From Strigamia acuminata (lineage: Eukaryota): 64,000 nucleotides of DNA. A model generated the notes under the pieces. It was not told where the DNA came from and ran no database searches. It saw only the letters and a program-made list of their open reading frames with translations. Location of the stretch: contig OX442314.1 of the NCBI GenBank assembly GCA_949358305.1, forward strand, positions 32,674,001 through 32,738,000. The letters are read 5' to 3'. Positions 1 to 64,000 of the stretch are shown here, one piece after another (positions within the stretch are counted from its first letter, which is position 1; the number at the start of each line of letters is the position of its first letter). Made by a program: the position numbers and the translations under genes.

Positions 1-842
1 ATTTACGGTCTCGCCGAGGAGAACCTGCCTTCTGTGCAATTCAGTATCCTCCGGGCAGGACTGAGTGGTCATTTTCGGTATGAACGCATCTCGTAACTGC
101 GAGTAAGCACCGGGACTGTTGAGAGTTGGTTCCTTCACCTGATGGTGCCAAAGCAGTCTGTTTCACAGTAACCACGAGTAGCACCAAATGTTTGGCAAGC
201 TGATTCTCATGGTATTCGGTGCCAAAGCAGTCGTTTTGTTATTAGTACTGCGAAGGACTAAACTGCTGTGCGGAGCCGCGAGCTATCGACTCCTGTGCAC
301 GTGATACCGTCAATCGCTAGACGAACGACCGTATTGCGGCGCAGGGGACGCTTGATACCGTTCTGCATGGCAAGGCGTTTTCTATCGACGGCAATTGTGT
401 GTTGCGACGGGAAGTCTAACATTTATCCTTTACATTTACGACAGAACAATATTAACTTGGCAACAAGTTAATTAATCAAGTCAGAAGACTTAAAACACGA
501 ATACATTGAACTCAATGTAACGAATTAAGTTAACAACAACTTATCGACGAAATATCTAAATCAGGAAATCACAACGATACGAATTAAATATAATTCGTGA
601 GACGGACTATTGATAAGTAAATGAATACATTTACTTACACCAATATCCAACCTAAAGTTGTGGCGGTGCACATGAGTCAACCGCATCTCTCAGATCTCTC
701 GATTCATCGACGTGCGATGATTTACACAAGCGAACCAAGGAACCAGTGAAGCCGTATCGGACTCCAGGAGACAGCCATCCGGCTTAGATGACATCTGTAA
801 AACAGGTCGAGCGATGGGGAAACCGCTCCCGCATCTTCGACA
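1..842 (-). mobile_element. Probable 5' LTR (189-842) and PBS/leader of an LTR retrotransposon that runs off the left edge
   Basis: Segment bounded by TG (189) and CA (842). On the minus strand it is followed after 2 nt by TGGTGCTACTC (complement of a tRNA CCA end; tRNA not identified). No second LTR or ORF lies in the window. Confidence 0.45.
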
Positions 843-1659
843 CGTAATGATATTGTTTCAGGGCCAATTGGCCAATTTATTGTATAGTTTAATCAGTACG
901 TTAACTTGCCAAATGTCGGCATTAGTCCTATGTATAATTTAGCTTCGATTCTATTGTTTGCCAACAATAAACTGTCTTGTATTTATCTCGTATTGTATTC
1001 ACTGTTTATTTATTGCGATCTATCCCCGGTACCATTGTTAAATGGGAGTTGTGGTCGTCACCGTCACAAGTGGTATTCAAAAGTGTGCTTTTCCTTTTTA
1101 TTTGGTTTGGTTGGAAAAATGAGTAGAAGCTACGGCAGTCTTTACTTTTATTTTTTACAGGAAAAATATTTACAAAAACAATCTTGTTTTATTTGTCATA
1201 GTGTGCTTGCAAGTAAAACTTTGCACAGTAAATCAATACAAATAACTTTTGAATGATTAATATTTCAAGTTATGAATGTGGAGCCGTGTCTGTCTTTTGC
1301 TGTACAACTATACTGGAATTGGGATCCTTTCACGTTTCAACGTCATTATTGTACGTCATTTCTGCTACAAAGAAAATCGTTACAGCTGTGTTGTTTACCT
1401 TTTCCAGCACATAGAAAAACGTCAAAAGAAGAAAATTTTGTTATTGGACCCGCCCTCAGGTTCCTTGGACATTCACGACATGTTTGTTGATTGTAGACTC
1501 CGCATGCCAATTAATTCATAACTTATTAATTTAAATCGAGTTAACTGGGCAACAGTTGCCAAAGCAAATCACCAGCAAATGAATAATTAACATAGTGTGG
1601 TCGTGTATTTTGTATCGTGCATGTTGTGATTAACGGCCAAGATGTGGGCAACTCGGAGA

Positions 1660-4600
1660 ATGAACGTTCTAAGAGTTTGTTTTGTTTGCTTCTTTTCTGG
1701 ATTTATTGGCATTTCAAACAGTAATCGTTTAAGAATTATATAAATTGAAAAAAATTCTGGCAACTAATCAGGGTATGTGTACATTTACCTTTAATTTTAG
1801 CACGAGAAAACACTTCTTTAACTAACTCACACTTTGCTGACTATAATGAACTCGATTTTCAATTATCTAAAATTGTACAAATCACAAACATGAGAAGAAT
1901 ACACATAATTTATTATCAGGATGATTATGGTTAGTAAAAATCCCAAATATTATTTAGGTTTATGTATTTATTTATCTTCCGTTCTTATTCTAGTTTCAAA
2001 CTGTTTGACGAAATTAATCCGTTTCAATTGGATTGGAAAAATTCAAATGTCAGCACATCGATTCAGTAATACGTCATTAGATTTCGATTATACTCCTTTC
2101 CAGCTGATTCTCATTTGGATCGAAAGTTTTGAGCATGTAAAGATCTAATCATCATTCTAGTTATATTTGTCGACCGACTGCCATGAATGTGTGACTGGTA
2201 TGGTTTTCTCCATGGCAGCGTGGGGACTTGTTACCGTGGGGTGGGGAGCATACTGACTTAAATAAGACAAGGAACTCCAGATTGTTTGGTTTGTGACTGG
2301 TATGGTCTTCGCCAGTGCAATCAGGGGACTGAAGACACTGGTTTGGGACGCATACTCACGTAAATCTACGAGAACTCCCCTAATATTAGTTGGTTGGCCT
2401 TTATTAAAGTTGTCTAGGGGTGTGGGGAATCCCGCTACCCGTTGCGGGAGTGCCACGAAGGCACGCCGCACCGGCAACAGACCCGTCACACACTGGGCGC
2501 GAGCCCAATGGGTGACGTGGTCGGTTCGACCTAGGACGATTTACTACAGGACTTTACATCTAGCAAAATTTAATTGTTAGACCGTCAAGCGATTCTGTCT
2601 TGTGAAGGTAGCACCATTCAGCAGAAACGGCACAAAATGACGTCATTTTGCGGGCAAATGGCGGACAACTGATATGACATCCCGCATTTGCATTTTAAGA
2701 GGACATTTATATTTTATGTTCAAGTTAAAAATAATATCTGAAAATTATTTATTACATTTTTAGATATTATTTTTAAATCGAACGTTAAATAAAATTGAAC
2801 TACCGTACTGCCTCTATTTAACGCCGGGCCTCGATTAAACGCCGGGGGTTAGGCGGAGTGTAGTGCACTAAATGCCGCCGAAAGCCGACCCGCCCGGGAG
2901 GGGGTCGGCTTAGAAAAATTAATAAACGCCCCGGCGTTAAATCGAGGCAGTACGGTATGTTATAACATTCTCCAAAAATGTAAATGTGGGATGTAAATTG
3001 TCCGCCATTTGCCTGCAAAAAGTTTTAACAATGCAACGACAGATTGCTCCTTCTTCGCATTTCTACGGGACAATTTAGATTTCAAAAAAATGGCGGATGT
3101 GAAGTCCTGGGGTTAATCGTCCTAGGTTCGACTAAACATTTGTGTCGTACTCACCTACGACTCGTGTATCCGCTCATGGAGGCTGCACTATGGAATCCGC
3201 TATAGCACTGAGTATGAACGTGGTGAATGGTGAGGAGTACAGAGTCCAACCCGGGACACGTCCTGTCCCTCAGATGAATACCTTCTCCTCTCGTGCAGAC
3301 ACGTCCTTCTCAGTCCGTGTCCAACACACTACTGCTTACTCCTCTCCTCAACACACCACTCCACTTCCTCCTCCCCGGGCTAGGTCAATCATCCACAGAG
3401 AGGATGACCTTTGGGGCCGTATGGCGGTGTGTGGCAGTGCCGCAGGTCACCTGGGTGGCCTGACGGTCACAGGTTGTTGGCCTTTATTACTGTAGTCTCG
3501 TTGTTTAGGGGTTGGAGACTCCCATCTATCCACATGTTGGCGATGTTGCGAAAGCATATTTTCTAGTTCTAATCCTAACAGTATACACTTGTTTTACATT
3601 TTAAAATAAATAATTATTTCAGCTTGACCAATATACTTTTTCATCAATTGAAAATAAAGTGTTGATATTTGTCATCAAAGAAACACGAGGAACTCCAAAT
3701 CCAAAGCATGATCTCGATTTGCCCTTATTACAGGATCTCATCATATGGAGACAGAATACAGTTTACTTATACACATTTGCTCAACACAGTAATGTATGAG
3801 TCAATAGTTAAAGTATTATTAACATTATGTTTGCAGAATGTTCATTTTGTTCTTAATTAACTTTCCCATAGCCACGGTGGGTCAGAAAAATAACAAAAGT
3901 AGTAAAACAACTATAACTCTTTTTTTAATGAAAATTAATTTAGGGGACCAGCTTTAATTCCTCCAAAAATATTTTTTTCTAAATTTATAATTACAAAGTT
4001 CTAATGTTATTTCGATTAGGAATAAGTTAAACCAATAATAATTATAATATTTACAACATAAAACACAATTACGTGAGCGCCGTACACTGTTTTGCCACTT
4101 TTTAGCACTAGGCGGTATATTGAAACGATTCTGCGCATGTGCACAATCTTAAAATTTCCAGGTGCAAGTGCAATCACATTTTTCCTGGCCTCAGCACATG
4201 TCAAACCAGAAAAAATGCGATTGCACCAGAAGAAAAAAGATTCTGCACATGCGCAGAAGCATTTTAAAAGAAGGCCGATTTGACCGACCACAGCTAGCAA
4301 CGTGTGGTAGCCAGGCTTGGCTATGGGAAGGTTAACACCGTTTATTTCAACACATCTAAAAGTACAAATCTGCTCGTTCAAAACGATACAGGGTCATTAA
4401 TTGATGACACCAAAATGAAAACCACTGTTACAGATTAAAGATAGGTGCAATGTTTGTCTACAAAGATTAACATTCAGTATATTTGATTTTTAAAATATAT
4501 TAACTATACTGTATAATTTAAAATAAAATAAGGAAGTTTATTTATATTATACATATTTTTTAAATCTAATATTACAGAATTTTAGCTTGCAGTTATTGAA

Positions 4601-7600
4601 ACATCAGTCTGATGGTAACATTTTCCAAACAACCAACTTAGGGATAAATTGTGCGGAGCAACAAAAATGTCAATTTGAAAAGATATCTCAAACTCCAGTG
4701 ATTCTGAAAAAACAAAATTGTACTGTAGCCCAGGTAAAGCATGCTACTACTAGTACAATTGAAATAGTAATTACAAATAATATTGCATGGCAGATTTATG
4801 AGTGTGATGTATTCGATAACAAATGTCCAAGTCTTATTGTGTACAATAGATGAGTAGCTTTTATGTGGCGTTCGGCATGAAAGCCAACATTTAAGTTAGT
4901 GGCTAAAAGCCTGTTACATAACATGTGATAATTCTATACAATTATTGCCGCCAGAGGGCGATGGTTAAATACGTCATATTATAATACACAACAATGGGAA
5001 CAACTAATAGGGAGGAGGTAAAGCTGAATGGTGCAAGTGTGTCACGAAAGGTCCAGTGTAAATCTACCCAGCACAGAAAGCAGTTGTGAATGGGCCTTCC
5101 ACAGAGGTAAACAAATGTTCACTATGGGTGGACTTTTCCAGAGAAAACAAAGTCAATCCAACCCCTCTGTGTAATTACCCTTATCCATTTTGGTCAATGC
5201 CTATGGTCTAACGGTGTTACGGCATGATCTTATCTATGGCAACTTGGGGACGTGTTACCATGGGGTAGGACGCATGCTCATGTAAATAAAGGTAGGGACT
5301 CCAGATTGTTGGGTGATTGTCCTTTATTAATCTCTTTGTCTAGGGGTCGGTCTCCCATCTACCTGGAGTGTTCAACTCCATTGGTCAGTTTGACCATTTT
5401 GTTTTGTATGACACGCTGACCCCAGCTCCACCTATCTTAACTTTTTAATAAAATTCACTTATGCTAATTCGTTAACCAACATGGTCGTTCTTTTTGCCTC
5501 TCCAACATAATTAACGTTCAACAGCTCGAGAAACACAATATTGGCGACGAGAATGGTTCAATCTTCAACAATCCACACGGTAGAAGTAAAAATTGTGCTT
5601 TTTTGAGAACTTTTGCGAACTTTTTGATCAACTTTGGACCGTTGCTGACCACGCGTCTCCACGTTAGGCCTAGTTGCTTATTCTTCAATTTTTCGTGTTT
5701 GTGCTCGCTTTTCCGACCGTTTGCCATCAAATATGTCGATCAAAGGCACACCCAAAGAATACGACCCGACAGATGACTGGGAATTATACTGTATGCGGAT
5801 GACCAGCATATTCAAGTGTAATAAAATCGAAGATGACGAGGAGAAAGTCCACACGCTGCTATCATACGTGGGTATGCCGACTTTCAAGCAGTTGGTTACC
5901 CTAGCCGCTCCGAAGACACCAGCAGAAGTCAAATACGCGGATTTAATCGCCCTGATGCAGAAAAATGTGCGCCCAAAGCCGCTCGTTCTCGCTGAAATTC
6001 GACGCTTCCACCATCGCGATCGTTTGCAGAGAGAGAAGGTATTGGAGTATTCCTTGGCTCTACAAGAACTGGCCCAGAATTGTAAGTTTACAGACAAAGC
6101 TGATGAACTTAGAAATCGTTTTTTGTGCGGACTTAACAACGAGCAAGTCCAGCAAGCTCTCACATTGAAAGAGAACTTGACTTTTGATGAGGCGGTTGAG
6201 TTTGCGGCGTCTGCGGAGATCTCACGCAAGGAGTTTTCCGAAATTGCTGCGAAACCAGCTTTATCTGCACCAGTTCATAAAGTTAACGATTTCAAACCAC
6301 GCCACAATAACAAGAAGTGGGGTGGGAAACGCTCGACGAAGGACACCTCATCGTTCACGGCTCCGCAGCACTCATCTCGTAAGCAGGGAAATGGATCTGC
6401 GTGTTCATCGTGCGGTAGGAATGGCCACTCTCGCGAGACGTGTTGGTTCAAAGACGCCAAATGTTACGGCTGTGGCAAAACGAGCCATATTCGTCCGGTT
6501 TGTCGTTCATTAACGCAACACAACGCTCCGACTCATTCTGTTGGCGTTTTGGACGATTTGACGTTCTATCGTGTCCAGACTCATCACAAGCAGGTGGTAA
6601 ACTCGGTCCATTTGCCGCGTGTGCATCCAGTCTTCGTCACCGTGCGTATCGACGGTTTCGACCTTGACATGGAGCTTGATACGGGTGCCAGTGCATCGAT
6701 TATAAGTTTGGACATTTACTTAAAACATTTTTCTCGTTTTCCCTTACAGACCATTCCGTGCGGCATGACGACGTTTACTGGACAACAAATTCCGATGGAG
6801 AGGATAATCGAGGTTCCAGTCGTGTACAAGAATCGAAATTTTCTTTTGCCGCTGTGCATTGCACGGGATGGTCCTGTACCGTTGCTGGGACGAGGTCGGC
6901 TCTGCATGTTTGGTTTGCTATCGAAAACTGCAGAAGCTGTGGGTGCCAAAATCAACAAAGTCGACACGATTGCTCCCGAAGCTGCTGTCCTTGATGCCAC
7001 CACACAGAAGGAATTGGATGCAGTGTTACTAAAACATGAACTCATTTTTAGGGACGAAATTGGCTGTCTGAACACGTCGCAGGCCCACATTGACATCAAT
7101 CCTACTGTCCAGCCTATCTTCTTGAAGGCGTATCCAGTTCCTAAATCGCCATGAAGTCACTTGTCGAAGCTGAATTGGAAAGACTCCGTTCGCTTGGCAT
7201 CATCACTCCGGTCGCGTCATCGCGCTGGGAGACACCAGTAATGCACGTTAAGAAGGCAGACGGAACAATTAAGTTGGCTGGTTGCTACAATAGGACCATC
7301 AACAAGGCCATTCGCCCAAATTCGTATCCGCTTCCTTTGTTTGCTGACATTACTACTAAGTTATCCGGAGGGGAAACTTATTCCATTCTTGATATGACTT
7401 CGGCATATAACCAAATCGAATTGGATCCAGAAAGTCAAATGTGTTGCACTATTAATATCCATCTTGGTCTTTTCAGGGTCAACCGGCTTTTCTACGGTAT
7501 TTCGTCCGCCCCAGCAATTTTCCAGAGGGAGATGGACATCCTGACTGCCAAGATTGAAAGCACACAGCCATTTATAGACGATTCGGCGCTTACCGGTGTG

Positions 7601-10600
7601 ACAAATGCGGTTCACCTAAAAAACTTTGACAAGTTCCTGCTCACGTTTTTGAAAGCCGGGTTGACCCTGAATCAAAGGAAATGTTGCTTTCTCCAAAAGG
7701 TCGTACAATTCCTTGGTTTTAATATTTCGAAGAATGGCATTTCCCCCATCGATTCTAAACTCGCTCCTTTAAGTGAGGCGACTCGCCCATCTGACGTGTT
7801 GTCGTTGAAGTCTTTTTTGGGCCTTGTAAATTATTATGGTCGCTTCATCGCGAATCTTTCCTCCCTGCTTGAGCCATTGTATCGTTTGACTCGAGATGAC
7901 ATCAAATGGGAATGGAAAGAGGAGCATGAATCGGCTTGGAAAGCGGTTAAAGTCGCAGTGTCTGTTGAGTCGGCACTGGCGCATTTTGACCAAACCAAAA
8001 AGTTGTTTTTAACAGTTGACGCCTCTCCAGTTGGAGTTGGTGCTTTTCTCTCCCATTTAGGTCCAGATGGCGTCCACAAACCGATTGCTTTTGCCAGTTC
8101 GTTGTTGGCATTTCATTCAGGGAATTTTACCCCAAATAATTAATTATGCACCAACACATATCTGGCTAAAGAAGTAAAGAGGATACATTTATTTTGGATG
8201 GACCTGATGGCGTTCTACACTATTGGTATGATTTTCACCCATCACCACATCTATTTTTTGCTGGTGGGTGAATAATAATTTGGGATGAAATTGCTCTGAA
8301 TGAAATGTCAAATCTTGCAGTTGTTACACCAAATTCTGCATTTGTTTCACACTTTCTGAAGCAATATGCTACTCTTCTTCCATTTAGAGATGAAATTAAT
8401 GTTCCAATGTTTGAATTTCACCAAATAATGCACCTACCCATGCTAAAGACAACACCAAATAATCTAAAATATTTAGTTAATTCAATGGCAAATAGGTTCA
8501 TTATAGTTATTAGAACGAATTGGAAGCATACCAGACATTAGAAATGAAAATTGGTTATATTTTTGATGATTTACAGCACATGGTCTCAAACTTTTTTCCA
8601 GCATAAATGACATTTTTTGAACAATTTTTTTCATTTCTTAAATTTGATTTGAGTTATTGTCTTATAATTTTAAACAATGCTTCATTGTCATGATATAAAC
8701 CTGTAAATAAAATTTCAAGCCAAAATTTGACTTGCAACCAAGAAACCTGTAGTGGTCTCAAACTTTTTTCCACCACTGTATTTGTTTGGCCGTAAATTCT
8801 TCTTGCGCACCGACCACAAACCCCTTGTTTCAATTTTTGGAGACAAGAAGGGGTGCAACCAGGTTGTGGCAGCGAGGCTACACTGCTGGGCAGTTTTTCT
8901 CTCTGCCAACGACTACGTCATTGAGCACGTGCCCGCTGCAGACAATGCTGTCGCTGACGGCTTGTCCCGAAATCCGCAACCAGTTGTTGATGGCAAAGAA
9001 GACTTAGAAATTTGAATTAATTCGAAATTTTCAGCATCTATTACAGATTTTCCGATGTCCACCGCTTCTTTGACGGCTGCTTATGCAGCTGATGAGGTGC
9101 TGCAGTCTGTTCTGCACCACGTCAGAACGGGATGGGAATCGAGATCATCAAACTTGGATTCATTTTTCAAGCACCGTGAATCGTTTTCAACTTATCAAAA
9201 TTTTTTATTTTTATCTGATAGGTTAGTCATTCCTTCTGCTGTTCAGCGCTCAGTTCTCACCGAACTCCACGCTGGCCATTACGGTATTGTCCGTACTAAA
9301 TCGTTGGCGCGAGCCACGGTTTGGTGGCCTGGAATCGATGCAGACATCGAGCGCACAGTCAAAAGTTGTGATATATGCCAGCGAAGCCTGCCCGATCCAC
9401 CAAAGTCTAACACCATCAAGTGGCCTGTCCCTGATCAGGTGTGGGGTCGTGTGCACCTGGATTTTGCTGGTCCCTTCCACAATTCGATGTTTTTGCTCGC
9501 TGTAGACGCTAAGTCCAAATGGTGTGAAGTTCGCGCGATGTCAACAACCACAGCTGTCGCCACCATTGCTGTCGTGAAGTCTTGGTTCGAGTGCCACGGA
9601 TTGCCGTTACATTTAAACACCGACAATGGACCTCAGTTCACATCATAAGAGTTCCGAAAATTTTTGGCAGTCAACGGTATTCGTCACACTCTTTCGCCGC
9701 CGTACCATCCTGCTACAAATGTTGCCGTCGAGGGGTTTGTGAAAACCTTCAAAAATCAGGTAGACAAGTTGTTGGCTGTCAGATTTTCGTTGTCAGACGC
9801 TGTGTTGCATTTTCTTGCGTCGTACCGCTCTACACCGCATGCCACAACTAAAGTCTCACCTGCATTTGCGTTGACAAATCGGGAAATGCGCTCCAGACTG
9901 CATCTTTTAAACCCGAGGTTGTTGCCCGACACTGGACACACTGAGACGCCACGCCTCTTTGAAGTAGAAGAATTGGTGTTCGCTCGAAATTATCGAGGCA
10001 CCAAACGTTGGGTTCCTGGTATTGTTCGTCGCAAAACGTCCTCCACTACGTACGACATCGAGGTCGCATTGGACGTTATTTGGAGCCGTCACGTGGATCA
10101 GTTGCACCCGCGCTTGGCTGGTGCAAAATTGCCTCATATTGAGGGGAAGGATTGCGGAAGTTCGCTTCTTTCTTTGCTGCCCATTCCACAACCGACAGTT
10201 CCACCTGTGAATATGAACATTCCACCAATTATACCTGCTCCACTCGTTACACCAGCACCAACTGTAGTGCCACAAACCAATGCTCAGGTTCCCGCTCCTC
10301 AGTTACCTGCTCGTGCGCTGTCACCGCCTGCTGTTGCCGGCTCGAGTACCGCGCCTCCACCTGCCCGCAGTCCACGTCCTGTGCGTACCAAAAGACCACC
10401 GGATTTTTATGGCTATCCAGTGGACAAGTGATTTCTGTGTTATTTTTATTGAATAATTCTTAATTGTATTTGTGTTTAAATTCAATGTTTTTATTAATCC
10501 ATTCATTACAGTTGTTTAATTACTAATTGTTTATTATCGTACCTTGTTTACTTAACATATTTTGTTAGTTTTATCTTTTGTAATTGGTGTTTGTCCCAAT

Positions 10601-13600
10601 TAGAAGGGATATTGGAGTGTTCAACTCCATTGGTCAGTTTGACCATTTTGTTTTGTATGACGCACTGACCCCAGCGCCACCTATCTTAACTTTTTAATAT
10701 AATTCACTTATACTAATTCGTTAACCAACATGGTCATTCTTTTTGCCTCTCCAACATAATCAACGTTCACCAGCTCGAGAAACACAATACTACTCATGTG
10801 CTTATACAGTGCCGTGAAGACACGCCACACCGGCAACCGGCCCGTCACGCACAAGGAGGCATCCCCATGTATGACGTGGTCAGTTGGCCTTAATTATTCT
10901 GCCATGTTTACCCTTACGGCCCATGCAATCTCTCGTGGAAGCCGGTGGAGAGCAGGTCACATCAATGAACACTACAATTGGAAAGACCTGGGAACACTGA
11001 CCCTTAGACAACTTATAATAACAGCCATTGAATGCAGCCTCTTGAGTCATTCTTTATTCTCGTTGTATTGTGACTGGGCTGTGGCCTTACCCGTGCAGTA
11101 GGGGGATTTGCTGTACGGGAGGGACGCATACATCACATAAATAACAAGACAGGGACTCAGATTGTTGGGTTTTGGCCTTTAATCGTTGTCTAGGGGTTGG
11201 GTCACCTATCTTACTGTGTGGCTGTGCTTTTAGGCACGCTACACCGGCATCCAACCCGTCACACACGGCGTGAGCCCCATGGCTGACGTGGTCGGTTGCG
11301 TTGGACGAACCTGTATGACCCATGCAGCCACTCATGGTACTGCAGCAGTAATCTCAACCTGCCACTGAGTGTCACAGAGGTGAATGGTGAGAGGAGCAGA
11401 GTTGGCAGTTGTCTCTGCCATTGTTAGGACCGTGGCATCTCACCCTGGCACGTCTTCACCCTTGGCTCTCTCAGTAACGTCTCCCTCTCAACACACCACC
11501 CAGCTCTTACCTCCCCTGCTAGGCCGGTCCACTCTTCCGTGAAGTGGACGGCTAGGGTGTGTGGAGTGACGTAGGCCACTAGGGTGGCCAAACGGTCACA
11601 GTATGGTTGAGGGAAGTATGCTGTGATTAGATGTAGGGGTGGTCTTTAGGTTTGTACTGTGAAGTACAACTTATATCTCATACAGGCCCAAACAGAAAGT
11701 AATAACCAAAGAGAAAATACTGAGAATAGTAATCGACTTAACGTCAACAAAGAAATCATTAAATACAGTCTCTTGTGCTCATTTCTATCAATGTGTTGTG
11801 CGTCCGGGCCTGTTTATGCATTCCTATGCGCTATTTGTGTCCGTCCGTTCTCACAACATGACAGTTTCATTGGTAATCTGTTGTGGGATGAGGTTGAGTG
11901 ATGGTTTTTTGCGGTGTCAAGTACACTCCTATCCCCATACTTGCCCAAAGCAAATTAATAACCAAAAAAGAAAATAGTTAAAACGATAATTGAACACAAG
12001 TTAACTACGAAATCATCTTGATTTTTATAGGTTGCAAAAAAAAAAATATTCGGTTTTCACTTCAAAGTTTTAGAAATGTTTGATCACGTATTGGAGAAAT
12101 TCAGTAACATTTGGTAAAGTTTTTGTTGCTTGGTAAACTATACTTGGTTAACAAAAACCTTTCTACATTTCTAGCTCAATAGTAAATATTACCATTAAGC
12201 ATGACGATAATAAACTTAAAAATCTGAAAAAGAAAGTAAGTGTGTTAATTAATACTAATTTATATAAGTAATTTTGCACGAGGTTACTATTCCTTATGTG
12301 GTTAGTACAGGATAGCTGGAAGTACAGTCGGTTCCAATAAGTTGAGACTACCCTGAAGTTTATGTGAGCAAATTTATTTTGTCACAATTATAAACGAGAA
12401 AAAAAGCAAACAAACTGGCTTGGCAGATTGAAATCTGAATAAAGAATCAATTACCGTTTATAATCTCTCCTACCGGCAACAATGGTTTAACAAAGGGAAT
12501 CATGTTTAGCGTTAATTATTCAAGTCAGAAATCTAGTTTACAGAATACAGACATCTGGCATTTAAGTAAAACTCATAAAATAATTATCACAAACATGCTT
12601 TTGTTCAATACAAACTATACAGGGTGTATCAGAATTCATGTTACACAGAAACAGGGGGTATAGAGGGGGACCAGGAGATCACATTTCCACTAATCAAAAA
12701 TTCCAAAAAAAATTTCCCACATGGTTACAACCCCAAAAACAATGTAAGATTTCAAATAGCGTGTCAAGCATATCGTCCACATTTGCCAGGTTTTAGCGCA
12801 ATTCTCAAATAAAAAAATACAAATTTATCATTTTAATGTTAAAGAATCACAAAAAAAATCCATTAATCCAGGAAAACTAAAACAAATCATTTATGTAAAA
12901 GATTAATTTCCTTAAATTATTTACCAACCTGTGCATTGTGCACATGTTGGACATGTAGAGCATCTCTTGTAATAAACTTCTGCTGTTGGCTATCGAATGT
13001 GTCTTTATTCGAGAATTACGCTTTAACCTGGCAAATGTTGGCGATATGCGTGAGGCGCGATATTTGAAATCTTCCATTGTTTTTAGGGATGTAACCATGT
13101 GAAATTTTTTTTTGGAATTTTTGATTGGTGGAAATGTGATCTCCTGCTCCCCCTCTATACCCCCTGTTTCTGTGTAACATGAATTCTGATACACCCTGTA
13201 TGTGTTACCTCTATCTTAATTTTAAAATAAATAACATAAATGAAAATAATTTAAGTTATTAGTGAGTTTGCGGTTGCCAATTGTTCCTTATAATTATGAG
13301 TTACAAGCTCATAATTATAAAAATGGACTTATAACATAACGTAACTCCTCAACTTTTACACTATTTTGTAAAATAAGGGAGCCAATCAGACCGCTTAACA
13401 CTATTTGAAGCTCCTCCCACTATTGCAAATGGCGCTGATGGTGCTAAAGAAATTCAAAATGGCTGCCTGACCTGTTTCAACAATCAGCCTCAATCACAAT
13501 TTCTTTCTGCCATCGAAGGATAGAAACAACTAAAATCATTCCAGGCAAGCAAATAAATAAACTAGAAGACAATTTCATGTCTGAAAACTGTCAAATTAGT

Positions 13601-16238
13601 AAAACTACAGATTTTCATATTCTTTTGCATAGGGATTTGTTCTACCATTACATGGTATTTTTAAGTATAATTTATAAAATATATTTATTGTACCGCAAGT
13701 GCCTATTTTAAAAAGGAATTATAATTATAATTATGAGCTTGTAACTCATAATTATAAGGAACAATTGGCAACCGCAAACTCACTATTATCATTGTGAGTG
13801 TTCGGACGGACGCCACGTGGTCTGGGGAGGACCGCGAGGCGCTGGACGCAACACACACGATGATAAAATCCACGAAATACACAAGACACAAGTTTAGGTT
13901 TTGGTTATTGCTTTATTGTTGTCTAGGGGTATGATATGGTGTCTCAAGGTGTATTTCCCAAATGTAATAGCGGTTTTGCCGCTATTTCTGATTGACCACG
14001 TGTCACGGCAATCGGTAGATCGCCATGACACGCGAGATCGGTTATTGCAGTTTGTGCCGCGTCGTCGCAACGTTCTTTAGAAACGTGCGGCGAACACGGC
14101 GTGTTGGACGCTCAGGTCCCGACCGGCGACAGCATTGCTGCGTCGGTCCTTCAGGTCTCTCTCGTGATCAGCATTGGGAAGAAGGTCGGAAAGCGACCGT
14201 TCGCCATGCTGGTCAAGATTCAACTGTTTGGGCTACTGCGGGGCCCACCACTTCCGGAAGGGGCACTTCCGGTTCCCAATTGGCCGGAGCCAATGACCAA
14301 CAGCTCCACCTGGTGCGGGGGACCGCGCCAGGTTGCGCAGGAGAAACACGAGGTGCGCGAGAGCTTGAAAGTGCCGTGTGTCGCAGTGAAGTGACACAGG
14401 CTGAGTGAACAGCTGGTCACATCATAACATTACTTACAAGTTAGGCATATGCTAAGTTATGTTATGATAATAACTGAGCTCATGCCTGCCCATTCACTAG
14501 AAGGCAGTAGCTAGTTTGGGAACTCTAGAAAAACTGACCTTAATGGGAAGCTTCTGTTACTAAGTTAACTCTTCTTCCCCCTGTTAACTTCAATAGCTCA
14601 AACCGATTACATCACAGTGGCAAACGCCATCTGTTGAGATTTTATTACACTCTACCAGCTGATATGGAGTGCAGAAGTCTGCCAATTCACGATATCGCTT
14701 AAACACGAGACAAAATCATTTTCTCTAGAAATTCTGTATGAAATTGATTTTAATCCAAAGAAATTGCACACTTGAAAATATGTTAACACACAACATTTAT
14801 TAGAATTTATTTTTTATTCAACTTGCCTATTCTTTTATCAGCAATATGACTTCGTCAGAACGATAATTGGAATGACTGCAGAACGTGTGCTGAATTTCGA
14901 CTTTGTCAATACTCCGATCGACAGAGAGACATTTGCATTCGTCATGCGACAAGACAGTGTCATCAGAGAATACTTATGGTTGACATTTTTTAAACCGTTT
15001 TCTATGGTTGTTTGGTTGTGTATTTTAGCTACTTATTTCTTGATCGCGCTATCCCTTGCTTCGATCACCCACAACCACAAAAGCAAACCCTCAACTTCAG
15101 GTAAAGACACCAATGAGATTACTAATCAATTTACAAGTCATGTTTGCCATCAATTACAAATAATTTTTATTGTACGTTAAAGCTTATACTGTTACTGGAA
15201 CGGAAAACTTGTTTCGTTTGCTAATCATTTCAAGCTACAGTCTGGTACTATATGCATCACTCACTGTTACAACATCACGCCTGCAATACAACAGCATTCA
15301 AGACGTATTGTTAGACGACAGAGTCAATCTTTACGCTTATGGAGTGACGTTACCTTACAAGCTCATTAAGGTAATGGATAGAAATGTCAAAACACCTCTT
15401 GACTTGAATTGTTACACTATTAAAATATCAAAAAGTGCCTGTTAAACATACTTACTGTATGCGGTTAAGAATGCAATATTTTTATGCCTTTTTTTTGTTG
15501 GAATTCTGCACCCAAGTAGAGTTTAGTACAGACCAACAAATGAAAGTGTATGGATTTGAAATTTGTAGGTGGTACAGTACTTGTAATAGGATAGTATGTT
15601 CTTATTTTTCTATGGCAGAAGGCAGAAACAAATCTTACACGGCAAATTTGGCATCGGATGGAAAAAAGTCCCGGAGAAGGAAACATTTCCTTCACTGATG
15701 CTCCAAAAATACTTTCGATGAACCAAAATGCCATCATCGACGTGTACAATATCCTCAAACAGGTGTTCGGACAAAACTGTATGTTTAGTTTTATAAAAAT
15801 TCCCGTTGGGGATTTTTCAGGTTATTTCATTTTTAATAAAAAATCCAAATATGTTGAGTTATTTAATCAGAAGTGAGTACTGTCGTAGTAAATTTGTGAA
15901 GGTTTTAAAATTCAACTTCAATTATACGTTTTAGCATTTTGAACCTAAACGAAAAAGGAATCGGAAAAAGACTCGACGATAAATACAAAACATCAACATT
16001 TTGCGAAACAGGAAATTATGACTGCAAACCCATCTCTATTTACCACACAATCACAGCATTTCTGATTTTAATTGGAGGAGTTTCCTGCTCTGGAATTATA
16101 TTTCTCGTGGAATTTCTTTATCGGAACAAGTTTGAAACTGACAGTGTGCGCACAAATTCAAATCCACCTGTTATCGTAGCAACTGAGAGCGTAGAAGCTG
16201 AACCTGACTCATGTCATGTCTTTGTTTCAACAAGTTAA
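1660..16238 (+). CDS. Divergent ionotropic receptor (IR/iGluR-like), copy 1; 11 exons, about 602 aa
   Basis: Exons 1660-1720, 1801-1929, 1994-2136, 3623-3793, 4578-4733, 12031-12113, 12175-12235, 14842-15100, 15183-15370, 15619-15872 and 15935-16238 all have GT-AG introns with matching phases (1809 nt, open). Motifs: signal-peptide-like MNVLRVCFVCFFSGFIG, S1 MTAERVLNFDF, M1 FFKPFSMVVWLCIL, M3 LLIISSYSLVLYASLTV, S2 YNSIQDVL and LNEKGI, M4 PISIYHTITAFLILIGG..IFLVE. The same exon boundaries recur in copy 2. Confidence 0.8.
2531..3125. mobile_element. MITE with about 30-bp TIRs and a 7-bp TSD
   Basis: CTAGGACGATT..CAGGACTT.ACATC / GATGT.AAGTCCTG..AATCGTCCTAG, flanked by GTTCGAC on both sides. 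Confidence 0.75.
2803..2955. mobile_element. pogo/Tigger-like MITE
   Basis: TIRs CCGTACTGCCTC.ATTTAACGCCGGG / CCCGGCGTTAAAT.GAGGCAGTACGG, TA TSD. Confidence 0.8.
3861..4331. mobile_element. piggyBac-like MITE
   Basis: TIRs CTTTCCCATAGCCA / TGGCTATGGGAAGG flanked by TTAA. Empty site in copy 2 (~22320 CTTAATTAACACCG). Confidence 0.8.
4803..4993. mobile_element. Short solo-LTR-like insertion (191 bp)
   Basis: TGTGATGTATT...AATACACAACA ends, 5-bp TSD ATGAG/ATGGG. Absent at the paralogous site near 22780. Confidence 0.6.
5733..10431 (+). pseudogene. gag-pol of the Mag-like Gypsy (disrupted)
   Basis: Two CCHC knuckles (CSSCGRNGHSRETC, CYGCGKTSHIRPVC), protease LDTGAS, RT FIDD, RNase H VDASPVG..TDHKPL, integrase HAGH..CDIC/HLDFAGP/TDNGPQF. 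Frameshift near 7150, stops at 9013 and 9646, Tc insertion 8110-8778. Confidence 0.9.
8110..8778 (+). mobile_element. 5'-truncated Tc1/Tc3-like DNA transposon fragment with an IR/DR-type right end
   Basis: Translates to FILDGPDGVLHYWYD (Tc3-like FNLDGPDG..YW.D) and C-terminal LVNSMANRFIIVI. Right end ...CCACCACTG + TA. Direct repeat TGGTCTCAAACTTTTTTCCA at 8581 and 8753. Confidence 0.8.
11069..11600 (-). mobile_element. Solo LTR (532 bp)
   Basis: TGTGAC...GTCACA with TSD GTAT. Empty site GTTGTATGATTGA at ~24011 in copy 2. Confidence 0.85.
12620..13198. mobile_element. Tc1/mariner-type MITE with about 190-bp TIRs
   Basis: CAGGGTGTATCAGAATTC...GAATTCTGATACACCCTG, TA TSD. Empty site at ~48710. 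Confidence 0.88.
13261..13784. mobile_element. MITE with about 60-bp TIRs (3-bp ATT TSD, PIF/Harbinger-like)
   Basis: AGTGAGTTTGCGGTTGCC...GGCAACCGCAAACTCACT. Empty site at ~48765. The TSD could alternatively be TATTA. Confidence 0.75.
13793..14421. mobile_element. Solo LTR (629 bp)
   Basis: TGTGA...TCACA, TSD TCAT (13789-13792/14422-14425). Absent in copy 2. Confidence 0.8.
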
Positions 16239-17393
16239 ACTCTTAATAAAGCAACATTAATGGCCTATACTTACTCAAATGTAAAATAATAAATATTTTG
16301 ACTGTATTAGGGAGTTTCTACCCACATTTAGCAACTACTTTTGCACATATTAACAGAAACATCACACGGATGCTTCACAACATTTCTACTTGAGTGACAT
16401 TTTTACATTTTTAGATCTAGAATCAGACCTGTTAGAAATTAAAATTTTGTTTGGTTACCGGCCAATAAAATATATTGTATTCCCCTAATCTGTGTTCTCG
16501 GAGCTCATTTCTACTGAATCGGTTAGGCCGATTTAGTTCATGAAAAGTTTATGAAAATTGTCAATTCCAGTTGGTGAAACCGACATGAACCAAGATGACG
16601 CTAAAACCAGCATGAAACTATGAGACTATCAAAAGGTCTAGTAAGTGAGAAGAGTAACCGAAAAAAGAAAATTAGTTTTTGTACTTTTTTTTTATTCTAC
16701 AGTTTTCGTATGGCGAGAATTGAACTTGAAAAAATATTTGACTGTGGAGCGTGTTTGTCGAAGTTTAGTTATTTCTTCGCCAGATGGCGATACTCGGTTG
16801 ACCTACATGACAACATGGATGCAGCGAGATCGAGATCGACGAGTTCAACTTTAGCGGAAAGAGTAAAGATTTTTCATAGAAACTTGATCATACATTTCGT
16901 TATGTGATGAAATATTCCGTCTTTTAGATTGACTGAGCTGCGTAGAATACATTTCAAGTCTCACGTGGCATTCAACCGAAGGAAGGGTTCAAAACTTGGT
17001 CGATTGAAATGACGTGTTAAAATGCAACTTGTGCTGATTGCTCGGGTAAGCAACAAAATTGATACGAAATCAAACATTATTCACAAATTACAGACTTTGG
17101 TCGTTTTTAATGACCAATGAAAATCAGAGCTGGATTTAAGTATTGCTAGGCCGAATGCTGCGACAAATATGGGGCCTTTATCTGTCGTGAATAAGTATAG
17201 TCTATCGAATTACACGGAAACTTGAGATAATTTAGAGAACTGCACACCGTTTTTTCCGTGGGTTTCCAACATGATTCCTTTGCTGCTTGGTTTAAGTAAG
17301 AAATTTTCTGCCTGCATCTCCCGTTTGTAACCTCAAAGGCATATACAGTATTTCCATCTGTTCGATGTGTTAATCAACCACCTTGAAGCCACT

Positions 17394-17956
17394 AGGCGCA
17401 TTCGAAAAGTCATTAAAACGAGTGTAAATGTGTTTACACTCGTTTTCAGACGACATTTACACGAATTAATTCGTGTAAATGTCGTGTAAACTGGTTAAAC
17501 GGAAACGGCCTGCACGCCACGTTTACGTTTAAAATCTCCGTTCAACGAGTTTTCTCGTTCAAATCGGGTCTTGTTGGCAGCCATCTTGGATTTACTTAGA
17601 TCGGTTGGAACAATTTAGGTACGTTTGTGCGATCGAATGCGGCCGGTATTTGGCCGCATTTGTGCGATTGAATGCGGCCGATGTTCGGCTGCCTTTGTGC
17701 GATCGAATGCGGCCGGTATTCGGCCGCATTTGTATGATCGTATTCGGCCGCATTCGTATGATCGTATTCGGCCGCATTTGTGCGATTGAATGCGGCCGAT
17801 GATCGGCCGCATTTGGGCTAGTTTATTTACACTTTAATTTACACTGAAATTTACACAGAAATTTATTTTTCAACTCGAAAATTGGGTCGTTTAATTTGAC
17901 ATTTACACTACCAGTTGCACTGGTCGTTTAGTGCAAATGACTTTTCGAATGCGCCT
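17394..17956. mobile_element. PIF/Harbinger-like MITE with internal palindromic tandem repeats (~17625-17815)
   Basis: TIRs AGGCGCATTCGAAAAGTCATT / AATGACTTTTCGAATGCGCCT, TSD ACT. Related to 48175-48334. Confidence 0.8.
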
Positions 17957-18606
17957 ACTGCTTTGCACACCGCTGTGTATTTCTGCTGATTTTTTAACAA
18001 CATTGGACGAAGCTAATAGTCAGATAAATGCTGTATACCGCATTGAGATATACAGTATATATACAGAAACGTTCTGTCTTGCATTCCGTTTCAGGTGACT
18101 TTATAATACAATTTAAGTTGAACACAATAAAGTCACCTCGTACTTGTTTATTATTTTTTTTAAAAAAATATTTGCATACAGTACAAATGCATGGATATCA
18201 AATTCGTTTTCGCTAATGGGTCTGTTGAATTCCAGTGTAGCAGGGTTGTAGTGGAGGGTACACGCGATGTCGTTTAGTGTTTGTTGCAGTGGTATTAAAA
18301 AATGTGCTTTTCCTTTTTATTTGGTTTGGTTGGAAAAATGAGTAGAAGCGACAGTAGTCTTTACTTTTATTTATTACAGGAAAACTATTTACGAAAAGAA
18401 TCTTGTTTGATTTGTCATAGTGTGCCTGCAAGTAAAACTTTGTACAGTAAATCAATACAAATAATTTTTGAATGATGAATATTTCAAGTTATGAATGTGG
18501 AGCCGCGTCTATCTTCTGCTGTACAACTATACTGGAATTGGATCCTTTCACGTATCAACGTCACTATTCTACGTCATTTCTGCTACAAAGAAAGTCGTTG
18601 CAGCTG

Positions 18607-20662
18607 TATGGGGGGCCGAAGGTCTCAATATTAGTACCTATGCTATGACATGCCATCTGGGCATGACATGCCAACTCTTCATGCCATTTTGGCATGACAT
18701 GCCAACTCTTCATGCCAACTCTTCATGCCAACTCTTTATGCCAACTCTTTATGCCAACTCTTTATGCTAACTTTTTATGCCAACTCTTTATGCTAACTCT
18801 TTATGCCAACTCTTTATGCCAACTCTTTATGCCAACTCTTTATGCCAACTCTTCATGCCAACTTTTAATAGACCCTGACATTTCCCTAAAAGCCTCTATT
18901 TATCTTAATTTGCATTTTTTGTTCAATTTTCACTGTCTACACTTAAAAGTCAAATCCATTTATCCTCATACTCTTGTGAAAGTGATAGAAATAAAATATT
19001 TGGATTGACCCCAAATTAAATCCAGTTTTAATTAAACCTTGAAATTTTGAGCAGTTAAATACTTCTCAGACACTCGTTTCTTCGACCCCACTTCTCGAAT
19101 TGATTGTTTATTCGATTTTTTTTTGTTTGAGAAATGACCCATTCGAGAAGTGATTGTCTGAGAAATAACCCCTTAAGTTTAAAATTTTTCCGAATTTTCA
19201 AACAAATAAATTTTGAAGAAATGAAGGAAATCCGTTCAATTAACGTTTCTAGTCTAGTTTTTTCAGCTCATTCGTTTGGTGTTTAGTTTTTGACGATCCG
19301 AGCTTTTGTTCTCGAGATACTTGCGATTTTAATCAATTATTGTCCGAATTCGCCAAGTTTGATTGCACTAGTCACTCCTGAATTTTGTGGTACTTTTTGA
19401 ATCTCTTCAATAGTACTTTTATGGATTTCTTCAGATGCACCAGTATGAGTTTTGTTTGATTTTGTGAGATTTTGTAAGATTGTGCTTGATTTTGTGAGTT
19501 TTTGCTACATTTTTTGAGATTTTGCTACATTTTTTGAGATTTTGCTACATTTTTTGAGATTTTGCTACATTTTTTGAGATTTTGCTACATTTTTTGAGAT
19601 TTTGCTACATTTTTTGAGATTTTGCTACATTTTTTGAGATTTTGCTACATTTTTTGAGATTTTGCTGAAGTAAAGTTGTATGGTACTAAAAAGTGTTACA
19701 GGTACAGTACCAGTCCCACAAATTGCGGTATTTTGAAAAGTACCGGTACCGGTACTGCTGAAGAAATCCACAAAATCACCACAAAATCTAAAATTCAAGC
19801 TGACTAGTGCCATCAAACTTAGAAAATTCGGACAAAAATTGATGAAAAATGCAAATATCTCGAGAACAAAAGCTCGGATCGTTCAAAACTAAACACCAAA
19901 CGAAAGACTGGAAAAAACTTCATTAGAAACGTATTTTTATTATCGAGGTGTCTATTTCCACCAACGTTGGGGGAAATAGCCTCGGCCTTTTATTATTTCA
20001 GGCCAGATTGGCATAAGCTTTTGTTTATGGTATACTTTCTTCAGATGTATCTATTTAACTGCTTAAAATTTCAAGGTTTAACTCTCCCCACCCCAACCTG
20101 GGGTCAATTTTGACCTCCAAAAGTGTTTTTATTTTTTTTCTCAAAAACTATTGGGATTTTCATTCTGAAATTTCATGTATTTTCATTTAACATCATAAAA
20201 ACAATAAAAAAAATAATAGATTTAAAAATCGCAAGAAAATTTTTTTCACAAAATTCCTTTGTTTACTCACTACTTTTGAATGCAATGTCGATTATTTTTG
20301 TTGCTCTCTTTTGACAAATACCGAATTGCAATTGAACAAAAAATGCAAATTAAGATAAATAGAGGTTTTTAGAAATATGTCAGGGTCTATGGCATGAAGA
20401 GTTGGCATAAAGAGTTGGCATAAAGAGTTGGCATAAAAAGTTGGCATAAAAAGTTAGCATAAAGAGTTAGCATAAAGAGTTGGCATAAAGAGTTGGCATA
20501 AAAAGTTGGCATGAAGAGTTGGCATGAAGAGTTGGCATGTCATGCCGAGATGGCATGAAGAGTTGGCATGTCATGCCAAGATGGCATGAAGAGTTGGCAT
20601 GTCATGCCCAGATGGCATGTCATAGCATAGGTACTAATATTGAGACCTTCGGCCCCCCCATA
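18607..20662. mobile_element. Foldback/MULE-like composite non-autonomous element with long repeat-laden TIRs
   Basis: Inverted ends of about 300 bp (TATGGGGGGCCGAAGG...CCTTCGGCCCCCCCATA) built from 13-bp ATGCCAACTCTTT repeats, flanked by CAGCTG. Empty site at 1381-1390. Inner IR pair ~19260-19920 surrounds a 20-bp tandem array. Confidence 0.8.
19500..19666. repeat. 20-bp tandem repeat TTTGCTACATTTTTTGAGAT, about 8 copies
   Basis: Directly visible perfect array. Confidence 0.95.
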
Positions 20663-20968
20663 CAGCTGTGTTGTTTTCCTTTTCCAGCGCATAGAAAAAG
20701 GTCAAAAGAAGAACATTTTGTTATTGGACCCGCCCTCAGGCTCGCCTCCAGGCCTCTGGTCAAGGCCTTGGACAGTCACGACATGTTTGTGGATGTAGAT
20801 TGAAGACACAGCATGCCAATTATTTCATAAGTTATTAATTTAAATCGAGTTAACTGGGCAACAGTTGCCAAAGCAAATCTCCAGCAAAATAATAATTAAC
20901 ATAGTGTGGTCGTGTATTTTGAATCGTGCATGTTGTGTTTAACGGCCAAGACGTGGACAACTTGGAGA

Positions 20969-23900
20969 ATGAATGTTCTAAGAGTTTGCTTCGTTTGCTT
21001 CTTTTCTGGATTTATCGGCATTTCAAACAGTAATCTTTTATGAATTATATAAATTGAAAATTCTTTAGGAATTTAAAAAAATTATGGCAACTAATCGGGG
21101 TATGTGCACATTTACGTTTAATTTTAGCACGGGAAAACCCTTCTTTAGCTAACTCACACTTTGCTGACTATAATGAACTCGATTTTCAATTATCTAAAAT
21201 TGTACAAATCACAAACACGAGAAGAATACACATTATTTATTATCAGGATGATTATGGTTAGTAAAAATCCCAAATTTTATTTAGGTTTATGTATTTATTT
21301 ATCTTCCGTTCCTATTTTAGTTTCAAACTGTTTGACAAAATTAATCCGTTTTAATTGGATTGGTAAAATTCAAATGTCAGCACAACGATTCAGTAATGCG
21401 TCATTAGATTTCGATTATACTCCTTTCCAGCTGATTATTATTTGGATAGAAAGTTTTGAGCAGGTAAAGATCTAATCATCATTCTAGTTCAGGGGTCGGC
21501 AACTTTTTGAGACAGAAGAAGTCAAAAGTTAAAATTTACATAATTTCCCAGTTTTTAAAGAGCCACTAACATACAGTATACGGAGTATATATTTCTTTAA
21601 CGACGCATGTTTTAGCGACGCCGTGTTTCAGCTGCTTAGATTCAGCTAGGTTAGGTTAGTTTAGGTTAGTTTAGGTCAGGTTAGGTTAGTTTGGTTAGGT
21701 TATTTCAGGTTAGGTTAGGTTTAATTAGGTTAAAATTAGGCTAAAACGGGCGTCACAAAAGTGAAGTACATTCATATAACTGGAGAGCCGCATCTTGAAA
21801 CCGAAAGAGCCAGGAGGTTGCCGACCCCTGTTCTAGTTATATTTGTTGACCGACTGCCATGAATGTGTGACTGGTATAGTCTTCTCCATGGCAGCCTGGG
21901 GACTGGTTACCGTGGGGTGGGGAGCATACTCACCTCAATAAGACAAGGAACTCCAGATTGTTGGGTTGTTTAGGGGTTGGAGACTCCCATCTACCCACAT
22001 GTTGGCGGTGTTGCGAGAGCACTTTTTTCTAGTTCTAATTCTAACGGTACACACTTGTTTTACATTTTAAAATAAATCATTATTACAGCTTGCCCAGTAT
22101 ACTTTTTCATCAATTGAAAACAAAGTGTTGATATTTGTCATCAAGGAAACACGTGGAACTCCAAATCCAAAGCATGATCTAGATTTGCCCTTATTACAGG
22201 ATCTCATCATATGGAGACAGAATAAAGTTTACTTATTCACATATGCTCAACACAGTAATGTATGAGTCAATAGTATAAGTATTATTAACAGTATGTTTGC
22301 AGAATGTTCATTTTGTTCTTAATTAACACCGTTTATTTCAACACATCTAAAAGTACATGGTGTATCCAAATCTGCTCGTTCAAAACGATACAGCGTCATT
22401 AATTGATGACACCAAAATGAAAACCACTGTTATAGATTAAAGATTGGTGCAATTTTTGTCTACAAAGATTAACATTTAATATATTTGATTTTTAAAATAT
22501 ATAAACTGTATATTTAAAAATAAGGAAGGTTATATCTACTGTACATATTTTTTTTATCGTATATTACAGAATTTTAGCTTGCAGTTATTGAAACATCAAT
22601 CAGAGGGGACCATTTTCCAAACAACCAACTTGGGGATAAATTGTGCGGAGCAACAAAAATGTCAATTTGAAAAGATTTCTCAAACACCAGTGATTCTGAA
22701 AAAACAAAATTTTACTGTAGCGGAGGTAAAGCATGCAACTACAATTGAAATAGCAATTTTAAATAATATTGCATGACAGATTTATGGGGACAACTAAGAG
22801 GGAGGATGTAAAGCTGAATGGTGCAAGTGTGTCACGAAAGGTCCCGTGTAAATCTACCCAGCACAGAAAGCAGTTGTGGATGGGTCTTCCACAAAGGAAG
22901 AGCAATCTTCACTATGGGTGGACTTTACCAGAGAAAACAAAGACAATCCAACCCCCTTGTGTGATATCCATTTTGGTCAATGCCTATGGTCTAACGGTGT
23001 GGCGGCATGATCTTATCCATGGCAACTTGGGGACGAGTTACCATGGGGTAGGACGCATGCTCATGTAAATGAAGATAGGGACTCCAGATTGTTGGGTGAT
23101 TGGCGTTTATTAATCTGTTTGTCTAGTGGTCTAGTGGTCCATTGCAGTGCCGCGAAGACACGCCACACCAGCAACCGGCCCGTCACGCACAGGGAGGGAG
23201 CCCCATGTATGACGTGGTCAGTTGACCTTAATTATTCTGCCGTTTTTACCCATGCGGCCCATGCAATCGCTCATGGAGGCTGGTGGAGAGCAGGTCGCAT
23301 CAATGAACACAACAATTGGAAAGGCCTGGGAACACTGACCCTTAGACAACTTATAATAACAGCCATTAACCCTCCCCACCCCAACCTAGGGTCAATTTTG
23401 ACCCCGGAAAGTGTTTTTTATTTTTTTTTCTATTAAAAAAAAGGTTTTTTATTCTGATTTTTTTTGTATTTTGCTTTTTTATCATTTGAAACAATAAAAA
23501 AAATACGAGGACTGATAATTTAAAAAAAAAATTTTTGCTAATAAGTTTGATTTTGGGCTAAAAACAAAATTTTAAGGTAAAAAATGTTATTATTTGGTCC
23601 AAACTAATTTTTTTTGTACTAGAACCATCGTTTTTTTTGCTAAAACAATCAATTTTTCGTTTCGTCGCAAGGACGAACTGGCGCATGGCCGCCGGTACAC
23701 GGACGTGTGTTGCGGTATTTCATAGTGTGGTATTGTTGCCACTTACCTTTATTATAAATATAATATTTTGTTATTGTTGGATCTAATGTTAATCACTAGA
23801 TCCAAAAATACCAAAATAACTCCAATTTGATTTAAAATAGACAGAAAACGAAGCGAATGCATTTGGACACATACACGCTTCCATGTGCTGCGGCGGCCAT

Positions 23901-26900
23901 CTTTGTTGGGGTCAAAAATGACCCGGGTTGGGTGAGGAGGGATTTTTTTTTAGGTTGGGGCTGCTAGGGTTAACCATTGAATGCAGCCTCTTGAGTCATT
24001 CCTTATTCTAGTTGTATGATTGACGGAAGTATGCTGTGATTACAACCCGCACCCATGTGCATTGGGCCGCTTCTATTTTTTATGTTCAAAAAATAAAATC
24101 ATAAAATTCGAACCCTAAAAAATGTTTTTAATCAAAATAAATGAATGCAATTTATAGAACAAACATTGGGCATTATTTTTTAAAAAAATGAAATTTTAAC
24201 TGAAATGGGCCAAAAGTTATGACCGTTTGAATTTGCGCTACTTGACACAAGTGTATTAGGCTACCACGCTAATTGCCTCAAGTGAGTTGGGCCGGCAGGA
24301 AAAGCTTAGAACCACATTAAGAAAATCACGAAACAAAAGCGGTTTCTTCAGAAAATCATTGTTTATTTGAACAATACTTTACAATATTTTGTTGAATGAG
24401 CAATATTTTATGTGTGATTGTGCAGGCCAAGTCAAAACCTAAATGTGATGGGTTTGGAAAACTGAGCAATTGACTTGACCTTATGTTTAGAATCATTTTC
24501 GTGCTGATATATCCATGTCAAAGGCAGTTTATCATCTGCAAATGGAAGCATAACAATCCTCCAATACTTTTTTATAAGTACAGATGTTGTTTTTAAATGT
24601 TATATTCCTCACCGCCAGGTGTTTCCCCACCTGTGTACCTGTATTTAGCACCGACCAATCAGTGCTCTGTAATGTATTTTGTGCTCTACGCACCTTCTCA
24701 CATATGTTTAAGATTAAATGAATCACTGTTAGAATATTCACCCAACAAGAACCACGCGTCTTTACTTTGTGTCTCCTAACATATTCAAGCCTAAAAACTA
24801 CAGGTTATGGGCCCAGCACGCTTCCACTGTGAATAATATCAAGATTTTGGAACGAAACGTTCGAGGAAGTTAAAACGTTTTTGACACGAACCGATTCGAG
24901 AAACAAACTTGGAAACGATGGCGAATGCAAGCGGAATTTTGGCTAGAATCGAACCACTAGGGAAAGAGAACTACGATGCGTGGAAAGTCCAAATGGAAGC
25001 AATTTTGGGGAAGAACGATCTCTTGAAGTACGCGGACGGAACATTGAAGCGACCAGAAGTTGTGCCAGGAAACAATAACACCAAGAAAGCCGCCGAAAAT
25101 TGGGACGCGAAGGACAGAAACACGAGATACGATATCTTGCTACACGTAAAACAGTCGGAGATTCGATTGCTAAAAAACTGTAAGACCTCAAACGAATTAT
25201 AGAAAAAATTGGACGAAATTTACGAAGCGAAAGGACCGGCAAATATGGGCATGTTGCTGAAACAAATTTGCGGAAACAAAATGGCTGAAAACGAAAACGT
25301 GCGTGACTATCTGAAGGGATTTTTTGAAGCCGTCGATAAACTACTTGACATGGATATGGAAATCCATCCGACACTTACTGGGACGCTGTTGTTGCAAAGT
25401 TTGCCGAAATCATTCGATACGTTCAAGATCACGATGGAATCGCGAGACACATTGCCGACGCTGGAAGCGCTAAAAGCTAAAATTATAACCGCAGCAATTT
25501 CTCAAGAAAAAGATAAAGAAGAAGTATCCGACGCAATGATAGCCAAGAAATCGTTCCAAAAACGGAGGCAGCCAAATGTGGAGTTTTTCGGGTCGACGGA
25601 CGATAACGATCGCCAGGGGGCAGGCGGACATAACGGAATATGTCCGAGAAACGTTTTGGAGACGATTCTTGTAATCAACCAATCAGGGTTGATCAGTGTC
25701 ATATATAATCAGTTTTGTTTGTTTAATAAAATCACTTGAATTTAACTAAGCTAGCGGTTGTGTCATGTTATTTTCGGGTCAGCTGTTTCTAGTTTTGAGA
25801 TAGTTTACATCAGAAGTGGGATAGAAGGATTCGATGCGACGATAGACGATAAAGTAGACGAAAGTAGAAGACGATTGTTTTTGGCGACGGAAGCAGAATT
25901 CGGAATTCGGGTTAGCAAATAGCGCGTGGATAGTTCGGGAAGCGAGAAGAGTCGATTCGCCGGGAAAAACACGTGTTACTTATTGATATGTAAAGTTTAG
26001 GGACAAGTGTTGTCACAGTCAGTTCCGATTTACGATGGAGAGATTACTTCGTGCGTTTCCGAATTAGCGCGATTGTCACGCGATTAGTATTTCATTGTAT
26101 CATGTCCCGGAATTGTAAATCAGTTGCTATTGTTTTTATAAATTGCGTGTGTATGTACCACAACTGATTTCCCTCCATATAATGACTTATTTAATCGTCG
26201 TCTGCTCAAATGAGCATTGTGTATTATAGAAATTTGTTCTGTCCTAAGTTGTGTTTATATTTTAATAGTGTACAGGACAAATCAACTAAATGAAGTATTG
26301 ATTTGTTCTCCCTATAGTTTGTGAGGTCAAATAACCTCAAACCACATGTTATGTTTTTCCACTGCAATAAAGATGGCGGCACAATTTGTGCTAGTAATGC
26401 AAAAGACTGAAATCAGGATTGGACTCACTTTATTGATTTAATGGCCTACAAGTGGTAGCAGAGGCTTGCGTGGGTGAGTTCCTGTCGAAATTCATACTTT
26501 CTCGGCGATTTTCCACGTCTGGAGCGGCCACGACGCACGGAAAACGAGGGGCGGGCGATACGAAACGTTTCCCGCACGTCGCCGAGCAGTGAAGTCCGCG
26601 AATTGCGACCCGAAGCAGGATCGATCGTTTCGGACAAATTTCGACCACAAACGGTGTTGAATCACCGTAGAATCAGCTGTATAAATAGCAGGAACACAGT
26701 GAAGTACTTTTTGCATTTATTTCGGCGTATTATAAGCCATTTTTCTTGTTTTCATTCGCACGATGACGCGTCATTTCAAAATGGCGGCGCCCAGTGCGAC
26801 CTGTGTTTAAGGACGGATTCGGGCTGTCATCGAGTCAACGTGTGGATCCCAGCGCTGGAATTAACGACGGGGGACCAGAAACAGACCCAAGGAATCGATT

Positions 26901-29900
26901 GGGACTGGTTTCGGGACGATTTGAAGAGGTTTTCGTCGAAAACGAAGCATTTTTCGCCAGCGGCGACCGGAATTAATTTCCACAACGTTTTCAAGACGTC
27001 GCTCGCCTATAACGAGTTGGATACGAACGTATGACGTTCGTACAACGACCAGAGCATCGGTACGGGTCAATTTGGATCGATATTTTCCATTTTTGGACGC
27101 GTTTCGTGCGACGAGCCGGAACGCATCGCGGATTTGCACGTGAAGTGTATCTGCGCATCGCTGGGACCGGTTAAGCCTTGTGCCAGGTGCACAAGTGAAA
27201 GCCAACGATTTCCAGCACTGAAAACATCACAACTTGCCATCTTCACATCATTTAAGTGTATATATTTGGGTTCGAAATTATTTGTGAATATTATTAAGGT
27301 TTTGTTTGGGCCCTTTAATATATTCGGCACCCTTTAGGCATTCGCCTAGTGTCGTCTTATTTTCGGCTAGGCTTGCTCGAAGCAAGGGGATTTTCCCGCG
27401 ACCCCAGGTGTGTCGGTCGGAGGTCCTTGTAGCGACTAGTCGGAGAAGTTGTGCTCACTTATTGAGCTGTACCCCGGGTGGAATTGTATTATTTTTCGCC
27501 TAATTTTTGGTGGGTTAAGTGTTATATTTTGCAAGTGTTGTGATTCTAAGTGATTTTGTGTATTGTGCTACGCATCGCATCATGGCTAGTGAAAATATGG
27601 AAGATTTTTCCAAGCCATTCAATGTAAACATTCGCAAACTTGATGGCAACAATTATGACTCATGGGCAGTAGATATGCAGCTCTATTTAGAGCACCAAGG
27701 AGTCTGGAGCCACGTTGTTGGAACTGAGCCAGCATTGGCCGTAACGGCCTCTCCGAAGGAGAAACGCGATTTTCAGGCACGCGAATCCCGTGCACGTTCC
27801 TCCATTTGTCTTGGCTGCACAGAAGCGCAAAAAGGGGTTGCTGTTGCACATAAAACAGCAAAGGGAGCGTGGGACGCGTTAAAAACGGCGTACCAGCCGA
27901 CCACGATGGCGCGACAAGCCAGGCTACGCCGGGAGTTTTTACAGCTCCAAATGCTTCCAGGGGACGACATGGTCGTGTTCACCTCTAGGGTGGACAGGAA
28001 GGCGATAGAGTTAAAGGACGTGGACATTACTTTAACGGAAAAGGAAATCGCGTTCCAATATTTGGATTTCCTCGGGCCTGAATACGAGGCTCTAAAATCC
28101 ATCGTGTACCACTGGGACAAAGCCGACTTCACGGTCGCGAAAGTCAAAGAAAGGCTCCTTGCTGAGTATAACAGGACCCATGGTGGGACTGCGCCGAGGG
28201 ATGCGACTGCATCTGCAACGGGAGCTTATGCGACGAACCCACAACGGTCACAGCAAAAAGGAACTGTTTGCTATAACTGCGGCGGAAAAGGACACTTTTC
28301 ACGCGATTGCCCTTCATCGAAACAGGGCTTTACGATTGTGCCGACCAAATCTGCATCGAACATTTCTCAGTCTCGTGGGCGCGGCAAAGGCCGTGGCCGT
28401 GCACGGGGAAGGAAAGCTAACCTGAGCTCTTCTGAGGAACTGGAAGGATTCTACACATCCCTTCAGCAGACTATTGGACAATCAACGACAACCGTGTCTT
28501 CATTTGTAACATCATCGGGGGTGCAAGACATGGCGTGGTACGTGGACACTGGTGCCACGGACCATTTTACCTTCACTAAACATGGTTTTGTGAATTATAA
28601 GCCTCTTTCAAATTATTCAGTGCGATTGGGTGAGGGTTCATCCAAAATTGATGGGGTAGGAGATATAAAGCTCGAATCAAGGGATAAATCTCAAGGGCAC
28701 CCATTCATATTAAAGAATGTGTTTTACGCACCAAATTTTACTAAAAATTTGATTTCCCTCGGTCGCACTGATGAGGCTGGGTATATAACCCGAGTTGGTG
28801 AAGGGAAAATGGTCATTTTCAAACAACGGATTACGGAACCAATACTGACCGCCATGCGTCAGTCGGATAGAATGTACAAGAGTTCTTGTCAGATTGCGGT
28901 TCCTTCTGTAAATGCAAGTGCAATTCCGACGCATGCGGAAGCACCTGGCATAAGTAATCCGATTACTAACCAATCAGATGTTACTGAAAGTGTTAATGTT
29001 GTAAATAATAGCGTTTTACCTAATACTAACCCGAGTGAATGCGTAACGCAGGCGAGCGAAATTACGAAACCGTCTTACTGTGAGGTGTTGACAACACCGA
29101 AGGGCATTAAGGGCAGTAAAACTCCAAAGACTTTAACTGTTTCCGGCGGAATTGACGTGAGTGCGCTTCCGGCCGACAGAGTTAAAGGGGTTCAACCTAA
29201 TGTAAAGGCAGATAAAGGGTTAGATATTAGTTATTGGCACGGCCGGATGGCACATTTACACACGAAGGGTATTGTTGACATGGAAAAGTCAACATATTTT
29301 TGGAGTGAAATTGTCTAATAAAGACATGGACCCGTGTGACGCGTGCATTAGAGCGAAAAAGACGCGTGCGGGGTTTCCTCCGATCGGACAAATTTTGACC
29401 AAAGGCATATTAGACCTTGTTCATATGGACGTCTGGGGGGCAAGCCAAACTAAAACCCTTGGGGGTGGGAATTATTTCCTACTTATAGTGGACGATTTTT
29501 CACGCTTTATGTGGATATACATCATGAAGAAGAAAAGTGATGTATTAGGGATTTTTAAGATTTGGCAAAAAGAGATCGAACGCTCTACATCTAAAAAGGT
29601 CAAAGCGGTACGAACTGACAGAGGGGGTGAATTTATATCCAAGGAATGGGAAGACTATGCTCAACAAGAAGGAATTAAATGCGAGCGGACGAATGCATAT
29701 TCGCCCGAAATGAATTCTGTGGCCGAGCGGGCCAACCGCCTAATCTTAGAGGGGGTGAGAGCAATGTTAATCGAAACGGGTCTTCCCAAGAGGTTGTGGG
29801 GAGAGTTAGCGGTAACTCTTGTTTATATTAAAAACTTATACCCACATCCGAAATTGAACAATCGTTCCCCCTATAATGTATTTTATAATAAAAGGGCTTC

Positions 29901-32900
29901 AGTTAGGCATCTAAGATGCATTGGGTCAAAGTGTTATACACATATCCCTGCCCAACAACGACATAGCAAATTAGAGCCAAGAGCTTGGGTTGGAGCCCTT
30001 GTAGGTTATTGTACTGACACAAAGGGATATCGCATCTGGGACCCATCGCGTAACAAGATTTTTGGGTCGAAACATGTTACCGTTAATGAGAATGAATACT
30101 GGTATGAAAAGGGGAATAACATTAATGGGAGAGGAAAGGAACAGTCACAGAGTTTTGAATACTTTAATGTGAGTGACTTGGGACTCGAATCGGACGATGA
30201 GACACCAATTCCAGTGAGATTGGCACCGGTTCATGTTCCTGTTCCTACACCAAGCCAACCTTCACCGGGTCTGGTTCCCCCGGTTCAAGTTCCCCCTGTT
30301 CCAGGTGCCGGATTACCTGCTCCAACGGTGCCCATTATATCAACAGCATTGCCAGTCACGAAACTGCCATTACCCCAGACCCCAAAACACACGGTTTTTC
30401 AAAAACCACGGTTAATCGAATTTACTGGAGAACCAACTGACGAAACCAGTGATGATGAAGAGGTTTTTCAGGAAGCATTGTTGGCTTCTCCTAATGTTAG
30501 AGGGGGTCAAGGGGATGTAACAATTGGGGGTGTTCCTTTATTGAAATTGAACATGAATGACTGGGATGTGAGACCATATGTTAGACAAACGGGAAGAGAT
30601 GCTGGGACGACCTATGCGCATTATGTAGCGCCAGACAAGAAAAGGCTCCGCAGCAGAATTGAGGCATTGCATTGGTGTCAAGCAAACGGATACGAGTTTG
30701 AGGCGGACTTGTTTGATTTTTCGGGGAAAACTCAAAATGAAGATCTTCCAAACCCATTTGCTGGTTGTTGTGCGCTTGAGCCCAACACCTACGAGGAGGC
30801 AATTAAAGGCGAACGAAGGACAGAATGGGTTGACGCAATGCAAGAGGAAATTGACATATTTAACGAAAGGAAAGTCTACGAGGAAGTTGATTGTGAGAAA
30901 GACCAACAATTGCTAGGCAGCAAATGGATCTATAAGATCAAGAGAGATAATACCGGGGTTATAAGACGTCATCGAGCGAGACTGGTCGCCCAAGGTTTCA
31001 AACAGCGACCGGGTATAGATTTCACCGAGGTGTTTTCACCTGTGGTGAATTTTGTTGTTATCTTGGTGTTATTTTGCATGTTGGTTGTCCTCATGAACTG
31101 GAGAGACACACATGCGGATATAAAAGCCGCATATCTCTATGGAGACTTGGACGAAGTCCAATACATGGGAATTCCAAAAGGGTTTCAAACGCCACAGAAT
31201 GTCGGCAAGTGCTGGAAGCTTTACAAAGCTTTATACGGCCTGCACCAGTCGGGCCGTATGTGGTTCGAAAAGTTGCACGACAGACTGTTGCACATAGGAT
31301 TCAAACCGGTCCCTGGGTTTAACTGTGTTTATTGTATGGACAGAGATGTAGTTTTAGTCGTGTATGTCGATGACTTAGTCATCTTTTCACGCAACGAGAA
31401 GATCGAAAAAGATGTCCTGTCCTGGATAACAGACCATTTCCAAATGGTAAACCTTGGGCCAGTGACCCTTTTGCTAGGCATAGAATTTACGCGTGTGAAT
31501 GGTAAGATCTTAATCCATCAGCGCAAGTATATCGAGAGATTGTGTGCTCATTTCAAAATCGATGGGTCGCATAAAGTTCATTTACCTGGGGCGGTAGGTA
31601 CTATGATAATGGGGGTGAAGAAGGACGAACAAATTGACACCGTGTTCCCCTACAGATCGCTGGTTGGTAGTCTTCTGTTTTTGGCGTCGCGAACCAGACC
31701 AGACATACTATTTTCCACCATTGTGCTCTCCCAATACAACGAGCGACATTCTCAGAGACATGTTAATATGTTATTGCAGGTACTCAGGTACCTGAAAAGT
31801 ACTGAGGATTATTGTATTGATCTCTCGAGATGCAAAAGTGCTTTGCTGACGGTATTTACCGATGCGTCATACGCTACTGATGTAGACCAACGAAGGAGTT
31901 TCGGAGGTCATGTAGTTTTCCTGGGCGGTGTTCCGGTTTCGTGGTCGTGTAGAAAGCAGAAGATGACCACGTTATCCGTGATGGAGTCGGAGTTTGTGGC
32001 CATTGTTGATGGCGTCAGGGAACTGATATGGCTTAAGAGGCTTTTCAACATGTCGGTGATGTTCGACTACTTTGGGAATTTGCAGCCCTGTGTCTTAGCT
32101 GATAGCACAGCGGCAATACAATATAGTAAGAACCGCGTGGAAAATAAAGCGAACAAACACATCGAGGTTCGATTCCATTATTTACGCGACCTGTATGAAA
32201 GCAAGATCTTTGATATCCGGCACGTTCCTGGAAAACTGAACGTAGCCGATTTGTTAACCAAATGGTTGGCTCGCCCACGTCTGACCGAATTGTGTGAGCA
32301 CATCTTTGATCTGTGACAAAGTTGTCCAGAGGGGGTATTGATATGTAAAGTTTAGGGACAAGTGTTGTCACAGTCAGTTCCGATTTACGATGGAGAGATT
32401 ACTTCGTGCGTTTCCGAATTAGCGCGATTGTCACGCGATTAGTATTTCATTGTATCATGTCCCGGAATTGTAAATCAGTTGCTATTGTTTTTATAAATTG
32501 CGTGTGTATGTACCACAACTGATTTCCCTCCATATAATGACTTATTTAATCGTCGTCTGCTCAAATGAGCATTGTGTATTATAGAAATTTGTTCTGTCCT
32601 AAGTTGTGTTTATATTTTAATAGTGTACAGGACAAATCAACTAAATGAAGTATTGATTTGTTCTCCCTATAGTTTGTGAGGTCAAATAACCTCAAACCAC
32701 ATGTTATGTTTTTCCACTGCAATAAAGATGGCGGCACAATTTGTGCTAGTAATGCAAAAGACTGAAATCAGGATTGGACTCACTTTATTGATTTAATGGC
32801 CTACATTACTAAGGTTAGCCGAACCACGATCAAAAATGGCCGGAGCAAAGACAATCGTGGCGAAAATCAGACGCGGGGAATTCCCAACGGAGGCCGAGTG

Positions 32901-35900
32901 GGACAAACTAAGAGCCAAAGATGTCCAGCCACTGTTGATAGAACGGAATATCGTGCCGCCGAGATTGAAACGAGATATGATAAACACGTTGCGACTGACC
33001 ATGATTGCAGAGCTAGGACTCGCGGAAGAAGACGTGAATCCAGGAGACGAAGATGACGACGGAAAAGACGACGAAGAGAACGACGAAGAGAAAGACGAAG
33101 AGAAAGTAGAAGACAACGAACAGCGGATTTAGTGCGGATCAAATGCAAATGCAAATGCAAATGCAAATGATGCAGATGATGAAGATGATGCAAGATATGC
33201 AGACGAAGTCGACGGCACCAAAAGATACGACGGAACCAAAAGAAGTTAAAAACGCACCAAAATTGCCACGATTCTCGGGCGAACGAAGCGAGCTGCGTAC
33301 GACCACGCAGTGGTTACAAGACGTTCGCGAATACGCCAAAGAGTACAAGTGGACGAACGTAACTACGGTGACGACGGCGGCAGCAGCGTTAGAGGGGCCA
33401 GCGAAGGTGTGGCAAGACGGCGCGGGAACGACGATCCGGAACTTGTCGTACAAAGACAAAGAAAAATTGATTCGAGCACCGCAGAAGAACGACGAGACCA
33501 CCGAAACCTATCTACGACAAAAGTGGGCCACATGCGAACGGTTGGGAATGTCGATCAACGACGCGCAGAATTACCTGTTGGACGGATTAAAGAGCAAGTC
33601 AGCAATGGCGCCGATGTACGTCGTCAACTATCAACACATCAGCGATATGGTTGGAACGGCGCAGAACTTGGAAGCGCGAGCGAAGGGGACGACGATCGAA
33701 GCGAAGTCGAGGCCAAGCGTGGCGAAGCCGAACGGAAGGGGATTCGACGCAGGGCCGAAGTGTTTTAGGTGCGGCGAGAAGGGGCACCAGAAATCAGATT
33801 GTCCAAACGAGCTGAAGTGTTTTAAATGTCACGAATCGGGCCATCTGGCGAATGCGTGCCCAAATGGAGTAAAATGCTTCAATTGTAACGGATTTGGGCA
33901 CATGGCAAACGCGTGTCCAGAGCCGAAGAAAGAGCGGAAGCAGCCATCAAAGGACAAGTTGGACGTTAAGACGAAGAAGATTTGCAAAATCGAGGCCGAG
34001 GAGATGCAGCCAGAATTCGAGACCATGATGTGGGTCGATGGAAAGAAATGCAGCGCGGGAATCGATACGCAAAGCGCCGTGTGTCTAATTAGTAAGACGT
34101 TTTCGCAACGTACAAAGATCGAGGAGCCGGACTACGAATACGTGATCGAAGGATTTAATCAAGATGCAAGTCGGTATCGTGGGCGAACGAGATGTGATGT
34201 GGAAAGCGCAAACGTGAAATTGGCGGGTGTCAAGTTCTACGTGGTCGACGACGCCAGAATGCCGACGGAAGTCTGGATAGGGAAACCATTCTTAAAACAC
34301 CCGACGATCACGATGCAATCAGACGGAGGTTACGTAACGTTCAGACCGAGGGAGGGGATGCAAGACGAATCAGGAATTTCAAGAATCGAGCCAAAGATCA
34401 CTGCAGCAAAGCCACGAGCGCTCGTGATCAACGAGAACAAAGTGGTACCAGCCCACTCGATAAGTTTGGTGACAGTACGAGCGAAGAGTCAGTCAGACCG
34501 GTTGTTTTACGTAGAAAACGAGCGCGCAGTGACGGATCGATTGGAAGTACCGGAAGGCCTGATCGAAGTGAAGAACGAGCGAGCAACGATGCCGATAATC
34601 AACAACGGACCAGAAGAAGTACGAGTCACACGAGGTCGTAAGCTAGGGCACGTTGAAATTACCGAAGAAGAACCATCGTTGCACCACTTTCCGTGCCCCA
34701 GGATGGATGAGTTACTCGACGAGACGCACGAATGGCGAGTTTTTCTAGTGTTCGATTTGGCGTCGGGTTACTACCAGATCGAATTGACGGCCGGAGCGCA
34801 AGAGAAGACAGCATTTTCGACAATGAACGGCAAATATCAGTTTGTGCGGATGCCGTTTGGGTTGATAAACGCGCCGTTTGTTTTCAATCGAGTGATGGAG
34901 TTGGCGTTCGGACATTTGCCATACGAAGTACTGCGCAGATATATGGACGATCTTCTATCGGGTGCGAAAACGAACATGGAGCTACCGTATATACTCGCAT
35001 ATAGTGCGAAATATTTATGCTAAAATTAGTCCCTGTGTTTGGGGGGGTCGCACTATACGCGAGTAATCAAAAAAAAAAATATTAACGTAACGTACATATT
35101 ACGTTTTGTATTTCGTCCATATTGCGGGCGCATTTCGACCTTCGGCCATCGCTTACAACACACAACACAACAATACAACCTACCGACAATCCAACCCAAT
35201 CCAACCATCCAACCGAACAACAATCAAATAATGCAAGAATCCAACAAAATTACCTTTCACCTAAATAAATAAACTTTTCTTTATCATTTTTCCATTGTTG
35301 TGGCACACCACTACGGTAACTCGCATTATACGCGAGTACACCATTTATTGCAAAAAAGGCGCCTTAAAGTGGGGGGGTCGCATTATACGCGGATCGCATT
35401 ATACGCGAGTATATACGGTAATCGAGAAAATGCGGAAGATCTTAATCGAGGTGAGAAGATCGAAGCTGACGTTGAAATTGAGCAAGTGCCACTTTCTCTG
35501 CGAGGAGGTGCAATTTCTTGGGTTGCGACTGACGAAGGACGGCCTACGACCAGGATTCGAGAAGGCGAGCGCAATCAGAAATTTCGCGAAGCCAAAGGAC
35601 GTACGCGGAGTGAAGAGTTTCCTAGGGTTATGCGGATACTTCCGACGATTTATCGCGGGATATGCGACAAAAACGAGGGCGTTAACGAAATTGACTCGAA
35701 AGAACGAAACGTTTGTGTGGACGACTGAGAGTGAAGCGGCGTTTCAGGGGTTGATTGGAGAATTGATTGCGGAGCCAGTGTTGAAGATCTACGATAACAC
35801 ACGACCGTGCGAGGTGCATACGGACGCATCACAAGACGGGATTGGGGCAGTTTTAATGCAGCGAGGCGAAGGAAACGACCTGCATCCGATTATCTACGCG

Positions 35901-38900
35901 AGTAGAACAACGACCGAATGCGAGAAGCGATACCATTCAACGGAGCTCGAGTTAATGGCGGTGGTTTGGGCGGTATTGAAATTCCGGATGTATCTGTACG
36001 GCGCGGAATTTACGGTGGTGACAGATTGCGAAGCGGTACGATACGGACTGAAGAAACGTGAATTAACGCCACGAATCGGGAGATGGGTATTGGCGCTTTC
36101 GGAATACAATTTCAAAGCGATACATCGACCGGGATTGCTTATGGGGCATGTCGACGCCCTGAGTAGGAACGCAGAACCAGCAATTGGCGAGGAAACGGAG
36201 ATGGAACGACGGTTCAAAGTTAACCAAATTAAATTTACAGAAGGCGACTGGCTCGTGGCTGCGCAAGAAAACGATCCCGAGTGTAAAGAGTTGAAGGACG
36301 CGTTGTTGGTAGAAGATAAAGATTTACTAGACGAACGAATGCAGCACAAGAGCCGAGGATATAAGATCAAGCGAGGACACGTTTATTTCGAATTAACAAC
36401 GAACGGGCGGCGAAGAGATGTGTTGTATCTGCCGAAAATGATGCGGAGACAGATTACGAGCGAGGTACACAACGGACACGCGCATCCGGGAGTTGACGCA
36501 ACAATCGAGGCGATTCGGAAGAGATTTTGGTTTCCCAGGATGAGGAGTTACGTGAAAGCGACCGTAGGAGCGTGTATCGTGTGTTTGATGGGTAAAGAAC
36601 CCGGAGGAAAATGAGCAGGCGAGCTGAATATCATCAAGAGACAAAGGGTGCCGTTCCACACTGTTCACCTGGATCATGTGGGCCCCTTTCCGAAGAGCGG
36701 CATTGGGTATCGACACATTTTGGTGGCGGTATGCAATTTCTCGAAATTAGTTTTTCTGATGCCGGTAATGTCGACAAACGCGATGACTACGTGTAAAGAA
36801 ATCCGGAAGTTATGCGCACGAATGTGGATCCCGACGCGGATCATTACAGATCGAGGAACCGCGTTTACCAACACATTATTCGCGGAAATGTGCAAAGAAC
36901 TCGAGATTCGACACGTGCTGACTTCGACGGAAAATCCAAGAGCAAACGGGCAGGTGGAAAGGATGAACCGAACAATAGTTCCAATGTTGGCGAGCCAAAC
37001 GACAAAAGACGACGGGAGCGATTGGAGCAAAGGGATTGACAAGGTCGAAATCGCGATTAACTCAAGAATCAACCAGTCGACCAAGAAAACGCCACTGGAG
37101 GTGTTGTACGGATTCCAGCCAAGAACGATCATCGAGCCAAGATTAGCGGCGATAGTAGTCGAAGAAAACAATGAGGAAGAAACGGAAATCGAAGATGTGA
37201 GGAACGAAGCATACGAGACACTGACAACGAACCAGATCAAGCAGAAAAAGGCGTTCGACCGACATCAAGGACCAAACCGGACATACGAGGTCGGGGACAT
37301 AGTCGTCGTGCGAAGAAAAGCGATCGCAATACAAGGCAAGGCGGGAAAGCTTAGTAATTTGAACCGAGGACCATTGCGAGTAAGCCGGCGGATTTCGAGT
37401 ACCGTGTACGAGGTTACAAGTCTCGAGAACCCGCCTCGATACACAACGACCGCACCAATCGACCAGATGAAGAAATGGACATTTGAGGACGACGCAGCAT
37501 CGGGAGCCGAAGACGAGTTAACAGGTGTCGGCGGGGACGCCGACATTTAGTCGGATGACCGAGTGTGGAGTTTTTCGGGTCGACGGACGATAACGATCGC
37601 CAGGGGGCGGGCGGACATAACGGAATATGTCCGAGAAACGTTTTGGAGACGATTCTTGTAATCAACCAATCAGGGATGATCAGTGTCATATATAATCAGT
37701 TTTGTTTGTTTAATAAAATCACTTGAATTTAACTAAGCTAGCGGTTGTGTCATGTTATTTTCGGGTCAGCTGTTTCTAGTTTTGAGATAGTTTACACAAA
37801 GAACGGCGACGATGAATCGGATTCTGATGAAAAGCCGACTTTTAAATTTAAATGTCACGGTTGCGGAAAAATCGGACATAAAATCGCGGATTGTTGGAGC
37901 AAGAATAAGAAGGAAAGCGCATCGAGAGCCGAAATATCTAAACACGACGCGTATTGTTGTGAATGGATGGAAACAGCGATGAAATGCGAAGCACCAAAAT
38001 CAAAGAAATGGCGTTTGGACAGCGGCGCCAGTTCACACAAGCGTTCGGACGAATTGACATTCACAAACATTGAAGCATTGAAGAACCGAAAATTGAATTT
38101 GGCCAGTAATGCGAGCACGAAAATCGACGGAAAAGGAAATGTAAAAATCGAAATCGGTCCCGAAAGTGACGATTTACATTTGAAACTGGAAGAAACGTTG
38201 CTGGTACGTGACTTACAAACGAATTCGATGTCCGTCAGAAATATTACCGATTGAGGCGATAAAGTTGTTTTTACGGCGGAGAACACGAATACGGAAGTCG
38301 AGAAGACGAGAACCGGGAACGTGAAGACCGAAAAGGCAGGCACGGAAGTCAAGAAGACGAGAACCGAGAAAAAGAACACATGTACGGAAGTCAAGAAGAC
38401 GAGAACCGAGAATAAGAAAGCATGTACGGAAGTCGAGAAGACGAGACCCAAGAACGTAAAAATTTGCGAATGGCACGAGAAGCTCGAATACGAATTAATT
38501 TTGAAGAAACTGAAAAACGACGTTGCTAAACAAATAGATCGAACATTAATGAAAATGGCGCGATGTATGATTTTGCAGTCGAGTGAGAAATCGAATGTGG
38601 AACTAGACGAGAACGAGAACGAAGTTGAAATTTCCGAGAACAAGAACGAAGTTGAGATTTCCGAGAACGAAAACGAAGTTGAAATTTCCGAGAACGAGAA
38701 CGAAGTTGAAATTTTCGAGAACGAGAACGAAGTTGAAATTTCCGAGAACGAGAACAAAGTTGAAATTTCCGAGAACGAGAACTAATTTGAAATTTCCGAG
38801 AACGAGAACGAATTCGAGGTTTCTTGATGAGGTAAAACGGTCCTGTGGCTCTCGGAAATCAGTGGAAACGCAATTACAAAGTGCGGTTAATTCGCAACAC

Positions 38901-41900
38901 GCGACCGCCATCTTTATTCACCGTGAGAACATAAAACAGTGGTCTGGGTTGAGGCTATATAATCTCAACCTTGATTACAGATCAACAAGGAGAACAAATC
39001 TATTATCACAATTGAATAGATTTATTCTTTACAATAAAACATAGGCTAAAGTAATGGATAAACAATACCAAACATAACTAAAGTATCGTCGCTTAACAAG
39101 CAGACGACGGGAACGCACGTTATCAAGTCGACACAGCCAATTGCGGTACAGAACAAGCTTATAGATAAAAATCAAATCAATTGGCTGACCATTCGTAACA
39201 ATACAAGACAACGCGCTTGTTGTGCTTATTCGGAAATACACAACTGATAAACTTATCGCAAATCGTTCATCGTAAATCAACAAATCCCCCCTTCGATGAA
39301 CTACTTTGCTGCTACAAAAATATGCTCGCACAATGCGTCTAGTTTTGCGCGAGACAGCCACTTGGTCATAAGATCGGCCACATTAAGGGTTCCCGGGATG
39401 TGTCTGATTCGAAAGACACCCTTTTCAAACCAGTCGCGCACGAAGTGTAGTTTAACATCTATGTGTTTGTTTGCGCGATTCTCTATGCGATTCTTCGCAT
39501 ATTGGATCGCTGGCATTGAGTCAGCGTATACACACGGTATTTGCCGGTTAAACCCATCCATCATCACGTCAGCACCAAATATGCGCTCTAACCAAATTAT
39601 TTCCTTCACACCGTCTACCACCGCCAAGAATTCGCTCTCCATAATGGAAAGTGCAGTGATGGTCTGCTTATGGCAGTTCCAAGAGATCGGGACGCCTCCC
39701 AGGTAGATGATGTGCCCACCAAAGCTCCGACGTTTGTCCTGGTCTAATGCGAAGGACGCATCCGTATAAACGGTCAAGTTTTCACTTTGACAGTTTCCAA
39801 GATTGATGGAATAATTTGGCGTATTCCCTAGGTATCGCAAGATTTGGAGCAGCATATTCACGTGTCGAGTCGAGTGAGTCTCGTTGTATTGAGACAACAC
39901 TATCACCGAAAACAGAATATCGGGTCTTATACGACTTGCGATGAAAAGCAAACTGCCGACAAGAGACCGATACGGAAAACTCGAATTGACACGTTCCCCC
40001 GTTTGAACCTTTTGGATCATGGTGCCTGGGGTGCCAGGTACTCTAACACGATGACAAGAGTCGATCCCATATTGCTTGCACAACTTCGCAATATAAGCGC
40101 GTTGATGAATAAAGATATTCTCCCCGTCCCTACAAAACTCTATCCCTAACAAAAGGGTGACGGGGCCCAAATTGACAATCTCAAATGATTGTTGAATCCA
40201 ATCCAAAACGCACTCCTCTGCTATGTTGTCTTTTGAAAACAATACAATGTCATCGACATAGAAAATAAGTATAGCGTCAGTCCCCAAGCTATACACGCAA
40301 TTGAGACCCAAGACCGGTTCAAATCCAATTTCAATCAGCTGGTCGTGGAGTCGCTGGTACCACATACGACCAGACTGGTGAAGTCCGTAAAGAGATTTTC
40401 TCAATTCCCAACATTTGTGTTGGTTTTCAGATGTTCGATATCCCTTTGGAATATGGATATATTGCACTTCGTCGAGGTCCCCATATAAATATGCGGCCTT
40501 GATGTCGAGGTGTACGTCACGCCAGCCCCTCAGTACCACTAAGATACAAAAGAACATCATGACTAACACAAAATTGACTACCGGGGAAAATACCTCAGTA
40601 AAGTCAATGCCCGGCTTTTGCTTAAAGCCCTGTGCAACAAGACGAGCACGATATCTTCTAATCGTACCCGTGTGATCTCTTTTTAACTTGTAAATCCATT
40701 TTGATCCCAATAAGGTTTTGTCTTTAACCTGGTCTTTGTCGACTTCGACATAAACCTCACGTTCTTTGAAAATGTTTATTTCGTCCTCCATTGCGTTTTC
40801 CCAATCTGGTTTACTAACTCCCGTTACGGCCTCCTCATACGTGTCTGGCTCGACAGAGCAGCAACCAGCAAAACCAATAGTGACATCTTTGAAATTAAAC
40901 AATTCTGATCTGTATTCGTATCCCTCGGTTTTACACCAACGAACAACCTCAACACGGCTGCGGAGCTTCTCGTGCTTTGGTGTGATGTACCAAACATCAA
41001 CTTTCCCAGCTGTTGCCCCACTTTGGCGTACAGTCTGTCGTCTTTGCCATAAAGTCATGTCTAAAGGCAACAATTCACTAGTTGAAGCTGTACGTTCGCC
41101 AGTGTCTTTCCCTTTTCTAGGCGGGTTGCGACGAGGGAGTGTAGGCGACAATTGAGGTGATAACTGAGGACTTGCGTCTGGGTCCTCAACTTCCTCGCTT
41201 TCATCTTCGTCGTCGGGATAAATGTTGAAGAAATCCCTATTATCCCCCTTCGCCCCACCGATTTCGTCATCATTTATAACATTTAAATCCCCAATGATGT
41301 ATTGCATTGCATCAACATAGTTGAAATCCTCAGGTGCCCCACCCTCAACGGGGTCTTCTTCCCCTTCTCCTTCAGGATATTCGGGTATGGGGTCGCCGTG
41401 GACACTATCTGTCTCCGAGACAGAGTCATCAAAAGAATCCTCACCCGACGAGTCTGAATCGTCAGTGAAAGGCGAGGGAGTCAGTTGGGGATTCTGGAGA
41501 TTTTCATACCAGAAATTCTGTTCTAGAATTTTAACATGCTTAGAGAGGAAAACTTGGTTTCTATTCGGATCCCAAATCCGATACCCACGAGTGGTAGAGG
41601 CGTATCCAATCAAAGCCCCCGCCCATGCTCTTTCTTGCAATTTTCCAGCTCTGGTTTGTGAAGGGACATGTACATAAGTCAATGCACCAATGCACTTGAC
41701 GTGGCGTAAAGACAATTTCTTATTGAAAAACACATTATAAGGTGTCCTCCCACCCAATCCCGCATGCGGAAACCGGTTCTTTAAATAAACGACAGAAACT
41801 GCGAGTTCTGCCCACAGGGATGGAGGAAGACTATTTTCAATCATTAAAGCTCTGATGCCACCAAGAATGGTCCGGTTCGTTCTTTCAGCGACCGAGTTCA

Positions 41901-44900
41901 TCTCAGGGCTGTATGCGTTCGTTCGCATACACTTCAGTCCAATGCTACTGGCATATTCATCCCATTGTTTGGATACAAATTCCCCTCCATTGTCAGTTTT
42001 AATTGACTTGACTTTCCTAGAAGTCGTTCTTTCAATTTCGGTTAACCACTTCTTAAAATGGCCCAAAACTTCGCTCTTTTTCTTCATAATCACGATCCAC
42101 ATTAATCGTGAGAAGTCATCGACCATGACCAAATAGTAGTACGCCCCACCTATGCTCTTAACTGGTGAAGGGCCCCACACGTCTAAATGGACGATTTCTA
42201 AAATCCCTTTGGTCGAAATGTTCGCAATGGGGGGAAAACTGGCACGTGTGCTTTTCGCCCTCGAACAAGCATCACAACTCGACAATTCCGTGTTGGACAA
42301 CTTTAAACCAAATACTTCGGTAGATTTGTTCAATAATGCAATTCCCTTCGCATTAAGGTGTCCCATACGAGAGTGCCAGATGTCCATCGTTTGGGGTTTG
42401 TCTGGTTTAATGGAAGCATCCTTTCCATCTACAACCCCATTTCCATTTGTTAAATTGTTTTGCACAATTGTTTTCAAAATTTTCGCATTCTTGGGCTTAT
42501 TGCCCTTGCTGGCCACTAAGCTAGTCTGTGTGTCGGTTAAAACACTCGATTGTTGATTCGAAATTTCCATACTCGCATTGTTTGCAACGATCGCTGGCGC
42601 ATTATTCGCAGTTTTCGTTTGCCCCTTATTCGCAGGTACAGGTTTCCCTGATTTACTCAAATTTTGGGTTAATGCGGTCTTAAAATTTAAATGGGTTAGT
42701 AAAGGATCAACAATTTCTCCACCCTTTAAAGGTGGACTAGATGCCACTGTTGCACTCTGTTGCGCAGACAATGCAACAGTGTTTACAGAATTTTTAGGAT
42801 TAATTCGACAATTGACCTTGTACATTCTATCACTCGTACGTATCGCAGTGATAGAAGGATCATCAATTGTCACATCATAAATAAACATTTTACCATTTTT
42901 AACCATTGTCGTAGCCCCAGCTTCGTCCGTGCGACCTAAAGAAATTAAATTCTTTTTGAAGTTGGGTGCATAATAAACGTTCTTCAACGTCAGTTCACGT
43001 GTACGTTGTCCATGAATCGAGATTAATGTCACATTTCCGATGCCCTCGATTTTCGACTTTCCGTCGCCTTGTTGCACAGAATAACCAGTTAATGGTTTAA
43101 AGTCCGAAAACCAGGATTTGTTAAACGAAAAATGGTCCGTCGCACCTGTGTCGACGTACCATTGCGAATCGTAGTTCGCATGTGATAATAACGACACTGC
43201 AACCGGAGGTTGCTCCTGACAAATCGCTGCAGAGAAGTAAGACACGGGGGAATCGCTGAAAATGTCCATTTGTGTGACGGCGGCCTTCTGCTGGCCTTTT
43301 CCACGATTTTTCCCTCGTTGACTTCCCCTGCTGAACTGTCCTATCGGGTTTCCTCTCGCAGCACCTTGTTGCTGTTTAGGTGGAGAAGGGCATTCCCGGG
43401 CGAAGTGGTTGGTTCCACCACAATTGAAGCAGACACGTGGAGAACCGGAGACATTTCCACCCCGGCCACGTTGCCATCTGCCTTTGGTGAAATAGGCACT
43501 TGCATTATCCACCATGCCTGCAGGAACCCCAAACTCATCTGTTTGTTCATAAAGGCGATTATATTCGCCTAATAATCGTTCTTTGACGGCCTTGGACGTG
43601 AATTCTGGGTCTCCCCAGTGGTAGACAGTCTGCTTGACCGTTTCGTATTGATGTGGCAGCAGATCCAGGTACTGAAAAGCCAGGAATTCGTCAGAAATGT
43701 CCACTTGGATGTCCTTTAACTCCAGGGCTTTCCTGTCAACTCTTGCCAAGAAGACCATCATCTCTTCTTGCTCATGGAGTTTCAACATGAGAAATTCGCG
43801 ACGAAGCCGGGCTTTGCGTGCCCTGGTAGTGGGCTGGTAAGCTGCTTTGAGCGCTTCCCAAACCTCTTTGGCCCCTTCGTGTGCCACAGCCACTACCTGT
43901 TGGGCTTTTCCACAAGCCAGACAAATGGTGGAGCGCGCTTTCTCCTCGCGCTTGTCAAACTCCCTGATTTCTTTCGCAGAAGCCGTGGCTGGCAAGGCTT
44001 TCTCCTTGCCAGTCACGTGGCCCCAAACTCCATACGACTGCAAAAGGAGTTGTATTTGGACACTCCAAGTCGAATAATTAGTCCCATTCAGTTTTTCCAC
44101 ATCCTTGTAATCGTCACGACGATCCCAACTTGCCATGTTGAGAAAATTCGGCGAAAACAGAAGCACGAATCACTTTTCACAAAAAAATTTCACAAATTCC
44201 CGCAGGAAAAACACAAATATTCACAATGCACGTGAATATGGCGCACGGAGAAGCAATTTGCCCCCAAAAATTGAAGGCGAAATAATTTTACACTTCCCAA
44301 GGGGCACCTCAATAAGTGAGATGAAAAACCCAAATCTGGTCGCCCTACTAGCTTCCGACCGGCCCACCTGGGGGACGCGGGACGACTAGTTGGCCACGGA
44401 CAAGCCCAGACTGGAATGAGACTGTACTGGGGCGACTGCCCGAAGGGTACAGAATATTCTAAGTGACCCGACACAAAAACCTTAATAAATAACAGAGTTT
44501 CACGAGAAAAATTCGAAAAATACAGTTTTTGGTGTGAAGTTGGCCAGTTACGGGTTCCACGCGTCGTAACTGGTTCCCACGCTGGATTAAACGTCGGCTT
44601 CACGTTGTCTTCGCACGGAATCGGCTGACGTGCAGTCCGCGTACACACATCCGTGTAAGCGCGGAGAAAATCGTCGTAGCGCCCGTCTGCGCCTTCGTAC
44701 TCGCTTTCCTGGTGCGAGATACGGAAACAATTGCCCACACACACGCTTATCGTGTGCAGGACTTCTCGGTGAATCAAATCGTCGTTTTTCCGTCTATTTT
44801 TGACGAAAAATGGCCGCCGTAACAAAATCGTCGATTCACGGTGATTTCTCGAAAAAAATGACGGTTTTGGGACGTTTCTGTGCTCCAAAATACCGTCCTG

Positions 44901-47900
44901 TCGACGTATTCCGTTGTAGAATCGTCGGGCGTACGTGTGCCGGTCCGTACACACGCGTGGACACACTAACTCCGCCGTATTCTGCAGCGAAGCTCAACAA
45001 AAATGGCGCCGCCCGAGAAAACTCGGTTATATCGGCAAAAATACAGTTTAAATCGTTCGAAATAAATGTTCCTTACACCGTTCCGTGTCGAATCCTTCGT
45101 GCAATCGTCCGCACACGTATTCCAGACGTTTGCCGCACCGAAAATTCGTTTTCACGACGAATTGAGCGGGCGCGCACTTCGCGACTTCTCGTAGTCGGAA
45201 AATGGCCGTTTCACTCGTCAATTCCCCGAAATTGGTCGGCGTTGATCGTCGCCGATCCTCTGCTACCATTTGATGAGGTAAAACGGTCCTGTGGCTCTCG
45301 GAAATCAGTGGAAACGCAATTACAAAGTGCGGTTAATTCGCAACACGCGACCGCCATCTTTATTCACCGTGAGAACATAAAACAGTGGTCTGGGTTGAGG
45401 CTATATAATCTCAACCTTGATTACAGATCAACAAGGAGAACAAATCTATTATCACAATTGAATAGATTTATTCTTTACAATAAAACATAGGCTAAAGTAA
45501 TGGATAAACAATACCAAACATAACTAAAGTATCGTCGCTTAACAAGCAGACGACGGGAACGCACGTTATCAAGTCGACACAGCCAATTGCGGTACAGAAC
45601 AAGCTTATAGATAAAAATCAAATCAATTGGCTGACCATTCGTAACAATACAAGACAACGCGCTTGTTGTGCTTATTCGGAAATACACAACTGATAAACTT
45701 ATCGCAAATCGTTCATCGTAAATCAACATTTCTGAGAACGAAAATGAAGTCGAAATCGAGATGAATGATGAAGTCGAGAACGAGACGGAACAAGGGGAAG
45801 TCGAAACTCCCCAGATCAAAAACGTACGGCCGCCTCCGCGACAATCCTCAAGAACTCGGAGATTGTATTCAAATCGAAATGGAAAACCACCAGGAAGAAT
45901 TCGATATGAAGAGTATTAATTAATAAAACAAAATTTTTGAAATGTAGGAATATTGTCATTCAGGGGAAGTGTTGTTTTTGAATGTTATATTCCTCACCGC
46001 CAGGTGTTTCCCCACCTGTGTACCTGTATTTAGCACCGACCAATCAGTGCTCTGTAATGTATTTTGTGCTCTATGCACCTTCTCACATATGTTTAAGATT
46101 AAATGAATCACTGTTAGAATATTCACCCAACAAGAACCATGCGTCTTTACTTTGTGTCTCCCAACATATTCAAGCCTAAAAACTACAACAGAATATATTG
46201 GTCCATGATACCCTTAATTTAATGTTGTGGACCGATACACACACAGGAAACCATCCTTAAGCCATTTTACTCTTGGGATGGCTTTAGTTAATGTAATTTT
46301 GATTTTTATTATTAAAAAATATTATTTCTATCATTGAAATGAAGTTTTATGCACATATAAATGTCAAACTCATGTTTGTTATGTTTGTCTGGCTGTTGCC
46401 TAGGCAATCAATTACAATGTCTGTACATTGCTTGCAATTCTGGAGTTTGGCTCTACTTTTACGGATCACTACACCAGTAAACTGGCTTGACCAATAGAAC
46501 TGAGTGTCCTTTTTGATTGCAACTAGAGTATATTCTCCAAATTTGAAAGCTCTGACAACATTTACTTAAGTGCAAAAGTGCAGTGTAACAAAAAATGTGG
46601 AATCACTTATATTGACTTAGGTTGCATTGCGTCAAGGCATTCTGGAAAACAATTTCAATAATAATTAAGGGTTTCCAATGTTGATTGCAGGGACGATGTA
46701 AAGCTGAATGGTGCAACTGCATTAAGGACTCTTGTTTTCACCATGGTGATGCTAAGGGATACAGTTTTACCGTATTTGACATTGCCGAGTCACCTTTTAT
46801 TGTAAATGTATTCTTTGTACTATGTTATCCCAGAGGAAAATGTGGTGATCGCCAGATGGCGACGGGGATGTCATCACGTCAGCCGTGGCTCTGGTCACAA
46901 TTTAATAACCAATAGTAAAGGTACTCTTGTACATATGGTGCAAGAGTGGCAGTATACTTCCTGTTGGGACCCCAGAGCTACTCAGCTATTGATAAGTCCT
47001 AGCAGTTCTCCACTCTTGTTCATCGCGGTGATAACAGGGAATGTGCGAGTACGCCATTCCCAGTGCTATGAGTAATCCATGGGTTAAGGGACTGAGTCCT
47101 GGATGAACAACAGACCGACCTTGCAGCACAACCGAACCACACGTGCTGCATGTGGTTGCAGGTGCCCTGCAACCGGGGTCGGATCAAGCCTTTTGGGAGC
47201 CCTGGGCTTGAGGTTTTTTCAGGGCTTCTTTATCAAAATTTTTAACAGCAACCTTTTTTTTTTAGTACATGCGTTGTGTCTTGGGTTGTAGATCCGCCCC
47301 TGGCTTAGGCGTAGCAGTAGCAATAGGAGAGGCAAGAGGTAGTGACTCCTATACACTGAATAAAGGCCTTAAACCAGGGTTTCCCAAACGGTGAGGCACG
47401 CCTCACTGGTGGGGCGTGATTATTGGTGGGGCGCAACCCATCATACATGCCTAAATAAAACGAGCTTATTTTGCAAACTTTTGTAAATTTTTAAGCAAAA
47501 TTATATAAAATTATATAAAAAATTATACAAAGTTTTATGCAAAATTATATAAAAATTTCTTTTTTTTCTTTTTAGTAGTATATTTTTTAAAAATTTAATG
47601 CATTGGTAGATGGGAGTGGGGCGCAGAAGACCGCCTTGCTTAAAAAGTGGGGCGCGATGCTAAGAAGTTTGGGATCCCCTGCCTTAAACTATTAAATACA
47701 GTCGCTTGTGCTTGTTTCTATCAATGTGTTGTGCGTCCGGCGCTGTTTCTGCATTTCTGTGCGCTATTTGTGTCCGTCCGTTCTCACAACATGACAGTTT
47801 CATTGGTGATGTGCTGTGGAATGAGGTTGAGGGATGGTTTTTTGCGGTGTCAAGTACACTCCTATGCCATACTTGCCCAAAGCAATATTAATAACCAGAA

Positions 47901-50579
47901 AAGGAAATAGTGAAAACGATAATCGAACACAAGTTAACTAGGAAATCATCTTGATTTTTATAGATTGAAAGAAGGATGAAATATGAATCAAAATGGAGCG
48001 AGGTTGTTGATCACATATTGCACAAAATGAGTAACATTTGGTAATGTTTTTGTTGCTTGGTAAACTATACTTTCAGTTGGTTGACAAAAACCTTTCTACA
48101 TTTCTAGCTCAATAGTAAATATTACCATTGAGGATGACAATAATAAACTTAAGAATCTGAAGAAGAAAGTAAGTAGGTGCATTCAAAAAGTCTAAAACGT
48201 ATGCAAAACCCGTTTCGTGTTTGTACGTGACTTTATTCCCATTGAATAACATGTTATTCAATGGGAATGGGAATGACGTCACGTACAAACACGAACCGCG
48301 TTTTGCATACGTTTTAGACTTTTTGAATGCACCTAGTGTGTTAATTAAAACGTTGTGATATTAGTAAGTTTGGACAAGGTTACTATTCCTTATATGGTTT
48401 GTACATGATAGCTGGAAGTACAGTCGGTTCCAATAAGTTGAGACTAACCTGAAATTTTTGTGAGCAAATTTATTTTGTCACAATTATAAACGAGAAAAAA
48501 AGCAAAAAAACTGGCTTGGCAGATTGAAATCTGAATAAAGAATCAATTACCGTTTATAATCTCTCCTACCCGCAACAATGGTTTAACAAAGGGATTCATG
48601 TTTAGGAAATTAACTTAAGCTTTAATTATTCAAGTCGGAAATCTAGTTTACAGATAACTAAAACCCATAAAATCATTATAACTTACATGCTTTTGTTCAA
48701 TACAAACTATATGTCATACCTCTATCTTAATTCTAGTAGAAATAACATAAATGAAAATAATTTAAGTTATTATCATAACATAACTTACAAGTTAGGCATA
48801 TGCCTAAGTTATGTTATGATAATAACTGACTTGTGAGCTCATGCCTGTCCATGCACTAGAAAGCAGTTGCTAGTTTGGGAACTCTAGAAGAACTGACTTT
48901 AAAGGGAAGCTTTTGTTACTAAGTTAACTCCTGTTCCCCCTGTTAACTTCAATAGCTCAAACCGATTACATCACAGTGGCAAACGCCATCTGCTGAGCTT
49001 ATATTGCACTGTACCCGCTGAAATGAAGCACAGAAGCCAGCCAATTCACGGTATGGCTTAAACACGAGACAAAATCATTTTCCCTAGAAATTCTGTATGT
49101 AATTGATTTTAATCCAAAGAAATTGCACACTTCAATATATGTTAACACCCAACATTTTTCAGAATTCATTTCTTATTCAACATGCCTATTCTTTTATCAG
49201 CAATATGACTTTGTCAGAACGATATTTGGAATGAGTACAGAACGTGTGCTGAATTTCGACTTTGTCAATTCTCCGATCTACAGAGACACATTTGCATTCG
49301 TCATACGAGAGGACAGTGTCATCAAAGAATACTTATGGTTGACATTTTTCAAACCGTTTTCAATGGTTGTTTGGTTGTGTATTTTAGCTACTTATTTGAT
49401 CATCGCTCTATCTGTTGCTTCGATCACCCAAAACCACAAAAGCAAACCCTCAACTTCAGGTAAAGACACTTCAAAAGATTACTAATCAATTTACAAGCAA
49501 TATTACTTTTATTGTACATCAAAGGTTATACTATTACTGGAACGGAAAACTTGTTTCGTTTGCTAATCATTTCAAGCTACAGTGCGGTACTGTATACATC
49601 ACTCACTGTTCCAACATCACGCCTGCAATACAACAGCATTCAAGACGTATTGTTAGACGACCGAGTCAACCTTTATGCTTTTGGAGTGCGGTTCCCTTAC
49701 GAGCTAATTAAGGTAATGGATAGAAATGTCAAAACACCGACTGACTTGAATTGTTACACTATTAAAATATCAAAAGGTGCCTGTTAAACATACTTACTGT
49801 ATGCGGTTAAGAATGCAATATTTTATGCCTTTTATTTGGTTGGAATTGTGCACCCATGTATGATAGAGTTTAGTACAGACCAACAAATGAAAGTGTATGG
49901 ATTTGGAATTTGTAAGTGGTACTTGTAATTGGAAAGTTCTTATTTTTCTATGGCAGAATTCAGAAACAAATCTTACACGGGAAATTTGGCATCGGATGGA
50001 AACAAGTCCCGGAGAAGGAAACATTTCCTTCACTGATGCTCCAAAACTACTTTCGAAGAACAAAAACGCCATCATCGAAATGTACATTACACTCAAACAG
50101 ATGTACGGACAAAACTGTACGTTTAGTTTTATAAAAATTCCGATTGGGGATATGTCAGCTTATTTCATGTTTAATAAAAAATCTAAATTTGTTGAGTTAA
50201 TTAATCAGAAGTGAGTATACTGTAATAGTTAATTTGGTAAAGGATTTAAAATTCAACTTCAATTATACGTTTTAGCATTTTGAACCTAAACGAAAAAGGA
50301 ATCGTAAACAGACTCGACGATAAATACAAAACATCAACATTTTGTCAGACAAGAAATTATGACTTCAAACCCATCTCTATTTACCACACAATCACAGCAT
50401 TTCTGATTTTAATTGGAGGAGTTTTCTGCTCTGGAATTATATTTCTCGTGGAATTTCTTTATCGGAACAAGTTTGAAACTGGCTGTGCGCGCACAAATCC
50501 AAATCCACCCGTTATTTTAGCAACTGAGAGCGTAGAAGCTGAAGCTGACTCATGTCATGTCTTAGTTTCAGCAAGTTAA
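20969..50579 (+). CDS. Divergent ionotropic receptor (IR/iGluR-like), copy 2; 11 exons, about 600 aa
   Basis: Exons 20969-21029, 21128-21256, 21321-21463, 22089-22259, 22570-22725, 47964-48040, 48108-48168, 49201-49459, 49525-49712, 49957-50210 and 50276-50579; GT-AG, phases match, 1803 nt open. Collinear paralog of copy 1. Intron 5 is 25.2 kb. Confidence 0.78.
21490..21830. mobile_element. hAT MITE
   Basis: TIRs CAGGGGTCGGCAAC / GTTGCCGACCCCTG, 8-bp TSD TTCTAGTT. Empty site at ~2155. Confidence 0.9.
23370..23969. mobile_element. piggyBac-like MITE
   Basis: TTAA-CCCT...AGGG-TTAA with subterminal GGGTCAATTTTGACCC / GGGTCAAAAATGACCC. The same left end is seen at ~20080. Confidence 0.75.
25981..32805 (+). 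mobile_element. Copia A: MBD-bearing Ty1/Copia inserted in the 5' leader of Gypsy D
   Basis: Identical 470-bp LTRs 25981-26450 and 32336-32805 (TA...CA), TSD TTACT. PBS TGGTAGCAGAGG (tRNA-iMet, 26453), PPT AGAGGGGG. Confidence 0.96.
27582..32316 (+). CDS. Copia A polyprotein gag-PR-IN-MBD-RT-RNase H, split by a single +1 frameshift at ~29290
   Basis: CYNCGGKGHFSRDC, WYVDTGATDH, WHGRMAH..CDAC, VHMDVWG/RTDRGGEF/NSVAER, MBD-like 30541-30720, RT YVDD, RNase H FTDASY. Confidence 0.9.
32836..37550 (+). pseudogene. gag-pol of Gypsy D (disrupted)
   Basis: Three CCHC knuckles, protease IDTQS, RT DLASGYYQI..YMDD (RT N-terminal part missing), RNase H HTDAS..ELE..VTDC, integrase H..H..CIVC/HLDH/TDRG/GQVER. 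Probable frameshift ~33100, MITE at 34985, in-frame TGA at 36612. Confidence 0.9.
34985..35418. mobile_element. pogo/Tigger-like MITE in the RT of Gypsy D
   Basis: TIRs CCGTATATACTCGC / GCGAGTATATACGG, TA TSD. Removing it restores the frame (..MELIEKMRK..). Confidence 0.9.
38608..38824 (+). repeat. 27-bp coding tandem repeat (ENENEVEIS), about 8 copies, continuing after Copia B at 45734
   Basis: GAGAACGAGAACGAAGTTGAAATTTCC units. A 42/51-bp repeat (TEVKKTRT) lies at 38291-38450. Confidence 0.9.
38825..45728 (-). mobile_element. Copia B: intact MBD-bearing Ty1/Copia inserted in Copia C
   Basis: Identical 458-bp LTRs 38825-39282 and 45271-45728 (TG...CA), TSD TTTCT. PBS TGGTAGCAGAGGAT (tRNA-iMet, 45268-45255), PPT AAGGGGGGA. 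Confidence 0.97.
39301..44136 (-). CDS. Copia B polyprotein gag-PR-IN-MBD-RT-RNase H, 1611 aa, uninterrupted
   Basis: CFNCGGTNHFAREC, WYVDTGATDH, WHSRMGH..CDAC, VHLDVWG/KTDNGGEF/NSVAER, MBD-like 41070-40891, RT YVDD, RNase H YTDASF. Confidence 0.96.
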   Translation of the reverse strand: MASWDRRDDYKDVEKLNGTNYSTWSVQIQLLLQSYGVWGHVTGKEKALPATASAKEIREFDKREEKARSTICLACGKAQQVVAVAHEGAKEVWEALKAAYQPTTRARKARLRREFLMLKLHEQEEMMVFLARVDRKALELKDIQVDISDEFLAFQYLDLLPHQYETVKQTVYHWGDPEFTSKAVKERLLGEYNRLYEQTDEFGVPAGMVDNASAYFTKGRWQRGRGGNVSGSPRVCFNCGGTNHFARECPSPPKQQQGAARGNPIGQFSRGSQRGKNRGKGQQKAAVTQMDIFSDSPVSYFSAAICQEQPPVAVSLLSHANYDSQWYVDTGATDHFSFNKSWFSDFKPLTGYSVQQGDGKSKIEGIGNVTLISIHGQRTRELTLKNVYYAPNFKKNLISLGRTDEAGATTMVKNGKMFIYDVTIDDPSITAIRTSDRMYKVNCRINPKNSVNTVALSAQQSATVASSPPLKGGEIVDPLLTHLNFKTALTQNLSKSGKPVPANKGQTKTANNAPAIVANNASMEISNQQSSVLTDTQTSLVASKGNKPKNAKILKTIVQNNLTNGNGVVDGKDASIKPDKPQTMDIWHSRMGHLNAKGIALLNKSTEVFGLKLSNTELSSCDACSRAKSTRASFPPIANISTKGILEIVHLDVWGPSPVKSIGGAYYYLVMVDDFSRLMWIVIMKKKSEVLGHFKKWLTEIERTTSRKVKSIKTDNGGEFVSKQWDEYASSIGLKCMRTNAYSPEMNSVAERTNRTILGGIRALMIENSLPPSLWAELAVSVVYLKNRFPHAGLGGRTPYNVFFNKKLSLRHVKCIGALTYVHVPSQTRAGKLQERAWAGALIGYASTTRGYRIWDPNRNQVFLSKHVKILEQNFWYENLQNPQLTPSPFTDDSDSSGEDSFDDSVSETDSVHGDPIPEYPEGEGEEDPVEGGAPEDFNYVDAMQYIIGDLNVINDDEIGGAKGDNRDFFNIYPDDEDESEEVEDPDASPQLSPQLSPTLPRRNPPRKGKDTGERTASTSELLPLDMTLWQRRQTVRQSGATAGKVDVWYITPKHEKLRSRVEVVRWCKTEGYEYRSELFNFKDVTIGFAGCCSVEPDTYEEAVTGVSKPDWENAMEDEINIFKEREVYVEVDKDQVKDKTLLGSKWIYKLKRDHTGTIRRYRARLVAQGFKQKPGIDFTEVFSPVVNFVLVMMFFCILVVLRGWRDVHLDIKAAYLYGDLDEVQYIHIPKGYRTSENQHKCWELRKSLYGLHQSGRMWYQRLHDQLIEIGFEPVLGLNCVYSLGTDAILIFYVDDIVLFSKDNIAEECVLDWIQQSFEIVNLGPVTLLLGIEFCRDGENIFIHQRAYIAKLCKQYGIDSCHRVRVPGTPGTMIQKVQTGERVNSSFPYRSLVGSLLFIASRIRPDILFSVIVLSQYNETHSTRHVNMLLQILRYLGNTPNYSINLGNCQSENLTVYTDASFALDQDKRRSFGGHIIYLGGVPISWNCHKQTITALSIMESEFLAVVDGVKEIIWLERIFGADVMMDGFNRQIPCVYADSMPAIQYAKNRIENRANKHIDVKLHFVRDWFEKGVFRIRHIPGTLNVADLMTKWLSRAKLDALCEHIFVAAK
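47375..47681. mobile_element. hAT MITE
   Basis: CAGGGTTTCCCAAAC / GTTTGGGATCCCCTG, 8-bp TSD CCTTAAAC. Confidence 0.85.
48175..48334. mobile_element. Near-palindromic PIF/Harbinger-like MITE, immediately after the first 6 nt of the exon 7 donor intron
   Basis: AGGTGCATTCAAAAAGTC...GACTTTTTGAATGCACCT, TSD AGT. Empty site at 12236-12245. Confidence 0.88.
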
Positions 50580-51185
50580 ACTTTTAATAAAGCAACATAT
50601 TTTTACTATATTGGATAGTTTCTAGTTCTACATTTAGCAACTGCTTTTGCACACATGAACAGAAACATCACACGGATGCTTCACAACATTGCTACTTGAG
50701 TGACATTTTTACAGTTTTAGATCTAGAATCAGACCTGTTAGAAATTAAAATTTTGTTTGTTTACTGGCCAATAAAATATATTGTACTCCCCCAATCTATC
50801 TGTGTTGTCGGAGCTCATTTCTACTGAATCGGTTAGGCAGAATTAGTTCATGAAAAGATGATAAAAATTGTCAATTCTAGTTGGTGAAACTGACATGAAC
50901 CAAGATGACGCTAAAACCAGCATGAAACTATGAGACTATCAAAAGGTCTAGTAAGTGAGAAGAGTAACCGAAAAGAGAAAATTAGGTTTTGTACTTTTTT
51001 TTTATTCTACAGTTTTCGTATCGCGAGAAATAAACTTGAAAAAATGTTTGAGAACTAGTGTATTCTCCAGGCAGATAGTTTAGTATATTCAGACCAATAA
51101 ATGAAAGTGTATAAATCTGGGATTTGTTGTTGGTAATAAATACTCCGTAGTAAATTACCGGTATGATCTTATTTTTTTGTGATAG

Positions 51186-51730
51186 ATGGCTCAAACAAAT
51201 CTTACACGGGAAATTTGGCATCGTATGGTAAAGAGTACTGGAGAAGGAAACATTTCCTTGGCAGATGCTCCAAAACTGCTTTTGAAGAACAACAATGCCG
51301 TCATCCATTTGTATAATCACTTGAAACAGAAGTACGGAGAAAACTGTGCGTTAAGTTTTATAAAAATCCCGATTGCTGTTTCGGGTTATTACATGTTTGA
51401 TAAAAAAGTCAAAATATGTGGATTTTTTTAATCAGAAGTGAGTACTGTGGGTGTAAATTTATCAAGACTTTAAAAATTCAACTTGCAATCTACAAGTACT
51501 TGTACATTTTAGCATTTTGAGCTTAAAAGAAAAAGGAATTTTAAACAGAATTGAGGATAAGTACAAAACAGCAACATTTTGCGAGACAAAGAATTCTGAC
51601 TGCAAACCCATCTCTATTTATCACACAATTACAGCATTTCTAATTCTCATTGGAGGAGTTTTCTGCTCCGGAATTTATATTTCTCATTGAATTTGCTTTT
51701 TCGACCATGTTTCAATCTGGCAGTGTGCAC
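51186..51730 (+). pseudogene. Third IR fragment (homologous to exons 10-11 only), frameshifted
   Basis: AQTNLTREIWHRM..GEGNIS..ENCALSFIKIP and ILSLKEKGI..CKPISIYHTITAFLILIGG. Frameshifts near 51405 and 51677. No upstream exons in the flank. Confidence 0.8.
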
Positions 51731-52451
51731 ATTCCACCAGTATAAAATCTGAAGCTCACCTAAAGTTTAAGTTTATGCAGCTGCGGTGTATAATGCAATA
51801 TGTGTAAAGCATCAATATTTTCCTAAATTTATCTAAATGTAAATAAAATAATAAATACCATGGTAGAATACCGTTGTAGGATCGTGGCTTGTACCCACAT
51901 AAGTTAAGTCAACTGCATTAATTTGCATTAGTCACTCCACTTTGTTCCAAAAGTTCAGTGTTTTTGAAATTATAAAATAGAAGAATACTAGATTAAAAGT
52001 GTCGCTTACCAGTCTCTCGTACTTCATGTGGCGGTCGAACTCGCAATGAGATCCAATTACCTTCTATTCTTGTATTGCCAACAAGTATCCAAACTGAAGT
52101 TGTACACAGGTATAAAATAAACGACCTTTTATTTAGCTTACTAATACAATAATTTATGGTTTATGCTACAACTACAAGTATTTCTGCAAATAAACGCCAG
52201 AACCGAGTTTTATTTTTATGCTGGATGAGGAAATTTAGTGATGATTGGTATAGTAAATGGGAGATGGCAAAGTCTAGGACAATTGGCAATAATAGCAGAA
52301 ATTCAGTCGTCACTGTTCGTCAAAATAATATCATTTGCTTATTTAAAACCATGGGAGTATGAACAAGCGAAAGGGCATGTCATAAACTAAAAACCAAAAG
52401 GGTCTTTCTGTAGGTTTATCAGACGTCATCGTCACAAGGCAAAACTAACAT

Positions 52452-54490
52452 CAACGACCTTCCAACGACCTTCCAACGACCTTCCAACGACCTTCCAACG
52501 ACCTTCCAATGACCTTCCAACAACCTTCTAACAACCTTCCAATGACCTTCCAACAACCTTCTAACAACCTTCCAATGACCCCCAACGACCTTTAAACAAC
52601 CTTTTAACGACCTTCCAATGACCTTTCAATGACCTTCTAACGACCTTCCAATGACCTTCCAATGACCTTCAAACAACCTTCCAACGACATTCCAACAATT
52701 CCCGAACGTTCCTGAACGAATGCCAACAACCTTCAATGATCTTCTAACAACCACCCAACGACCTTCCAAAGACTTTCCAACAACCTTCCAACGACCTTCC
52801 AACAACCTTCCAACGATCTTCTATCAACCTTCTAACAACCTTCCAATGACCCCCAACGACCTTCCAACGACCTTCTAACAATCCTCCAACGACTCCAACG
52901 ACCTTCCAATGACCTTCCAACGACCTTCCAACGACCTTTCAACAACCTTCCAACGACTTTCCAACAACCTTCCAACGACCTTCTAACAACCCTCCAACGA
53001 CCCCAACGACCTTCCAACGACCTTCCATCAACCTTCCAACGACCTTTCAACAACCTTCCAACGACTTTCCAACAACCTTCCAACGACCTTCCAATGACCT
53101 TCAAACGACCTTCCAACGACCTTTCAACAACCTTCCAACGACTTTCCAACAATTCTCGAACGTTCCTGAACGAATGCCAACAACCTTCAATGATCTTCTA
53201 ACAACCACCCAACGACCTTCCAAAGACTTTCCAACAACCTTCCAACGACCTTCCAACGACCTTCTATCAACCTTCTAACAACCTTCCAATGACCCCCAAC
53301 GACCTTTTAACGACCTTCCAACGACCTTCTAACAATCCTCCAACGATCCCAACGACCTTCCAACGACCTTCCAACGACCTTCCAACAACCTTTCAACAAC
53401 CTTCCAACGACTTTCCAACAACTTTCCAACGACCTTCCAACGACCTTCCAACGACCTTCCAACGACTTTCCAACAACCTTCCAACGACCTTCTAACGACT
53501 TTCTAACGACCTTCCAACGACCTTCCAACGACCTTTTAACGACCTTCCAATGACCTTCCAACGACCTTCTAACAACCCTCCAACGACCCCAACAACCTTC
53601 CAACGACCTTCCATCAACCTTCCAACGACCTTTCAACAACCTTCCAACAACTTTCCAACAACCTTCCAACGACCTTCCAATGACCTTCCAATGACCTTCA
53701 AACGACCTTCCAACGACCTTTCAACAACCTTCCAACGACTTTCCAACAATTCCCGAACGTTCCTGAACGAATGCCAACAACCTTCAATGATCTTCTAACA
53801 ACCACCCAACAACCTTCCAAAGACTTTCCAACAACCTTCCAACGACCTTCCAACGACCTTCTAACGACCTTCTATCAACCTTCTAACAACCTTCCAATGA
53901 CCCCCAACGACCTTTTAACGACCTTCCAACGACCTTCTAACAATCCTCCAACGATCCCAACGACCTTCCAACGACCTTCCAACGACCTTCCAACAACCTT
54001 TCAACAACCTTCCAACGACTTTCCAACAACTTTCGAACGACCTTCCAACGACCTTCCAACGACCTTTTAAGGACTTTCCAACAACCTTCCAACAACCTTC
54101 TAACGACTTTCCAACGACCTTCCAACGACCTTCCAACGACCTTTTAACGACCTTCCAATGACCTTCCAACGACCTTCTAACAACCCTCCAACGACCCCAA
54201 CAACCTTCCAACGACCTTCCATCAATCTTCCAACGACCTTTCAACAACCTTCCAACGACTTTCCAACAAATTTCCAACGACCTTCCAATGACCTTCCAAT
54301 GACCTTCAAACGACCTTCCAACGACCTTTCAACAACCTTCCAACGACTTTCCAACAATTCCCGAACGTTCCTGAACGAATGCCAACAACCTTCAATGATC
54401 TTCTAACAACCACTCAACGACCTTCCAAAGACTTTCCAACAACCTTCCAACAACCTTCCAAAGACCTTCCAACGACCTTCCAACAACCTT
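52452..54490. repeat. 11-bp satellite (CAACGACCTTC)n with higher-order structure
   Basis: About 2 kb array. A marker block AATTCYCGAACGTTCCTGAACGAATGCC recurs at 52697, 53151, 53748 and 54356. Confidence 0.95.
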
Positions 54491-57409
54491 TTAATTTTAA
54501 ATATTTCTTGTAAAATATTTCACAATAATAATCTTTATAATAATCTTTTTTAATAATTTTAAAACTAAATTTAAAATTATTTATCTTTTTATGTACAAGT
54601 AGTTATGAACAGACATGTGAAATCACACTTGTAAATTATCTTAAAGTCCTTGGTTTGAAAAGTGTAAATGTAGGAAATAAAATAAAGGAGACCTTCTCTT
54701 GAGTTGTATAAAAAAAAACACTGGTGATTTATTTTCAGACTAGAGAATAAAAAGGGGGAAAAGGGTATGTGGAGCTCTCTGATTGGAGAGTGGAAATAAT
54801 TTGACCGCAATTAGTTGATTCCAAGAAAGGTCAAGTGGAAGTTGAAGAAGTGAAGTTTTAGGGTGAGAAGGTAGGGATTATTGCTCAGTAAATAGGTAAA
54901 GTTTAAAGGGAAAATAAATGCAAATTACAAACACCAAAACTACAAATTACAAAATGCTGAAAATGAACTCGATACAAATAAAAGTAATAAAAAGTAATGA
55001 AAAAATATGCGTAAAACCCTCGGTTTTCACAAGACATTACACATTGGTGTGGCAGATATGCATGCAACTACAGATAAGAAGTTAAAAAAATTCGAGTCAA
55101 ATCGCCCAACTCTTGCAAGAAGACGTCTGACGTGAGTATACTCTTGTTTGACTCAAAAAGGCGGCCTTCTCCCATTGGCCGAGCCGTATCACTGGTGTAG
55201 TGATCCAAAAATATAGACCCAAACACCAGAATGCATTACAATGTACAGACATTGTAATCGATTGCCTTGATTTCGGGTACATTGGTCAAACGTAGCGGGT
55301 GGGCTGTCGACACGTTGGCTTGACGTTCGACATTTACTCACGTTTTTTAGTTGGTGACGGCGCATTACAGCACGTACTAACAACGTTACTTAATAGATTC
55401 GTTCTACACAAAACGTGCAGAACGAATAAAATCGGGATGGCTGGCTTCTCTGCGGGGTTCATCGTGATCTTAACTTCACAGTTCGCACATTTCTCCGTTT
55501 GTTTTCGTTATGTTAAGACATTTTGGTTTATGGATCTGGAGGATTCTCGTACAACAGAGCTGTAGTTAAGGTATATGTGTGAATACGCGATGTCGTCTGA
55601 TGTTCGGTGTTGAATTAAAAATAGAAAGATTCCCAAGGTGTGGTTTTCCCTCTGCATTTATTTGGTTGGGGTGGAAAAATGGGTAGAAAACCAATTAAGA
55701 GCCAATTACAAGGGCGACAAGCGATAGCAGTCTTTTTATTTTCTTTTTTTTCCTGGCACTTTGCGCCAGCTGCGAAATAATATGATCGCCGGGGAACGAT
55801 GTATAAAAGTTAAAATTAAGAAAATGAAATTAGGAAACAGAAAAAGAAAATGCCAGTGCAGCAAACTTAATTAAATCATCATTGCTAAATCTCCAAAAAC
55901 GTAATTACAACACCATCACCTCCTTTTAGACTTCTAAACCTGATGTTTAGAAAGTCTCATGAAACGGTTCTGTCTGTCTGTCCGTCCGTCCGTCCGTCCG
56001 TCCGTCCGTCCGTCGTCAACGATTCCGCAAAAACTATAGCAGCTACAGCAAAACGGACAACGGCATTAAATTCAGCATGCTTATATTATTATTGTAAGGT
56101 ATTTTCAGATTTCTTGGACCTCCGGTTGAATTAATAAACCGGTTTTAGTGCACTTTTAGCCGTCTAATAATACTACTTCCGTCCTGCACAGGAAGTTGTA
56201 ACATTGTACTAGCGCCACCTGGCGGATCCCGTGAGCCATGAAATCTTCGTCGCGATACGTTTTTTGATGTTTACTATATGGAAATGACGTCCAAAAATTC
56301 TGGAACCAAGCCCAATCAATTGGAAATCCAAATCTGCATGGCCCTGTATTTTTTTTTTTGATTGAAAAAAAGTAGCATCACGATCCACCAAAGTCGCCGA
56401 TCGAACGGGAAATTCAGGAGGAAATTTGAAAATGTTCGTGGCGATTCGTTTTTTTATGTTTTCTTTGTCGAAATGAGGTCCAAAAATTTTGAAACCAAGC
56501 TCATTTTGTAGAGCGGACAAATGCGCACATTTTCTGTATTTTTTCTATTGCGATTTGGTTGACTTTTTTTATTAACAAAAATCGATCTTATGTGTATTTT
56601 GAACCATACGTAATTATTACAATAAAAATTCGTCCACATTAAGGAATCATTACTATTTGTTCAAAAACTAGAACAAAATTATGAATAATCTCTTCCCGAA
56701 ACCTGCAAATAAATGTTCTTTAAATTATACAAAATCTAAACTCCACCGTTTCGCCGAGTACGCCAAAAGTGAGTAGCGTGAATGTCCAGGCCTGGCCATT
56801 AGGCGCAACATCAAGCAGCGACTATCACTGTCGAAGCGACACCTCTGCCCCTGATACGAGAAAGAACGAACGAGTTGAATTTAGCAACAGAATCAGAATT
56901 TTAACTGATGTCACAAAAAAGTGTTTGCTATTAAGTTATATCAAACGATTAAAAATCAAACTGCCATTTCAGCATTTCCAATACTGTTTAACATTAATTT
57001 ATTTATTCTTCGAAAACATAATTACAATTTTGAAGTTTGCCACTGCAGTTCAGCCATTACTTATCTACGTTTCGTTACGTGATATTAGATTATGTTACGT
57101 TTTCATAACGTGTGTTTATATCCACGTATATAAGTGCAATACTTTTTTGAAGTGTTCACACCGTGTAACTTATCATGTCTCGAATCAACGATTAAGGCAT
57201 TTTAACTTTTTCACAGATTTTTCAAGTTTTCGATTCACAACACCCAATTTTTTTTTAATTGATTTAATTTTTTTTTACGATTAATCCAATATTTCTTTTT
57301 TTGAATACAATAATTTTTTTTTCAAACTTTTACAGAGCCTCTATAGTACAGATAGAGTTTTCAGAGCCTCTCCGAGTAGAGTTTTCAGATATCAAAAATA
57401 TTCTGTACA

Positions 57410-60094
57410 ATGCCCCCAAAAAAGGCAATTAATCCAAAGAAGACCGTGGTTGCAAAATCACGTGTTGAAACTGCGGATCAAAGAAAAGCACGACTTGCGC
57501 AAGATCAACGAGTCCGCAGAGCAAAAAAAAGAGCTGCTGCTAATGCCGCCGCAGAGATCGTCGTGCCCGTCGAGCTTATTGCAGTGCATAAATTGCCTCA
57601 ATTGCCACCAGTTGTAGGGCCCGGCAAAGGGAAATCCCTCCTGGTCCCACGAATGGCAACCCCCGCCGAAGTAAATGTTTCGCCAGCCAAGCGAATTGCT
57701 CCACTCGCTGAAGGAGATGCGCCGCCCCCAAAACGATTGGCGCCACACCAAGATATTGTATCAAATAATTTTGAACCAATAAATGCTTTTTCTCCTACTC
57801 ATGCATTACAAATTAATACCGTGCTGAATGCATTGCCTGTGGTTGACCGATTATTGTCAAAAAAAAATAAAGCTAAACATCGATACATACCACATTCTGA
57901 ATTGTCTGTCGAATCACTGGCCGAGCTACGAAAAATTGATGCTTTGCGTAAACAAAATAACCGTGCCCAACTTGTTGGCAATGCCAAATTGCAACTGCAG
58001 CAAGTCGACGCTCAAAGAAAACTTGTAGTGCCCGCCACGCCGCAGATTCCAATTGCTGCATTACAAGTTCGTAAAATTCCTCGCAAGAGAAAAATCAATC
58101 ACAGTTTAAATCTAGCTAAGAAGAAAGAAATTGACAAACAAAGCAAACGCGCGAATCGCTCTGATTCAAATTTTCGATCCAAAGAACAGGCACGCGACAT
58201 ATTAGTTCACCAACTAGCCCGCAAAAATGTAGACTTCAGTTCTCAAGAACAAGCTCGAAATACTGTAGCGCACCAACTAGCCCGCAAAAATGTAGACTTC
58301 AGTTCTCAAGAACAAGCTCGAAATACTGTAGCGCACCAACTAGCCCGCAAAAATGTAGACTTCAGTTCTCAAGAACAAGCTCGAAATACTGTAGCGCACC
58401 AACTAGCCCGCAAAAATGTAGACTTCAGTTCTCAAGAACAAGCTCGAAATACTGTAGCGCACCAACTAGCCCGCAAAAATGTAGACTTCAGTTCTCAAGA
58501 ACAAGCTCGAAATACTGTAGCGCACCAACTAGCCCGCAAAAATGTAGACTTCAGTTCTCAAGAACAAGCTCGAAATACTGTAGCGCACCAACTAGCCCGC
58601 AAAAATGTAGACTTCAGTTCTCAAGAACAAGCTCGAAATACTGTAGCGCACCAACTAGCCCGCAAAAATGTAGACTTCAGTTCTCAAGAACAAGTACGCG
58701 ACACATTTGCTCACAAGAAAGCTCGACTTGATGCAAATTACAGATTACAAGAACAAGCACGCGACACATTTGCTCGCAAGCAAGCTAGACTTGAAGAAAT
58801 TTCTGCATGGGACAGAGTAGTTGAACAATACTTCAAGCACATCAAAGAAGGTCCAGACAAGGTGTGTTCCTGTTGTCGTAATCTGTGGTATTCAAAATCA
58901 GTCAAACAACTTGAACGTTCGAAACTCTCTGGTAAGGGATACGCTGAAGGTTATCTCGACCATGTTTTCGATTTTGGCGAATTGTTTTGTTCAACTTGCT
59001 ACAGTGCGGTCCAAAAAAGAAAAATTCCACGTCTATGTGTGAATAACGGTCTGCGTTTTCCAATTATCGACGATGTTATTTCGGTACTTACACCTTTAGA
59101 AGCTAGACTGGTTGCTGGAAGACACATATTTCAATCCATATGGCCAGTTTATGGAGAAAATGGTCAATTTAGAACCAAGGGTCGCATAGTAAATGTTCCA
59201 GTCAACGTTAACAATACCATCACTTTATTGCCTCAACTTCCAAATGAAAGTGACGTGATACTCGTCCAAATAGCTCGCCACATGGAATATAAACAAAACT
59301 GGATGTCTGGTAATGTTAGGCCCATCTACGTTCTTAAAGCAGCACAGTATCTGGAAAAACAAGATCTGTACATGAAATACCACATTTCAGTGTCCGATGA
59401 GCATTATAGGCAGTTAGAAGTTGTGGCTAATGAGGACAACTTTAACTCAAGTGTGCCAACTAATTTAAGCCAGGCTCCAATTTTGACTCAAGACAAGAAT
59501 CCGACAGTTGATGAAGATCTGAATCAAGTTAATCATGATGGCGGACACACAATGATTAACTATGATTGGGATTATAGCAACGGAATTCGAATTGCACCTG
59601 CACAAGGTAACACCCCTATTGGCGTCTTGTGGGATCCAGATTCAAAGTTTTTAGCTTTTCCAAAGATTTTTGGAGGCTACACAATGGAACCTAAATTAAA
59701 CGGTAAAGATTTGAGTCCAAACGAGTTTTTTAAGTCAATAGTTCGTCGAGATGACCGCCGTGGAGTTGAGCATCAGGATTTTTTGCTTTACTTATCAAAA
59801 TACAAAGAACTGACTCAAATTAAAAGTAACCAGCAAATAGCAATCAGAAAAAACAAAACAACTGATAATCTAACCGTTGACCAGGTAATTGGAGATGGAT
59901 TTGTAAGTGGACTTATTGAGTCAGATCACGCATACGATGTATTAAGAGGGGTACGAAATTCATCACATCATTGGCGTAATGAGTCAATGAAGTGCAGAGC
60001 CATGATACGTCAATACGGATTGGCACACCTTTTCATCACCGTTAGTGCAGCTCGAAAATACAGAGGCCGTCGTTGTTATTACGGATGGCAATAG
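57410..60094 (+). CDS. Truncated Helitron/Helentron RepHel N-terminal protein (894 aa)
   Basis: VCSCC..W..CSTC..IPRLCVNNGL, LTPLEARLV, GQ..KGRIVNVP, APAQGNTP, AFPKIF, then AMIRQYGLAHLFITVSAA (Rep motif 1). Ends before the HUH, YxxxY and helicase motifs. Confidence 0.85.
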   Translation: MPPKKAINPKKTVVAKSRVETADQRKARLAQDQRVRRAKKRAAANAAAEIVVPVELIAVHKLPQLPPVVGPGKGKSLLVPRMATPAEVNVSPAKRIAPLAEGDAPPPKRLAPHQDIVSNNFEPINAFSPTHALQINTVLNALPVVDRLLSKKNKAKHRYIPHSELSVESLAELRKIDALRKQNNRAQLVGNAKLQLQQVDAQRKLVVPATPQIPIAALQVRKIPRKRKINHSLNLAKKKEIDKQSKRANRSDSNFRSKEQARDILVHQLARKNVDFSSQEQARNTVAHQLARKNVDFSSQEQARNTVAHQLARKNVDFSSQEQARNTVAHQLARKNVDFSSQEQARNTVAHQLARKNVDFSSQEQARNTVAHQLARKNVDFSSQEQARNTVAHQLARKNVDFSSQEQARNTVAHQLARKNVDFSSQEQVRDTFAHKKARLDANYRLQEQARDTFARKQARLEEISAWDRVVEQYFKHIKEGPDKVCSCCRNLWYSKSVKQLERSKLSGKGYAEGYLDHVFDFGELFCSTCYSAVQKRKIPRLCVNNGLRFPIIDDVISVLTPLEARLVAGRHIFQSIWPVYGENGQFRTKGRIVNVPVNVNNTITLLPQLPNESDVILVQIARHMEYKQNWMSGNVRPIYVLKAAQYLEKQDLYMKYHISVSDEHYRQLEVVANEDNFNSSVPTNLSQAPILTQDKNPTVDEDLNQVNHDGGHTMINYDWDYSNGIRIAPAQGNTPIGVLWDPDSKFLAFPKIFGGYTMEPKLNGKDLSPNEFFKSIVRRDDRRGVEHQDFLLYLSKYKELTQIKSNQQIAIRKNKTTDNLTVDQVIGDGFVSGLIESDHAYDVLRGVRNSSHHWRNESMKCRAMIRQYGLAHLFITVSAARKYRGRRCYYGWQ
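58208..58694 (+). repeat. Perfect 63-bp (21-aa) coding tandem repeat, about 7.7 copies
   Basis: HQLARKNVDFSSQEQARNTVA units start at 58208, 58271, 58334, 58397, 58460, 58523, 58586 and 58649. Confidence 0.95.
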
Positions 60095-61202
60095 TGACGA
60101 GATCGGCGCTATTTCTTTAATAACGCAAGAAGTCGTTATTGATGGGGAAGCCACACTACCATACTCATCCGATTCGGAATGAATAAATGTGCAATCGAAT
60201 AAATAAATGCGTTTTAATTTCAATCTAACTGTTTCCTAAACAATTATTTTTTTCCCAACGAAAAGATGACTTTATTTATTTCTACATTTAAATTTAATAT
60301 ATTTCGCCTTTTCTTCCGATTTCATCGCTGCTTTCACTAGCGATGCAAAAACTACAATTCGTTATTGTTTTTCTTGGAAATTTTAATCACTTTCACCGTT
60401 TTATTTAACATTTTACGATGTTACGATTTTCACGAATCCTCGAGTAGAATGTCTCATTTTATTGCAGAAAAAACAAAGGTTAATCATTCGTGTGTTAGTT
60501 TGAAATGAAAAGACTGTCGAATACCGAAAAAAAATGTAAAAAAGGTGTAAAAATCCAGAAACCGAATGATTGATTAGGTTTAAGTCGATAAAAGAATTTA
60601 CGTACTTTGATACGATGACCTGGCAATTGCAATTTATTTCTATATTTAAATTTAATTTATTTCGCCTTTTCTTCCGATTTCATCGCTGCTTTCATTAGCG
60701 ATGCAAAAACTACAATTCGTTATTGTTTTTCTTGGAAATTTGCTTTTGAATCTCACAGTAATAATGATTATTAGAAGAAACAGAATGGCCATCACGCAGA
60801 CCCGGTCTTCTGACTTGGCCACTGCTTTTGAATCGTATTAATTACTCGTTTTCCCGACATATGTGTATTTGTATTCGGGGTCCGTATCCGTACGTAATCA
60901 CTTTTACCGTTTTATTTAACATTTTACGATTTTCACGAATCCTCGAGTGGAATGTCTCATTTTATTGCAGAAAAAAAACAAAGGTTAATCATTCGTGTGT
61001 TAGTTTGAAATGAAAAGACCGTCGAATAGCGAAAAAAATAAGAAATGGCCACTTCGGAATTTATATCAACGTTTATGTGTGTTTGCCATGTTTTTATTTT
61101 AAAATAATTCAATTTTTAAGTTAAAAAATTTTTTTTTATTTTTAACATGTTTTTTAAACTAAATCTGTAATTAAGGTAAGCGAATGTAAGAAACACTATA
61201 CA

Positions 61203-61778
61203 TTATTTCCAATCTGGATTCACCACCAACAAGTATTGCTTTCTGGCTGTGGATTCAATTATAACGTCTTCTAAGTATCTTGGCAAGGTAATGAATAGTG
61301 ATTCCACTGACATACCTAATAAATCAACAAAGTCATCATTGAACGTATCAAAAAAATCTTCTAATTGATGTACAATGTCTCCGTTAGTATTTAAGAAATC
61401 ACCTCCAGCGATGAATAAGTCATCTTGAATCCCTCTCAACTGAAAATCTGTCAACCTATGACGCTGAGGATTTATTGGCTGATAATCCAACAAGTCACTA
61501 AAAAGTCCCCTTTTTTCTATTTCCAAATCAGTATATGCTCTTACAATTTGAGATAATAAATTTAGATAGAAACGTAGTGTATGAATCACATCCGTTACAT
61601 AATTTGGAGGTAATTGACGCCAATTCATACTTCTCAAATGTTCATAAAAAATTCGAATCGTATTTGTAAGTCTACCTATTTGCTCTCCTAATTCTGTTTG
61701 GTCTTCCACGGATAACAGACGATCGATTTGGATAGGCATGACAGACCAGCTAACGGAATTGTTTAAAATGTAAGACAT
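61203..61778 (-). CDS. Hypothetical 191-aa protein, antisense within the Helentron
   Basis: ATG-to-stop intronless ORF of 576 nt in very AT-rich DNA. Globular, helical-looking composition; no motif recognised. Confidence 0.5.
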   Translation of the reverse strand: MSYILNNSVSWSVMPIQIDRLLSVEDQTELGEQIGRLTNTIRIFYEHLRSMNWRQLPPNYVTDVIHTLRFYLNLLSQIVRAYTDLEIEKRGLFSDLLDYQPINPQRHRLTDFQLRGIQDDLFIAGGDFLNTNGDIVHQLEDFFDTFNDDFVDLLGMSVESLFITLPRYLEDVIIESTARKQYLLVVNPDWK

Positions 61779-63173
61779 TATTCACGCTTATATATTAGAA
61801 TGAGAAACGTTTTTGAAACGCTTTTTTAACGTTTATGAAACATTTAAGAATTTCCTAATGTTCATTTGGATTGGTTATTTTTTGATGATTACTACATCAA
61901 ACTGAAGTCGAAAAATTCTAGAACCGAGCCCAAACGATTGATCCAAAAAAAGGTAGCATTATGATCCACCAAATTCGGCGATCGATTGTTAAATTCAGGG
62001 AAAAATTAGAAAATTTTCGTCGCGATTCGTTTTTTGATATTTCCTATGTTAAATAAGTTTAATTTAATGCACCAAACACGACAGAAATAGATTTAGCAAA
62101 GTCAATATGCAAGTTCGATCGACAGGTCGACAGATCAAGTGGTATAAATAAATTGATCGCTATTACACCGTTTTCGTAATAAAACGGCACAAACATCGTT
62201 ATTTTTTAGACTCGAAATATCGTCTATCTATCGACGCCAACCGTTAAACACATCGCCGTTTCCATCGCATCTACTACGCCATCGTATACTTCTCAACAAC
62301 CCCATTAGATCGGAAATCAAAATCTGTACAACGCTGAATTTTTAAAAGCTTTTATTTGAAATTGACATTAAATTGACATAGTTCAAAGAGAGAAAATGCA
62401 AAAATACGGCGTAATTTTGACAAACCGGAGTGTCAGCTGGCGGATTCCGTTTGCTATAATAATTGATTTCAGCCAACTACTGACAGTTAGTAATTTTGCG
62501 CATAAAAATTCAATTTGGGGACGTAAATGTGCAAATTTCATCATAAAATTCCATTATTATGCCTAGAATTATGCCTAAAATTCAATTTCAAAATATGAAT
62601 TGGTGTCAAGAAACTCCAGCTTAAGTTAACCTAATAAACCTAATTTCCCTATATATAAACATCTAAATTGAACAAACCTATTTAAAAAATCTAATCTAAA
62701 AATAGAGTAAAAATAAAATAATTTTTCGCTCCATCGACCACCCATATTCTTCTTCCTCTATGTCTTCGTCGGTCGACTGCTTCTTCAGAGTTTGGTGAAG
62801 CTAAAGCTAAGGTTTTTGTATGTTTTTATTGTGTGAGAGTGATTTAAATGCGTGGGTTGTACCCCGCAGGAAGGCACACTAAGGCCCTCCCTTAATGCAA
62901 AGGTAATGTTTTGCCATATGCATGTCCATGTTGTTTGTATTGTGTAAAGCCCTAATATGATCTCAAATATTAGTTTGTGTGTGTATTTGTCTGCGTTGCT
63001 TTTATTGGAATTTGTTTGAGTTAGTAATTCACTTGTGGTGACCACGAGGTCACAAAAGTGTTTTAATAATTTATAATTCAATAAATAATGATTTTAGTAT
63101 TCATAATAAAATATTGTCAGATCATTACGGAAAAACTAGCTATACTAGTTTTACCGTTTCTGCGGGACGGACG

Positions 63174-64000
63174 TGACAACGTCATGAATTTGCATAATTC
63201 TCCGAATTTAGGCAAATACGTCATTTCCGGTCCAGCCAGTATTTAAACCCGTGTCTGACCGGAAACCCCCCACTTTATAGATACCAGAGCAACATTAGCA
63301 TCACCACCTCACCTTTCAGGCCGAACACCACGGATTGATAGAGGATCGATGCCCGTTGCCAAATTCATCTATAAACCACAGTCACAGATATTTATCGTAG
63401 CAATACTACGATAGTAATATCTACCGAAGCGAAGCGTTTGCGAACACGTGTTTCGCCAGACGCCATTACCCTAGACAACAGAAGCCACGTGTAAGACTGC
63501 CGTGCAGCAACAAATCGTATCCGCCGACAAGGATCCGAGACCACAACATTGTTAAGTATATTTGTATTATATTACAAGTGTGAAATAAAAGGTTATTATT
63601 GTAAGATATTGTGTTAAGTTTATTTACCGGAACCAAGGTTACGACACGTGGGGGCCTGTCCGGGATAGTTTTGAACTTTCAAACTATTTTAAATAAACAT
63701 ATCTTACGGTTTGAACTTTGCAAACTATCGAAATGACGAAAAGCGGGAAAAATCGAAACCCTTCAACCGCAAGCGCCCGAAGAAAAGCCATGGAATCCGC
63801 CAAGGCAAGGGCCGAAGCATTAGCTAGTCCAGCGTTAGAAAAGCAGCCACCGGAGCCGACGAGGGAAAAGACGACTGGAAAGACACCAGTCAACGAAAAC
63901 CACGCGGAAAAACCACCCGAGAATGTGCCGACCGGAAAAACGCCGGCTAGTAAAGTACCCGCTAGCAAAAACCCAACCAATAAAACGCCGATAAATCAGC
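63174..64000 (+). mobile_element. 5' LTR, PBS and start of a gag-like ORF of an LTR retrotransposon that runs off the right edge
   Basis: TG(63174)...CA(63646) containing AATAAA. PBS TGGGGGCCTGTCCGGGAT (63649-63666, 16/18 to tRNA-Pro). Open frame from ATG 63733 (MTKSGKNRN...). Confidence 0.75.

What the first reader, a model, noticed from the sequence alone, without database searches (positions are those of the whole stretch)
40891..41070. Intact, very young Copia retrotransposon encoding a methyl-CpG-binding domain at the integrase C-terminus
Seen: between the integrase core and the RT start (FAGCCSVEPDTYEEA), Copia B reads LPLDMTLWQRRQTVRQSGATAGKVDVWYITPKHEKLRSRVEVVRWCKTEGYEYRSELFNF. Established: this fits the MBD fold consensus W.R....R.SG..AGK.DV.Y..P....RS..E...FDF. 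Equivalents of MeCP2 W104, R111, D121 and R133 are retained, and Y123 is W. The element has one 1611-aa ORF, identical LTRs, PBS, PPT and TSD, so it is plausibly active. Inference: the MBD sits where chromoviral integrases carry a chromodomain and could tether integration to methylated DNA. From memory, MBD-carrying Copia elements were reported in the centipede Strigamia and in spiders (de Mendoza et al., Genome Research 2019), so the architecture has precedent; these particular families may be new.
Basis: partly seen in the sequence, partly recalled or inferred. Interest (0 to 1): 0.9.

Follow-up and report, generated by a model that had tools for sequence, protein, structure and literature searches.

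The report
Young Copia carrying a methyl-DNA reader
An intact, very recently inserted jumping gene carries a methyl-CpG-binding domain between its integrase and reverse transcriptase, which makes it a new family of the already described CopiaMBD elements; the domain likely steers new copies into CpG-rich, probably methylated DNA, although it has a tryptophan where most relatives have the methyl-sensing tyrosine.

Summary
Confirmed, and of a known kind. 40891-41070 (minus strand) encodes a real MBD: Pfam E=1e-9, and a confident model whose top structural matches are MBD4, MeCP2 and MBD2. It lies between the integrase SH3 domain and the RT of an intact Copia (1611-aa ORF, identical 458-bp LTRs, PBS, PPT, 5-bp TSD). 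In an RT/RNase H tree it shares one branch (SH-aLRT 100) with the published Stegodyphus CopiaMBD, so it is a new family of CopiaMBD (de Mendoza 2019), not a new architecture. Its nearest relative is Copia A in the same window (64% identical). Both sit nested in other young LTR elements, at CpG-dense sites. The unusual part is the reading surface. B keeps both arginine fingers and the Asp but has Trp at the conserved Tyr (1 of 80 MBDs collected here; 0 of 22 published). A has lost both the Asp and the Tyr. Listed MBD variants are mostly synonymous (13 of 15). Methyl-CpG binding, attachment to integrase, targeting, activity and the host species are not shown.

The parts
40891..41070 (-). MBD of Copia B (aa 1023-1082; Pfam match aa 1030-1083). 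R1037 and R1059 are the arginine fingers; D1047 is kept; W1049 (nt 40990-40992) replaces the conserved Tyr
39301..44136 (-). Single uninterrupted 1611-aa Gag-PR-IN-MBD-RT-RH ORF of Copia B
45271..45728 (-). 5' LTR of Copia B, 458 bp, TG..CA, identical to the 3' LTR
38825..39282 (-). 3' LTR of Copia B
45255..45268 (-). Primer-binding site, 2 nt inside the 5' LTR; initiator-Met tRNA type (assignment recalled, not from a call)
39283..39293 (-). Polypurine tract abutting the 3' LTR
38820..38824 (.). Left copy of the 5-bp target-site duplication
45729..45733 (.). Right copy of the 5-bp target-site duplication
43384..44052 (-). Copia Gag domain and CCHC zinc knuckle
42916..43161 (-). Aspartic protease (DTG motif; Pfam Pol_BBD)
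41905..42399 (-). Integrase zinc finger and catalytic core (D-D-E motifs present)
41506..41727 (-). Integrase SH3-like domain
41071..41505 (-). Acidic, poorly conserved linker before the MBD (27% Asp+Glu; 19% identical to Copia A)
40852..40887 (-). 12-aa spacer between the MBD and the EP..Y.EA motif that opens the RT; likely holds the IN/RT cleavage site (inferred)
39361..40731 (-). Reverse transcriptase (YVDD) and RNase H
25981..32805 (+). Copia A, sister CopiaMBD family: identical 470-bp LTRs (25981-26450, 32336-32805), 5-bp TSD, same PBS type; reading frame broken near 29.3 kb
30544..30729 (+). MBD of Copia A; both arginine fingers kept; Asp, Tyr and the Lys before them replaced
24585..46187 (+). 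Host element Copia C: LTRs 24585-24802 and 45970-46187 (98.2% identical), 5-bp TSD, gag and protease remnants, no IN/RT found; Copia B is inserted in it
25577..37796 (+). Gypsy element (LTRs 99.1% identical, 4-bp TSD) inserted in Copia C; Copia A is inserted in it

Best explanation
Copia B is an intact, very recently inserted member of the CopiaMBD retrotransposons, and its MBD likely stays on the tail of integrase and likely tethers the integration complex to CpG-dense, probably methylated DNA such as other transposons. Shown: the MBD fold, its place after the integrase SH3 domain and a long acidic linker and 12 residues before the RT start motif, membership in the CopiaMBD branch, constraint on the domain, and nested insertion of both A and B in CpG-dense LTR elements. 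Inferred: the protease cuts between MBD and RT, as Ty1 and Ty5 carry their targeting domains on integrase, in Ty1 at its C-terminus; R1037 (held by D1047) and R1059 read the two guanines of a CpG and stack on methylcytosine; Trp1049 removes the Tyr hydroxyl that bridges to methylcytosine through water, so affinity or methyl selectivity is probably lowered, as for MBD3, rather than lost.
For: Domain identity. RT+RNase H tree: 42 MBD-bearing rows form one side of a branch, SH-aLRT 100, against 18 rows without; the branch includes P0024, whose MBD matches the published Stegodyphus CopiaMBD row. FastTree on 70 rows agrees (0.979). Three Strigamia domains bind natively methylated, CpG-dense DNA by DAP-seq (PMC6673714), and B shares their long loop after the first arginine finger (by eye). 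Constraint: 13 of the 15 listed differences inside the MBD in contigs of three runs are synonymous, against 33% expected for transitions, p=3e-5 (35 further rows were not shown). The MBD is 43% identical between A and B while the linker is 19%. The arginine fingers carry most of the mCG recognition: in MBD2, R166K and R188K cut binding about 30- and 8-fold (PMC8600091), whereas MBD3 with Phe at this slot still binds mCG about 5-fold more weakly than MBD2 (10.1101/338061). The 150-bp flanks hold 9.3 (B) and 9.7 (A) CpG per 100 bp against a window median of 3.7, the 93rd and 94th percentiles. The Ty1 targeting domain lies in the integrase C-terminus and Ty5 integrase has a Sir4-binding targeting domain (PMC9673352).
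Against: No binding, cleavage or methylome data exist for this element. Trp at the Tyr slot occurs in 1 of 80 MBDs gathered here and 0 of 22 published CopiaMBD rows. Human BAZ2A, which binds DNA regardless of methylation, also has Trp there, though it lacks both arginines. The sister family A has lost both Asp and Tyr yet is as young, and it sits in an equally CpG-dense site. The flank signal rests on 2 insertions, and 1 of 3 MBD-less LTR elements in the window has similar flanks (8.3 per 100 bp). Signs of methylation in this host are weak: window CpG O/E is 1.09, and CpG transitions between repeat copies are 41 of 148 against 104 of 586 for the pooled controls (odds ratio 1.8, p=0.008), not significant against GpC alone (p=0.12). 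The MBD diverges faster than IN or RT (43% against 63-65%). The 2019 paper itself did not prove tethering or rule out cleavage.
Confidence: 0.55

Rival explanations
1. Retuned reader: the B and A domains still tether integrase to DNA but read CpG-dense DNA with little regard to methylation, or read another mark (TpG, hydroxymethyl-C). Each family would have moved away from the ancestral Asp/Tyr surface in a host with modest transposon methylation.
For: B has Trp and A has Tyr/His at positions that are Asp/Tyr in nearly all relatives. Both keep the two arginines that give CpG specificity (PMC8874921). Both domains are conserved and both insertions are in CpG-dense sites. CpG decay in the window is weak. 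A neighbouring sub-branch (P0006, P0008, P0010, P0011, P0014, P0017) has lost the second arginine as well, so the surface is changeable in this part of the tree.
Against: B keeps R1037, D1047, K1045, R1059 and S1060 and is among the most MBD1-like domains in the set. Loss of the Tyr hydroxyl in MBD3 weakens but keeps mCG preference. In a MeCP2 selection two clones without Tyr123 still bound mC/mC.
Confidence: 0.25
2. The MBD binds methylated DNA but does not act in target choice: it is released from integrase or works elsewhere, for example competing with host MBD proteins. The nested, CpG-rich sites then reflect survival after insertion.
For: The authors of PMC6673714 could not reject this. 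Nesting in other transposons is expected from selection alone. An MBD-less Gypsy in the window has equally CpG-rich flanks. No cleavage site was mapped, and the long linker could be cut.
Against: In every MBD-bearing polyprotein examined the domain sits just before the RT start (10-69 residues in the 48 where my pattern found the motif), on the same side as the Ty1 targeting domain. Opposite genomic biases in centipede and spider fit targeting better.
Confidence: 0.15
3. The domain is a decaying relic with no present function.
For: Key residues are changed; A scores only at the Pfam cut-off (21.0 bits).
Against: 13 of 15 listed variants in B's MBD are synonymous; the fold is predicted with high confidence; 43% identity is kept between families whose linkers have diverged to 19%.
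Confidence: 0.05

Closest known systems
CopiaMBD retrotransposons of Strigamia maritima and Stegodyphus (de Mendoza, Pflueger and Lister 2019, PMC6673714)
   Same: Same domain order with the MBD between integrase and RT in one ORF; same RT branch as the Stegodyphus element P0024; purifying selection on the MBD; CpG-dense flanks and location inside other LTR elements.
   Different: A new family: its best database relatives are about 51% identical in the RT region, and the Stegodyphus element about 42%. Trp replaces the Tyr found in 22 of 22 published rows; the sister family A lacks Asp and Tyr. Binding is untested here. No Strigamia RT could be placed in my tree by name.
Host MBD1/2/3, MBD4 and MeCP2 methyl-CpG-binding domains
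   Same: Same fold (rmsd 1.2-1.8 A over about 55 residues for several hits) and the same arginine fingers and Asp.
   Different: Fused into a retrotransposon polyprotein, with no repressor-recruiting domain seen; Tyr replaced by Trp.
Ty1 and Ty5 integrase targeting domains; chromoviral chromodomains
   Same: A module on integrase that biases where the element inserts (the chromovirus analogy is stated).
   Different: Those bind host proteins or histone marks, whereas this would read DNA directly. Chromoviruses are Ty3/Gypsy elements, whose integrase ends the polyprotein (recalled).
BAZ2A TAM domain
   Same: MBD-like fold with Trp at the same slot (row).
   Different: BAZ2A lacks both arginine fingers and binds regardless of methylation; B keeps both.

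Membership tests
Ty1/Copia LTR retrotransposon | Order Gag-PR-IN-RT-RH with an RVT_2-type RT | tested here: met
   (RVT_2 E=2e-52; rve before the RT)
Ty1/Copia LTR retrotransposon | LTRs, PBS, PPT and TSD | tested here: met
   the tRNA type of the PBS is recalled
CopiaMBD | Pfam MBD between integrase and RT in the same ORF | tested here: met
CopiaMBD | RT falls in the same clade as published CopiaMBDs | tested here: met
   anchor P0024 = published Stegodyphus MBD row. Midpoint root only; no named Strigamia row in the tree
CopiaMBD | MBD under purifying selection | tested here: met
   13 of 15 listed differences synonymous; not a full Ka/Ks
CopiaMBD | Methylcytosine-recognising Tyr kept (the paper says 'in most copies', so typical rather than strict) | tested here: not met
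   Trp in B, His in A
CopiaMBD | Preferential binding to methylated CpG | not testable with these tools
   needs DAP-seq or EMSA
CopiaMBD | Insertions biased to CpG-dense or methylated DNA | tested here: inconclusive
   2 of 2 at the 93rd-94th percentile, but 1 of 3 MBD-less elements at the 88th; no genome held
MBD fold (PF01429) | Profile score above the curated cut-off and structural match | tested here: met
Canonical methyl-CpG-reading MBD | Two arginine fingers and the Asp that fixes the first | tested here: met
   B: R1037, D1047, R1059. A keeps the arginines only
Chromovirus | Ty3/Gypsy RT and a chromodomain on integrase | tested here: not met
   Copia-type RT, and Pfam finds an MBD at this place; analogy only

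The most novel reading that the evidence does not exclude
Two sister CopiaMBD families that are mobile in the same genome have each rebuilt the methylcytosine-reading surface (Trp in B; loss of Asp and Tyr in A) and now read CpG DNA with a changed specificity, methylation-blind or tuned to another cytosine state. They would be natural variants of an epigenetic reader evolving to fit a host methylome, in a clade much wider than the centipede and two spiders first reported.
Probability: 0.2. Interest if true: 0.62.

Novelty: new member of a known kind. Interest (0 to 1): 0.36.

Why it matters
CopiaMBD is known from one paper in the library searched, and its central claim, that the MBD directs integration, is still unproven. 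A multi-copy young family with two naturally diverged readers side by side gives a cheap comparison: do Trp and Tyr/His variants still read methyl-CpG, and do their insertion sites differ? The homologue searches also show the clade in Araneus, Trichonephila clavipes and Parasteatoda; the last two were among the genomes screened in 2019 and were not reported to hold it. The architecture and the mechanism themselves are not new.

Tried and rejected
No genome is held, so no genome-wide insertion survey was possible. Sequencing runs: 3 holders, all contigs; no RNA holder listed, which says nothing on expression. The host could not be placed: the nearest polyproteins are unnamed ENA, JGI or Logan records, the Helitron search gave 2 uninformative hits, the search of shorter proteins gave 1 RT fragment, the Atlas does not hold B and returned generic Copia clusters for the Araneus homologue, and 13 of 16 other window frames had no Pfam match. 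An arthropod host is likely only because all named Copia relatives with an MBD are spiders and the published ones are arthropods. Joints that skip B or A in contigs come from other copies of the host elements or tandem repeats and were rejected as evidence of an empty site. Contig depth on B is several times that of the lowest unchanged contigs on the Gypsy (about 700-2000 against 120 in X1), a hint of multiple copies only, since depth is not copy number. The single-sequence fold of A's MBD failed (pLDDT 40), and its PDB sequence matches are individually weak (E 0.08-0.8, though all 23 are MBD-fold chains). P0147, the top hit, scored high through internal repeats and is not a close relative. 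The designed Ika proteins are chance matches. No listed paper (15 of 44 shown) contained Y123W or Y34W. No tRNA genes in the window.

Full report
Observation. Pfam gives Gag, zinc knuckle, protease, integrase zinc finger and core, SH3, MBD (aa 1030-1083, E=1e-9, 38.3 bits, cut-off 21) and RVT_2, in that order. All protease, integrase, RT and RNase H motifs that I looked for are present (13 of 13). The LTRs match exactly. The exact run is 459 bp, but its first base belongs to the TSD on one side and the PBS spacer on the other, so the LTRs are 38825-39282 and 45271-45728, 458 bp, TG..CA, with a 5-bp TSD, a PBS 2 nt inside the 5' LTR and a PPT. Zero differences in 458 bp bounds LTR divergence below 0.65%. 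The initiator-Met assignment of the PBS is recalled.

The domain. Against PDB sequences, 29 of 31 hits are MBD-fold chains, the best being MBD1 at E=1e-7; the other two are designed repeat proteins. A model built on a 33-row alignment has mean pLDDT 88.6. Foldseek ranks MBD4, MeCP2 and MBD2 first; the Foldseek-independent search ranks MBD4 first at Z 7.8, rmsd 1.7 A over 59 residues, and its top ten rows are all MBD-fold. W1030, R1037, D1047, W1049 and R1059 fall on MeCP2 W104, R111, D121, Y123 and R133 without gaps.

Surroundings. The window is nested transposons with no host gene recognised. A short Copia (C; LTRs 98.2% identical) holds a Gypsy (99.1%) and Copia B (100%); the Gypsy holds a second Copia, A (25981-32805; 100%). 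Each has its own TSD. Copia A also carries an MBD, at 30544-30729 (Pfam 21.0 bits, at the cut-off; my own profile E=1e-18). A's frame is broken near 29.3 kb; contigs of three runs differ from the window there, so the break may be particular to this copy or to the assembly. A six-frame profile search finds only these two MBDs in the window.

Relatives. Of 122 proteins in hand after the first search (the window's two included), 42 carry an MBD by an iterated profile; a second search added 38 of 141. For the RT+RNase H tree I picked 60 of about 290 proteins: 41 with an MBD, P0014 (added by eye for an MBD remnant) and 18 without. The 42 form one side of a branch with SH-aLRT 100, midpoint-rooted, and A and B are sisters (100; 64% identity). 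FastTree on 70 RT segments agrees (0.979; 5 short rows and 47 MBD-less rows left out). The branch includes P0024 from Stegodyphus mimosarum, whose MBD matches the published CopiaMBD row. Other named members are from Araneus ventricosus and Trichonephila clavipes, and a Parasteatoda protein has SH3-MBD-RT (not placed in the tree). B's nearest database relatives are unnamed and about 51% identical in the RT region. The host stays unidentified.

What is known. PMC6673714 describes CopiaMBD in Strigamia and two Stegodyphus species: one clade, MBD next to integrase, Ka/Ks below 0.1, DAP-seq preference for methylated CpG-dense DNA, and flanks richer in CpG and methylation than other LTR elements; it proposes targeting but does not prove it. 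I read parts 1-4 of 7 of the main text, parts 1, 42, 43 and 164 of the table supplement, and passages of the figure legends; the figures themselves and the RT alignment were not visible. It is the only paper holding the word CopiaMBD in the library; searches listed no later survey. Other papers were seen as passages only: 10.1101/338061 (54), PMC8874921, 10.1101/2021.11.30.470311 (70), PMC9673352, PMC7343188, PMC8600091.

What differs. The methylcytosine-sensing Tyr is present in 22 of 22 published CopiaMBD rows and 66 of 80 domains gathered here; Trp occurs once, in B. That set has many near-copies, 3 rows with a gap at the slot, and one host-like protein (P0282). A keeps both arginines but has Tyr for Asp and His for Tyr. 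[quoted passage not shown] BAZ2A has Trp there and ignores methylation, but it lacks both arginines. B is therefore likely a weaker or less selective reader, and A more doubtful. Neither looks dead: 13 of 15 listed differences in B's MBD among contigs of three runs are synonymous (p=3e-5 against the transition expectation; 35 further rows not shown), and the MBD is 43% identical between A and B against 19% for the linker and 63-65% for IN core, RT and RNase H.

Mechanism. The MBD follows the SH3 domain and a 145-aa acidic linker and ends 12 residues before the RT start motif; in the 48 relatives where my pattern found the motif the gap is 10-69 residues. Ty1 carries its targeting domain in the integrase C-terminus and Ty5 integrase targets Sir4. 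I infer a cut between MBD and RT, leaving a DNA reader on a flexible tether at the end of integrase. Local evidence is consistent but thin. The 150-bp flanks of B and A hold 9.3 and 9.7 CpG per 100 bp (93rd and 94th percentile; median 3.7), while three MBD-less LTR elements give 8.3, 4.3 and 0.7; with 500-bp flanks B falls to the 81st percentile. Against a strongly methylated transposon compartment, CpG O/E is 1.09 overall and 1.5-2.2 in parts of the host elements, and CpG transitions between repeat copies are only modestly raised: 41 of 148 against 104 of 586 in 12 pairs (one redundant pair of the 13 dropped), odds ratio 1.8, p=0.008, but p=0.12 against GpC alone. Transposon methylation varies widely among arthropods.

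Verdict. A real and well-preserved example, correctly read by the first stage, but a new family of a published system. The residue changes in two co-resident young families and the wider spider distribution are the new points; they make an open question testable but do not yet show a new function. Earlier notes of this scan hold nothing by sequence or place and by words only MBDs on other transposon types, which I did not test.

Noticed in passing
window 25981-32805 (+), MBD at 30544-30729: A second young CopiaMBD family (A), sister to B, with identical 470-bp LTRs starting TA rather than TG, a broken frame near 29.3 kb, and an MBD lacking the Asp and Tyr.
   Followed up: yes
window 24585-46187: Four LTR elements nested in order of LTR identity (98.2%, 99.1%, 100%, 100%). 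The outer Copia C is short, with gag and protease remnants and tandem repeats but no IN or RT found: probably non-autonomous.
   Followed up: partly
proteins P0029, P0035, P0158, P0255 (Araneus), P0044, P0147, P0273 (Trichonephila clavipes), P0186 (Parasteatoda): CopiaMBD-type proteins occur in spiders not reported in 2019; Nephila clavipes and Parasteatoda were in that study's list of genomes searched.
   Followed up: partly
proteins P0006, P0008, P0010, P0011, P0014, P0017 (unnamed): A well-supported sub-branch near A and B whose MBD-like domain has lost the Asp, the Tyr and the second arginine finger but keeps the overall pattern; possibly a change of function.
   Followed up: partly
window 44137-45270 and 26451-27581: Both CopiaMBD elements have a long (about 1.1 kb) CpG-rich 5' leader (O/E 1.5-1.6), which could itself be a target for their own MBD.
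   Followed up: no
window 57410-60094 (+): Partial Helitron ORF (DUF6570, Helitron_like_N) with 7.7 perfect copies of a 63-bp, 21-aa repeat at 58208-58694.
   Followed up: partly
window 52452-54490: About 188 copies of an 11-bp satellite with strong strand skew.
   Followed up: no
window 5364-10789: Another, broken Gypsy element with 95.5% identical LTR-like repeats.
   Followed up: partly
window 18601-20668: Large imperfect inverted repeat built of 13-bp units around a 10/20-bp tandem array: a foldback- or MITE-like element.
   Followed up: no
window 21647-21732: Short degenerate TTAGG-type array, resembling the arthropod telomere repeat (recalled).
   Followed up: no
window 61203-61778 (-): 191-aa ORF without a Pfam match.
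   Followed up: partly
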